64,000 nucleotides of DNA from Utricularia gibba (taxonomy: Eukaryota > Plantae > Magnoliophyta): positions 124,001 to 188,000 of the forward strand of contig NEEC01000018.1 in assembly GCA_002189035.1 (NCBI GenBank), given 5' to 3'. The notes beneath the pieces are model-generated. The model saw only the letters and a program-made list of their open reading frames with translations. It ran no database searches and was not told the origin of the DNA. A program made the translations under genes and the position numbers. Within the stretch, counting starts at the first letter, position 1. Each line of letters begins with the position of its first letter. Shown here one piece after another: positions 1-64,000 of this stretch.

Positions 1-162
1 ATTCCTTATTTTTTGTTGGTATAAAATATGTATATATAAGTTTTCGGTTATAGCCCAATACAAATAAAAAACCACATATTTGCTCCAAGTCCAAAGTGAA
101 GTCAAGCATCATCTTTCAAGGATGATATTCTAGATTGTTGAAAGTGACTTACCTTCAATAGC

Positions 163-435
163 TTAAGGCTGCGATGGACAATTGCAGGATCTTAGAGCAG
201 CTTTAAGACATGTCTTGATATGGGTGTTCTTGCGGAGGATCAAGCAGAAGAAGTCAACGATAATGAAGAGAATGTTGCCCAAGCTGGAAGCTATACTGCC
301 GGTGGAACTAACACTCTTTACTATGCGAGACAGTCCAAGAAAATTGGCAAGAAATGGATATGTTGTTTGTGGGGTGTCGGTTTTGTGATAGTATTCCTAT
401 TATCAGCTTGGTTGCAAGATGCACAAACAGAATGA
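163..435 (+). pseudogene. Syntaxin (SYP112-like Qa-SNARE) C-terminal remnant
   Basis: Translation DMGVLAEDQAEEVNDNEENVAQAGSYTAGGTNTLYYARQSKKIGKKWICCLWGVGFVIVFLL matches the recalled SNARE-plus-TM end of SYP112 (DMAVLVE..DDIE.NV..AGS...GGTNSLYYA). Just upstream, the expected L-H-Q-V-F-L-D-M region reads ctt TAA gac atg t ctt gat atg (stop plus frameshift). The N-terminal part is not recognisable; the start coordinate is approximate. Confidence 0.7.
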
Positions 436-585
436 TCCTACCTAGTAGCCATTCCTCTTGGGTTAGTGCAATTTCACAGAAGAATAAGTACAAGATTATC
501 TTAAGCAGTAAGTTATTGTTCCTGGACTGCCCTCCTCCCATAGACTGGAGGTGTAACAAAAAGGAGAAAGACTGAGTTTCAATGA

Positions 586-2576
586 TCAAGACACGCTTAG
601 CACTTGGGTAGCAGTCCAAGATTCATTAGGCTCCAGCAGAACATGTCCAATCTGAAACGCAGAGATGATAAGAAACAACATTTTTTCTTAAATCACAAAC
701 GAGGAGCAAAAAGCAGGAGTTCCATAAAAATCTTCACCCCGTGAAAGCTGATGCCGAACACCAGACCACTCAATCAAAAAGAATGTTGTTTCAACTCGTA
801 CCTTGGCGTTTTCAACACAAACGAAATCTTTATAGCATGCTTCCATGGTTAAATATGGGTTCCACAAGACGGTGTCAGACCAACTGTTGAAGAAAATGAA
901 AATGTGAGCATATGATGGAAACAGGAACACTGACGTTCAACCAGAATCTTGAGTACTTTGTATTTTTTATGGTGATCACATCCCCAAGACCGTTCTCCAG
1001 CTCCAGTTCCTTAGGAGCATCAAGATAGATGCAATCAACAAACCCAGGGAAGGTTACGTTTTCTCTGTTTCAACATGTCAAGGGTAGTGGTAAATAGAGA
1101 AAAATAAAACATGAACCGAGATCAAAATCCTGCACGACGTAGAGTGCGTACCTTTCTTCCTTACCCTCGATGGGATTTTTAGGATCAGGATCTTTGTTCA
1201 AAGTTCTGCAGCCTTTTAGACCCTTGACAGATGCTCCCGTAACTGAAGCCTGCAGTTCCTCCAAAAATGAAATAACGGAACAAAAGGGTTTCATCTAATA
1301 TAACGGAAAAGATGATCGATCAAACACGATTATAATACTATAACTCTCAAGAAATTTGAGAAAATGGTAACGGATACCTTGAAATAAGTGTGAAGGGCAG
1401 TTGTAAATGAAAATGGTTTTGCATCAGTGTTTGTTATTTTCAGCTCAGTGGAGAGGACATTTTTGCCAAGAGTAACCTGTCTCAGAGTAACGAGAAGGTG
1501 AAACTGGCAGAAAAAATGAATGAAGAATCTATACGAAGGTGCAGTGAACAGCAATCGAGAGTTAAGGGCTGTAAAATCGGTTACCCTGTAAAGAGCCTGA
1601 AAGCTGTAGTCCCACATGGCACGGCTGTATGGATCATCTTTTAACTCCAACGTGACTGCTGGATTGACTTCATCATTTTCAGAACTAACAACAGACCAGT
1701 TCATGTTTCTAGCAAAACCGTGCTGCATAAAACCAATTCATGACTTCCATCATTTTCAAAACTCAAAGGCCTGTTCCATAGGTCTACAGTTACTGAGTTT
1801 CCGTTCTACGTGAATTCAATATCGAGCTTCAGTAGACTAAAGATTTGATCTCAGTAATGGTGGATTCATTCCCAAGTTACCTGCTGTATCGCCCCAGGTC
1901 CAAACTGTGGAAAACAGTGCGGTATGCCGCCACTGTTGCAAAGTGAGATAACAATCACAAGAAAAAAAAAGTGAATCATGAAACCATAGTCAAAGGACTT
2001 CCAAAAGACGGTAAACAAGTCCTTGCACAAAACGAAAATGAAAAATCATCACTACATATTGTATACTATTAGCAGGGAGTACCTGATCGGCTTTTGCCCA
2101 GTAAAAACAGCATCTGGACGTACAAAAAAGATGTCTCTGTTCGCCACTTTCCATGACGTGAGGCACCCTCCATATAGATACAGTTCAGCATCACTGAGCG
2201 AACCATTGTTTCAATCAAAATCACCCGAGTTACAGAAGACGCAGCTGAAATCACATGGATAAAGGCACGGCAAAAGTATTGCAACACACAAAAAGGAGTC
2301 TCTGAAGCGAAAAAGTTACCTTCCATGTGCAGATTTCAAAACAACCCGTTCCAGATTCCCCAAACCCGAGTAACCTTAACGCTCCCGACATCTGGAGCCG
2401 CGGTAGCCATCACGAAACCTGAGAACCTGAAAATCACGCGGCACTTGTTCCAAATTTCAATTTTGATTGCATTGTCGGCCATCGCCAGGGGATATGGGGA
2501 TCCGAACTCACCGATTGGGCGTGCAAGTTCCGGCCGTGAATATAGCAGAAGACGAGGACAGCATCACCGGCGCCAT
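586..2576 (-). CDS. Galactose-mutarotase/aldose 1-epimerase family protein (putative plastid glucose-6-phosphate 1-epimerase, At5g66530-like); 10 exons; apparent frameshift in exon 2
   Basis: Exons with GT-AG boundaries: 2576-2512, 2426-2320, 2193-2083, 1932-1881, 1722-1585, 1476-1378, 1249-1152, 1064-957, 883-802, 651-586 (TGA). Motifs ELYLYGGCLTSWKV, SGGIPHCFPQFGPG, QHGFARN, TALHTYF, GLKGCRTLNKDPDPKNPIEGKEER, VLWNP, DFVCVENAK. Exon phases are consistent except for one missing base at about 2367-2369. Confidence 0.9.
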
Positions 2577-4371
2577 CTGAAGCTTTTGTTTCACGGTTTC
2601 GTGTGGGTAGCGAATATCGGATTCAAAGTGATAATTCGCATATTCCGCGCTTTCCAATTAGCTGCCATACAAACACTGATAAGATGCTCCATCAACCATC
2701 AAGTTTCAACCATTCTTTTTTTTTTTTCCAATTCAAAATATAAATTAATTTGTTATGCAGAATATATTTACAAGATAATATGATAGTGTATTATTTTCAT
2801 TTTTTTTAGAATTATAAAAAAATATGCACCTAAATAACAATTTGAATTCGATTATTTGAATTTTAATTTGTAAAAATATGTACCTACTCTTTCGCATGAG
2901 TTTTAACTAATACAGGGCCGAGTCACGGGCTCAAAATGCTCTAATAAAATAATTTTTTTTATCAATATTTGATGAGACTATTATTAATATGGGTATTTAG
3001 GTTAAACACAAGAAAATAAGAAATTCATGAATTGATTTGATGGAAAATGGGTTTTGAAATTAATAATTTATATTTGTTGGCTGTTTTTATGTGGGAATAT
3101 TGAGTAATAAAATAGTTTGATATCAATTTTTGAATATAACATTGGCGAATGCAAAAGAACTACATGAGTGAGGGAATCCATAGTTGAATACTTTTGCATT
3201 TTGAGATTGCCACATGTCCAAGAGTCCTTCGAGCGTGAGGACATTGACATAGTCACAAAAATTCAAAAGAACGTATTTTGGAAAGTTTTACGGAAGCTTG
3301 AGTGAAGTTACCCTTGAATTTCCAAGGAAATAAATTAAAAAATAAAAAATATAGATCAATCATTTTAATAAATAATGAATAAAATCTCTATAAGTAGACA
3401 TAACTTTTCTTAAAAAATTGAATATTTTCACTCTAACCTCTTTTCACTCCATTTCATTTGATCTGGCATGAAAATAATCGATGTTATTTGAAATTGTTGG
3501 AGTGTCCTCACTTTTCAGCCCTCCCTCGCTGCTTTTTCACTTGGTATTGATCCCTAAGCATCGCTAATTATCAAACATCCCTTTTATACTCTACACTCTT
3601 CCCTCACCAACAATCATTCTCTATACTAACGGCTTGATTTCATGCATGCCTTTTAATATCCTATAATCTTCGTTCACCAACAATTATTGAGGAGTCTTTT
3701 GAACTTCCACTTAGCAAAAGCACTACTTGCATTCCATCATTCACCTTCACTCATTATTTGAGTAAAGACACTCTATGTCATGACCCACATTTAGAGCTCG
3801 AGAAAAATGAGTCATGATCATTTAGTCCTAACTAAAAACTAAAGTTCAAGGTGTCTTTCATAATGTGATTATTAATAAGTCTACTTTTAATCAAAATGAG
3901 TCATGATCACCTACATTGGAAAAACTTGGTTGATTACTAAACCTCCACTAGTTACTTTGCCCCCCTAAAATAAATAAAAGAGTGGTCATACTTTTGAATT
4001 TTAAAATAAGTCATAATCATAAAATATAGAAAGATAGCATAAAGAGTTTATAAAAGAAACTTGAAGCACATTGCGAATCCTCGTAACTATCTTTTCTTAT
4101 TTCTCATAGTTATCCAACCTTGGCATTACTATCAAACCATGATATATGATAGATAAGACATAAGATACCCTTTCCCATGATTCTATGGTTAAGAGAGCCA
4201 CCTCCGACCACAAAATCACAAACTTAAGCCATACATAACATATAATATCATATCTTTCTTGTATAACATTCATATTTTTTTGTCTTCCACTTATACATGA
4301 TGTCTCATATATGTCTGATATGTTAGTCATAATGCCTGTGGTACAACCACATTATTAAATATATGTGTCAA

Positions 4372-5533
4372 TGATAACACATATTTTTGAGTATTTAAGT
4401 ATAGGAAAATAATTAATATTTTACTATAAAACTCAGATTTTATTGTGTATTTCTATGTTTTTCTAATTAGTGGCATTGTTTGCGTCTTTTATTCCTAATT
4501 GAAACTAAATCTAGATTTAGTCACAATCTTAGTTTTAATCATTCTTTTGAGTAATGCAGCACGTTTAACAGCCCAAATTCCAAGGAGCCGAAAAGTGCAC
4601 AGTAGAGATGGTAGAAAAATGGGGAGAAAAGCTGAAAAATGGAAAATACCAAATCCTAAGGTGTCAAAAAAAATGGATTTCGGACATGATGAGGGGTGAG
4701 AAAATGTCTCCTCATTGGAAAACACACCACACACTTCTGAGGAGAGGAATGGAGAATGAAATCGCAATAACCATGAAGAAGAACGAGGGAGATGAAGAAG
4801 AAGAACTCAGCTACAGTTGAAGATTTTCTTTTTAGGAATACTACTCCTAGTTGGGATTAGTTTTAACTTTCTATTTATGTTAATGTTTCTGTTTTTTTCC
4901 TTGTTGATGCACTGCGACATGAACATGTTTTGGTTGCTATGTTATGAACTTGTTTCATTTTACTTCAACATAAGTAGTTAAATACACATAATGTCTTGAG
5001 GTAGAAGGGGTGTGCATGATTATTGCTTATTAAACTACATTAGCTCGATAATCAGATCATTTCCTTATCAAATCAAGGTAGACCATGTAGGGGGAAGTGA
5101 TTATGTTCTTCATAAGCAATCTAACTAGAGGTAGACCAAAAATTAGGAAAAATCAAGAGTTTCAGTAGACTTGAATTCTTGTATTTTTAGATGAATGATT
5201 ATCAAGTTGGGTGGGTAAGTGTAGTAATAATCATATCACTCCTAAAAGCCTCAAAGCATTGCATTACTTTATTCTAGTTAGTAGTTGAATTTGCCTGTTA
5301 TTTCTTTCTGGACAATATCATCGAACTATTTTAATCTTAGCTTAGACCAAATCTCTTAACCATGATAAAAACATCATGCACCAACCCTTACACAACAAGC
5401 ACATAACTCTTTGAGTTCAACTCTAATCCACTATGCTTATATTTGTTCTATGATTGAATGTGAATTAGATTATAAATTTATTTAATAGGAGAAATTTACA
5501 TTTTAACGACATTGTATAATTTTTCATTTATTA
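4372..5533 (+). mobile_element. Solo LTR, Athila-type family
   Basis: Starts TGATAACACATATTTTTGAG and ends TTTATTA (CA decayed to TA). Flanked by a perfect 5-bp TSD GTCAA (4367-4371, 5534-5538). Homologous by eye to 14603-15767 and 24640-25815. Confidence 0.85.
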
Positions 5534-6040
5534 GTCAATATTTACTCCATTCTTTCCAAACTTGTTTATCACATAGTACATTAAGATACATATTGCACAT
5601 ATCATCTTGAAGTTAATAGGGGTGACTATCCTTAGCAAAAAAAAGACATACTTTTGGAACTCAAAAACAATTTTATAAAATAACATGAAATAACTTACTT
5701 TCCTATTAGAATTTTAATATAACGTAAGAAGTATATGAGAGTAGACACAATCACATACAAAGTAATGACAATTAAACACCAACATTACATAGACACATAA
5801 GTTTGCATAAATTAATTTCAAATACAAACAAAGTTTCAAAAGCAATTATCCTACTTGCCTTGACACCTTAGATTTTAAACCAACTTTAAATCTTCCTTTA
5901 CCTTAGGTATTGTAACCTTCTCTTCCAACCTCTCCTCCTTGTCTTTGAAAAATTCAAAAATGATTGAAAGAACTCTAAATTCCATCTTATATGTTCTATT
6001 CTACACCTTATTCTTATTTTGCGTGTAACAATATATGGCA

Positions 6041-6136
6041 CACATGCAATACGAACATGTGGTGCACATGCAAGATTAGCATGTGGTACGCATGCAAGAT
6101 CAACACATGTCACACATGCAAGATAATATGTGGAAA
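6041..6136. repeat. Tandem repeat, 4 x 24 bp (CACATGCAAGAT..CATGTGG..)
   Basis: Units start at 6041, 6065, 6089 and 6113; each carries CATGCA and most an internal CACATG/CATGTG inverted pair. Confidence 0.85.
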
Positions 6137-6889
6137 CACCTTATGGTTACACTTGGATACATATGATTGCCGAGCTAGTATGAAGTGGAACAAGTTAAAA
6201 ACTAAAGAACTAAGTCCTTAAAACTTGAACCCTCATACTCAACTACCGAGTTAGAACACTAATAACTAGCCCCTTCATGCCCATCCCGAAACATTGGAGA
6301 TCAACCCAGTTAACTTTCAGTTGGACGCTGATTTGGAACACTCAATCCCATCAATGCAAACAAGAGGCTACACACACCATTGAGTGAAAGCATAACACTT
6401 GGTACCACTCAGGAAGATCCAACACTTAGTGTGGACTTTCATTTTTACATTTGTGACACCAAATTACAAATTATTCAAGAATTAAGTTGCATGAACTATT
6501 TCGAACTTAATTTGTAATATGTACTGTAAAAATCTTTCAAAGTATAAAGGAATTAATTTGTTGTCGTAATCAACGTATTGATCATGATCAATTGTTCCTA
6601 TCTATCCATGTATGGCATCTAAAGCCTTGTGTGACCACAAGCATTCAGTTACTTAGAGAAATTGTATTGTAGCAATTAAAGGTAGGTTTTCTTGATTGAA
6701 TGGAATAGACTTTTCAGATCTACAATTCACGTTTATCTTCTATCAATATTTCATATTTTGTCATGGTATAAAGCTTCATTGGTGATGGATGTGGGTGATC
6801 TTGCACTACAAGTTGTAGCAGATGAAACTTCTCGAAAGATATTTCCTACTATCTTTGAGATGATAGTTTAGGAATTTCATGACATGTCT

Positions 6890-7700
6890 TAAATTCATTC
6901 ACTCTTCTTCCACACAACCATCCTAGAACTCTTATAACCACTATCAAATTATGTGGGGATAACTATGATGAATGGGCTTTAATGCACGTGGTGTTGTGAA
7001 CGAAAAAGAAATTCTAATTTCTGGATGGATCTATCTTTGAACCCCTTGCCACCTTCTCGATAGAAGATTGAGAATAGTTGAATCCCATGATGGTTTAATG
7101 GATTTTCAACATGATTGAGGCATAGTTTCATTAAACATTGACTATCACGGATTTTTTTAAACAATTATAGAATGATTTTAAGAACCATGCACTCACAAAA
7201 CATGATTTGACAAATTGCCAATAGGGTGGAGAAAGCATAGTACAATACGTTGATTACATGAAAAAACTTTGGGATAAATACGTATTTCTCGATAGCCTGT
7301 TGATATGTACTTTTGTGGGCTGCAAAAGTAATATAAACTGAGCTCTTAGTAAAAAAAACAGGGAGTAGGAGAAGATCCATTAATTTCTTATGAGTCTTGA
7401 TGATACAATATTCGAAACTATTTGCTCACAAACGTTAACAAAAGAATAATTGGGATCCTTCAACCTGATATATAATTTTATAATTAGAGAATGGCAACAT
7501 TGTGATGCCATGATAAGCCAAGAGAAGATGCAATAGCCTTGGCAATTCATTACTTCGATAGCCATCACTTGTTCTGTAAAAGGTAACATTTGCAGTTTCC
7601 CTAGACATGAAAAAGAAGGTTACTGTGTTCTTCTCGGATATCTTGATTGGTGGGGTGACCTATCACATTTTGAGCTTAATGAAAAAGGAGTTCTAGTACA
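6890..7700 (+). mobile_element. Degenerate Ty1/Copia gag fragment
   Basis: Decayed gag motifs: HP..L.T.IKL.GDNYDEW near 6915-6975, and a zinc-knuckle-like C..PRHEKEGYCVLLGYLDWWG near 7590-7655. Many stops; boundaries approximate. Confidence 0.55.
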
Positions 7701-10342
7701 AATAGGAGGTGAGGCTACATCCTCTAACATTGAAAGTAGAGGGTGTCATGATTACAATATGTGCCATAAAACTTATCTTGAAATCGAGAGAGGTGGCAAT
7801 CGCGGGGTCAAGGGGCCCCTAAGCAAGTCTTGCTTTCGGCTCTACCCTTGTTCATGTGAATGCAACTACAAGAAGTTCACATACTTCATCCACTTCTCCT
7901 ATTTCACTGACCACAAATGTTTAAGTTTCAAGTAGAGAGTTGTCTTGATGACCCATTGAAGATAGTTGCTACCAGAAAATACTGATAGCATAGGAGCTCC
8001 TATGAGATTCATGACAACTAAAACATCATCAAGATTGAACCTTAAATACAAGGATGAGTTAAGGGTGTGGATGTAATACCATGAAGAAATCCATATATCT
8101 TACTCAAATGTAGGACAACATGTGAAATGAAAGTAGTGAAATCATCTTCATTATTGTGGAAAAAAAAATTACTTGTTGCATGAGGTAAACTCTATTAATA
8201 CCTAAAGGTTCATAAAAAAAAGTGGCACAACTCAAAGGCCCACATATGACTTCATTTTTTCTTCACACACACTCAACGATGCATTCTTAATGTAGACAAT
8301 TGTAGACCTTGCTCTCTTGGCCGGCACCTCAAAGAGACCTTCAACAACCTCTCTGTCAATTGAAAAGGTGAGACTATGATAGTCTTCCTCTTTTTTTTAC
8401 TCCAATTTGGTCTCTCATACTTTCGAACTCAATTTTCCCAAGTGGGTTTGTAAGGATATCTGCTATTTTTTTTTGGACTAGGTGTATTGTAGAATAATGC
8501 ATTTTTCTTTTGCTACATATCTAATGATATGGAACTTCACTTACACGTGTTTAGTTTTTCTAAATTGGCATGATTTTTTGGCTATATGAATTTCAGACTA
8601 GTTATCAACATGTAAAGAAATTACTTCTCTATGTGAAAACCAATATCTTCAAGAACTTGACAAATCCATAGGCATTGTTTAGAAGTTAGAGGTGCAGAAA
8701 TATACTCAACTCAACAGTGGATTGAACAATCATAGATTGTTTCTTTGTATACTAGGAAAATGGACTTTAATTAAGGTAAGTAATGAAACTTGATGTACTT
8801 TTCGCATCTTCGCTTCTAGAAAAATCATTGTCAACTTAGCCTCTAACTTGTGGATATATTCTTTCATCTTATGGATGGAAAATACCAAAATCTACTATTG
8901 ATTTGATATACCTTAGAACTCTTCAAGCACATTGTAAATGACTTGCTTTTGGATTTTTCATATATCTGGATAAAACATTCACATAATAACATATATCTAA
9001 CCTAGTTTGAGATAGAAAGTTCAAGCTCCCAACTAAGTTGCAATACATACTAAGATCAATTAATTGTTCACTTTCATCCAATTTTACTACTCTTTTTGCA
9101 TCCATTTGCATTTTGCAACTGTGAGCATCAGTCATATCAAATTCCATCACTAAATCAAGTGCACATTTTATAATTTAAAAATATGTCTTTTCTCTTGGTC
9201 TGATGAACCTCCATACCAAGGTAATAATGCATACAACCCTAGTCTATCATTTTGAACTTAGTTTTGAGCTTTTCTTAAAAATCAGAAATCAGTTTGTTAT
9301 TATTGGAAGTGATCATTAGGTCATCAACATTAATACTGATTAATAGTTTGTCGTTTTCATGAATTTTGTAATAAAGAGTTTGTTCACCAAATGCTTGAAT
9401 CAATTCATGCAACTCGAAGAAATTCCAAATCCTTGGGGCTTATTTAAGACCATATAGGACCTTTTTCAATTTCAACACTTTATGTTCTTGTATAGGTATA
9501 TTGTTGGCAGTATATATCTTTAATAATAATTCCATTCAAGAATGTCATTTATATATATATATATGATGACTTTCACAATTTGACTTGCACCAATAGCGAG
9601 GAGAAGTTTGATAGTTTCCAATTGAGTAATCAAAGCAAGTACTTCATGATAATTTACTCCAACTATCTAAGATAAGCCCTAGGCTACCAATATTACTTTC
9701 TTTTTATTTTCTGATCCATCCATATTGAATTTTGTTATGTAGAGCTAGTTGGTACCTATTAATTTTCCAAGCATATCTTTTGGTCGACCAGCTAATTCTC
9801 ATGTATCATTTTCTCAATGGATTCCATCTCATTATCCATAGCAATCACCCAGTTTCTATATTTGCAGGTCTCAACATAACTTGAGAGAATAAAGATAGCA
9901 TAATAGGATAATACGTTGACATTGTAGACTAAGGATTCATCAAATGAGATATGCACAAAGAGGTTGGTTGCTTCCTTTTAACTTCTTTAGGTCGATCATA
10001 ATCAGGTGTGTCTAATGAATTCTAATCTGTTGCAACAATATGAACCTTATTTTATGCAACAAGAATAGGTGACCTCATATCTCTTATATTAACATATGAT
10101 GCGAATACTTCATTATCACCACATTGTACATCATCGTGAGAAATAGAACTTGATACTTCATCTTTTTATATATTGTTAGATATGTTTTTTGGATGCCTAG
10201 ACCTTATGGGATATGGATCACTACAATTTGCATTCAAATGAGTAATATTTTGAATCAAGAAGCCATCATTTGTTATGTGAATGACTGGATCAAGTACATG
10301 AGTTTGCTATTCCCTATAATTACCATGACCTATCATAACAAT

Positions 10343-12977
10343 TAGAGTTTGGCCGGTTCATAACCGAACCGTGGTTTGAACCGGAACCATTGGTTTAGTT
10401 CCAGTTCCAAACCGGAACCAATATACCTCATGGGTTCCGGTTTCAACCTGGAACCGAAGAGTGGTTCCGATTTGGTTTGAATAATTAAAGAACCGGAACC
10501 GTCGGTTCAATATTTAATTATTATTTTTAAAAAAATAAAATTTTCAATGTGACATATGAAATACAAGAACAGTTTAATTTAATGTGTATTTACTTAAATC
10601 ATGATTTACCATACTTTGAGATGCACAAGTTGATGATCATATTTATTTATTATTGGAAGTTTTACACAAATTAATAAAAGTAAGGAATGATAATTGGTAG
10701 GCAACGGCTATATAGCCATTGCCTCTTTTTTAAAATAAAAATTAATTAAGTTTTTTTATAATTATATTAGTTTTTTATTCTATAAATACTAACCTTGTTT
10801 TTGTTTATTTTCATCTACTTTTTCTCTCTCATTTTCATCTCAAATCAAAGTATGAGTTCTTTTGGTCATGAATATTTTCAAAGCTCTCAAAATTCTACAA
10901 TTCTTCCTCAATTGGACATAGAAGTTGAAAATAATGTCAACATCCATGAAGACATTATGGAGGCTATAGCAAATGATATGGATCCAATGGAGGAATCAAA
11001 TTTAGCACCATCTTCAAAGAAGCGTAAGAAATCTCCTGCTCTTTTTTGGTCTAATTTTGTCTTAGAGGGTGAAAAATCAATCAAATGCAAGTGGTAAAAT
11101 TTATAAACTTGGTAGTGGAGGCTCGGGTTCTTTTATGAAACATCTTAAAACAAAGCATACTAATGTTCTTAATACTCCTTCTTCTTCTAGACAAACTTAA
11201 CTTTGTTTTGAAAGTGGAAATCATCCTAGTATTTTTAAATTTGAGTTAGAAAAATTCAAAACAATGATTGTTTGTTTAATAATTATGAAAGAGTGGGCTT
11301 TTAGTATTGTTGAATGTGATTATGTTCAAGAAGTGCTTCAACAACTAAAAAAGCAATATATATTGCTTTAAATGAATTTAAGTCTATGAGGTTGAAACTT
11401 ATTTCTTTATTTTTAACTATGGAATGCATGTTTTTCTTGACTTGTGATGGTTAGAAAGGAATAAATGGTGATCATTATATTATTCTTACTTGTTCTTGGA
11501 TAGATAGTAAATGGATTATGCATAAACGAATTTTAGCTTTTAAACCTTGGGAATTACCACATAATGCTTCTGCTATTGCTAAATTTATTGCGGGTGTTTG
11601 CAAAGATTATAATATTTTTGAACGAATTATTTCGATTTCTTTAGATAATGCTAGTGCAAATACTAATGCTATTGAAATTTTAAAAGTTGATATGAATACT
11701 CTTTTAAATGATGTATTTTTTCATACAAGATGTGTTTGTCATATTTTAAATTTATGTGTTCAAAGTAAATTAAAAAGTTGTGAATCAATTTTTATTTTGA
11801 TGAGAAATGTTGTGACTACTTTAAAGTCTAATGGTGTTAAAAAAACAATTTAAGCTTCTTTGTAGTACTTAAGGCATTTCTTACAAAAAATTAAAATTAG
11901 ATTATCCCACTAGATGGAATTCGACTTATACTTTGTTGGAAACTATTATTCCTTTTGAGAAACCTTTAATTGATTTTCTTGAAATGATGCAAATTTCTTC
12001 TCAAGAATTGCTTATAAAAAATTTCATTACTTTGAAATGCCTTACAAAATTCTTAGAAACATTTCATTATTGCACAAATCTGTTAAGTGATACTTATTAT
12101 CCAACTTCACATCTAGTAGTTCAATGTATTAATCAAATTGTATTTGTGTTTTCAAAATTTTCAAGCAATTCTTATTGTAGGGAAATGATTGCGTACAAAA
12201 TTTTTGAAATATTTTCAACAAATTCCATATTTATTTCTTGTGGCAACAATTTTTGATCCTAGAATTAAAGTAAAAGGTCTTGATGTTATGTTAAAATCTA
12301 TTTCTAAGCATATGAATACTCATAATAGTGCATCTAATATTGATTCAAATGCTTTATATTTTTTGATGTGGATCATATGAATTCTTCAACTATTGAAATT
12401 ATTTCTTCTATGTATGCATTATATGAGCAAAAATATGCTCTTATTAATTCAAATATTCCTACTTCTTTTACTTCTACATCTAATTCGAATTCTATGTCTC
12501 TTTCGGCATTTACTTTTTCAATGATGAATGAACAAGAACATGTAGGCCATATTTCTTCTTCCTCCACGTGTAATGATTTTGCTTTTTATACTAAGGCACC
12601 TACGATAATTTCAATAGATGATCATTTTAATGTTTTGAAATGTGGACGATGAGATGGAACAAGGAAATGAAGAATGAATGTTTTTATTATTTTATAATAT
12701 TAGTTTTTTTATTGTAATACATTTATTATTATTTGTAAGTTAAATTTTATCTCAATTAAAAAAGAATCATATTTTATGGTTCTAACCGGAATCGAAACCG
12801 GAAACCATAACCACAATTCTAACGGTTCTGGTTCCGGTTCGGTTCTCAAAATTCTAATGGTTTCGGAACCAGAATTAGAACCAGAAAGAAAAAGAAACGG
12901 AGAACCGGAATCGATCGGTTCTGGTTCAGCAATAGAATCGAACCGGAACAGACAATTCCAGAACCGGCCGAACTCTA
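10343..12977 (+). mobile_element. hAT (Ac/Tam3-type) DNA transposon with disrupted transposase
   Basis: TIRs TAGAGTTTGGCCGGTTC / GAACCGGCCGAACTCTA (1 mismatch). Perfect 8-bp TSD ATAACAAT (10335-10342, 12978-12985). GAACCGG-type subterminal repeats at both ends. BED finger (FWSNF...KCKW), ISLDNASAN, HTRCVCHILNLCVQ, PTRWNSTY and ATIFDPRIK motifs split over several frames. Confidence 0.95.
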
Positions 12978-13881
12978 ATAACAATGTGTCCATCATCAGG
13001 GTAAAGTAGCAAATTCATCAAACGTCACATCATTACTGGTGATTAAAGATTGTGTATCATGTGCATAAACTCAATAACTCTTTATGACTAAATTATAACC
13101 AACAAAGATACCTATTTGAACCTTTTTATCCAACTTTTGGTTCACTTCCCTTTGGGCGCATGCATGACAAAGTGATCCAAATACTTTCAGATCTCCAACT
13201 TTTGCAGATTTTCCTATCCAAAGTTCATAAGATGACCTATTATTAATAACTCTAGATGAAAGCATATTCAACAAATACATAGTTGTACATGTGGCTTCTA
13301 TCTAAAAACAAAGAAATAGTTTTTTTTTTTTTTGAATAGGAGACATCGAGTTATTTTTAGAATGGTATGATTTTTTTCCCTCACTCACTCTATTTTGTTT
13401 AGGCATATACAGAGCAGTAAACTCATGTAGAATGCCTTCATTATGTTGCAGTTCTATGAAATCTTTAGAGGTATACTCACCTACATTATTAGATTGAAGC
13501 ACTTTGATTGTATCCAATAGTATTTTTTCCACCATTACTTTAAAGAGTTTAAATTTGATGGGTGTTTTGGACTTGGATTTCAAAAAAATATTCAGCTGTA
13601 TTTTGAAAAATCATCAATAAAAGTTAATATGTACTTATTGCCATTCAATGAGGGTTCTATGAATGGCTACATAGATCAGTATGAACCAACTCAAGTTTTG
13701 CAATGCTGATAGTATCATTTTTTGGATATGGCTTGTGCACTACTATTCCTTTTTGGCACATATCACAGCAAATTTCAGTAAATTTGATATAATTTAATTC
13801 ACTGATAGTTCCATTTTGTTATAGGATCTTCATATTGTTTAACCTATAGTGTCCTAGATAATTGTACCACATCCAAGAGTC

Positions 13882-15809
13882 GAGAAAATGAGTAAAATAC
13901 ATATTTTATAAAAAGTTATTGGCAAAATACCCATGTTGTCATAATTTTTGCAAAATACATGTTTTATATATACATGTTTTCAAAATACATATTTTTTACT
14001 GACTTCTACAAACGGCAAATGACTGTTGTACAATTTATGGCAGACTTGATAAGATTGGAAGAAAGCATATTAGAAAATTAGTAAAATCTACATTTTAGAA
14101 AAAATTATTTATAAAATATCTAAGGAAGGAAGTATTTAAAACAAATTTTAAAAAGTCATTAGCATAATCGCTGCTACATAAGTGATTGTATTTAAAATGA
14201 ATTGTAAATTTATGATTAATGTTATAACAAAAATACATTCACATTTAATATAAATAATTGATATACATGTTTTTAATTAGTATAATTTATATTTTCTATA
14301 TAAAATATTAAAATATAATGCATTAAATTTTATTTGTTTTTTTTGTTAAAAAAATATGAAAATACAACACAAAGTTGTATTTTTTTTTGAAATAGAGTAA
14401 TGAAGAAAATTGATTAATAATTACAAAATTGCTATTTTACAAATATTTTTCAAATGTGCGCTATTCAATAATTTTTCCACCAACCGGGCCAAGGGAGAGA
14501 GATTTATAATTTCCTGCTTTTGCTTGTTCAGCTGTAGGAATTAGGCTTGTCAAAAAACATGTATTTTGCTAATATTGTATTTAATTGAGGCATTTTATCA
14601 ATTGATAAACGAAAAATCTATACATGTCGTGAATATACAAATTTTTCTATCAAATAAATTTTTTTATCCTAATAGACATTCAAGCATAATACAATTATGA
14701 GCATAGTGATTAGAATCGAACATGAAGAGCAGATCCTTGTCATGTGATTATCAATGCATGCAATCAGTGTCATATTGATAGAATTAGTCTGAATTAAGAT
14801 TAAGGTAGATTTACGATAAAATACAATAAAGAAAAACAACAAACTTTTGAACTCGATTTTACCTAAGACGAGATGGGTAGTGCCTTGAGACTCCTAAGGT
14901 TAACATGCAAATTGTTACAACTATTCCTCCTTAACAATAGATCATTCACATAACAAGTAAAGGCCTAAGTCTACCCAAACCTTTGTTTTTCCTAATTTTT
15001 TAGCTACCTCTATATAGGGTTATTTTAATGAGCTTCACTACCTCCCCCTCCTAAATCTATATTGGTTTCTAAAGAAATAATGTGACACTTGGTTGATTTA
15101 ATTTAGTGAACAATAAACTTGTTAACCTCCACTTACCCCCAGGCACCACTAGGTGCTTTAGCTACTCAATATATGAGAAAACAAAGCGTTTTCATAACAT
15201 ATACTGATCAACATTTTGTTCTCAAAGTTAAACAAACATAACAGAAACAAAAAGATTAAATTGTTCACATAGTAAAGCTAAAACTTTCTCAACTAGGAAT
15301 AGTGTGCTCCTAGAGCAAAAGAAATCTTCAAAAGTAAGCTGGTTTTTCTCGATCATTGTCCTTGTTCTTCTGGGTGTTCTTGCGATGGGGAGATATTTTT
15401 TCAAAAGTGTGTGTCCCCCGTTCAATGGTCCTCTCCCTCTTTTCTCTTCCATCGTTTCCAAAGTTCCCAATTTTTCCTTTTTTAGGATTTGGTTATAATT
15501 ACTTTAGCTTTTTGTTCATATCCTCTACAACTTTATAGTGCTCTTTTCGATTCCTAGGGAATCAAGTTTGCTAACAATTGTTGCATTGCTCCAAGAAACA
15601 ATTAAAAATGAGATTAGGACTAAATCTATAATTTAGTCCCAACTAGGAATAAAATACACCACAGTAGTATTAGTCACAAAACATAGAAATTCGTACTAGA
15701 ACTTGAGTTTTATGGCAAAATATTAGATATTTTCCTACTAATAAACACTCAAAAATATGTGTTATCACCAATTCATATTTTATATATATGCATTTTGCCA
15801 ACGGAGCCG
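13882..15809 (+). mobile_element. Non-autonomous Mutator-like element with dissimilar ends (copy 1), containing a nested solo LTR
   Basis: 9-bp direct repeat CCAAGAGTC at 13873-13881 and 15810-15818. Left end GAGAAAATGAGTAAAATAC and right end CCAACGGAGCC(G) match the ends of the 29265-30104 copy. Confidence 0.7.
14603..15767 (-). mobile_element. Solo LTR, Athila-type family
   Basis: TG...CA termini (TGATAAAC...GTGTTATCA). Near-TSD TCAAT/CCAAT. The reverse complement matches the ends of 4372-5533. Confidence 0.85.
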
Positions 15810-16161
15810 CCAAGAGTCTTCTGAGATAGAATAAGTCAGAATAAGTGGATTAGGGGAGCCCAATTTGTATAGATTATTATGTAAGTACATGGCTAGTACA
15901 GATTGAAGTTGTCTCCACTCAAAATTGCAGAATGAATCATTGACATTGAAGTTGGCCCATACTAAGGAGATTTTGCATAATTTCAAGGGCATAGCACACA
16001 TTTTCGATCACAATAAAACATGTTTGAGTAAGCAATTCAATAGTTCCTTTGCCTAGAATCTTAGTAGCATGTTTGGTTGATCCACATAGATTATTGTTAA
16101 CAACTCAAAGAAATATTTCAGATCTATGCACATGGCAAGTGGCTCCACCATCCACATATAT

Positions 16162-17485
16162 TGATAAACGGAAATTTTCCTAATATCGTTGAAAATAAAA
16201 ATAGAAAATCTGTATAAAATAAATTTATAATCCTTAATCTACACAAAATACAAATTTGGAAAACTTGTATAGTGGATATCGGGGTCGATCACGAAGAGGT
16301 TATGTTTGCTAAGTGTTTTAGTAAATGCATAATTCGGGATAAAAGGAAATCTTAGAATAATACAAGGGCACCTTAAGGATCTGTAGATGGTGTTATGCTA
16401 AGGTTCCTAACTCAATTTACCATCTTTCTACACTCACAACTTCAAATAACCTAATTCTACCTAGGTCATTCATCATATTTTTGGCTAAGCTAGTCCCCAA
16501 TATCATGATCAACCTTGCAATTAGGTCTACCCGCATGCAAAGCATATAGAACTAGGTCTGTCTGGTTCTATTTGTTCTACCCTGGACTAATACCGACTGC
16601 TCCCGTCTTGGTTTGTTGGTCTAACTCTAAACCAAGCATCTAAGTTGTGAAACTATTTGTTTCCTTCCTTAGGTCTACCCATGGTTTGTTAGAAACAAGA
16701 GTTAAGGAATACACATAAATTTCATCATCAACCCTAAGCACACACCACACCACTTCACCTTAAGGCATCCTTAAGACTCAAGCCACTCATGCTTGGGAAA
16801 TAAAACACGATTTCATTCATGTAAGTTGGCCAAAATGACAGAAACATTGTAAACAAGTCAAATGCAGAAACTTGAAATGTTCAGAAAACGGAAAGTAGAT
16901 AAAGATTGTTCTTCCGCCCGTTAGCTACTGTGCACCGCTCGGAACAGTAGCGCTGGACTGAGCTCCGGTGGTGCTCTTGACGACAAAGGCCTTCTTTCCC
17001 CTTCTGGTTGGTGTTTTTCGCATTGGGGAAGAAGCCTTCTTGCATGCGTTCTGCACTCCCCGCTTGGCTTGTTCTTCCCGCTCTCCTCTCTTTCGAAATA
17101 ATTTTTTCTTTTCTCCTTCACTCCATCGCACTGTTCTTGACTGCCAATACTGTACCTGACTGCCAGCACTATTCCCCGCCTGAAGTTGCAGACTGCAGAT
17201 GGCGGTAGAACAGTGCTCTTTGTCCTTCTCTGCATTTTGCACCCTTTTTCACTTGTTCCACATGTTTGCAAGTCTGATTTTCTGCTGATTTCCCTACTGA
17301 ACTTACTAAAATATTAGTAACAAAAGTTGTGGACTAAATCAAAGTATTTAATCCACATTTTAACATAATCACATAAGATTAACATAAACACCACTTAAAC
17401 ATGAAAAATCACATTTATCTATCCTAAACCATAATAAAATATAACCATTTTGTTTTATGAAATTCAGGAAAAATGTGTGTCATCA
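16162..17485 (-). mobile_element. Solo LTR closely related to the Athila 3' LTR at 46753-48174
   Basis: TG...CA termini; perfect TSD TATAT (16157-16161, 17486-17490). Long near-identical stretches with the reverse complement of 46753-48174. It splits the Copia protease at K-I-Y-V-D-G-G. Confidence 0.95.
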
Positions 17486-18351
17486 TATATCTTTTTTTAG
17501 GGAAGTCTTCTCCGGACATAAGTACAAACTCAGCATCATACAATCCAATAAGGATACCTCTTTTTAACCTTTTTGGTACCTCATTCTTATTTGGTGACTT
17601 AGTGAGACATACTTTGTCAACATGACCTTTTTGTCTTCATTTTCGTCATGATGATATCAACATAACTCAAACTTACGGAATGGCTTCTTGTAGTGAATGC
17701 ACAGAGGTGCATTTTTCCTCCAATAGTTTTCAGGTATGATTATATTGTTGAGTTTCTCGTAGACATCACATGTCAGAAAAGCAGCAGAATTTAAAAAATT
17801 TTCGAGAAACCCCCAACTTAGATCTTGGAATACAGTATACATCAGATAAAGGGATGCTGAAAATACCTTTCAGAGGACTCCGTTGTTCGCCAATCGCCAA
17901 TAGTAGACGGCCTCTATGGTATCCACACGTGAAGCACTCCGTGAAAATGAGAGCTTATCCGTATTTGTGATATCCTCATTTCACAAATACTCTACCCAAG
18001 GAGTTTTTTAACTTGAGCATAAGTGCTTGAAGAATCTTACATTATGATCTCATCATAATTTCTATAGCACATAGATCAAGTAGAGGATTTTATCAATGAC
18101 ATAAATTTGATTATAATTCAAAGTAAATATCAAAAGATAAGATTTGTCAATGAGTTGATTGTCTGTAGAACACATACACTAACATATATCTATCACAATA
18201 AGTGAAGTTTCTTGCTATCAATGCTATTGGCTTACTTGTGGATTCTTTTCATGTATTCTCCAATGCATCAATTTCTTTTGTAAACAACATAGATTCAACT
18301 TGAGGATTTGAACCTTTTTTTCAAGAAGTTCAATCCGCTTTTTCAGAGGAA

Positions 18352-19502
18352 ATTATACACATTTTCTTAGTATTTTATAATACAAAATTATCATGTTTTG
18401 TTATGATTTAGGTTATGTTTATATAGTCTTTCATATTTTGCGTGTTATTTAGGTTAATTTCATGATTATGTGAAAAAGTGGAGTAAATCCTTTTATTTAA
18501 TCTTGTATTACTGATATTTAAGTGAGTCTAGGAAGAGATTTAGCAACAAATTGGACAAAAAAATATGGATCAAGGGAAGCACAATATATGAAGGGGGACA
18601 AAAAGCACTATCATGCTGCCCATAATCTGTAGATTCAGACCAAGAATATTATGTGGTGTCAGCAATAGAAGAGGAGAGAGGAAGATATTTTCAAGGGAAG
18701 AGAATCGCAAAAAGGAGGTTGAACACACAACGAACAACAACATCAATAACAATGAAAAAAAGGGAAGGAGGGAAGAAGAAGATAATATTTCAAGAAGAAA
18801 CACCTCTACTATGAAGAATAGGCATGAAAGTCTAGTTCAACACTACTGTTCCGAATAATGAATATTAACAAATGGAAAATAGAACTTATTTTAATTTATT
18901 TTTAGTTTGTTAAATATTTCATTTTTATGACTATTTATCTCACAATTTTTATAATATTTTCTTCAATTTATCTTAATGAGATCATGCTTGACCTATCACA
19001 TATGGGTGGTTAAATTTAGAAATGCCTTAAGATGTGTGAAGGTGATGAGGTTTAGGATTTTTTAGATAATCTACACATATGCACATTAGTAGTTTGTTTC
19101 TAACATTGCTTCGTAAAGCTAAGAGGGAGGCAAATAATATTACAACTCAAATGCTGGATTTGGGGGTAGACTAAGAAATCAAGATAAGAATAGTTGATAG
19201 TAATATTAAGTAGAACCAATAAAACCGTATAAACCTAATTCTAAATATTTTATATGTAGGTAGATCTAGGTGTGAAATGGGTAAGGATATTGTGGACTAT
19301 TTTAGTAGAAAATATGAAAACAATGTAAATATACTTAGGTTGTTTAGAATGTGCGTATAGATAAATTATAGATTAAATTAGGAACTTGATTACTACATCA
19401 CCTAAACTACCTTAAAACATCTTAGTGTTATTTTGCATACAAAACTAACATTTGCTATTTTCTGCGTTATGATATGATTTTAATTACTAAACTTGCATAT
19501 CA
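18352..19502 (+). mobile_element. Diverged solo LTR, Athila-type family
   Basis: The 5' part (TACACATTTTCTTAGTATTTTATAATACAAAAT...) resembles the reverse complement of the 38922-40280 end; ends ...TTGCATATCA. 5' terminus decayed, no TSD seen, start approximate. Confidence 0.55.
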
Positions 19503-22083
19503 TTTTTAGTTTGATCTTGGACTGAGGCAAAGCTTATTCTGAATTTTACATTTTGAAAAATGCATTACAAGCACATGCTCCTTGTGATCGACTATGAATT
19601 CTATTACGTAATTTGTATTAAATTTGTATTTTATGAAGATTAAGAAGGTCATTTCTTCTTTATGCCTATTAATCTTTCTTGTTTTTTTGAGTTTAGGAGC
19701 ACATAGGTTAGCCTCAAAGCATTTAGGTAGGCTCATCATGGCCTCAATGACTTTAGAATCTAGCAGATCTTCTTTGAGAGCTTAAATACCATAGACAAGT
19801 TCGAAGATTCTATCGGAATATTGCTTGAGTCTCATGATCTTCCATTTTGTTCCATTCAAACTCTTTCATTAAGCTTTTTCTATTATATTTTTTTCATTTT
19901 GTCTCCACCTCCATATAACTCTTACAATTTGTCCCATATCTGTTTAGAAGTACTATAAGTAGCTATTTTTTCAAAAACGTCTTCAAACAAGGCAACATGT
20001 AAAATGGTAACAACAACATATTTTGAGTCAAACTGCTCGAACAAACTTGAGTTCGACATCAATAGGCTCATTGGATAGAATAGGTGCAATGGGTTCTTTG
20101 ATAACCATTGATTACATATGTTTAAGTTTCAGGTAGGGGGTTATCTTAATGACCCATTGAGGATAGTTGCTACTAGAAAATATTGATAGCGTAGGAGTTT
20201 CTTGGGATTCATGACAACTAAAATAGCATCAAAATTGAAGTTTGAACATAAGGATGAGTCAAGGATGTGGTTTTGATACCAAGAAGAAATTCATACACCT
20301 TACAACCTTACCCAAATGTAGAAGAACATGTGAAATCAAAGTAATGAAAACATTTTTATTACTGCAAAAAAGAAAAAGTCACTTGTTACATGAGATAAAT
20401 CTTATTAATATCTATAGGTTCACAAAACAAAAGTGACCCAACTCAAATATTCACAGATGACTTCATTTTTTTTTCACCACACAATCAGTGACACATTCTT
20501 CACCATAGACAATTGCATACCTTGCTTCCTTGACTGGTACCTCAAAGTGACTTCAATACTAGTGAGGTTTCACAAGTCAGAACACTCAAAAAATATTACG
20601 GAGTGTAATCAATTGAAATTGAATTGGGGTGGGGGGATGGAAGAGGGCCACAAATACAACAATCTATAAGGTGTTTGGTTCCCAAAACGCACCTTCACTT
20701 TATTTGATTCATGTTCTACTCTTTATTTTTCATGCTCTGACGCTTTCGGAATTCTCTTTTGAGTTTGGAAAGAGTTTAGATGGACACTAGCACTGTGCAT
20801 GAATCCATTGTTGAATATAATGGATTGTGTTGAGTTTGAATTTGTCTCGGAATCGGTTCTTCTCTTAAACATGGTTGGTGTGTTTAATAACATGATTGGC
20901 CAACACATGGAGCCTAAATGCACAGATTATATCAATTGATAATTTAAAAAGAAAAAGAGACACATTGAATGAGAGAGTTGGGAAGGCGCCTGCCCCATCC
21001 AACATCGCTCCTCCCATAATTGTGTAGTCTTGACAAATCTCTTCCTTGATTCTAGCCCTTCACTTATTATAATTTTAATAAAAATATGATATCACGCAAG
21101 CCTTGCTTTTACTTCAATATGAAGAATAAAAATGATATATATTTTATATATCTTTCTAATTTCTACTCAAGTCACTTTAAGTATTTATATATACTTATCT
21201 TAAATTTTTATTTAATTAAAATAAGTTATATTTTTATTTGAGTATACGATACATTATTGCATCAAAATTGTCTTTTGAACATTTTTATCGGACAATTTTA
21301 ATTGAAATTCCGTGTCTCCACAAAATTATCCAACCAGCGAAAAGCCAATACCTGCGATTCTGTGGTTCACCCCTTGAGCAAAGGCGGCAACATAAAGTGA
21401 TAATGCTTTCGGAGCATATCGTGACTGAGGGTGGGCGTGTGCATCCATCAAAAAAGTTCGTCAGATTCAACTCTCATCATCTTCTTCTCCTTGAGAAAAA
21501 AGAAAACTGTTGTACTGGTAGGTGGTCCTAACCAGTGTCTGTTGCTGCCATCAAGATGGAGTATTTATTTAACCACAACCATTCCTCACAAAGTCCCCTT
21601 CATGAATCTTTTTCCTTTTCATTCACCCGTTCCTGCGCCCACAATGTTTAAAGTCCCCAACTGTTGTAACCTTCTAGTTGCTCAAGACAACGGTAAATTT
21701 AATGAGAGGCCGAAAACACGCTTCCATGAGTAGGTGTGCTCTCTCTTCCTCATTGCATGCTTATAAAAACTTGAGAACAATTAAGCACTAAAACATAGGG
21801 GTACATCAGGTTTAAGTTTTTCTCTTCCTCCTCCTCTCTTGTACAAGGAGATGAGAAGTGAGAACAGGATGATTGCTTATTTCATTCATAAGAAGTTAAA
21901 TGGTGTCATGAACCTCACTCTACACTAGAATCACACACATGAATTCCCCTGCCTGCATGCCTTTATGAGGTTGGTTCCGTGTAAGAACAATTCATTCCTC
22001 TGCTGCCAGTACTTGCCTCCTGTCATTGTCCACAAGCTATTATGAACCGTTGTGTATGATCTTGTTCTATTTAATCCGCCGGC

Positions 22084-23157
22084 TTAAATCTGCCAGTCTA
22101 GTTCCCAGCCCAGTATCTGCTGCAGCGTAATCAAGGAAATAAGAAAAGATCTGATCTGATCTATTTAACCACAACCCCAGATGATACGATCTACCTGCAT
22201 GTAAGAAGGATCAAGAAATGTCTCCGGGATTGCTGGTTTTTGAAGTGGGTCATCCGATATAGAGGCCGCAGATCCAAGCTGCTGCATTACGTTGTAATGA
22301 AATGAGCTTGCGTTTGTGGGCTCTGCAGCTGGTGAAGGCAAGCATCCAGCATAAGCAGAAGCCTGCAGACAGGAAGACTGATGGCAATTCAGTTGCTGGT
22401 TTAACAACGGAGAAACTAGATGATCTTCAGCTTCAACCTTAATCATCTCTTTTGCAAGGAAGTTATTGTCAAGCCTCGGACTGAAAGTAGCCAGTTTCAT
22501 AGAAAGGATCTGAAGGAGGCAGAAAAAGATAGAAAGAGTTACCACTAAACAGTGAAATTGAGGACTTGACTTCATTAATAGATCACAAGGCACACGGACC
22601 GACCTCAACTTGTTTTTGTAAGGATTGGACATAGTTAATGATTTCATCAAGCATTCCAGCTTTTCCAGTAACTTTATTACAACCTGGAACCAAGTCTTGC
22701 AAGCATTTCATCTTCTTGCTGATTTTCTCCCTCCTTGCCTGAAATGTGAAGATTTTCGAGTTACCAAAATGGCACATTTCCTCTCATGACAGGATATATA
22801 CTTGTTCTTACCCTTTCTGCAAGACTGTGGCTGTCGGTTGCCTGCCCTCTTCTTGCCCTGACGTGAATATAATCCTTCTTGCAAGAAGAAATATCCTTTT
22901 CAGCTTTCATCGTGATCTCTGATTTCTCCTCCTTGGTTTGCTCTTCGATATCAAAATTCTGCACATTTTTGTATACGAAATAAGTTGAAAAAGAGGGGTG
23001 AAATAACCAGCACCCAATTCCAGTCGAAAAAATAAAGCCCTACCTCTGTTTTCCGCTTTCTGGAGGAGCAATTGGAAGAGATTGAGCGATCAATTTCTGC
23101 GGCGGAATGCAGATACTGGTGATCAGGTGGTAAGGAACGGCAACTCATCTCCTCCAT
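22084..23157 (-). CDS. bHLH transcription factor, subfamily XII (CIB1/BEE/BPE-like)
   Basis: Domain [73 protein letters not shown]. Exons (all phase 0): 23157-23044, 22958-22812, 22738-22604, 22509-22195, 22119-22084 (TAA). The true start may be 23361 (see findings); the last exon is less certain. Confidence 0.9.
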
Positions 23158-23929
23158 AAGAAACAAGGGTTGTGTGTTCTCCGGCACAGCCGCGGTGGGG
23201 ACTTCGGCTGGGAACGTGAAAGTGAAGTGTGATGGGAAGAATGAATAGAATGGATGTTATAGGAAATGCGAGAAGATGGAATTGATCGTCGGAGACAAAT
23301 GAGATGGGGCGCCGGTGGTGGTGGAGCCCAACGTCCATTGTGCCAGCTGTGCAACCACCATGTGAGATTGTCCGGTGGACGGGAAAGGTCCTTTAGGTCT
23401 TTTCAATAATAATAAAAAAAAAACTAACAAAATATGGGTGTTAAAATTTTGATATAGGATGAGAAGAATGTGACTGGGGTCGAGGTGCAGAAATCATTCA
23501 AAAAATCTATTCGAAAATATTTATAAATGCATATAAGAATTATTTTATTTATTTTCTAATATTTTTGTTAGGATTTTTTTTTAAAATGTACATTCTATTT
23601 TTAAAATAAATAAAATACATATTTTAAAAGGATACGCATTCTATCCGAAACACCTGTGGCTCAAGGTAGAGCCAGTGATAAGATAAGACTTCAAATGATA
23701 AGGCTTCTTGATATGCATCTCAAACATTTTTCTTTTTCTCAATTTATAATCAATTACACTCTTTGAATACTAATAGGGAAAATAAAAAAAATAATGAAAC
23801 ATTTCACAGTATTAATAGTTCTTCTCAAGATTAACTTTCAACGACATGAATTAAATTCTTACTGTGATAGAAAATTTTTTGTTCAATTTTGTCCACAAAG
23901 GATCAATTTGTAGTAAATTATGCGAAATT

Positions 23930-24639
23930 GATTTGTGCAAAATGTAGAGGAAGCAAGATGCGATGATCTCTACAAAACACGAAAATCAAAAGGGTATTGC
24001 TCCACAAATTATAATACAAAGTGAAGTTTGATGGATCTTTTATTTGCACACTTGACAAGTTGGAGATCAGAAAAACAGAAGGAGCCTCGTTGGCTGGTTG
24101 AGTACATAGGAGGGAGGAGCTTGTTGCTCTAAAGATGGTTGTGAGAGTGAAATTCATTTTTTTGCAGTAGTTAGAACTCTAAGGCATATATCCGTAACAG
24201 CTGAAGATAAGCACAAGAGAACTACGAGTTCACTGTGTGAATCCTCAAAGGTAATTCCAGCTCGGGCATCCCTTTCCCTTCCCCTTGGGTTGAAGTGACA
24301 TATTTGGAGCATATGGCATATAAGATATTGGTGGTGTGGATTATTTTTTGATCGGCTGCTTGACTTTCTTGTAAAAACAAGAAATTATATATTTGATAAT
24401 ATGCAAATGAAACTTGGCGAGATTCATCCTTGAATAAACTATATTATTTGAGTGATGCTCCATTATTGATGGCTGTATTTGCCTCTTGATCCTCTGTGTC
24501 CAAGAAGAAGCCTTTCATTCTTGAGTGAATCTGGCTTAAGGCAGCTAGTTTGTGCTTCTAGGGCAATTATCCTTGAAGTGTGGCCTATTTGCTCTTCCCG
24601 ATGTTAGTCTCTTAATCGCCCAATATTTAGGTATCTGTG
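23930..24639 (-). mobile_element. Highly degenerate LINE-like fragment
   Basis: Faint resemblance of a minus-strand frame (G.RGSRGKYSH...NNIV.SR...FYKK) to the region preceding L1 RT. Interrupted by a solo LTR. Weak evidence. Confidence 0.25.
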
Positions 24640-25815
24640 TGATAAGATATAATTTTCAGTGTTTTAGGATTAAAAAAATTAATATTATGTTATAAAATTA
24701 TGATTTTCTTAAGCATTTTAGTATTTTCATAATTAGCAATGTTAGTTTTAAATATATTACTCCAAATTTAAACTAAATCTTCGATTTAGTCTCAATCTTC
24801 TTTATTTTAATCATTCCTTGAGCAATGTATCACATTTTTAACAATCTAAATCCCATGAAACCAAAAGTACTCAATGAAGATGGCAAGTTATGAAAACAAA
24901 ATAGATAAAAAAGAAGCACAAAATCAAAGAAGAAGAAAAAGAAAGATTTTGGACAAAAAAAAAAGAATTTGAGAGAGAAAAATATATCCCCTTCACATAA
25001 CACCTAAGAAGAGGATTTGGAAAGAAAAATCATAGAAGAAAGGAGGATGAAGAAAACAAAGAAGGAGAACTAAGTTATACTTGAAGATTTTCTATTTAGA
25101 AATATTATTCCTAGTCAGGAATAAATTGCAAAGGATTTCGAATTTCCCACTAAACTATTTACATTTTTGTTATTGTTTATCTTATTGCTATTAAGCTGCA
25201 ATATGAACATGTTTTTTATGTTATGTTATGAACTCACTTTATTTCTCTTTATTATGAGTGGTTAAACACCAAGTGATGTCTTGAAACGAAAGGATATAAG
25301 CATGTTTGTTGTTTATTAAACTATATTAATCATATAATCATTCTAGTTTTTTAACAAATCAGGATAGACATAGGAGAGAAAACTAGTGGTATGTTCATTA
25401 TAAGACAATCTAATTAAAGTTAAATTAAAGATTTGGAAAAAAACCATGATTTGGGTAGACTTGAACTTTTTTTAGTTACATGAATGATTTTTTGTTGGAT
25501 TGAAATAATGATAGTGATGAGTATGTTGTTCTTGAAAGTTTCAAGGTATCGTTTTTTAGATAGAAATTTAATTTACTTGTTTATTTCTTTACTACATTTT
25601 ATCAAAGATTTGTATTAATTTTAGTTTAAATTCAATCTTTTATCATAAAAAAATAGAATGTATTTAACTTTACATGATAAATACAAAACTTTTCGTGTTC
25701 AATTCTAATTTACTATACTCATATTTGTTCTATGATTAAGTATGAATTATATTTATGAATTTATTTGATATGTTAATTTGCATATTTACAACGTGTATAA
25801 ATTTTTTATTCATCA
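24640..25815 (+). mobile_element. Solo LTR, Athila-type family
   Basis: TGATAAGATATA start and ...TTCATCA end. Internal segments align by eye with 4372-5533 (e.g. GAAGATTTTCT.TTTAG.AATA.TA.TCCTAGT). No TSD found. Confidence 0.75.
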
Positions 25816-28800
25816 TTTTCCTTCTAGTTGATTTTGATCAATATCCATGTGTTCACATTTCAATTCAAAATAATTTATTTACAGTCCAAATAATCAATTT
25901 GCAAAAGGATCTCAAATAGCAGTCTGTGACTAGAGAATCAGGAAGGCTCCAGCATTCAACCTGTAATGAGCATCAAGAAAATGATCGTTCGGTACAAAGC
26001 ATGAGGGAACCTTGGCCAATATTAGAGTGTGAAGAGAATGGTTGATTGGTAATTGGTATTGGGCATTGGCCTTTATGAACTCTTTAAGTTATTTACAATC
26101 GGATCAAGGTGCCATATATGATAATGGATGCTCAAAAGACATGGTTGGTGTTGAATTTGGGACTTCGTTTTTACGGGGCAAGGAGCAAAAGGATGCCCCA
26201 GTCGGGTACCCAGGCCCAGCATTGGTCGCTTTAATGTTTATGGTAGGTTTTTCAGAGCAACAATCGGTTAGGAAGATGGGAAGGAGAACATCAATTATAA
26301 GATTTTGGCGTAGGAACTCATCAAAATACCTTTTTGGATCTTTTTTTTATCATTTTTTACTTCATTGGTTTTCACCATATTTCTTCATCTTCTATACTCG
26401 GCCCTTCTTTGTTCCAATGTGCCTATTCAAACACCTCTTATTCAGTTCTTTCAAATAATATTTCTTAACAATTCCTTGTTCAACAAGAGAGGAGATTTTT
26501 TTCCAATCTTTCTGTTATGACTCATACTACTTTTACATGATATTATCTACTTCAGATAACAAACTCTCATGATTTCATGTTTGGATTATTAGATTCTTAG
26601 ATAATTACCCATCCTGAAATTATTGCAGAACAATCATGTTTTATTTTGAAGTTCCCATCAAAAAAGCTCTATCATGTTTAGAAATAGTTTTATACCAAGT
26701 TTATGTGATCATTGTACAAAATTTATTCTTCTTTTTCATTTGTAAATAATATGGGATTTTATTATACTAAATAATAATAACATCTTTTATTGGATAGCAT
26801 TTTATACTTTTTCAAAAATACCTCTGGGCATTTTTTAATGTAGGAACACTTTTAATGCCTGTTTGTTCTTTTCAGAAAATAAATCTGTCATACACTAGCG
26901 TAAAATGTTAGTTCTTCTCTGACTAATGTCCAGTTGCCAGATATTTCGATTATACTTAAGCAATTTCTACTGGTGTGAAATGAAATTGTATGCACACACG
27001 TTTCCTTACTATTACTATATTCAAGTACCGTTTTTTAAGTGTATCTCAATTACTATCCCTTAGTTATATCCAACCATATCTGCATTGTGTGAACTGTAGT
27101 ATACTTGTTTTTTTGTATGGGAATTCTTCTGTCTTGCAATTGCCCTTGTGTACTAGCTCTTTAATACCCCAAGACGTGTGCATTAGAAAAGTGAACATCC
27201 TTGATTAAATGTGTGACGAAGTGGCAACTCTTAATAAAATTTTTTTTTATCAAGTATGTGTGAGAGAGATAAGGAGAATACACATATTTCGAAATGTCTC
27301 TTTAGGACTCATTTGGCATCTCAGTTTGCATATAGTCTAGGTTTGGTTTATTTGGTATTTAAATAAGAGTTGTAGGTTTAAACTGCAAAACGTCTTTGAG
27401 ATTAAAATTATTTCGGTTCATTTTTATCTTCAGTTTGGTATAAGGGTTTTCAAAGAAAGGATTCGATCTTTTTATATATTAAAGTACAACTTACCTTCAA
27501 ATCCCCCAACTTTTTTTATATATATATTTTTGCATTTCTTCTAAATGGCAATGGGTTTGCCGACAAATCTCAATTTGTCAAATACAGGATTTCTTGTTCC
27601 AACTAAATCCTATAACAATAATTAAGATTGTCCACACATGCCATTCAGCACCCCCATCATGTCCCCAATGCTAATATCACGAGTGCAAAGTACCTAATGC
27701 TATTTATCTTACAAAACATCAAATCTAAAAGTCATAGTGAAAATTTAAAAAGATTAAAACATAAAAATCATAAAGAAGTTCGGGTAGATTTATATCATCT
27801 CGAATTAATACCACTTTAGAGCTTTAAGGCCAAAGGTTAAATAGACATATTCACTTGAAACTTTTGAAATATCCATGCTCTAACTTTGGTGAATTTAGAG
27901 TTGATGTTACTTCTACCATGCTATATTGTTACTCTTAATTTCATATCTTGCTGTTGAGTTGATGTTACTTTTACCTAAGAATTGTTATCAAAATTGGTAT
28001 TTTGAAATATATAAACTTATGATACAATAAATACCAACTTATTGAGTTTGATTCTGAAATCACTATACAATAATTTTTTTGTTGTAATTTATCAAACATC
28101 ATAATTTCTTGTCATACAAAATCATGTAAAAATAATTTGAAACAGCCACACTATATCACATCAGCATTACAATCACATTAGTGGTGCCAGTAAAGTCTTT
28201 ACATCATAAAAAAAAAACTAGAAATTCAACGAAGAAGCACAACATTGGCGCTCATGGCACTCACATGTCCATTTTTTGTTTTAAAAAAAATAGAAGAAAA
28301 AAAATAGAAGGATGATAAGGTTTAGTGCAATCCACATAATTCCAATATTTTTCTTATTTTTTTCGTGGTGTCGATTAATCATAATTTGCAAAAAAAATTA
28401 AACGATTTCTTATCTCAACGAAATCATCTAGAAATAATTTAAAACAGCCCCTAATTAAAAAGATAGGTATACTAAGAAAATTAAGAAAATTAATTGCTCA
28501 TATATCTTTAAAAAAAGGCTGAAGAAAAAGTAAGGATCGCCAGATTAGAATTGATTGTGACTCTCTAACCTTTACATTATTTAAGTATTACAAAAATATA
28601 ATTTGCACTTCTTAAAAATTTTAAAATCTAATTTTTAACATATTCCTATACACGAAATAATTATTACAAAATATATAATAAAAAAGATAACATTTTGTTA
28701 AAACAAGCATCCTAAATTTGCTAATAAATTTTCCAAAAAACCTAAAGGTATAATTTTAATAAAATTAAAGAATCAACATTTAAATATTGAGATTATATTT

Positions 28801-29264
28801 GAGAAAGTACTTCTCTCACAAGAAAATCGATCCTTGATTTAAGAATCGCTTCTACTTTTCAAATATATGCGTAAGTATATCTTATCGCTGATAATTTTTT
28901 AGAATCATTCCAATTTTTTCAAAAGCTTTGGAGGATATGTTAGGTTATAATTGATTTTTGAGAATTAATTTTTATATACAAATTTACAATTATATTCATA
29001 TTTTTGATAAATAAATTTATAGATTTATAAAATATGAATAAATGTATCAATTATTTATAAAAACCAATTTTCATTTTACATGAATCCATTATTCACTGTT
29101 CATTTTGAAAAATATTTCTAATTACATATTGATTCTCATTGTATCTACATATTCAATTATATTAGAACTCAATTCTAAATACTCAACATAATATGGGTGC
29201 TATGCCAAAGCTCCATGACGTCACATATTTAGCTATAGATGACCACAGTTATGGCGTAGCATAA

Positions 29265-30104
29265 GAGTAAATGAGGCAAATACCTCACCTTTTTTAATTC
29301 ATTTGTGATTTACCCTACTTTTGTCAGTATTTTGTAAATTACCACAAAAATTAGTTATTCTTTGCATTTTACTTTAACTTTACGATTTTCGTATTATTAT
29401 ATTCTTAATAAAATCGTTGACTGCACGCTTATTCCCATTTCAGATTTTTTTACTAGACTTTGAACAAATGGTTCTCATTTATTTTTAAGATGTCCACAAT
29501 CAAAAGATAAATTAAATATTTTATTTATTTTATTTTTATTTATATAACAAGTAGTTTTGATTTTATATTGAACATAAAATAAAACTAAAATTCAATTATG
29601 CATGCTTTTTGATTCAATGTTTACTTAAGTACATTTTATTAAATTGATTTTTTAATTTTTTTTTAAATTTAAAATATATTTAATTTTAATGTAAATAAAA
29701 GATATCTTTGAAATAAAATATTCATTTATCTTATATAATAATTTTTATTGATATACAACATATATTAACAATAAAATTTGTGATATAGTCTATTTTTGAT
29801 ATTCCATCTTATAGTATGTTTCATATTTTTCATGAAATCTATTTTATTTTTTATCATTAATATAATATGAAAAAAATTGACAAAATAATGTATCAGATTT
29901 TATTATTTTGATGATTATATTTTGAATTTTCAAAAAGGAAAATAAATACACTATTTGATAAAATCATAAAGTTATTTTCTTTATTTTTGAAAAAAGGTAA
30001 AGTGCAAATAAATCTGATTAGTAAGGTAAAATGCAAAGAAACTCTGTTAGTAGGGTAAAATACAAATTACAGACGTCTGACAGCGGTAAAATGTCGACGG
30101 AGCC
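29265..30104 (+). mobile_element. Non-autonomous Mutator-like element with dissimilar ends (copy 2)
   Basis: Direct repeat TAGCATAA at 29257-29264 and 30105-30112. Left end GAGTAAATGAGGCAAATACC, right end GTCGACGGAGCC. TTTTACCCT-type subterminal motifs in opposite orientation in the two arms; AT-rich non-coding core. Confidence 0.8.
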
Positions 30105-30467
30105 TAGCATAATCTAATACATGAAATTCAGTGCTAAACTTATTTAACCTATGGATTAACTAGTTAAGGCATAGCTAAACAAACAAAAAAGTTACAATGA
30201 AGGGTTCTGAATTATTCACATTAATAAATTGATGGATTTAGCAGGAGCATGTAAAAATTAAATACATAATAAACATAAATTATATTATAAAATAATAGAT
30301 TTAATCGATTATTATTAATTTATAATTTTTATATGTTATAATTATTTTAATTTCAAATTTCAATGTGATATTGGTTGTTGTAATAGGAATGAGAAAATGT
30401 TAGTAATATGTTAGTGTGTGATTTGAGTGATATAAACCATAAAATCCGGGAATGAATTGTGTAGAGA

Positions 30468-31161
30468 GGCCTCCCTCGACGTTTTACCTTTGTCAGATTC
30501 ATTATATTTGCATTTTACCCTACTTTCAACTTTTCTTTGAAAATTATCTTATGTTCGTGAACCATTTGTAAAATACCTTAGATTAAGATTTAATTTATAA
30601 ATTAAATCATAAAAAATATAAATACACAAAACTTAATCTTTATTCAACTCATAATACTAAATCTGAAATTTAAAAATTTCATAATCTAAACCCAAAAATT
30701 TAAACTTAAAATCTAAAACTTAAATTTGAAATCTTAAACCCTTAAATCTTAAATCACAAAACTAAATATCAAGTTCTAAAATTTAAAACTTCAACTCTAA
30801 AATTTAAATCTGAAACCAAAAAAATTAAATCTCAATTAAAATCTTAAACCTTAAATCAGTAATCTTAAAAAATTGTGAAATCTTAAACCCTAAACTCTAA
30901 ATCAATAATCATAAAAATTAATGATAAAATTATGAAAACTTAATATATAATATTCCTAAGTTATAAATACTAAATATTAAACTTTAAAATTGAACCCCTA
31001 AATTATAAATCCAAAAAAACATCCAAAAACGAAAAAAAGCATAAAGTAGGGTAAAACGCAAAGAACAACTTATTTTTTTGGTAATTTACAAATCTTTGCT
31101 ATAACTAAGGTAAATGGCAAATAAAATAAAAAAATTCAGGGTTTAGGGTTTAGGGTTGGTA
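30468..31161 (-). mobile_element. Non-autonomous Mutator-like element (copy 3, inverted) ending in telomere-like repeats
   Basis: 10-bp direct repeat TGTGTAGAGA at 30458-30467 and 31162-31171. Left end GGCCTCCCTCGACGTTTTACC matches the reverse complement of the copy-2 right end; 31030-31130 matches the reverse complement of the copy-2 left arm. Confidence 0.7.
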
Positions 31162-31342
31162 TGTGTAGAGAAGAGGAAGGGAAGCAGCAGAAGATGTCCG
31201 GGACAGCGCATTTATGATGAGAAAAGGAAAGAATAGCAGGAGCATTAATTAATAAACAATGTTTTCAGGGACTAAATCAATAAATGGTGGAGTCGAGAAT
31301 AAACAAGGAGGGTGGGAGGGCATCACACTTCACACACTTCAG

Positions 31343-31432
31343 AGAGAGAGAGAGAGAGAGGAAGAGAGAGAGAGAGAGAGGGAGAGGTCCCATCCCAATC
31401 CCAATCCCAATCCCAATCCCAATCCCGATCCC
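31343..31432. repeat. Compound microsatellite: (GA)n followed by (CCCAAT)n
   Basis: Read directly: interrupted (GA)n from about 31343 to 31387, then eight CCC tracts between 31389 and 31432. Confidence 0.95.
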
Positions 31433-31559
31433 ATGATGGGGAAGCAATGCGCGACAATGTCAGTTCAGTGTGACAAGGGAAGATGCTTCCCTTCCCGCTG
31501 CTGGCTGCTGGCTGCTGGCTGCTGCGCCTCTACAAATGTGAATGAAATGCGAGACAAAT

Positions 31560-31794
31560 GGAATGGGGAGGGGGTGTTGAAGTTGAATTTGGGCCCACGG
31601 AATGACCCGACCCATCAATTCCATTCCAGAATTCACTTATGGCCTGGCTAATCCCACTGGCCTTCTCCTGAGCTTAACACGGCCCGCCCCGCCCCGGCCC
31701 ATTCCCTCGATACGAAACTCCCGCTCCAGCATCCATTCACCGCTCCCGCTTCGGCATGCTTTTCCAAATGGGAGGCCGGCTGTGCAGACTGCAG
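31560..31794 (+). promoter_or_regulatory. Probable GC-rich core promoter/5' UTR of MTOPVIB
   Basis: GGCCCA-type site-II-like motifs (about 31591 and 31697) and a GC-rich tract directly upstream of exon 1. Inferred from position and motif type. Confidence 0.45.
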
Positions 31795-34373
31795 ATGGAA
31801 GTGAATTCCGTGGATAAGCTCTGTGAATTTGTGAGTAATCGGAATTTTTTTTTAATTCTCCATCCGGTAAGAGTTTCATTGTCTTGGGTTTCCTTTTTCT
31901 CCAACAGTTGATTTCTTGTGCCTTTCGGAGATGTGTCGTGCTGGGCCAACTCTGCCGCTTGTCAGTTTCTCTGGCGCCTATTTCGGCTTCCATTATCAAA
32001 ATATCAGGTGTGGAGCTTATTCTTGTGAGTACCACCAACTTCTTGTTGAACTTGATCAGTTGTAGCGTTTATCGATGCGGGTAATGCGGAGGAAACGTAG
32101 CGATCATCGAATGTTATGCATCTATGAAGCTATTGAACATGGAGTATTTTTAAAAGCCGTAGTTTCAATTTTGTTTTTCAGTTTCTGATACTGGAGACGG
32201 GACGAATCTAGAGGAGTTTCAGGATATGATATTCCAAAAGGATCTGGTGCTGGGTGGTCAATGGGGTTAGCAAAAGCGTTGTTACCTTGATGGTGTTTCA
32301 TGCTAAAGAGAAGTCACTTTTTTTCACTTCTGATTGCAGATGGTGTTCTTCACATCACCACTACGAGTAAGTTCTGTACAAAATAGTTCTTCAATACAAG
32401 AACACTTACAGTATCTTCTTGTTCAGTGATTTTGGCTTGAAGATAATGTTTTTGGTTTTTTGTTTTTTATGAAAAGTGCTCAGATTAAGTTTGATCGAGC
32501 ACTACAACTATGTGACCTTGATTTCCCTTGCAAAAAGTCATTTGGATTCGCTGTTATTGTAGGATTTTCTGATAAAGATATACATCGCCTGAAGTATGAC
32601 TTCAGGCAACCTATTTCATCAAGGACATCGAGGATATCCTCAGTAGCAAAGAATGGTTCAAACTTCAGGCAAAGACTCTGTTGCTCCTTGTGTGGAATCA
32701 TGGAGCATAATCCTGAATTAACCATGTTACTTCTTTTTCAGCGGAACTGAACAAGTTTTCTCTGCATATGGAAGCATTGTTCACCAGGAAAATGCCATAT
32801 CAACCTATTTGCGAAAGGTTGCATTTTTCAGTTCTCCATGAAAATTTTTCAGTAATATTCCATGCTGTTACACTCAGCACTTGTGTATGTTTCTCATTTT
32901 CTCCAGATTCTCGTTTTGAATGCCCCTGTAAGTCCCCGAGTCCATTTGGATGTCCTACTTCGTCATGATATATCCGACCTTGGCGTGGTTGCCATATGTT
33001 TCATCCTAACCTACTGACTGATCTTGTGAACTACTCCAGAAAATTGCTGTGGATCTGAAAGTTGGAAATGCTCCTTGCTGTATCCTGCAAAACGCATCCA
33101 TGAGGTCTCCACCAAATACAATAAATATTCAACATCTGAAGTTGGGACTCGAAAGCTATGTCTCCAGGCATGGGAATACAAGGGCTGAAGCTTGCAGATC
33201 TTGCTTCCCAACTGGGTCTACAGAATCTTCATTTCACAATCCATTTTCTCCACCTTATTAGTGACATATCTTGTTAGCTTGATTCTAAGTCTTACCAATT
33301 GTCTAGGGAGAATTTCAAAGTTGGCACTGGTACGGTCTGTAGGAAAGGAAAACTAGGGCAAGGCGATAATGTCATGGAAGTAGTTATCATTCTCAGTGAA
33401 ATTTCAAACGCAAGCCACTCAACCTGCTCGTGGACTTATGACGGAAGATCAGAGGTGTGTTTTTGGTGGTCAAGTTACTTAAATCTTTGCAAGATTTGCA
33501 GGAATCCTTCTCTCACATTGAAACTTTGTAACTGTATGTTTGCCGCGTGGGGCATAGGTCTTGTACTTCAGCGATTTCTCCCCATGCTCTTTACCACAAG
33601 CTTGTCTGTATGCATTCTCAAATATCCAGTGGAAGAATTATGGTCTAGTGCTGAAGGGTATTTCAGAAAATGATGGGACAGCACTTTTAGAATGGGAAAA
33701 CCTACCATGTGGTGCTCGGATGGACATAGCACTCCATGAATATCATGAACAGTATCCTAAGATTTTCTAGGAGACATCTCTATGGTATGGTTCTCTAGAT
33801 GCGATGAATCCTCCGTAGATCTGGAGTTTTTGCGTGCATTCCCTTAAAGTTACCCCAAGGTTGAAGACACTGCCTCCTCCAAGACACAATGCCTATAGAT
33901 CTCTTACTGCAAAAGCTATCAAATTAGGACTGAAAGAGCTCAAGGCGAACAATGGAGTTCTACTCAGTCAACGCGCACTCAAGGTAGCTTCAAAACCCAA
34001 TAACTAAATTCCAGAGTACATTATATGTGTGTTGCTGATACTCATATTACTTTTGAATCCAAAACGTGTGGTGCAGGTTCAGAGCTACGCACCAGATCTT
34101 GCTGCGACGATATCAAGCCTGATATTTTCATCAAACAATGTGAATTTCCAAGAAGAATGCTGCTCTCTTCTGGGACTAGACTGGGGAGAAAAGAACAAAA
34201 CCAGCACCGAAAAGTGTATCAAGGATCGCATACTTTCCGTCATTGCTGCAAACGACATCAGCCCAAAGGCGAATCATGCAGCGCCATCCCTATTCGAGGA
34301 CGGCTCATGCAGCATTCGACCCTCCGCCTCCCAGGATGAACGACCTGAAGAATCATTTGGCAATGACTGGTGA
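31795..34373 (+). CDS. MTOPVIB: Meiotic topoisomerase VI subunit B-like (MTOPVIB/TopoVIBL), 12 exons, 462 aa
   Basis: Exons 31795-31830, 31908-32007, 32182-32265, 32340-32366, 32563-32668, 32742-32817, 32907-32927, 33040-33215, 33307-33454, 33558-33751, 33860-33983, 34077-34373 total 1389 nt and form one open frame. Motifs LISCAFRRC..LCRLSV, SDTGDG.NLEEFQD, WDGVL, KNGSNFSGTE, LKLGLESYV.RH, KVGTGTVC, MEVVII.SE, WKNYGL, LEWENLP, SYAPDLA..I..LI.SS match recalled Arabidopsis At1g60460. The exon 11 acceptor is the least certain boundary. Confidence 0.93.
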
Positions 34374-35746
34374 GTATGACATGAAAATCTTTTTTTTCCA
34401 GAGTAGTGTTACAGGGTAGCTTCTAAATGCCAAGGCAGAAACATGGGAAAGGAACAAGGAAAGGGCTGCTTTTTCCAGTCATATTTACCGTGATTTCAAC
34501 ATTTCTTTTTTGCGATATTTGCAATTTTTTTAGTTTTTATTATAGGATGATTATTGTAATCGAGTCTATAACAAAGTTTGGATAATAAAATGTATTCAAT
34601 GTTTCATTATTTTATCCAACTATTTTGATTATAAATGAAACATACAAAAAGTGTGATCATTTACACAAGGACTTGTTATGAAAAACACAATGTGAGAGTT
34701 ATTATTATACGATGTGAATGATATTCGTAATTAGCTATAGTGTATTTTTTGAAGATGGGGTTAAGAATTTGATTCCTTTTTATTCCAAAACATTAAAATT
34801 AATTTCAAAAAAACTACTAAAGAATTAAAAAAATAATTCTTTTATTCATCAAATTAGCATATGATAATATTGATAATTTAGATGCATTATACTTTCGATC
34901 TAATTTTACTCAAATTGAATATGATATATGAATTTTTAATTTTTTGAATTTGTGAATTGGTTTTGGGTTCGACATATGACAATGTGTTTGTTGATCCAGT
35001 TCAATGAATGTATTCATAAGATTACTAAACTAGGAATTATTACATAAACGTAATATTCCATGATTATCATATTACTAAAATGTCCACATACCGCTGAATC
35101 ACTACCTATGTTTTAGTGATTAGCAGCAAACAATTGTGTAGCTTTAGAATAATGTTGGATAAATGATCATGCGGAGTGACTTCTTCAACCCAATAAGAAT
35201 CTAGACAAGCCACCCAAGTGCAGGTGCAGGAAGAATCATGTCATCTTAACAAATGTGGCATGTGTGTTATTATTTTTGAAACAAATATACCTCACCATTT
35301 GCCCTGGAAACGCAGCACATACACACACACACACAGATATAAGGTCATGCAATGCCGAAATCGCAAGTGTACATGTGTATTAGGTTTTGTTCTGGGTAAT
35401 GAAGCAAAATCACATCACCAAGATATTATCAGATTCCAACACCCGTAACAATATTGTAGCATAAACGATTATTGTATTTGGATGATGACGACCCTATTTG
35501 TATGCAAAGTCATTTTATCCACGAGCTTCTCATATGTATGAACTGAAGGACATGAGATGGGAAATGCTACCGCTACTCCAAAGCTGCAGCTTTCCACAAA
35601 TAAGCAATGACTCAGCTTGTTCCAACCTGAATTCCAGGCAGCACCTTGGAGGTTGTAGATGAAAAGAAAAGAAAAGAAGATCATGGTATCGTTGGTGCAT
35701 GCCAAGTGAGAAGCCGCATTTATACACCAACGCTACTATGGGACCA

Positions 35747-36529
35747 TCACTTGAATTCATTGCAGCCTCCATGTACGAAACACTGTCCTTTGTTCTGCAC
35801 AGCATTCTCATTGATTTGTGTCATGTCCAATAAGTGGATTGCTCTTGCTGCTTCGGATTCGGAGTCGAATCTCTGAAGAGGAAGATAAGGTTGCGTCACT
35901 GTGACCATCCCGTTGTGGTACATCAGTGGCGGCTGCTGCAGGAGTTCACTTGGATGATTCCAATCTCCTTCAATGGAAGCTGATATTTGCTCTCCAATGC
36001 TGCTTCTAGGAGGATGTGAAAGACACAAATCTGAAGAATCCCACTTCAGGAAAGAATTGTGAGAAGCATTCATTTGATTGCTGTTGCTGTTGTGAGATGA
36101 AGGGACGTTTTGTCTAAGACCAAAACGACTCTCAGAAACACAAGGCCAACAGCCATCATTTGATTCACTGACTTTCAACCCTTGTTTATCAGATTGAGCA
36201 CTTAGCATGGCAATCAAGCTCTGACTCATGAAACTTCCTGGGGGAATCTGCAACGGCGGCAACTCATCAATATCTTTCTTTGCAGCGTTCATTAACCAAT
36301 CCACCACTTTGCTAGGCTGGCTAAGCCCTAGCCGGTCTTGAAGATCGTATATCTGAATCGCAGTCGGAACTGACAATCTAACCCTCCGATCCCTCAAACC
36401 CTTAACCGTACATACCTTGCTGTGCCTATCTTTCCTCCCAAAAGCTCTGGAGGCACCAACAATTCGAGGATCTTTCATCTTTGAGGAAGACCAGGATGAT
36501 GTTTTGGGGTTTTCACTTTGACTTTTCAT
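35747..36529 (-). CDS. Class II CIN-type TCP transcription factor (TCP5/13/17 clade), single coding exon, 260 aa
   Basis: [75 protein letters not shown] is a TCP domain with the KDPRIV..SRAFG prefix of the TCP5/13/17 group. Confidence 0.93.
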
Positions 36530-38921
36530 ATCTTGTCTTTCAGATCATATTGCTACTTGCTAGCATTCAAATTCTATGGTGATGATAAAAAGAAAGAAAG
36601 CAAAGGACTTGAGAGGAGGAAAAAGGTGTTGCACTAACCGATGCAAAAGTTGTAGTTACTCCCTCTGAACCATGAGGCTTTCTTGAACCAGGCCTTCGTT
36701 GAGAAGCAGATTCATTTGACAGTGGAAGCAGACAGAAGGGATTCACCTCAACAAGGGAAACACATAATAAAAGCAATGCGAAAAAGAAAAAATAATATTA
36801 AAATGCAGACACAAATAATAACTTCAGCACGATTTAGCCCTTGTCTAAGCTGCATTCCTTCTTCATGAGAAAATAGGGATTCGAGTTGGAATCCCAATAA
36901 TTGTGGAATGATTTCAGGCTTAAGTATGCTAGAACAAACATTTACCCATGCGATTTGTGAACATAAAGAAGAAAATCGAATCTGCAAAAATATTTAATGG
37001 GACATTGCTTCCCTAGAAATGGCCAATGAGTCTCAAAATTATCATATTTTGGTAACTATTTTACGATGTGAACTGTGTGTACTGCAAACACTTTCTTCTG
37101 GTGTAACAGCAAGAAGTAAATGATAAATTCGTAAATTCTGTGATGCAGTGAGTAGGCGCCTGCCTGCGTTAACGAGAGTATCATCGTCATCTATCAGCTT
37201 CTTGGTAGGATAAAAGTAAGATGTGAATGCCACTGGTTCGTTTGTGCCCTTTAGGATAAAAGAAAAAAGAAGAGAGAGCTGATAATGCTTCAACATTCAC
37301 AAGAAGATAAACTGAAGATATTCATTTTTTTCATCCCATGGAGCCCTAGCGACTCCCTATTAGAGTACAAGATTTGTACGCTCGCATCATATCATCATAT
37401 GATCCGGAGATTTGGTTTAGTGCAGCATTTGGGCTCTAGATGGATATTATTTCAGGGGCGTGAAAGAACGCCAACGATTCCGTATTGTTGTTGGTTTTTC
37501 ACTCTAATCATTTCAATATGACTTTAAATAATTACAGTAGGGAAATCAAAAGGGAGTTGGATGGATAGACAGACATAGAATTAACCGGGACAAAGCCAGT
37601 AATGTTGCAATAATCATTTTTTGTCTGAAGGTGAGGGACCAATTTTTTTAGTTGAATTCCAGCTTTCAAATCCCAGTGGGGGGGGGGGGGGACTCAGGAC
37701 CACGCGATTTTGCAGACCTTTAACGACGTGTGGTGGTGATCGATTGATTGGTTTACTTTTCCTGCCCAACATAAAATAAAATAAGCTTATTCATCCTGTT
37801 TCGATTTCATTATTATTATTATTTTTACAACACAGCACCCAGGATGATCCTGATCCCTTTTCAACTCAAATTCAAAGCCTAGTTTATTTATTTACAATCA
37901 TGAGAGCCCTTAGGAAGCACCCAATAATAGGTGATAATAAAATTAGTGGATTTTCGGTTAAGTGTGTGTTATGGTGAACCTGAAGATCAAGAAAGAGAAG
38001 AGAAGCAGCAGATGCAGGCCACCGGAGTTGGAGTCGGTGCATTGATGATGAGATAATCGTTGGCGCATACCAAAACCAATAGAAGAGGTGGCTTTTGAGC
38101 AGCGATACATCGCTATCCGCAGCCGACTTTTTGCAAGCCGCCGGCCCACCGCCGCATTCCGTGAACGCATATGGATATTTATCACAGTGCCAGTGCCACT
38201 CCCAAAAGCAAAAGCCTGCCTTAACCATAAACACACCCACAGATGGATGCCGCATGCCCCCGACTAATGCCACGCTTCCTTCACCTTGAAATTAAAACTT
38301 CATTTTCACTTTCATCTTCAACACGGGAATTTGGTTTTCTTCATCACATACAATAATTTATCCGGAAATTTCAATAAAAAAATGGTTTTGAGGTCCTCTC
38401 ATTCTCTATTATCTCAACATTTGCGGTTAGCATCATGGAGCCCCCTGAAATTAGTAATGTGATGCTGCAGATTTTAGGTTGACGCGCATTTTGATTCCTT
38501 AGCAGGAGAAGATGAAGCACTTCTGGAAGAGTTTTCAATCCCAATGAATTTGCTCTCAGAGGATTGATTATTTTCCCACTCCTTATATGACCGAAGAAAC
38601 CCTAATCTCTTTCGGAATTTCCAGAGAGGAAACCACCTCTATATCCGGTAGCCGTAAGAAACCTCCCAGCCATCATAGCATTAGAAGATGATTGATGGTT
38701 GCACCATCGGCTCCATTTCCACATCAACGAAGATTTGACCATTCTAGTCAAGATTGTTGGTGTGGATGAGGAACTTATGAACAAAATTTTGATCATTTTA
38801 GGCAAGACGAATATGTGGTGGAATGAGTCCTCCCCACCCATCCAAAATATTGAAATTACAATGATTGTCAACTTCTTAACCTTTCTAAAATGAAGGGAAA
38901 TTTAGGAAAACAAAATAACAC

Positions 38922-40280
38922 GGATAAACAAAAATTTCTTAAAATCATTACGAGAAATAAAATCTTCGTATCAAATAAATTTATAATACTTAATTCTCAT
39001 AAAATACAAGTTAAACACAAAATGTAAAGTGGAATTCGGGATCGATCACAAAAAGCTATTGTTTGCAAAGTGTTTTAGCAGATGCAGAATTCAAAATAAA
39101 CGTTGTTGTTAGTCTAGCTCAAACTAATAATGGTAGGCAAATTCAATAAATAAGATCAAGTCTCAATGCAGAAAATAACGAATACTAGTTCTAGTACAAA
39201 GTAATACTAAGATGCTTTAGGGATATGCAGGTGATGTGGTACTAATGTCTCTAATTTCATATATAAAGTTTCTATAATTGCAATTCCAAACAACCTAAGC
39301 CTACCCAAGTCATTCATCATGTTTTTGGTTAATATAGTCTTCATTATCATCACTAACGTCACAATTAAATCTACCTACATGCAAAGTATATAGAATTAGG
39401 TCTACCCGATTCTACTGGTTCTATCCTGAACTAATATCTACTGTCCTCATCTTGATTTATAGGTCTACCTCTAAATCAAACATCTAAGTTGTGAAGCTAT
39501 TCATTTCCCTCTTTAGATCTACCTATGGAATGATAGAAATAAAAGCTAAGAAATAATGATGAATTGTGTTATGAACCCTAGCCTCACATCACCATGTTTT
39601 ACCTTAATACATCCCTAAGATCTAACCACTTATACTTGAAAGATAAAACATAATATCATTAAGATTAAATAGCCAAAGTAGCATAAACATTGTGAGGAAG
39701 TCAATCACACAAACTAAAAACATTCAGCAAATGAAAATAAAGTAAAAGATTGTTCTGATTCCCATCTACTACTGTCCATGACTCAAAACTGTAGCGTTGA
39801 ACTGGGTCTTGGTGGTATTCTTAAGGATGAAATCTTTCTTGCAAGGATCTCCTTCTGGTTTTGGTATTCGTGTTCTTGAAGGAGCCCTCTTGTGTCGCTG
39901 CTAAAGCTTGAAAAACCCTCCTCCAAAATATCTCCCCTCCTTTACTCCGATGCACTGTTTCTGACACCATCATGTTCTCGGCCTAAACTTGCAGATTGCG
40001 GGTGTCAGAACAGTACTCTTTGTCTCTCTTCAAATATTGTGCCCTTTTCTACGTATTCCATACATCTTTGAGTTTGATTTGATGCTAATCCTTCTACTGA
40101 ATTTAATTAAACATCAATAAAAAAAGGTGGACTAAATCAAAGGATTTAGCCCACTTTTCAGTATAAACACAAAATTAATACAAACAATGCATAAAACTTG
40201 AAAACACACAAACCTAACCTAAACTACAGTAAAACATAATGATTTTGTATTATAAAATGCAAAGAAAACATGTGTCATCA
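38922..40280 (-). mobile_element. Solo LTR, Athila-type family
   Basis: (T>G)GATAAAC start and ...TGTGTCATCA end. Perfect TSD AACAC (38917-38921, 40281-40285). Collinear with 16162-17485 but more diverged. Confidence 0.9.
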
Positions 40281-42393
40281 AACACAATTATATAGTTTTC
40301 AACAACAATAGTATATTAGAGATCCATTGCCTCAGTCTTCTATTAGGCTAATCACACCATGCCTAATTATATAGGTTCCATACATTACATCCCTCTCCCT
40401 TACACCCTACATTGGAAACATCCCTTTATGATTTGGAAAAATTTAAAACAAGATGACTGATTGTGCTATTTTAATTTCTTTTTTAAAAAAACAAGAACAT
40501 GTACAGAGAAAATCAAAATGCATTTGAAAAGAAAGTTAAAAAACTAAAAACTAAAATGCTTCACCAAAACCATTCCGAACTTTCTAAAACATCCTAGATA
40601 TGACTTCTTATAATCCTCTTGCCGTTAGAAATATGGTGATACGACCCTCCAAACAACAAGTGTTTGGAAAACTAAATTTTGGATGTCAAATGAAGCAATC
40701 CTTTAAGAAAAGAAGTTGAATCTTAAGGAACGAAATTCCTTGCAACTCAAATTATGAAAATGGTACCACACTCATAGAAAAAAGAATTAAATAGGAGTGA
40801 TAAACTACACTAGATACCATAAGCAAAATTTGATAAGTCTAAAGTTCTACAAGAACTCAAGGAAGGAGCAATGCTCTCAAAATGCATAACAATCAAAGTT
40901 GTACCTAAACAAGAATGAGGCCCTTGTTATATTGGTAGAGAAATGAGACTACTAAAATAAAAGTACTACTTGTGAACTATGGAGTTATAGTCCATCAAAT
41001 TGATCCAACTTGAGTAGGTTGAACTTCATGGCATAAGTTTCATGAATTTTTTGATTAACCTATAATCCCTTGAGGAGATCTTGGTGCTTTTGTGCTTTAG
41101 ATCTTGTGAGTGGTTCAAGTGAAATGAAAGAAGTATTTGTGTTCTTTCTCTCATCTTCCTTCATTTTATCTAGGGAATCCATGATCTCATCATATGGAAA
41201 TGAAGAAAGACCCCAAATTTGATTAAATGCTCAGCATATGCCCAAAGTGGTTGACTTGATGCCCCCAAAGAATTGTTAGTAAATTAAAGGAAAAACAAAA
41301 GCAAGATTTATCAACTAAAACCCAAAAATTGGGAAACCTCTTGGGTTTAGAAATTGAAGCAATGAAATTCACTATGAGTTTGCAATAAAAGTACAACATT
41401 CTAAGTGTTAAATAGATCAATTATCTACAACACAAAACTACCAATAGAGCTTCTTTGTAGCAGCAGATCATCTCGTTTGTGTCTTCAAACAGAATTTCAC
41501 CAGCCCTTCTCCATACTCACACCACACATCGTGAAGGGTATTGGAGATGGCGTTTTATAGGCACACATCCCTTGCATCTTGTCAACCGTACTCATTAATG
41601 TAGAGTTACCCTACTGATGCATAACTTTCAGCACTTCATGCAAGCATTCCCATCAATGTCGTGCTACCCTTATTGAATAGAAACGGCCCTTCATGTGCAT
41701 AACTTCCAGCTTGTTAAACACATCAATAATGTCTTCAACAATCACCCCCTTAGGTTGGAAGTGTAGCTGACCTTTAGAGTTTCATCATGAATCCTGCCTT
41801 CTTTAAGAGCATCAAATGCCTATAAGAGGTGAGTACCTTTGCAACATATCTACAATGTTGTTTTTTGTGCTTAATTTGTCTAGGTTAAGCAGTCCTTGTC
41901 GTAAGATGTCTTTGTTCCAGTGATAACAAATGCTTACATGCTAGATTCTTGAGTGATAGATTGGATATTTGTTCAATGTGATTGCACTTTGATTATCACA
42001 AAGTATGTTCACCTTGTGCTCTGTAAAACTCAACTTTTCTAGAAATCTCTGAAGCAACAATGCTTCTTTACTTACTTCAAATAAGCCATATATTCAGTTT
42101 CTATAGATGAGAGAGCTACATGTTTTTGTAGGGATGATATCCACACCACTCCAGCACCCCCTAGCATGTTAACGAGACGTGTTGTGGACCTCCTTGTATC
42201 CACATAGACACGGTACACAAGATTGCATCCCATAGCATAATTGAAACTCCGAAGTCCCTTTCAAATACTGTAATAACCACTTAGTATCCTCCCAATGATG
42301 TTGTTCGGGATTTGATATAGAGCGACTAATACAACTAATAGTATATGCAATATCAGGCCTTGTATCCATCATGATGTACATGATTGATCCAAC

Positions 42394-45300
42394 CAGATAC
42401 GTGAACCGTGGTTTGCTGATCTTGCAAACTTTGTTTCCACAGGGGTGATGCCACCTGGAATGGACTATCATGCGAGGAACAAGCTTAAGAGTGATGCCAA
42501 ATGCTACATATGGGATGACCCATATTTATGGAAGAGATGCAATGATGGTGTCATTCGAAGGTGTGTTCATGAAAATGAAATTCCAAAAATAATTGATTCT
42601 TGTCATGCAGTACCTTTTGGTAGACATCATGGACGAAATAGAACAGCAAGAAAAATTCTAGATTGCGGATTTTATTGGCCACATATTTTCAGAGATTGTT
42701 ATGCCCATTGCAAAGGTTGTGAACCATGCCAAAGGGTAGGAAATTTATCAAACCGAAACGAAATGCCCCAGCAAGGAATTCTGGTATGTGAATTATTTGA
42801 TGTATGGGATATAGATTTTGTTGGACCATTTCCTACTTCAGCAGGTTACAATTATATTTTGGTTGCTGTTGATTATGTGTCCAAATGGATTGAGGCAATC
42901 CCTACGAGGACTGATGATGCAAAAACTGTGATTAATTTTTTGCGCAACAACATCTTCACAAGATATGGGACTCCTAAGGCGCTGATCAGTGATAGGGGAA
43001 CACATTTTTATAATCAGGCCTTAAGGAGTGTTTTGAAGCATTTTAATGTTTGGTACAAGCCTTCTACAGCATATCATCCACAAACCAATGGACAAACTGA
43101 AGTCTCCAACAGAGAAATCAAACAAATTCTGGAGAAAGTTGTGAACCCAAGCAGAATAGACTGGAGCATGAGGTTGAAAGATGCACTTTGAGCTATACGG
43201 ACAGCATACAAGACTCCCATTGGAACCTCTCCATTTTGGTTGGTCTACGGGAAGCCTTGTAGATTACCATCAGCTCTTGAGCACAAGGCTTGGTGGGCTG
43301 TGAAGAAGTTAAATTTGGATAGAGACCTTAGTGCAAGCCACAGGAAACTCTAGCTTTCGGAACTGGAAGAGTTGAGAAATGATGCGTACGAGAGCTCAAA
43401 ACTATTCAAGGCTCGGACTAAGAGATATCATGACGTGCACATTTCCAAGAGAAATTTCGAGATTGGCCAGAAAGTCTTATTATTTCAATCCAGGTTGAAA
43501 TTGCATCCTAGGAAGTTGAAATCAAGATGGATAGGACCTTTTATTATGAAGGAAATTTTTCCAAATGGTGCTGTAGAAATATTTGACGGAGACTCAAACA
43601 AGGGATTTTTGGTAAATGGCCATAGATTAAAAATTTTCTATGAAAATGCTAACATGATCACAGGAAATCTGGAGGTGATCAAACTAATGGATTCACCAAA
43701 AACGTAGTCACACAAGAAGTCAGGTCCAAGACTTTAAACAAGGGCGCTTGTGGGAGGCAACCCATGGCTAACTCTTTTAATCTATGCATTTTATTTCTGT
43801 TTTAATGTTTTTTTTTTTAGGATTTTTGCCATATTTTGTGCTGCTGGGCAAGGATGGATGTTTAACTCAAGGGAAATTGAGCATGAGGAGTTACGCAAAA
43901 ATTCGACCGTTGAGAGAAGTGGGAAGTCGCAACCAAGGAAATGACAGAAAAGTCCCCGCAGCTTGAAATGAATTGGAGGAGCAGTTTCTTTGTTCCTCAC
44001 TTCAACCGTTTCTTTTGTGAATTTTTCTGAGAAATTACAGCGGTAGAAACAGCATGCCTGCAACAAGAAGTGGAAGAAAAGCCGCAAAGGAGAGACCCAG
44101 CCGGAATAAAATACAAATGGATCAACGAAAGGGAAGTGCTGGAACCGTAGAAGCAGAAATCACTGCTGCTCCAACCCTAGAAGAAGGAAATTTGCCTATT
44201 GTTGCCGCTGCAGAAAATTTCCAGGGAGTGGACGTGATCCTTCAGGCCGCTGAGATGGGAGAACCATCTGACAACACCAACATGGACAATGTCAGCCTCC
44301 AACAAAGATTGAGAGACATGCAGAAGAGCTACAAAAGAAAAACACTAGTGGAGGAACTGTCGACAGAGCCACAAGTCTTGACGAAGAAGAAGAAAGGGAA
44401 GGGCAGGAAGAAAAAGCAGAGAGTACCACTGGACGAACCTGTCCCTAAAGAAGAGGATGTCACACCCCAAGAACCAGCAGCACCTGCTCCAGAGAAAAAC
44501 ACTGAAAAATCAGGAGATGAAATGGAGAGACCAGAGGAAGAACAAGCTGCTGAGGAAGAAAATCTAATGGACAGAAATGAGGGCGAAAATCAAGAACATC
44601 AGAATGAGGAGATTGAGGAAGCAGAGGAGCAACCATTCAGAAGCACAACAGGAAAGTAAAATGAAGGTGCAATTAAGAAAAATAAATTTTTACCTAGATT
44701 GGTGCCTCTGTATTTGAAAGCAGGGAAGTTTGCGCATAAAAAGGAGAAATTTCAGAGGCAAATGACTCGCAAGGGGATACCATACTTCAAGCATCACGCA
44801 GACATGTTGAAGACCCGATACCTGACTTTCACAGAAGAAATGTAAGCTGAACGGTACGGTGAGGTCAAGGGTGCAAAGGTAATACCATGTCGTCATATTG
44901 ATCATGATATTTTGGAAGAATTAGGAATTGCTGATAGAATTTCTTCCCTGTTTGAAGGAACAGCATTCATGAATTTATTTGAAATGAAATTCCCTGCATA
45001 TATTGAACTTTTTTATGAATTTGCTTCCACTTTTGTGTATGAAATTCCTGAAACTGTGCTAGACCTTGCTGCTATTTCTTTTAGGTTAATGAGGATTGAA
45101 TTTTCTTTTTCATTAGCTGAGTGGAACGTAGCTCTAGGATTTTGTTCAGAAAATGATGTGGATTCTCATGAGTTTGCTGCATCCCTTTTTGATTATCCTG
45201 ATGAATTTGATGCTGAGGAAATTTATGCGATTCTGACCGACCAGCATGCTATAGAGTTTAAGGCAAAAGGGACTAAGGCAGATTTGTTTGTTGATCCGGT

Positions 45301-48174
45301 TATGCGTTATGTTCATATCCTTGTTATCACCACCCTCTTTGGACGAACAGTAGGATTTAATTCCCTTTATAAGCGTGATTATTTGTTATGTGGTGTATCA
45401 TGAACAAACGATCCCTGAACTTAGGTGCCATGATTGCTGAGCAAATGACTAGAGACTATAGGCGTACAAAAATTCAACATTTGAGTTTTGGAAACATTAT
45501 TACGCATATGGCTCATACTTTATGCCCTGAGAAACTGTCTGAATTGGAATATTTTCATGTTGAGTCTAAGACAGTGCCTTTAGATGCATATTTCTTGAAA
45601 GTGGCAGGACTAATTAAAGCCCAAGGAAGTAGGTTTGTTTTTAGATCTTTGGCAGGTCTTTGCGGACAATCTATCCCTGAAGAAGGCAACACAAATGCCC
45701 CTGCTCTTGCAACCTCCAAGTACAACAGCACAGGATGCTGCTTCCCTGAAATGAGCAAAGAATTGAATGAGAAAATGTCTGATTTAATTCGTGAAGTGCA
45801 AGAATTGAAACAGGGAGTGAAAGACTCCTCCCTGAGCAAGTAACCTGCTGTTGAACTTATTTTGCGTAGTTTTATTTTATTTTTATTTTTATTTTTATTT
45901 CTTAGTTTTACTTTTACTTAGGATGCTGTTCAGGTATGTGTCTGTTAGTCTATGCTAGGAATAGTCGAGAACTTGCTTATCTGTTTTGTTTCCCGTTAGT
46001 GAATTACTTTGAATGGCCACATGATTGTACATTACAACTATGAGGTTATTTGGATGTGAGAGCTTTCTATGCCTTTTATATACCTGGGAGCATGTTTTTA
46101 CCTTCTATTTTATGAGAGCATGTGCATGAATAGAGGAACCTAGGGAGTGTAATCTAGATTAGCTTAAATTGAGTTGATGGACTTGATAATCGTCTTGGGA
46201 CAGGTTGCCAGCTTAGAAAAAAAAAAGAAGAAATGAAAAGCAGTACCGAAAAAAAATGTTGAGATCAAAGTCCTGAAAAGCAGCACATAATAGAAAAGCA
46301 TGTGCGGACTCAATAAGTGGTGAATGGGTAAGAAGGGATGGATTGATCCAGAGGAGTAGAAGGAGGCCTGGAGTTATAAGGTTTGGGTGCTTGGCAAACA
46401 CTCTTTCACAAGAAAGGCCATGACATTATACCCAGATCAATCCAGAACAAGCTGCCCTTCACTATCAAAAAAAAAAAAGAAGAAAAAAGAGAGAAAAAAA
46501 AAGGGTTGGCAACCTTAGTTCCAAGCGATTTTGAGCGAATCAACTTGAGGAAGCAATCTTCGAAAACACCTCTCAAGAAGAATTTATTCATGCACATTGA
46601 GTGATACATGACATGCACACCAGCACTCCTATAGCTCACACATCCGAATTTTGTCAAAGTTGTTTCTGTTTATCATTGGCGCTGACAAAGTTAGTTTCTC
46701 GTTAGTCTTAGCTAGGACTTGGGGACAAGTCTCGTGTCGTTGTAGCATAGTGTGATAACACACATTTTTCCTAAAATTCATAACACAAAATAGTTATATT
46801 TTATCATGATTTAGGTTAGATAAATGTGGTTTTTCATGCTTTAGTGGTGTTTATGTTAATCCTATGTCATTATGTTGAAAAGTGGACTAAATCCTTTGAT
46901 TTAGTCCACAACTCTTATTACTAACGTTTCAGTAAGTTCAGCAGGGAGATGAGCCGAAAATCAGACTTGCAAACGTGTAAAACAAGCAAAAAAGGGGCGC
47001 AAAATCCGGAGAAGGACAAAGAGCACTGTTCTGCCGCCACCGCAGTCTTCAAGTTCAAGTTGGGAACAGTGTTGGCGGTCGGGAACAGTGCTGACGGTCG
47101 GGAACAATACTAGCGGACAGAAACAGTGCAATGGAGTGAAGGAAAGGGGAAATTTATTTTCGAAAAGGAAGAGAGCGCGAAAAACATAGAGAGAGGGGGG
47201 GGGGGACGCAAGGGGTCTTCTTCCCCAACACGAAAAACCAACCAGAAGGGGGAAGAAACGCCTCCATCATCAAGAATAGTACCGGAGCCCAGTCCAGCGC
47301 TACTGTTCCGGGCTGTGAATAGTAGCTAACGGGCGGAAGAACAATCTTTATTTACTTTCTAGTTTTCTGAACATTTCGACTTTTTGCATTTTACTTGTTT
47401 ACAATGTTTCTGCCATTTTGGCCAACTTATATGAATGAAATCGTGTTTTATTTCCAAAGCATGAGTGGCTAGAGTCTTAGGGATGCCTTAAGGAGAAGTG
47501 GGTGGTATGTGTTTAGGTTGATGATGAAATTTAGTTGTCTTCCTTAACTCTTGTTCCTAACAAACCATGGGTAGACCTAAGGAGAGGAGCAAGTAGTTTC
47601 ACAACTTAGATGCTTGGTTTAGAGGTAGACCAACAAACCAAGACAAGATCAGTCGGTGTTAGTCCAGGGTAGAACCAGTAGAACCGGGTAGACCTAATTC
47701 TATATGCCTTGCATGCGGGTAGACCTAATTGCAATGTTGGTTATGATATTGGGGACTAGCTTAAGCCAAAAATATGATGAATGACCTGGGTAGACTTAGG
47801 ATATTTGAAGTTGTGAGTGTAGGAAGATAATAAATTAAGTTAGGAAGCTTAGCATAACACCACCCGCAAACCCTTAAGGCGTCCTCGTATTAGTCTGAGT
47901 CAAAACCAGTACCTGTTACCTTAGCATAGAAACCTGATATTGCTTACCTACCTTGTTTACCACTGTTAGTCCGAGCTTAGACTAAAACCTACTATTATCC
48001 GAAATCTTACATCTACTAAAATACTTAGCAAGCACAAGCTCTTCGTGATCGACCCCGACATCCACTATACAAGTTTTCCAAATTTGTATTTTGTGTAGAT
48101 TAGGGATTATAAATTTATTTGATACGGATTTTCTATTTTTATTTTCAATGATATTAGGAAATTTCCGTTTATCA
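42394..48174 (+). mobile_element. 3' half of a Ty3/Gypsy Athila element: integrase, extra ORF and 3' LTR
   Basis: PWFADLANF...YIWDDPYL, zinc-finger CH...GRHHG...C..C..CQR, ELFDVWDIDFVGPFP, AVDYVSKW, SDRGTHF, YHPQTNGQ, KLKSRWIGPF (42403-43707, with stops). Extra ORF region 44054-45843. 3' LTR 46753-48174 (TGATAACAC...GTTTATCA). 5' LTR, gag and RT are absent. Confidence 0.92.
44054..45843 (+). pseudogene. Athila additional (env-like/ORF3) reading frame, disrupted
   Basis: Located between integrase and 3' LTR. Acidic/basic N-terminal segment (44054-44659), then RYGEVKG..VIPCRHIDHDILEELGI...YIELFYEFASTF...RYVHILVITTLFGR and a coiled-coil-like end; several stops and frameshifts. Confidence 0.7.
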
Positions 48175-51100
48175 AAGCCACTTGTCCTTCTCTGAGGATT
48201 GTAACACCTAAGCTAACGAAATTGGTTCTCCATCCTTTGTAATTAAGATGAACTCATCAGGGGGATATCGAGTATTTGGTTTAGGTCCTCTCATCGACCT
48301 TCTAAGAGGTTCAACATTAGGCATGTACACCTTTGTTTCATTAGAGTTAGGTGGAGTTTCTAGTTGTAAAGCTTCTTCTACTTACAACAGTTCAGGTTCA
48401 TGGACAAGAGAGCTCGAGTTACCTTCAAGTTCTAGTGAGTCCAAATTCAAACTCACATGTTTAGTAGATTTCACATCACTCTGGTTAAAGCACTTTTGAT
48501 CTTCTAAGAATTTTACATCTTTAGATATGATGATTTTGTTTCCTTTGAAATCCCACAATTTGTATCCCAATCCTGGATCTTCATAATCCAAAAACACACA
48601 GGGTTTGGAATGGTCATCCAACTTCTTCCTATGATAATACAATATCAACACCATCATTTTGCACCCAAATATTTGTACATGCTTGAAGTTGAGTAATCTA
48701 CCTTTCCATTTTTCTTCTAGCATATTATGGTCCAAAGCTTTCTTAGGACTTCAATTGGATAAGTAATATATAGTATTTAATGCCTCACCCCAGAACTTTC
48801 AAAGTAAGACTGCTCCCTTCAACATACATCTTACCTTATCAAACAATGTTAGGTTTAGCCTCTCAGCAATTGGATTATACTGAGGTGTCCCAGATTCTGT
48901 GGCAACTTTCTTAATACCAAGTTTTTAGCAATATTTCTTAGACTCTTCATTGCAATAATCTCCTCCATTATCCGTCTAGAAGCATTTTAGCTTCAAATCA
49001 GTCTCTCTTTTCACCATCGCATGAAACACTTTGAATCATTCAAAATCTTCTAATTTCCTCTTCACCAGATAAACCCAAGTCTTTTATGTCACATCATTTA
49101 CAAAGGTCAAATATTGTCTCATAGCTGTGGGAATGTTTATAGGACCTCCAACATTTGAGAATACAATGTCCAACTTCTTTTTACTTCTATGTATATACAA
49201 CTTGAATGCAACCTTGTGCTGCTTTCCATATATACAATGCTCACATGTAGATGGTGTACCAGATAAATCTATCAAGCCATCTTTGGACAGTTGCCTAACT
49301 CTAGCTTCTGATTGATGACCCAATTGCTTATGCTAAAGAGTGTAAGACTAACCCTATACTAGTGATGGTATATATCTCTATAGAGCCTTGTTTCAACTTA
49401 GTTATGTACAATCTTCCTGTCATTGTTCCTTTTGCAACAATTATAGAGCCCCTTATAAGCTTCTATACTTGTGATCTCAAATTGTGATGATACTCTACTA
49501 CATCTAATTCTCCTGTAGAGGGTAAGTTGACCCACAAAGCAAGGATATGGTGCACCCCATGCAACTTTAGCTGGATTCCCATATTTGTAGTGACTATAAG
49601 ATCACCAATATCATTAATTTCTGAAACTGATTGGTTTCCCATCTTTACAATGCTAGCATGATAAACTTCATAGTTCAAGATTCCGGTCTTGTGAGGAGTT
49701 TCACGAAAGGATGTCATAGAATCCACAAATCAGGAATTGAAGAGACGTGTCTAACCTACTTCTGCAGCTAGCAATACAAGAAGATTATTATCAATATCAT
49801 TCAAATATGCAAAGATTTTATTCTTTGCTAGCTCTTTGGTCTTCCATTTTTTATCTTTCTCCTATTGAGCCTGTTGATAACCATAACAATCTTTGCGTAG
49901 GTGACCCTTCTTCCCACAATAGAAACATGAGTGTGATTCATACTTTTTTCATACATCCCTTGTGATTTGCCCCTTTGTTTGGACTTGTCCCTACCTCTGT
50001 TGTTGCTCTTCTCCTTAGATCTTCCTGTATTGTGTCCTTCAATGTATACTAATGTGGCTTTGAAGTTAGCATACTTCTCATCTCTTGCATTTTGCCTTAT
50101 GCGTTTCTCTTGTAGTAAAGAAGTGGCTATAGTATCATATTTGAGGTTTCTATTTGCAGGGCTGTTCTATGTGATCACAAGTGTTTCCTAAGAATCAATT
50201 AATGTATCCATGAGTTATATGGCCTGAACTTCTTCATCGAAACTCATATTCATAGAGATCATTTGATCCGCTATGTCTTTGAACTTGCTCAAATTCTCAT
50301 CATTGTACTTCAATATGAACATGCTATATTGTATTTGATAAGCTTGTTCAATGCATTATCAGGCTTAAACATCTCTTCCAATGCTTTCCATAGTTGTTGT
50401 ACATCATCATTCTCACTAATCCTATATGATAAGTTGCTATCAATGAAGAGATACATGGCAACAATTGCCTTTAGATGTAGATGCTTCCATGCAACTTCTT
50501 CAATATTGAAAGGCCTATTTGTACCAGCAATCATGAGATGCCATAGATCCTTACACACTACTATGGATTTAGAGTAGTTGGTGGTATTCAACTTTGGAAC
50601 ACCATGAACTTCATCCATACCTCTAATACCATATGCTGGAAATATGGAAATGAAGAAAGATCCCAAGTTTGATTAAATGTCCAGCATATGTCAAAGTTGT
50701 TGACATGATGCCCCAAAGGCATGTTAGTAAATTAAAAGAAAAACAATAGCAAGATTTACCAGGCAAAATCCAGAAACTGGGAAATCTCTTGGACATGGAA
50801 ACGCCAAGCAGTGAAATTCACTATGAGTTTGAGCTAAAGTACAACACTCGAAGTGTTAAATAGATCAATGATCTACAACACAAAGATACTAGTAGAGCTT
50901 TTTTGTAGCAACATATCATCGCCTTCATGCCCTCAAATAGAATTTCACCAACGCTTATCCATGGTGTGTGGTATGAAGGGTACTAGAGATGGTCTTTTAT
51001 AAGCACACGTCTCTTGCATCTTGTCAATCATAGTCATTAATGTAGAGCTATCCTGCTAACCTACAACTTTCAGCACTTCACACAAGCATGTCCATCAATC

Positions 51101-51935
51101 TTGTGCTGCCCTTGTTGACTAGCAACAGCCCTTCATGTGCGTAACTTCCATCCTGCTAGACATCATCAGTGTCTTCAACACTTGCTTCATTGTTCTTCGA
51201 TTCTCTTTCTTCAATAGAGGCTGCTATAGTCCTCTAGCAAGCAACACATGAAGTTACGTGGTGTTATAAACAAGAGGTTTCATATATAGTTGCATTGCGA
51301 TGCTACTCATAGTGAATTTTCATTATTACTTTAGAGGAATCAAGCCAAGGATGCTTCTCAGATTTTTGAGTTTTACTTGATAATCTTTTGTGTTGTGTTT
51401 GCCTCATTTACTTATGCTCCCTGGGAGCTACTTACACAATACACATTCATGTACTATAGTGCCACCATACTAGTATGCTTATTGAAGCACTAGAGTGTCA
51501 TCCCATCAAAAGAGATTTTGAGCCATTGATGTGCCATCACATATAAAGAGCTTGTAGGGCACAATAGTGCCACTTCACGAGAAGCCTTCACAACAACCCG
51601 TAGCTATTTGAGCATAGTAATCCTGGCATTATGTCATCCAACCTTGGCACTCCATGCAATAGTGGGGAACGCAGACTTTATGAGGCTTGTAGGCTTACCA
51701 ACATATCCCGCCACTTCACCCATAGAGCTTCGAATATTGATGTAGCTACTTAGAGGTGTTTACATTTGAAGGTAGTTACTATCATGAATCTCTATATTGA
51801 TAACAATTTATTATACACGATTAGTGAGTATGATGATATGCAACAATTGTAGAAGGTGAATTGCTCTAAATATTAATGAGTCAAATACCTATGATTGCTT
51901 ACCTAGAACCAACTTAAACAAGAGACATTCATTAG

Positions 51936-52860
51936 GCCTCTGATACGACATGTAAAGCCAGGAAAAGATAGAAGAGACAACTAAGGCTTCTTTTTCTTCT
52001 CCATCCTCCCCTCCCACATGATTAGAATAGATTTTTCAAATAGAATAATACCTTTGAACAACCTCATATTGTACAAGATTATGTCCAGATTGAATTATAA
52101 AAATTGTGATTCTATGTCATAACATCTAAATAGGTTCAAGGACATAGTACACTAGATGGTTTCAGTAAATGAGCTTCGACAAGGAAATTCAGGCCATACA
52201 ATTCCTAAGTACATCACTTGAATCCTGGAAACACTTCTGACTACATTGAGTAACTCAAGAACCGAAGGTTTGAAATATGATATTGTAACTACTTCATTAT
52301 TTTGAGAGAAACTCGGAAGGAGAAACACGGAATTTGAGAAGTATGTTGACTCTAAAGCCTCACTACCATCTAATGAAGAGAGTTACAAAGGAATATCTAC
52401 AGAAAGGATGAGTACTAAATGAAGAGATTTGTCCAAGCAAAGGGATAGATCTCAAAATAAGTCAGGAAAGCAGAGAAGAAGTATCAATCTAGTTCGTGTT
52501 TTCATTGTGGGAAAAAAGATTCATCTATGTAAATATTAATCTGCTTATTGAGTTCAATCCATTATAATTGAATTAATCATTTTTTTCTTATTATACTGGA
52601 GAGATTCAGAAGGGAATAAAATGACAAATTTATTTTAAGAAATTTAACTAAAGTTAAATAAAAAATTATGGAAAAAGAGATGTTCAAATACACTTGAATC
52701 TCCTCTAGTTGAAGGGCTTGGTGTAGATATTATAACTCCAACCTTGAGACGGTTCTTGAATCAAAGAATGTGTTCGTTGAAGCGTTTCTTGAAAGTTTGA
52801 TTGAATATGCAAATCAATAGATGCTAGATGCCTTGAAAGACATTAAATGCTACACTTGTT
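51936..52860 (-). mobile_element. Copia remnants (PBS-like site and RNase H/PPT end)
   Basis: ctctgatacga at about 51938-51948 resembles the reverse complement of a Met PBS, followed by TG at 51951. An RNase H-end-like motif and purine tract lie at about 52690-52760. Fragmentary; may be two elements. Confidence 0.3.
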
Positions 52861-54334
52861 TGATATTGTAATAGAAAAAAGTATGACTTTACAACAATAA
52901 TTATTGGAAATTGCTAATATCCAGAATGTGTCATGGGGTATTCCCTAACCCTATGAAATTCCATCCTTGTCACATATCAACATCATGCCCAAGGCGAATA
53001 ATTTATATAAATTAAATTTACGATAAAATCTAGCAATATAATATAGAGGTTTATCATAATTATGATATCAATTATCACAATTAATGATATTTCCTCAATA
53101 AAAAACCTTCACTGTAAGAAATTGAGTATACATATATGAGAAAGAGCAAATAATGAAAATAAAATATTACACAAAAAATTGAGAAATATATAAGGATATT
53201 TTTAGGGGAAATATAGTTCTTTATTTAGGTTTAAAACAAAATAATATTCTTATTATACTTATTAACTAAAACTAATTCTTTTATTTATTTTCTGAAGAAA
53301 ATTATAGTTTTTAACTTATCAAAAAAAAGAGACACTTTATTCATATTCATTATCTTTTTTATTAAAAGATTTTTAAAAGTATATTGACTATTTATAATGA
53401 AATAAATAATTATTTGGGATCTAACTTTTAAGTGTTCATACAAAAACAATGTTTTTTTTATAAAGTTACAAAATTATGTGATTTTCGTAATTTTTGTTTC
53501 AAAATTTAATCTCATACATTTATTTTGAATAATAGAGATACGAATATTATTTAAAAAAGAAATATGGAAATAAATGAGGAAGAGAGAAAAATGAGATAAA
53601 AAAGATGAAATAGAAGAAAATTGGATATAGAGGTGGGTATGAGTATTAGTCAACCCATTGGACCCGAGTCGACTCATGACTCGTACTCGTATGGAAATGA
53701 ATACGAGTTAAATCCACATTCACGAGTATGACTTATTCGCCAATTCAATTTAATTTTTTTAAACCAAAAAAATATTTTGGATTAATGTAATTCTATGGTC
53801 TTTCTTTGTTATCAAACTTAATTATTAGATCCAAACTCAAACCAATAAAAGATAGTATCTCATATTTAGAGTTCGAAAAGTTTTCATTCTATCATTTTCT
53901 ACGCATTTTCAGTGTAATTTTCAAATCAATTTATTATGTTATTTTGTTGCACTTCACAATTTGTGACCTTTTATCTCGATTTTTTGTTTATGTTTGTATA
54001 TAATCTTTGCATATGGTTGTATTGTCAAACCCTTCTATCTTGCGGCTGCACGATAAAAGCATTGCTATCGATGCCATGGAAATGGAGGATGAATGTGTTG
54101 AAAATGCTTGAAGAGCCTCTTCGACCTCGAACAAGTATACACAAATATTCTTCTATCTTCTTTTGCATTATACTATTAATATGATTATGTAAGTATACAT
54201 TTTTTATTTATGTTTGCTATGATTATGATATCTTGATTTTCGTGATTCAAGATAATGAAAAATTCTTCATTGTATGCTTATGAAAGTAGGACTTGTGGCC
54301 ACCTCCAAGTGGATCGATTTGTATGGTAATCGAG

Positions 54335-55789
54335 GGGGGTGTTGGCATTTGTGACCTAAAATTTTGAAATTTTAGCATTTTTGACCCATAACAAAATGAT
54401 CGGTTCGACATATTTGACCTGAACCGGTACCGGTTCAGTATATGTGACCCAAAATATTTACAAAATGATATATTTGACCTGTCAAAAATTTATTGCATGA
54501 CATATTTGACCCATAAAAAATTCAGTTTTGATACTTTTGACCCATAAAATATTATAACGGGGCATATTTGACCCAACGAAAAGTTATAAAAGTTTACGAC
54601 GGAGTCCGTTTGATCCAATAAGTTTACTGATGGTCCATGTTTAGTGTTCAGTTGGCATATTCAACTCAATAATTTGGCATATTTGACCCTTACAGTTTAA
54701 TAATCTGGCATTGTTGACCCTTAAGGTTCATTAAATTTGCATATTTAACCCAAAAAGTGTGACAAATTAACATAATTAACCCAATAAGTTTATTGAATTG
54801 GCATAAATAACCTATAAAGTTTTTCAAAATTTTAAACAAATTAAATACTTTTTGAAATAAATATTGATCAATAAGTGCCCTATAGACATGGGCACATCAA
54901 TCAATCCGAATATTCATCGTGTCAACCCACTACGATTCGAACCTGTGATGTCGTTGCAAAGTGAACTTAAGATTATTATCAGCATTTTTATACATCAGAT
55001 TTATTTCTAAACATACGATAACATGACAAATGCAAGAATTACAAAAATAATATTTTTATAAACATATGATATATGTTTCTTAAAATATAAATAATGTAAA
55101 TATGTTATTTATTAAACCATATAAAAAATATTTTTTATAAACATATGACATATGATATAGATTTATCAGCGCTCGATCCTTACACGCGACTCGGATCGAG
55201 CGCTGATGAAAAGGCCACACGGGCGTGGCTTATGCGTAAACGACGCCCGTGTGGCTTACAAGTTTATAAGCGCTCGATCCGAGTCGCGCAGAAGGATCGA
55301 GCACGGATAAAAAGGCCACACGGGCGTGGCTTGTGCGTAAACCACACCCGTGTGGCTTATAGGTTTATCAGCGCTCGATCCTTACGCGCGACTCGGATCG
55401 AGCGCTGATAAAAAGGCCACACGGGCGTGGCTTATGCGTAAACCACGCCCGTGTGGCTTACAGGTTTATAGTGCTCGATCCAAATCACGCATAAGGATCG
55501 AGCGCTGATAAAACCGGGTTCAATTATGTAGGTCAAATATGCTAAACCGGTAAACTATTTGGGTCAAATATGCCAAAATTGAAATTTTATCAGATTAAAC
55601 TTATCATTATTAAATGGGTGTGTTCTACATTAACAAAAATTCGTAGGTCAAATATGTCAATTCGTCAAACTTATGGGTCAAATATGCCCATTCACGAAAC
55701 TTTATGGGCCCGTTATGCCCCGTTATGAAAATTTCTAGGTTCTTTATATTTTAAACCCATAATTTTTAGGTCATATATGTAATTATCTC
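54335..55789. mobile_element. Non-autonomous Mutator/Foldback-like element with periodic subterminal repeats and an internal hairpin array
   Basis: 9-10-bp direct repeat GTAATCGAG(G) at 54326-54335 and 55790-55799. CATATTTGACCC-type motif repeated at about 31-bp spacing in the left arm and inverted (GGGTCAAATATG) in the right arm. No transposase ORF. Confidence 0.88.
55165..55509. repeat. GC-rich array of alternating hairpins A-B-A'-B-A-B-A', period 101 bp
   Basis: A = ATCAGCGCTCGATCC-13 nt-GGATCGAGCGCTGAT (perfect 15-bp stem in A1 and A3). B = GCCACACGGGCGTGG-CTTATGCGTAAA-CCACGCCCGTGTGGC. A units start at 55165, 55266, 55367 and about 55468. Confidence 0.97.
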
Positions 55790-56163
55790 GTAATCGAGGA
55801 AGTGAATAAATTTATAAATAATATCATTTGAATTAGGTATATTTCTAAATAAATTGTACAATCCCAGATCATGAATATCAAAAAAAGCACAGGACTCGAA
55901 TACCCCTACGGTTGATGCCAAGGAAGCCGTAATTGTAGAGTCCGATGAGTCAGGATGTTCGACAATAGAGCAATGTTACTCTTGATGCTCGGTGTCAGAC
56001 GGCATGGTAAGCTTTATGCCATGATTGAGTTTGTGTGCCACCACACCTCCATGAACAATGACAGGAATCCTAAGAAGAGGGAGATGTTGATTACTCTCAA
56101 CTTCTTATAACTCACATTAAAAGACTAACTCGCTGACAATGATTCGAAAACATAAAGCAACAG

Positions 56164-56400
56164 TTGGTGAGAGCTCCTTGTACCCATTTTTCCCTCAGTA
56201 CAATCATCTTGGGAATTTTTCAGACACCCAGCATGGACTTAGTTACTAGGACTGCTCTTCCAAATAAACCACAATATCGTATGATTCCTAGTAAGAATCC
56301 TGAGCTGAAGAGACGAGCTGAGGATCTCTTGAAGAAAGGAGATGTTGAGTAAAGTCTCAATCATATCACCTGTCATGGTCCCTCCAAAATGAGCATTGCT
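56164..56400 (+). mobile_element. Gypsy (CRM-like) RT N-terminal fragment
   Basis: MDLVTRTALPNKPQYRM...NPELKRRAEDLLKKG resembles the recalled IDLVPGA.LPNK..YRM...E..EL.RQV.ELL.KG start of Gypsy RT; ends in a stop. Confidence 0.6.
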
Positions 56401-59378
56401 CTGTCATCGAGCATCCTGACTCATGCTTCCCAGGCACCACCCGTAGGACTATTTGAGTACTGCGCTTGTTTTGGTATTCATCATCTACCATGCTACAAGT
56501 TATATAGAAATATACCTACTTCAACTTATATTATTTTACTTCCTCAATTACCATACACATCTATCCACTTTCTTCTCTCTTTCATCTAATCTATTTCATC
56601 TCTTTTTTTTTTTTTCTCTCATATTTCTCGCTCTCAAATTTATTTCCCATATTTAATCTAAAATTATTTTTTTAATTAATATTCATATGTTTATCATATT
56701 TATAATATACACATTTTATTCAAAATAAATGTATGAGATTAAACAATGCATCTTTTTTCTTTCTAAATAAGTATATCAAAAAAATATTTACTTTTTATCT
56801 AAGTTATGAATTTTATTTTACATATTTATCCACTTACGTTTTGAAAACATTAATTTATAAAAATAATTACGAAAATCATATTATTTTATAAATTTATCAA
56901 AAAACTAATATTTTACTTATCAAAACCTAAAATTTAAATAATAAATAATCATTGAATTTGTTATAATCCATTAATATAAATTTAAAATTCTTTAAAAAAT
57001 AAAAGATAATGAATTAAAAATTGATAAATATTTATTTTATATACACTTAAATCCTAAGGATATTAATTTATAAAATACTTATGAAAAAACATTGTTTTTG
57101 TATCAACAATTAAAAAGTAAATCCTAAATAATTATTAATTTAATCATAATCAATCAATATAATTTTAAAAATCTTTTCATATAAAAGATAATGAATGTAA
57201 AACTTAATAGAATGAACAAAGTATCTCTTTTTTTGTTTATAAGTTAAAAATATATTTTGTTGATTAAATATATTAGAGAATTAGTTTTACTTAATAAATA
57301 AGTATAATACGAATATTATTTCGTTTTTAACATAAATTAATAGCTATTTTCACCTATAAATATCCTAACATAATTCTCAATCTCTTGTGTCATATCTTTT
57401 TTTTTTCATTATTTGCTCTTTCTCACATATAGATACTGAATTAGTTACGGTGAAAGTTTTTTTAGAGAAAATATCATTACTTGCGATAATTGTTATCCTA
57501 ATTATGATAAACCTCCATATTGTGTTACTAGATTTCATTGTGTTTCTTCATTTGCAGATGTTGAGCGAGAGTTGATTGCAATTGATTTGAATAAAATAGA
57601 TTTCAAATTGTGTTTAACGGTACAATACTACAATTATTGAATGATCGCCAAATATATGGAAATTACTAACTATTGTTATCTTCTATTTTCATTTCATCCT
57701 AACTATGCATAGATGCCCATTGAAGCACCAACTTCAAGTGTCGGATTTGATTTAAATTTTTTGACAACTAGAATTTGGTGATTATTATGATTTCCGATAT
57801 AGTGCATATTATTAACACTCACATTTTAATTTCTCAAGGCAACCTACTGGTTTTGATGCATTTCAAAGTAATATGGTGATGATTTTTTGAGTGCAAATAA
57901 ACTATTGAAATAATAAAATAAGATCATTTTTGTAGAGAATTGTTATTGAGATTTTATTTAAACAATAATTCAAAAATGACTTAAAACAAAATAAATGATT
58001 GGATCTATAATCTACTTTGCTAAAACTTGTCGATGTATGTGAATAAACTTTAAGAAATGACCTGCTTGTGCAAGTTCTAAAGTTTTGCTGATAATTGGTA
58101 TAGCATTATCTTCTTGTTTAGTAAAATTATAGAATCAAGTACATCAAAAAAATCATTATAACCTCTACACCTTACATCTCGTAGACATATTAGATCAAAT
58201 GTGCCTTATCAACTATGTTCGATTGTCTACTTAGGTGGTTGAGGCCAATTCAAGATTTTCTCACACTCTTTTAGAGTTATATAGTATCAAAGATTACGTT
58301 GATGAAAAAATGTTGTAAAAAACAGAATCAAATTTCAAATTAAACATTAAAGAACATGATAAAATAATCACACGTGCAGGACTTGTACAAGTAAGACTTC
58401 ATTGCAAATTCTTAGTCATAAGTACCTACATGTCCATGTTCAATTTTAAGTTACAAAGATTGATGGAAAACGATATGAAATAAACCCAAAGGTACAAGCA
58501 TTGATTCTAGACTCCTAGACTGATTTAAAGACTCTGATCTCTCCTCTCACTTTCAATAACTTGGTACAAATATTTATAAAAGGATGGAGATTTGTTGAGC
58601 TTTTTTAATGTACTTATATTAAATCTTTTATTTGAATCTTGTAAGATAATATATAAATCTCTAAGAATAAGATTCAAATCTTTTAAAATAAGATATAAAA
58701 TTTATCTTATCTAATAACTTTTGACTAGGTCTTCATTCGGATATGCTAAATTTTTGCTTACCTCAAAGCTAACTTGAATTTCTTATAAATAGGCCAAAAT
58801 CATCATAAAATTTCACAAAACACACTTTTACTCTAACAAAATCAATTATCATAATACGATACAAATTAGAAGAAATAGGTAATTTTAATTTGCATAATAT
58901 TATTTATTGTTGAAATTTGCATTTACTAAACTCTGTCTAAATTTGATTTTCGTTATTTTAATTTTAAATTTGAGCTTTGATAAACTAGGTCCCAATCCAC
59001 CTCCCCCCCCCCCCCCCCGTCAAAAGTTCCTCCACCTCCGCCATTGCACTTGTAGAGTATGTTGACAATCAGCATGTATCAGCGGGAGCCTTATCTTGGG
59101 TTTACATTTGAAGCGTCAATTACACTTTTGCCCTTCTATTGTCAAAGTTCGGGTTCGGGTCGTTTGATTGAAATATAAAAAAGGGGCCCGTTCAGATTCC
59201 AAAGAAACACCAACCCCGTAATCCTTAATTTCCTGGTTTCTTCGATCCAGAGATCACCACCACGCGGCGACTTATGTTCATAGGCGGTAAATTCCTTAAT
59301 TTTTTTGTTCGAATTCCATGATGATTATTATAGCATGATGTATTTTGACCTTTTCTCCCCATTTTGGTGCTTTCGTTT

Positions 59379-59396
59379 TGTTGTTGTTGTTGTTGA
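59379..59396. repeat. (TTG)n microsatellite in the F-box 5' UTR intron
   Basis: Read directly; about six units. Confidence 0.85.
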
Positions 59397-59707
59397 AGGC
59401 TTTGCTTCACTTTTTGTCATGCTGCAGTTTATGGAAAAGTATGCGGGCTGCTCTTTTTTCTGTAATCTGGGAATTGTTTGAATTTGGCTGGGCTTATTGA
59501 ATCGCCAGTGCTTTTTTCGTGCATTTGAGATCTGTGGCCTATTCTGAACACTAATCTTGATCACTAGCAACATAATTTTGTATTGTATTTAACAAAAGCT
59601 GTACATGTTTTCACTTGGATTCAACATAAATTTGAGTTTGGTATTATTCTTTCTGGCATTTGGTTGATGTTGAAAGTAGGGTTTATTGGTTTCAGGACTC
59701 ATTGGAG

Positions 59708-60457
59708 ATGTTGTCTGAGGAAATATTGAAGGTTGTTTTACCTTTGTTGGAAGCTAGAGACCTTGCAAAGTGTATGCTTGTTTCTAAACTTTGGAGGGAG
59801 GCTGCAGAGGATGATTATCTCTGGAAGTGTTTATGTGCCAGGAGATGGCCATCAATCTGCAGGAAGTCTGAACTCCTGAACATGCCATATTTCCGGCTAT
59901 ACAGAATGTTGTGTAAACATAATAAGAGCAGGAAGTTTCTTCCTCCGAGGCTGTCCTTCACTTACTTGGACTTTTGCATTGACATCTGGTGTGAAGAGAA
60001 GCTTGTCTACTCTGAAATTGTTCCTGGAAATGTTCTACAGAATAGTGCGTTGGCTTTTCCAGGTGGAATACCTGATGTGGTTAAGTTTTATTTGTCCAGT
60101 TCAGATTACAAGATGACAATTCCTATGCAACCAAGGTTTAGTATCCCTTTGGGCCAGACAGTAAGTGTCTCTGTCCTTGTGGTTAGAAGGGACTCCCAGA
60201 AAGTTGCTTGCATCATAAACAGATCCCAGTTTGAATATATCGATAGGTCCACCTTCCGTGCCATGGCGTTCGACTACTTGGACTTCTCACCTGCACACCC
60301 CTTTGTGTCAGGTGTGAGGGCTTGGATCTCATTGCTCTTCATGGACCATAGTGATGATGGGGCTGCTGATGTCTTTGGAATCGAACTTGATTTCTGTGAT
60401 GCTGCAAACACAGAACACCAAGTATTGTGGCTTCTAGACATGCTTGATTGGCAGTGA
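59708..60457 (+). CDS. F-box protein, At5g39250-like, single coding exon, 249 aa
   Basis: MLSEEILKVVLPLLEARDLAKCMLVSKLWREAAEDDYLWKCLCARRWPSIC (F-box), then PPRLSF, EYIDRS.FRAMAFDYLDFSP..PFVSG.RAW.SLLF and DVFGIELDFCDAA....VLWLLDMLDW. The ATG follows a 5' UTR intron acceptor (TTTCAG/GACTCATTGGAGATG); the track start at 59660 is intronic. Confidence 0.93.
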   Translation: MLSEEILKVVLPLLEARDLAKCMLVSKLWREAAEDDYLWKCLCARRWPSICRKSELLNMPYFRLYRMLCKHNKSRKFLPPRLSFTYLDFCIDIWCEEKLVYSEIVPGNVLQNSALAFPGGIPDVVKFYLSSSDYKMTIPMQPRFSIPLGQTVSVSVLVVRRDSQKVACIINRSQFEYIDRSTFRAMAFDYLDFSPAHPFVSGVRAWISLLFMDHSDDGAADVFGIELDFCDAANTEHQVLWLLDMLDWQ

Positions 60458-61554
60458 AATCGCCAGTAGACAATGGAACTAGTAGCACCTGGAGCAATGC
60501 TGCTTTCGTGATATTGTTCGGTCTCTGGTTAATTCTTTGAGCAGCTACTTAAAAGCTGTGTATCCATCCTTGCTGTCTGAAGGCAGTGTATCATGTGCCT
60601 CATTCTCAAAATAAACCTGTTTTGATAACACTTTCATCCTGAAAACATCACAGGAAAGGTGGATCCATCTCCTGAAAGCTGGAATCAAAGGCTCAACTCG
60701 TGTGGTTGCTTTTATAATATTAAAATTTAATTCAGATCTTAATATTTTTAAGCCTCGACTATAACCATCTTTCTCTTGTATCTAGTATGATCTTCTATTT
60801 TTCCCAAATCAAGTTTGCTTTCTATTAAAGATGGCACTTTGTTTGCTTTATTTCTAGAGGCGATTTGCTTATCTCTGTCATCCATTCAACTTAGGATGCC
60901 ATTGGAGTTTATGGCATTTAAATTTTGAAGGGGTTGGAATCATGAATGAACAAGAGATAGATTAAATATATGTTTAGAAAAATTATTTCACAAATAGAAT
61001 TAAAAATTCTAATAAAATATAAATTAATGTATATTCTAAAATTTTTTTAAAAAATCATTAATGTAAAATTGATTCATATTTAAGATGCGAAAAAATTAAA
61101 AGAATTTTTATGGGTTTATAATATATTTATTTATCTTTATTAATAACCAGTTTTAATAATTTTATATATTATAAAATTATATTTTATGCACTATTTGTAT
61201 TATAAAAATATAATATAATATATAAATTATATTTTATGTTATTATTATATTATAATTAGATTTTTATTTTACTTATATTTTAAAATATGATTACATTATG
61301 ATTATTCATTAAAAATTGGAAAAATGATAAATTCATTTTTTTAAAATAAATTTTGATAGAAACTAATTCTTCATGATTCTAATAAAAATAAAGTGATTTT
61401 CAAAAGTACATTTTCATACAAAATAATTAAATACATATTTAAAACATAGAAATAATTTTAGGAAAATAACATTAATTTTAGAAGGCTTCCAAAGCAATGA
61501 TTTTGTTGGAGATGGATCGTTTTCATCGGAGCAGTAAGGGAACACACCAAAGTG

Positions 61555-63416
61555 GGCTTCGTCTACCTTTTACCCTTGTTAGATACCTTACATTTGTATT
61601 TTACCCTATTAAAAAATTTTTTATATAATTTACCCTAGACAAAATTTATTTGTATTTTATCTTACTGAAAAAATTTATTTACAGTTTACTTTTAGCAGAA
61701 GTTAATGAATTGACTTTATATTTTTATCAAATAGCGTATTAATAAATGAAATATATTTAAATAAAAATTGAATTAAAAATTATGAATAATTTAATTTTAT
61801 CTTTAACGTATATTCAATATAAAATAAAAAATACTTGTGATATAAATAATAATAATAATAATAATTTATGTTATATAAATAAAATATTTAATTTATGAAA
61901 AACTAAAAATAGATTTTAAAACTTTTTTATAATATTATTAAATGATTAAAACAGATAAATTATTTATCAAAATAACAATTAAAACAATTTAAAAATTTAA
62001 TATATTTAATATACAATGTTGATTCTATATGAATAAATTATATTTTTGAAAGTTTTCAGTAAAATAAAATGTATAATTAAAAATAAAATATAATATAAAA
62101 CAATTCATTTTGCTTTTTTACATTTAGACTAAAATTTTTGTCAAATTAATTTTGTCATTCAAATTACGTATATTTTATCTTATTAACAAAAATCATTTAT
62201 ATTTTACTCTATCAATAAAATTGATCTGCGTTTTACCTTATCATAAATTCAATTTAATTTTTAATTCTTTTATATGATGTAAAATCGAAAAATATAAATT
62301 ATAATAAAATAAATATACAACATAAGTATTATATAATGTAGATTTTCTATGAATGAATTATATTTTAAAGATTTTAATATAAGAATATATAATTAAAATC
62401 AAAACATTATATTTAAAAGATAACATTTCATCTGTTTTGTGGTCTCAATAGATTTCATTTATTTGACTAATAAAGTATTTTCTTGATGGTTATCTCTCAC
62501 CTTTGATTGAAATTTCATTGTCATGCATGATGATGGGAGCATTGCTGAATTTGTATTTGGCAATGAGCCTCGCGCAACAGAGTAATCATTTGCCTCATGA
62601 TCCCAATGATTTCCCTCATATGATGAATATCTAAATGTCGAGTCATTTGAAATATAAAAATTCCTTGGTAATAGAATAATATTTCGTCGTGACAGAAGAA
62701 TGAATGAAACATTGAAGATTCTTATTCATGAATGATGGATTTATAGAATTCAAATCAATGAGATTTGATTCATATGCCTCATTTTAATGACGTCTATTTC
62801 TTTGTTGATGATTTACAGGTCTCTTATGTTTTGCTGTATTATCACCACCAAGTTTAATTTCTACGTTCAAATAGATTAATTGAAAGTCGAAAAGGAACCC
62901 ACTCTTGTTTATTTCATACTAGATGAATATGAAATTTGCAAATATTTATCAAGAAATATATTTGATAATAACCATTTACTTTATCTCGTGCATTTATTTA
63001 AAACTTATGACAAATTTTCATATAAAATAATATATTAGTTCAGAATTTAAATCAATATGACTAATTAATTTACCTTTTGTGCATAACTGCATGGATATTG
63101 ATTTATTTGCTAAATTTTGCAATCACATTCCTTTTTGAAATTTAACTATACAAGTTTCTAATGAATTTATAGCTTCTAATGAATTTCAATCCTAAATATC
63201 AAATCCTATTCAAATTTAAATATTAAATTTTAAATTCAAAAAATATTAATGTATTACAAAAAGACATTTTACAATTTTGTTAAGAATATAAATATGAAAA
63301 TCATAAAGCTAAGGTAAAATTGAAAGATCCAATTTTTTGGTAATTAACAAAGCGCTTAAGAAGTTTGAGTAAATTGCAAAGTAAATAAAAACGTTAGGAT
63401 ATTTGCCCCATTTCCC
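61555..63416 (-). mobile_element. Non-autonomous Mutator-like element with dissimilar ends (copy 4, inverted)
   Basis: Left end GGCTTCGTCTACCTTTTACC and right end TATTTGCCCCATTTCCC match the two end types of copies 1-3; TTTTACCCT motifs present. No TSD found, so this could be two half-elements. Confidence 0.55.
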
Positions 63417-63513
63417 TGGAATTGGCCACATGGATGTCTCCATACCAGAATTCAATATGCGCCCCCATGTTGAACCCCAGTATAGTCGACTCATCTAAAT
63501 TTTTGATTTTATA

Positions 63514-63530
63514 ATAAATAAATAAATAAA

Positions 63531-63558
<28 letters not shown>
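63514..63558. repeat. (TAAA)n + (TA)n microsatellite
   Basis: Read directly. Confidence 0.9.
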
Positions 63559-63561
<3 letters not shown>

Positions 63562-64000
63562 TAGAAATATAAAATTTATTTTAATAGATAGATCGAAATC
63601 AATTTTAAAATATGAATATGGAATTAGATAAGCTTGGGCAAACCCATTCATTCCTTCGTTTGTGTTCTAAATCGCTGCGCTGGTTCAGCATCGGATGGTG
63701 AGCTTCGAACCCCAACTGCTTACCACTTCAACATTATTGAATTACTCAAATTACGCAAATAACTCTTACTGTTGAGTAAAACAAAAGAGATAAGCGTTAT
63801 CTTTTATAATTCTATTGGCCTCCTAATCTTTGTTAATCTGTTCGACTTGTGGGGACCAAACCGCAACTCCCCTCAACCCCAAGTATAATTATAGTCACTG
63901 GTTGCCAAGAGACAGTCAATATGAACATCGGATTATGATGATGGTACAGTCAAGTCCCATTGACAACCTGTCACTAGATCCAGGGGGCCCTCCTACTCCT

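What the first reader, a model, noticed from the sequence alone, without database searches (positions are those of the whole stretch)
55165..55509. Regular array of two hairpin types with an alternately flipped loop (REP/BIME-like architecture) inside a plant Mutator-like element
Seen: seven stem-loops in the order A-B-A'-B-A-B-A' at 101-bp spacing, giving a 202-bp higher-order unit. Stems are 13-15 bp and CpG-rich in otherwise very AT-rich DNA. A loops alternate in orientation: TTACACGCGACTC (+), GAGTCGCGCAGAA (-), TTACGCGCGACTC (+), AAATCACGCATAA (-). All B loops keep one orientation (CTTATGCGTAAA), and the A and B loops share a TTAyGCGy core. Linkers are short and conserved. Established knowledge: alternating inverted palindromes are typical of bacterial REP/BIME arrays, loop inversions between short inverted repeats are known from plastomes, and some Arabidopsis MULEs (VANDAL) carry tandem target arrays for element-encoded anti-silencing proteins. 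Inference: this may be a structured cis-module of the TE (cruciform or ssDNA hairpin recognition, protein docking, or a small-RNA source), and the A loop may be an invertible micro-segment. The simplest origin is one loop inversion followed by dimer duplication. I do not recognise this motif from any described element.
Basis: partly seen in the sequence, partly recalled or inferred. Interest (0 to 1): 0.8.

Follow-up and report, generated by a model that had tools for sequence, protein, structure and literature searches.

The report
Hairpin minisatellite inside a Mutator-like transposon
A small jumping gene in a plant genome carries a short tandem repeat made of two kinds of GC-rich hairpin, one of which points alternately left and right; this pattern is real, but one small inversion followed by one duplication explains it, and nothing yet shows that it does a job.

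Summary
Window 55162-55513 is a 101-bp tandem repeat of 3.5 units, A-B-A'-B-A-B-A', made of seven CpG-rich hairpins. The A loops alternate in orientation and the B loops do not. The 202-bp dimer is real: dimers are 92% identical, against 86% for neighbouring monomers.

The array lies inside a 1,454-bp non-autonomous Mutator-like element (54336-55789). This element has a 10-bp target-site duplication and 17 inverted subterminal repeats. A contig from another public run shows the precise empty site, so the insertion is polymorphic. Read depth shows the element family is multicopy, and both hairpin types occur elsewhere in the genome. Elsewhere B also forms 61-bp arrays with an unrelated 21-nt spacer in place of A.

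In this copy all 9 stem changes break pairs and none is compensated. Most loop changes are C>T. A2 and A4 share derived changes. This history fits one spacer inversion inside hairpin A followed by a dimer duplication.

No homology to bacterial REP/BIME was found, no Rfam family reached threshold, and no listed RNA run holds the array.

Best reading: a young, decaying, palindromic minisatellite internal to a transposon. A role as a protein-docking or small-RNA module is neither shown nor excluded.

The parts
54326..54335 (.). Left copy of the 10-bp target-site duplication, GTAATCGAGG
   Evidence: Identical 10-mer at 55790-55799. An X7 contig joins 54325 to 55790 with 10 letters fitting both sides.
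54336..55789 (.). 1,454-bp non-autonomous Mutator-like element. No ORF of 90 aa or more overlaps 46000-64000 within it; the longest internal ORF is 87 aa and lies in the array.
   Evidence: TSD plus empty-site contig. Depth is about 5-50 times the flanks in X1, X3 and X7. Eleven X7 contigs break at 54336 into unlike flanks. ORF lists.
54336..54812 (-). Left arm: 12 subterminal repeats of about 30-31 bp with core GGTCAAATATGCC, all on the minus strand. The end reads GGGGTGTTGGCATTTGTGACCT.
55162..55513 (+). Hairpin array, 3.5 units of 101 bp, equal to 1.75 units of the 202-bp dimer [A+ B A- B]
55162..55210 (+). Hairpin A1, loop TTACACGCGACTC (+)
   Evidence: -18.1 kcal/mol, z -6.9
55214..55255 (+). 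Hairpin B1
   Evidence: -18.4 kcal/mol, z -4.9. One pair-breaking C>G.
55263..55311 (+). Hairpin A2, loop GAGTCGCGCAGAA (inverted). Three stem mismatches.
   Evidence: -9.4 kcal/mol, z -1.8..
55315..55356 (+). Hairpin B2. It is the centre of the long foldback that the whole array can form.
55364..55412 (+). Hairpin A3, perfect 18-bp stem, loop TTACGCGCGACTC (+)
   Evidence: -20.2 kcal/mol, z -7.6
55416..55457 (+). Hairpin B3, the best-kept B. This is the part with the highest depth in other runs.
   Evidence: -22 kcal/mol. depth bins 55420-55490.
55464..55512 (+). Hairpin A4, loop AAATCACGCATAA (inverted, four C>T changes on the loop's own strand). One-base deletion in the stem.
55531..55789 (+). 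Right arm: 5 subterminal repeats on the plus strand. The reverse complement of the end reads GAGATAATTACATATATGACCT.
55790..55799 (.). Right copy of the target-site duplication, GTAATCGAGG

Best explanation
The array is a young minisatellite in the internal, non-coding part of a non-autonomous Mutator-like element. Its unit joins two unrelated palindromic modules: A (18-bp stem, 13-nt loop) and B (19-bp stem, 4-nt loop).

The alternating A loop needs only two events:
1. The spacer between the arms of one A hairpin was inverted. This is the known outcome of intrastrand template switching, or of recombination between short inverted repeats, and the same process keeps the arms perfect.
2. The resulting A+ B A- B dimer was duplicated by slippage or unequal exchange.

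The array then travelled with the element as the family multiplied. In this copy it is decaying, largely by C>T and G>A changes at CpG.

Shown: the anatomy, the element borders, insertion polymorphism, multicopy status, the order of events, and uncompensated decay.

Inferred: the template-switch mechanism, and the absence of any dedicated function.
For: - Array and hairpins.
- Dimer structure: 92.1% dimer-to-dimer identity against 86.3% at a monomer shift and 80.5% inverted. A2 and A4 share two derived changes, loop C>T at position 22 and stem G>T at position 44.
- Decay: all 9 stem changes in A1, A2, A4, B1 and B2 break pairs, with 0 compensated. All four changes in the A4 loop are C>T, three of them at CpG.
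- Host element: 10-bp TSD, empty-site contig, depth 5-50 times the flanks, and multiple different flanks. These match the MULE features given in PMC5225508: long TIRs, 8-10 bp TSD, subterminal repeats and heterogeneous internal sequence in non-autonomous members.
- Youth: CpG o/e is 1.58 in the array and 0.95 in the rest of the element, against 0.53 in the window. This fits a young insertion.
- Other copies: B is followed by a 21-nt spacer and another B, giving a 61-bp period, in X1, X6 and X7. A variant inverted A loop, GAATCATGTGTAA, occurs in X7. An X1 contig spans B-A-B-A-B with 29 differences and 22 gap letters. Such dynamic, modular arrays behave like minisatellites.
- Mechanism: spacer inversion and arm homogenisation by template switching are described in eukaryotes (PMC8604942, PMC8794818 abstracts).
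- Function: no RNA run listed holds the array, and no Rfam family reaches threshold.
Against: - The array is far more CpG-rich than the rest of the element. Two different hairpins share a TTAYGCG apex motif, which hints at a recognised sequence.
- Only one full copy could be read. The compensation test rests on 9 changes, and template switching would itself mimic or erase compensation.
- Copy number and loop orientation across the family could not be tabulated, so conservation across copies is unknown.
- Absence from the listed RNA runs says little about small RNAs.
Confidence: 0.6

Rival explanations
1. The array is a cis-acting docking platform. Its hairpins, or their shared TTAYGCG apex motif, would be repeated binding sites for an element-encoded protein (transposase or an anti-silencing factor), as the tandem repeats of Arabidopsis VANDAL elements are for VANC. 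The CpG-rich stems might serve as a methylation-sensitive switch.
For: - The array abuts the innermost right subterminal repeat, 17 nt away.
- The TTAYGCG core sits at the apex of both hairpin types.
- Both hairpins are multicopy.
- MULE non-coding tandem repeats are known VANC targets that turn over quickly (PMC5735166, PMC10398659).
- CpG o/e is 1.58.
Against: - VANC motifs are arrayed in one orientation at high density (PMC5735166). Here the motif orientation alternates.
- No autonomous partner or accessory gene could be examined.
- Stems decay without compensation, and the A1, A2 and A4 apex motifs are already mutated.
- Sibling arrays drop A altogether.
Confidence: 0.2
2. The array is a hairpin-RNA source. 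Read-through transcription would fold the alternately oriented units into a stem of about 165 bp centred on B2. Dicer would cut it into small RNAs that silence (or are exploited by) the family, in the manner of the maize Mu killer inverted duplication.
For: - The RNA fold is -250 kcal/mol with z -23, one nearly continuous stem. The DNA fold has z -17.7.
- A sub-threshold structural match to a long MIRNA precursor model (MIR3454, 45.5 bits against a gathering score of 142) reflects the same foldback.
Against: - No listed RNA run holds the array.
- No promoter or transcript evidence.
- Any tandem array of palindromes folds this way by construction.
- The Rfam scores are far below threshold.
- The Mu killer comparison is from my own knowledge and was not tested.
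Confidence: 0.1
3. The array is captured foreign DNA. It would be a piece of an independent genomic satellite (the 61-bp B-plus-spacer repeat) or another CpG-rich host sequence, picked up by the element as Pack-MULEs pick up gene fragments. A would have been added later. This rival concerns origin only and is compatible with the best explanation on function.
For: - B occurs elsewhere with a different, unrelated 21-nt spacer.
- GC content is 54% against 29% in the rest of the element.
- Non-autonomous MULEs carry heterogeneous internal sequence (PMC5225508).
Against: - It is unknown whether the 61-bp arrays lie inside or outside members of the same element family.
- The depth of B is about the same as that of the element arms, not far above it. 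That fits residence inside the family rather than in a large satellite.
Confidence: 0.25
4. The A loop is an actively invertible micro-segment (a flip-flop switch) in living plants.
For: - The perfect 18-bp arms around a 13-nt spacer are the substrate for such inversion.
- 'Opposite strands' joints appear in X7 contigs.
Against: - A2 and A4 share derived changes, and A1 and A3 share theirs. So the orientations were fixed before the dimer duplicated and have stayed fixed since.
- The joints each rest on one contig, at 80% likeness, in a multicopy palindromic family. They are the expected alignment artefacts.
Confidence: 0.03

Closest known systems
Internal and subterminal tandem repeats of DNA transposons (non-autonomous MULEs, foldback-type elements such as Muta1 derivatives and Galileo)
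   Same: A short tandem array in the non-coding interior of a TIR element, next to the subterminal repeats. It appears to vary between family members, and the host element has a 10-bp TSD and long repeat-built arms (PMC5225508; PMC4168063 abstract).
   Different: The unit is built from two CpG-rich perfect hairpins, one of which alternates in orientation. I found no description of this motif. The element's superfamily is inferred from its TSD and ends only.
VANC-target tandem repeats of Arabidopsis VANDAL (MULE) elements
   Same: Fast-evolving tandem repeats in non-coding parts of Mutator-like elements that carry a short recurring motif (PMC5735166, PMC10398659).
   Different: VANC motifs are 8-9 nt, AT-rich, non-palindromic and arrayed in one orientation. 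They sit in autonomous elements that encode VANC. Here the motif sits at hairpin apices, in alternating orientation, in a non-autonomous element with no known protein partner.
Bacterial REP/BIME arrays
   Same: Imperfect palindromes in alternating orientation, separated by short conserved linkers.
   Different: This is a eukaryotic nuclear transposon. No sequence relative was found in 185,579 prokaryotic species genomes, in plasmids or in E. coli. Only every second hairpin alternates. There are only 3.5 units, explained by one duplication. No RAYT-type enzyme is in view.
Inverted-repeat spacer inversion by template switching (also known from plastid hairpin loops)
   Same: A 13-nt spacer is exactly reverse-complemented between intact, homogenised 18-bp arms (PMC8604942, PMC8794818).
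   Different: Here the inverted form was then fixed in a higher-order repeat and spread by a transposon. The plastid cases are from my own knowledge and were not tested.

Membership tests
Mutator-like element (host element) | Target-site duplication of 8-10 bp (PMC5225508) | tested here: met
   10-bp GTAATCGAGG on both sides. An empty-site contig shares 10 letters across the join.
Mutator-like element (host element) | Long terminal inverted repeats (>100 bp), often built of subterminal repeats | tested here: met
   12 minus-strand and 5 plus-strand copies of a repeat of about 31 bp form arms of 477 and 259 bp. The outermost 21 nt match at only about 12 positions.
Mutator-like element (host element) | Family relationship to an element encoding a MuDR/MULE transposase with the same ends | not testable with these tools
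   No tool searches this plant genome, and no copy of the element lies elsewhere in the window. The resemblance of the right end to maize Mu ends is from memory, and a text search for that end found nothing.
Mutator-like element (host element) | Mobile, multicopy family with different flanks | tested here: met
   Depth is 5-50 times the flanks. Eleven X7 contigs diverge at 54336. One contig carries the precise empty site.
REP/BIME | Sequence family of extragenic palindromes in a bacterial chromosome | tested here: not met
   The window is plant nuclear DNA, with TCP, F-box and retroelement genes. The A stem pattern has 0 hits in prokaryotic genomes. The B pattern has 18 scattered single hits in unrelated GC-rich bacteria. 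Blastn finds nothing in E. coli or plasmids.
REP/BIME | Successive palindromes alternate in orientation | tested here: not met
   Only A alternates. All three B units keep one orientation, shown by the constant C:A mismatch and TGCG loop.
VANC-type target array | Short motif at high density in a single orientation | tested here: not met
   The TTAYGCG core faces +, -, +, - in A, and reads on both strands in B. The criterion comes from PMC5735166.
VANC-type target array | Cognate element-encoded binding protein | not testable with these tools
   The element is non-autonomous and its family could not be retrieved.
Inverted-repeat spacer inversion | Spacer exactly reverse-complemented between conserved arms | tested here: met
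   When reverse-complemented, A2 and A4 align to A3 over all 49 positions. Their loop changes are A>C plus C>T in A2 and four C>T in A4.
Minisatellite / tandem repeat | Head-to-tail units, with unit number or composition varying between copies | tested here: inconclusive
   Head-to-tail units are shown. Contigs with B-spacer-B, a partial B between two A units, and an A4-like unit followed by B suggest variation. These are single short contigs from unknown loci.
MIRNA / hairpin-RNA locus | Match to a curated family, or evidence of transcription | tested here: not met
   The best Rfam match is MIR3454 at 45.5 bits against a gathering score of 142. No listed RNA run holds the stretch. Small-RNA data could not be examined.

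The most novel reading that the evidence does not exclude
The two CpG-rich hairpins are a family-specific cis-module of this Mutator-like family. They would be extruded as cruciforms or single-strand hairpins and recognised at their shared TTAYGCG apex by an element-encoded protein. In that case module swapping (A against the 21-nt spacer) and loop flipping would be the way the family changes its recognition code. This would be a structural counterpart of the VANC-motif arms race.
Probability: 0.12. Interest if true: 0.65.

Novelty: new variant of a known kind. Interest (0 to 1): 0.3.

Why it matters
As it stands, this is a tidy worked example of how a seemingly designed architecture can arise from two ordinary mutations and then be spread by a transposon. 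Regular hairpins with an alternately flipped loop look designed, yet one spacer inversion in a hairpin and one duplication are enough. That is a useful caution when reading REP/BIME-like patterns in eukaryotic DNA.

It would matter more if the hairpins proved to be recognition sites. Structure-based, rather than sequence-based, docking sites in plant transposons are not described, and the family seems to be recently mobile in a very compact genome.

Tried and rejected
- **Metagenome scan.** I scanned for a 9+9-nt A-stem pattern. It was too loose: 119 or more single chance hits in bacterial contigs. None has B, and one has the 13-nt arm word. The scan was wasted.
- **Prokaryotic and viral scans.** The A pattern found nothing and the B pattern found 18 scattered chance hairpins. 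Blastn against E. coli genomes and plasmids found nothing. A bacterial or viral origin is rejected.
- **Rfam.** Only sub-threshold structural matches appeared: MIR3454, Brucella sRNA CI27 and others. These are artefacts of any GC-rich hairpin pair.
- **ARAGORN.** No tRNA was found, so the tRNA-like look of 54930-54950 is not supported.
- **Sibling copies through predicted proteins.** The 87-aa ORF across the array has no relative in the protein database.
- **The same locus in other assemblies.** I looked up exact proteins of neighbouring ORFs (F-box, an 82-aa ORF, TCP). None is on record. The F-box search gave only relatives of 71% identity or less.
- **Homology between hairpin A and the 21-nt sibling spacer.** Alignment scores sit at the shuffle mean. 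Rejected.
- **Origin by mirror duplication around B.** Rejected. The A-to-B and B-to-A linkers are not mirror images (AAG against TTACAGG), and B exists without A elsewhere.
- **Earlier scan notes.** Lookups by sequence found nothing.
- **Maize Mu end.** A text search for the Mu terminal sequence found nothing.

Full report
**1. The observation**

Tandem Repeats Finder gives one array at 55162-55513 with period 101, 3.5 copies, 83% matches and score 473. The repeat finder lists the arms.

- A hairpins lie at 55162-210, 55263-311, 55364-412 and 55464-512. Their arms are up to 18 bp (TTTATCAGCGCTCGATCC / GGATCGAGCGCTGATAAA) around a 13-nt loop.
- B hairpins lie at 55214-255, 55315-356 and 55416-457. 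Their arms are 19 bp with a constant C:A mismatch, around TGCG.

The A loops read TTACACGCGACTC, GAGTCGCGCAGAA, TTACGCGCGACTC and AAATCACGCATAA. When A2 and A4 are reverse-complemented they align with A1 and A3 over their whole length.

Each hairpin folds on its own as DNA at -9.4 to -22 kcal/mol. Six of seven have z between -3.1 and -7.6; A2 has z -1.8. The arm words occur nowhere else in the window and far exceed chance.

The array has 54% GC and CpG o/e 1.58. The rest of the element has 29% and 0.95; the window has 34% and 0.53.

**2. What surrounds it**

The array lies in a 1,454-bp element at 54336-55789.

- The 10-mer GTAATCGAGG flanks the element on both sides, at 54326-35 and 55790-99.
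- The left 477 bp hold 12 copies, all on the minus strand, of a repeat of about 31 bp with core GGTCAAATATGCC. The right 259 bp hold 5 copies on the plus strand. The arms are therefore long inverted repeats built of subterminal repeats.
- The array starts 17 nt inside the innermost right repeat.
- No ORF of 90 aa or more lies in the element.

I laid contigs of four public DNA runs on 54000-56100, with three results:

- One X7 contig joins 54325 to 55790, with 10 letters fitting both sides. This is the precise empty site, so the insertion is polymorphic or recently arisen.
- The summed contig word depth (the tool warns it is no copy number) inside the element is about 5-50 times that of the flanks in X1, X3 and X7. 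Eleven X7 contigs break at 54336 into unlike sequence. The family is therefore multicopy, with different flanks.
- The borders fall exactly at the TSD.

A 10-bp TSD, long arms with subterminal repeats and non-coding, heterogeneous interiors are the features listed for MULEs and their non-autonomous derivatives (PMC5225508). Superfamily membership still rests on these features alone, because no transposase-bearing partner could be sought. The right end reads GAGATAATTACATATATGACC, which I recall as similar to maize Mu ends. That is memory, not a test (one search found no text to check it against).

The F-box gene at 59708-60457 has its best relatives, about 70% identical, in Lamiales. This fits an earlier, unchecked scan note that the genome is Utricularia gibba.

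**3. History of the array**

The second dimer matches the first at 92.1% over 151 nt. It matches at 86.3% at a one-monomer shift and at 80.5% in inverted orientation. A2 and A4 share two derived changes relative to A1 and A3: loop position 22 C>T and stem position 44 G>T. B1 and B3 differ by one base, while B2 differs from B3 by two.

The order of events is therefore:

1. an AB repeat existed;
2. the second A had its spacer inverted;
3. the 202-bp A+ B A- B unit was duplicated, and the last copy is truncated after A-.

Only two events are needed for the 'regular alternation'. Spacer inversion between short inverted repeats, together with homogenisation of the arms, is a described outcome of polymerase template switching in eukaryotes (PMC8604942, PMC8794818). 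I infer that mechanism; it is not shown here.

A mirror duplication around B is unlikely. The two linkers are not mirror images (AAG against TTACAGG), and B exists without A elsewhere.

**4. Selection or decay**

Relative to the best-kept units A3 and B3, there are 9 changes in stems (in A1, A2, A4, B1 and B2). All of them break a pair and none is compensated. All four changes in the A4 loop are C>T on the loop's own strand, three of them at CpG. A2 keeps only a 9-bp core.

This is the pattern of a young, CpG-rich sequence decaying by deamination. The sample is small, and a template-switch process could restore arms without selection. The test therefore argues against visible constraint in this copy, not against any function in the family.

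**5. Other copies**

One search also shows that both hairpin types exist elsewhere.

- The bin over B3 and A4 has 36 times the flank depth in X1. The A-only bins have about 3-10 times the flank depth.
- Several contigs in X1, X6 and X7 carry B followed by a 21-nt spacer (consensus near CATACGCAGCAGCACGACAAA) and then B again, a 61-bp period.
- That spacer has no detectable similarity to A.
- One X7 contig carries an inverted A loop with decayed CpGs, GAATCATGTGTAA, after a B.
- One X1 contig spans B-A-B-A-B with 29 differences and 22 gap letters.
- Other single contigs show a partial B between two A units, or an A4-like unit followed by B.

The arrays are therefore modular and seem to vary. 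I could not place these contigs in the genome, count units or tabulate loop orientation, because no tool here searches the plant assembly.

Run X3 behaves like a bisulfite library. Every listed C in the left flank reads T, whereas no fully converted position is listed inside the element. This hints that the element is methylated, but the table is truncated, so I draw no conclusion.

**6. Function**

Nothing links the array to a function.

- No listed RNA run holds it.
- Rfam gives only sub-threshold structural matches.
- There is no relative in prokaryotic genomes, viral contigs, plasmids or E. coli.

If transcribed, the array would fold into one stem of about 165 bp centred on B2 (RNA -250 kcal/mol, z -23; DNA z -17.7). 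Any tandem array of palindromes does this, however.

The best-documented role for tandem repeats in the non-coding parts of MULEs is as targets of VANC anti-silencing proteins. Those motifs are short, non-palindromic and arrayed in one orientation (PMC5735166; PMC10398659). The shared TTAYGCG apex of A and B is the only hint of a recognised motif here, and its orientation alternates.

I rate the readings as follows:

| Reading | Confidence |
|---|---|
| Function-free, TE-internal palindromic minisatellite | 0.6 |
| Protein-docking module | 0.2 |
| Hairpin-RNA source | 0.1 |
| Active flip-flop | 0.03 |

The active flip-flop is weakest because orientation has stayed fixed since the dimer duplicated.

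**7. Comparison and novelty**

The array works like, and I file it as, an internal tandem repeat of a DNA transposon. Its architecture resembles a BIME, but it fails both membership tests that I could run: there is no bacterial sequence family, and only one of the two palindromes alternates. It also fails the orientation criterion for a VANC-type array.

I found no description of this motif, but I could not search TE libraries. It is best called a new variant of a known kind, of modest interest.

**8. Verdict**

The pattern is real, lies in a recently mobile Mutator-like family, and is multicopy. Its striking regularity reduces to one hairpin-spacer inversion plus one duplication, and this copy is decaying. 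Interest 0.3. The structural cis-module reading remains possible at about 0.12 and would deserve about 0.65 if shown.

Noticed in passing
window 54325/55790: An X7 contig carries the exact empty site of the 1,454-bp element, with 10 shared letters. The insertion is therefore polymorphic among sequenced samples of this species, which suggests recent mobility of the family.
   Followed up: partly
sibling loci, known only as contig fragments laid at window 55354-55457: A 61-bp tandem repeat made of hairpin B plus a 21-nt spacer (near CATACGCAGCAGCACGACAAA) exists elsewhere in the genome in several diverged copies. Its genomic location is unknown, and so is whether it lies inside the same element family.
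   Followed up: partly
window 54000-54345 versus 54336-55789, run X3: Run X3 behaves like a bisulfite library. Every listed C in the left flank reads T, while no fully converted position is listed inside the element. This hints at an unmethylated flank next to a methylated transposon, but the table was truncated.
   Followed up: no
window 55065-55135: This AT-rich 70-bp bin has an enormous summed contig depth: about 107,000 in X3 and 650 in X6, against tens to thousands nearby. The contigs run off into unrelated sequence. It is probably a look-alike in a very high-copy sequence (organelle or satellite) or bisulfite-made low complexity.
   Followed up: no
window 54419-54438, 55515-55555: An 18-bp perfect palindrome, TGAACCGGTACCGGTTCA, lies in the left arm. 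AACCGGT-type words recur near the inner edge of the right arm. This may be a second repeated motif of the element.
   Followed up: no
window 59708-60457 (+): An intact single-exon F-box gene like At5g39250. Its best relatives are about 70% identical and come from Lamiales (Phlomoides, Buddleja, Orobanche, Sesamum; Genlisea at 63%). This places the genome in a fast-evolving Lamiales lineage.
   Followed up: partly
window 42445-45843 and 48248-50666; 56164-56352: Retroelement remains lie around the locus. ORFs at 42445-45843 match integrase (rve), ATHILA ORF1 and Transposase_32 domains. Fragmentary ORFs at 48.2-50.7 kb were not scanned. A short stretch just right of the element reads like reverse transcriptase (...QYRMIPSKNPELKRRAEDLLKKG).
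   Followed up: no
window 35747-36529 (-): An intact TCP-family transcription factor ORF of 260 aa (Pfam TCP, E 1e-28).
   Followed up: no
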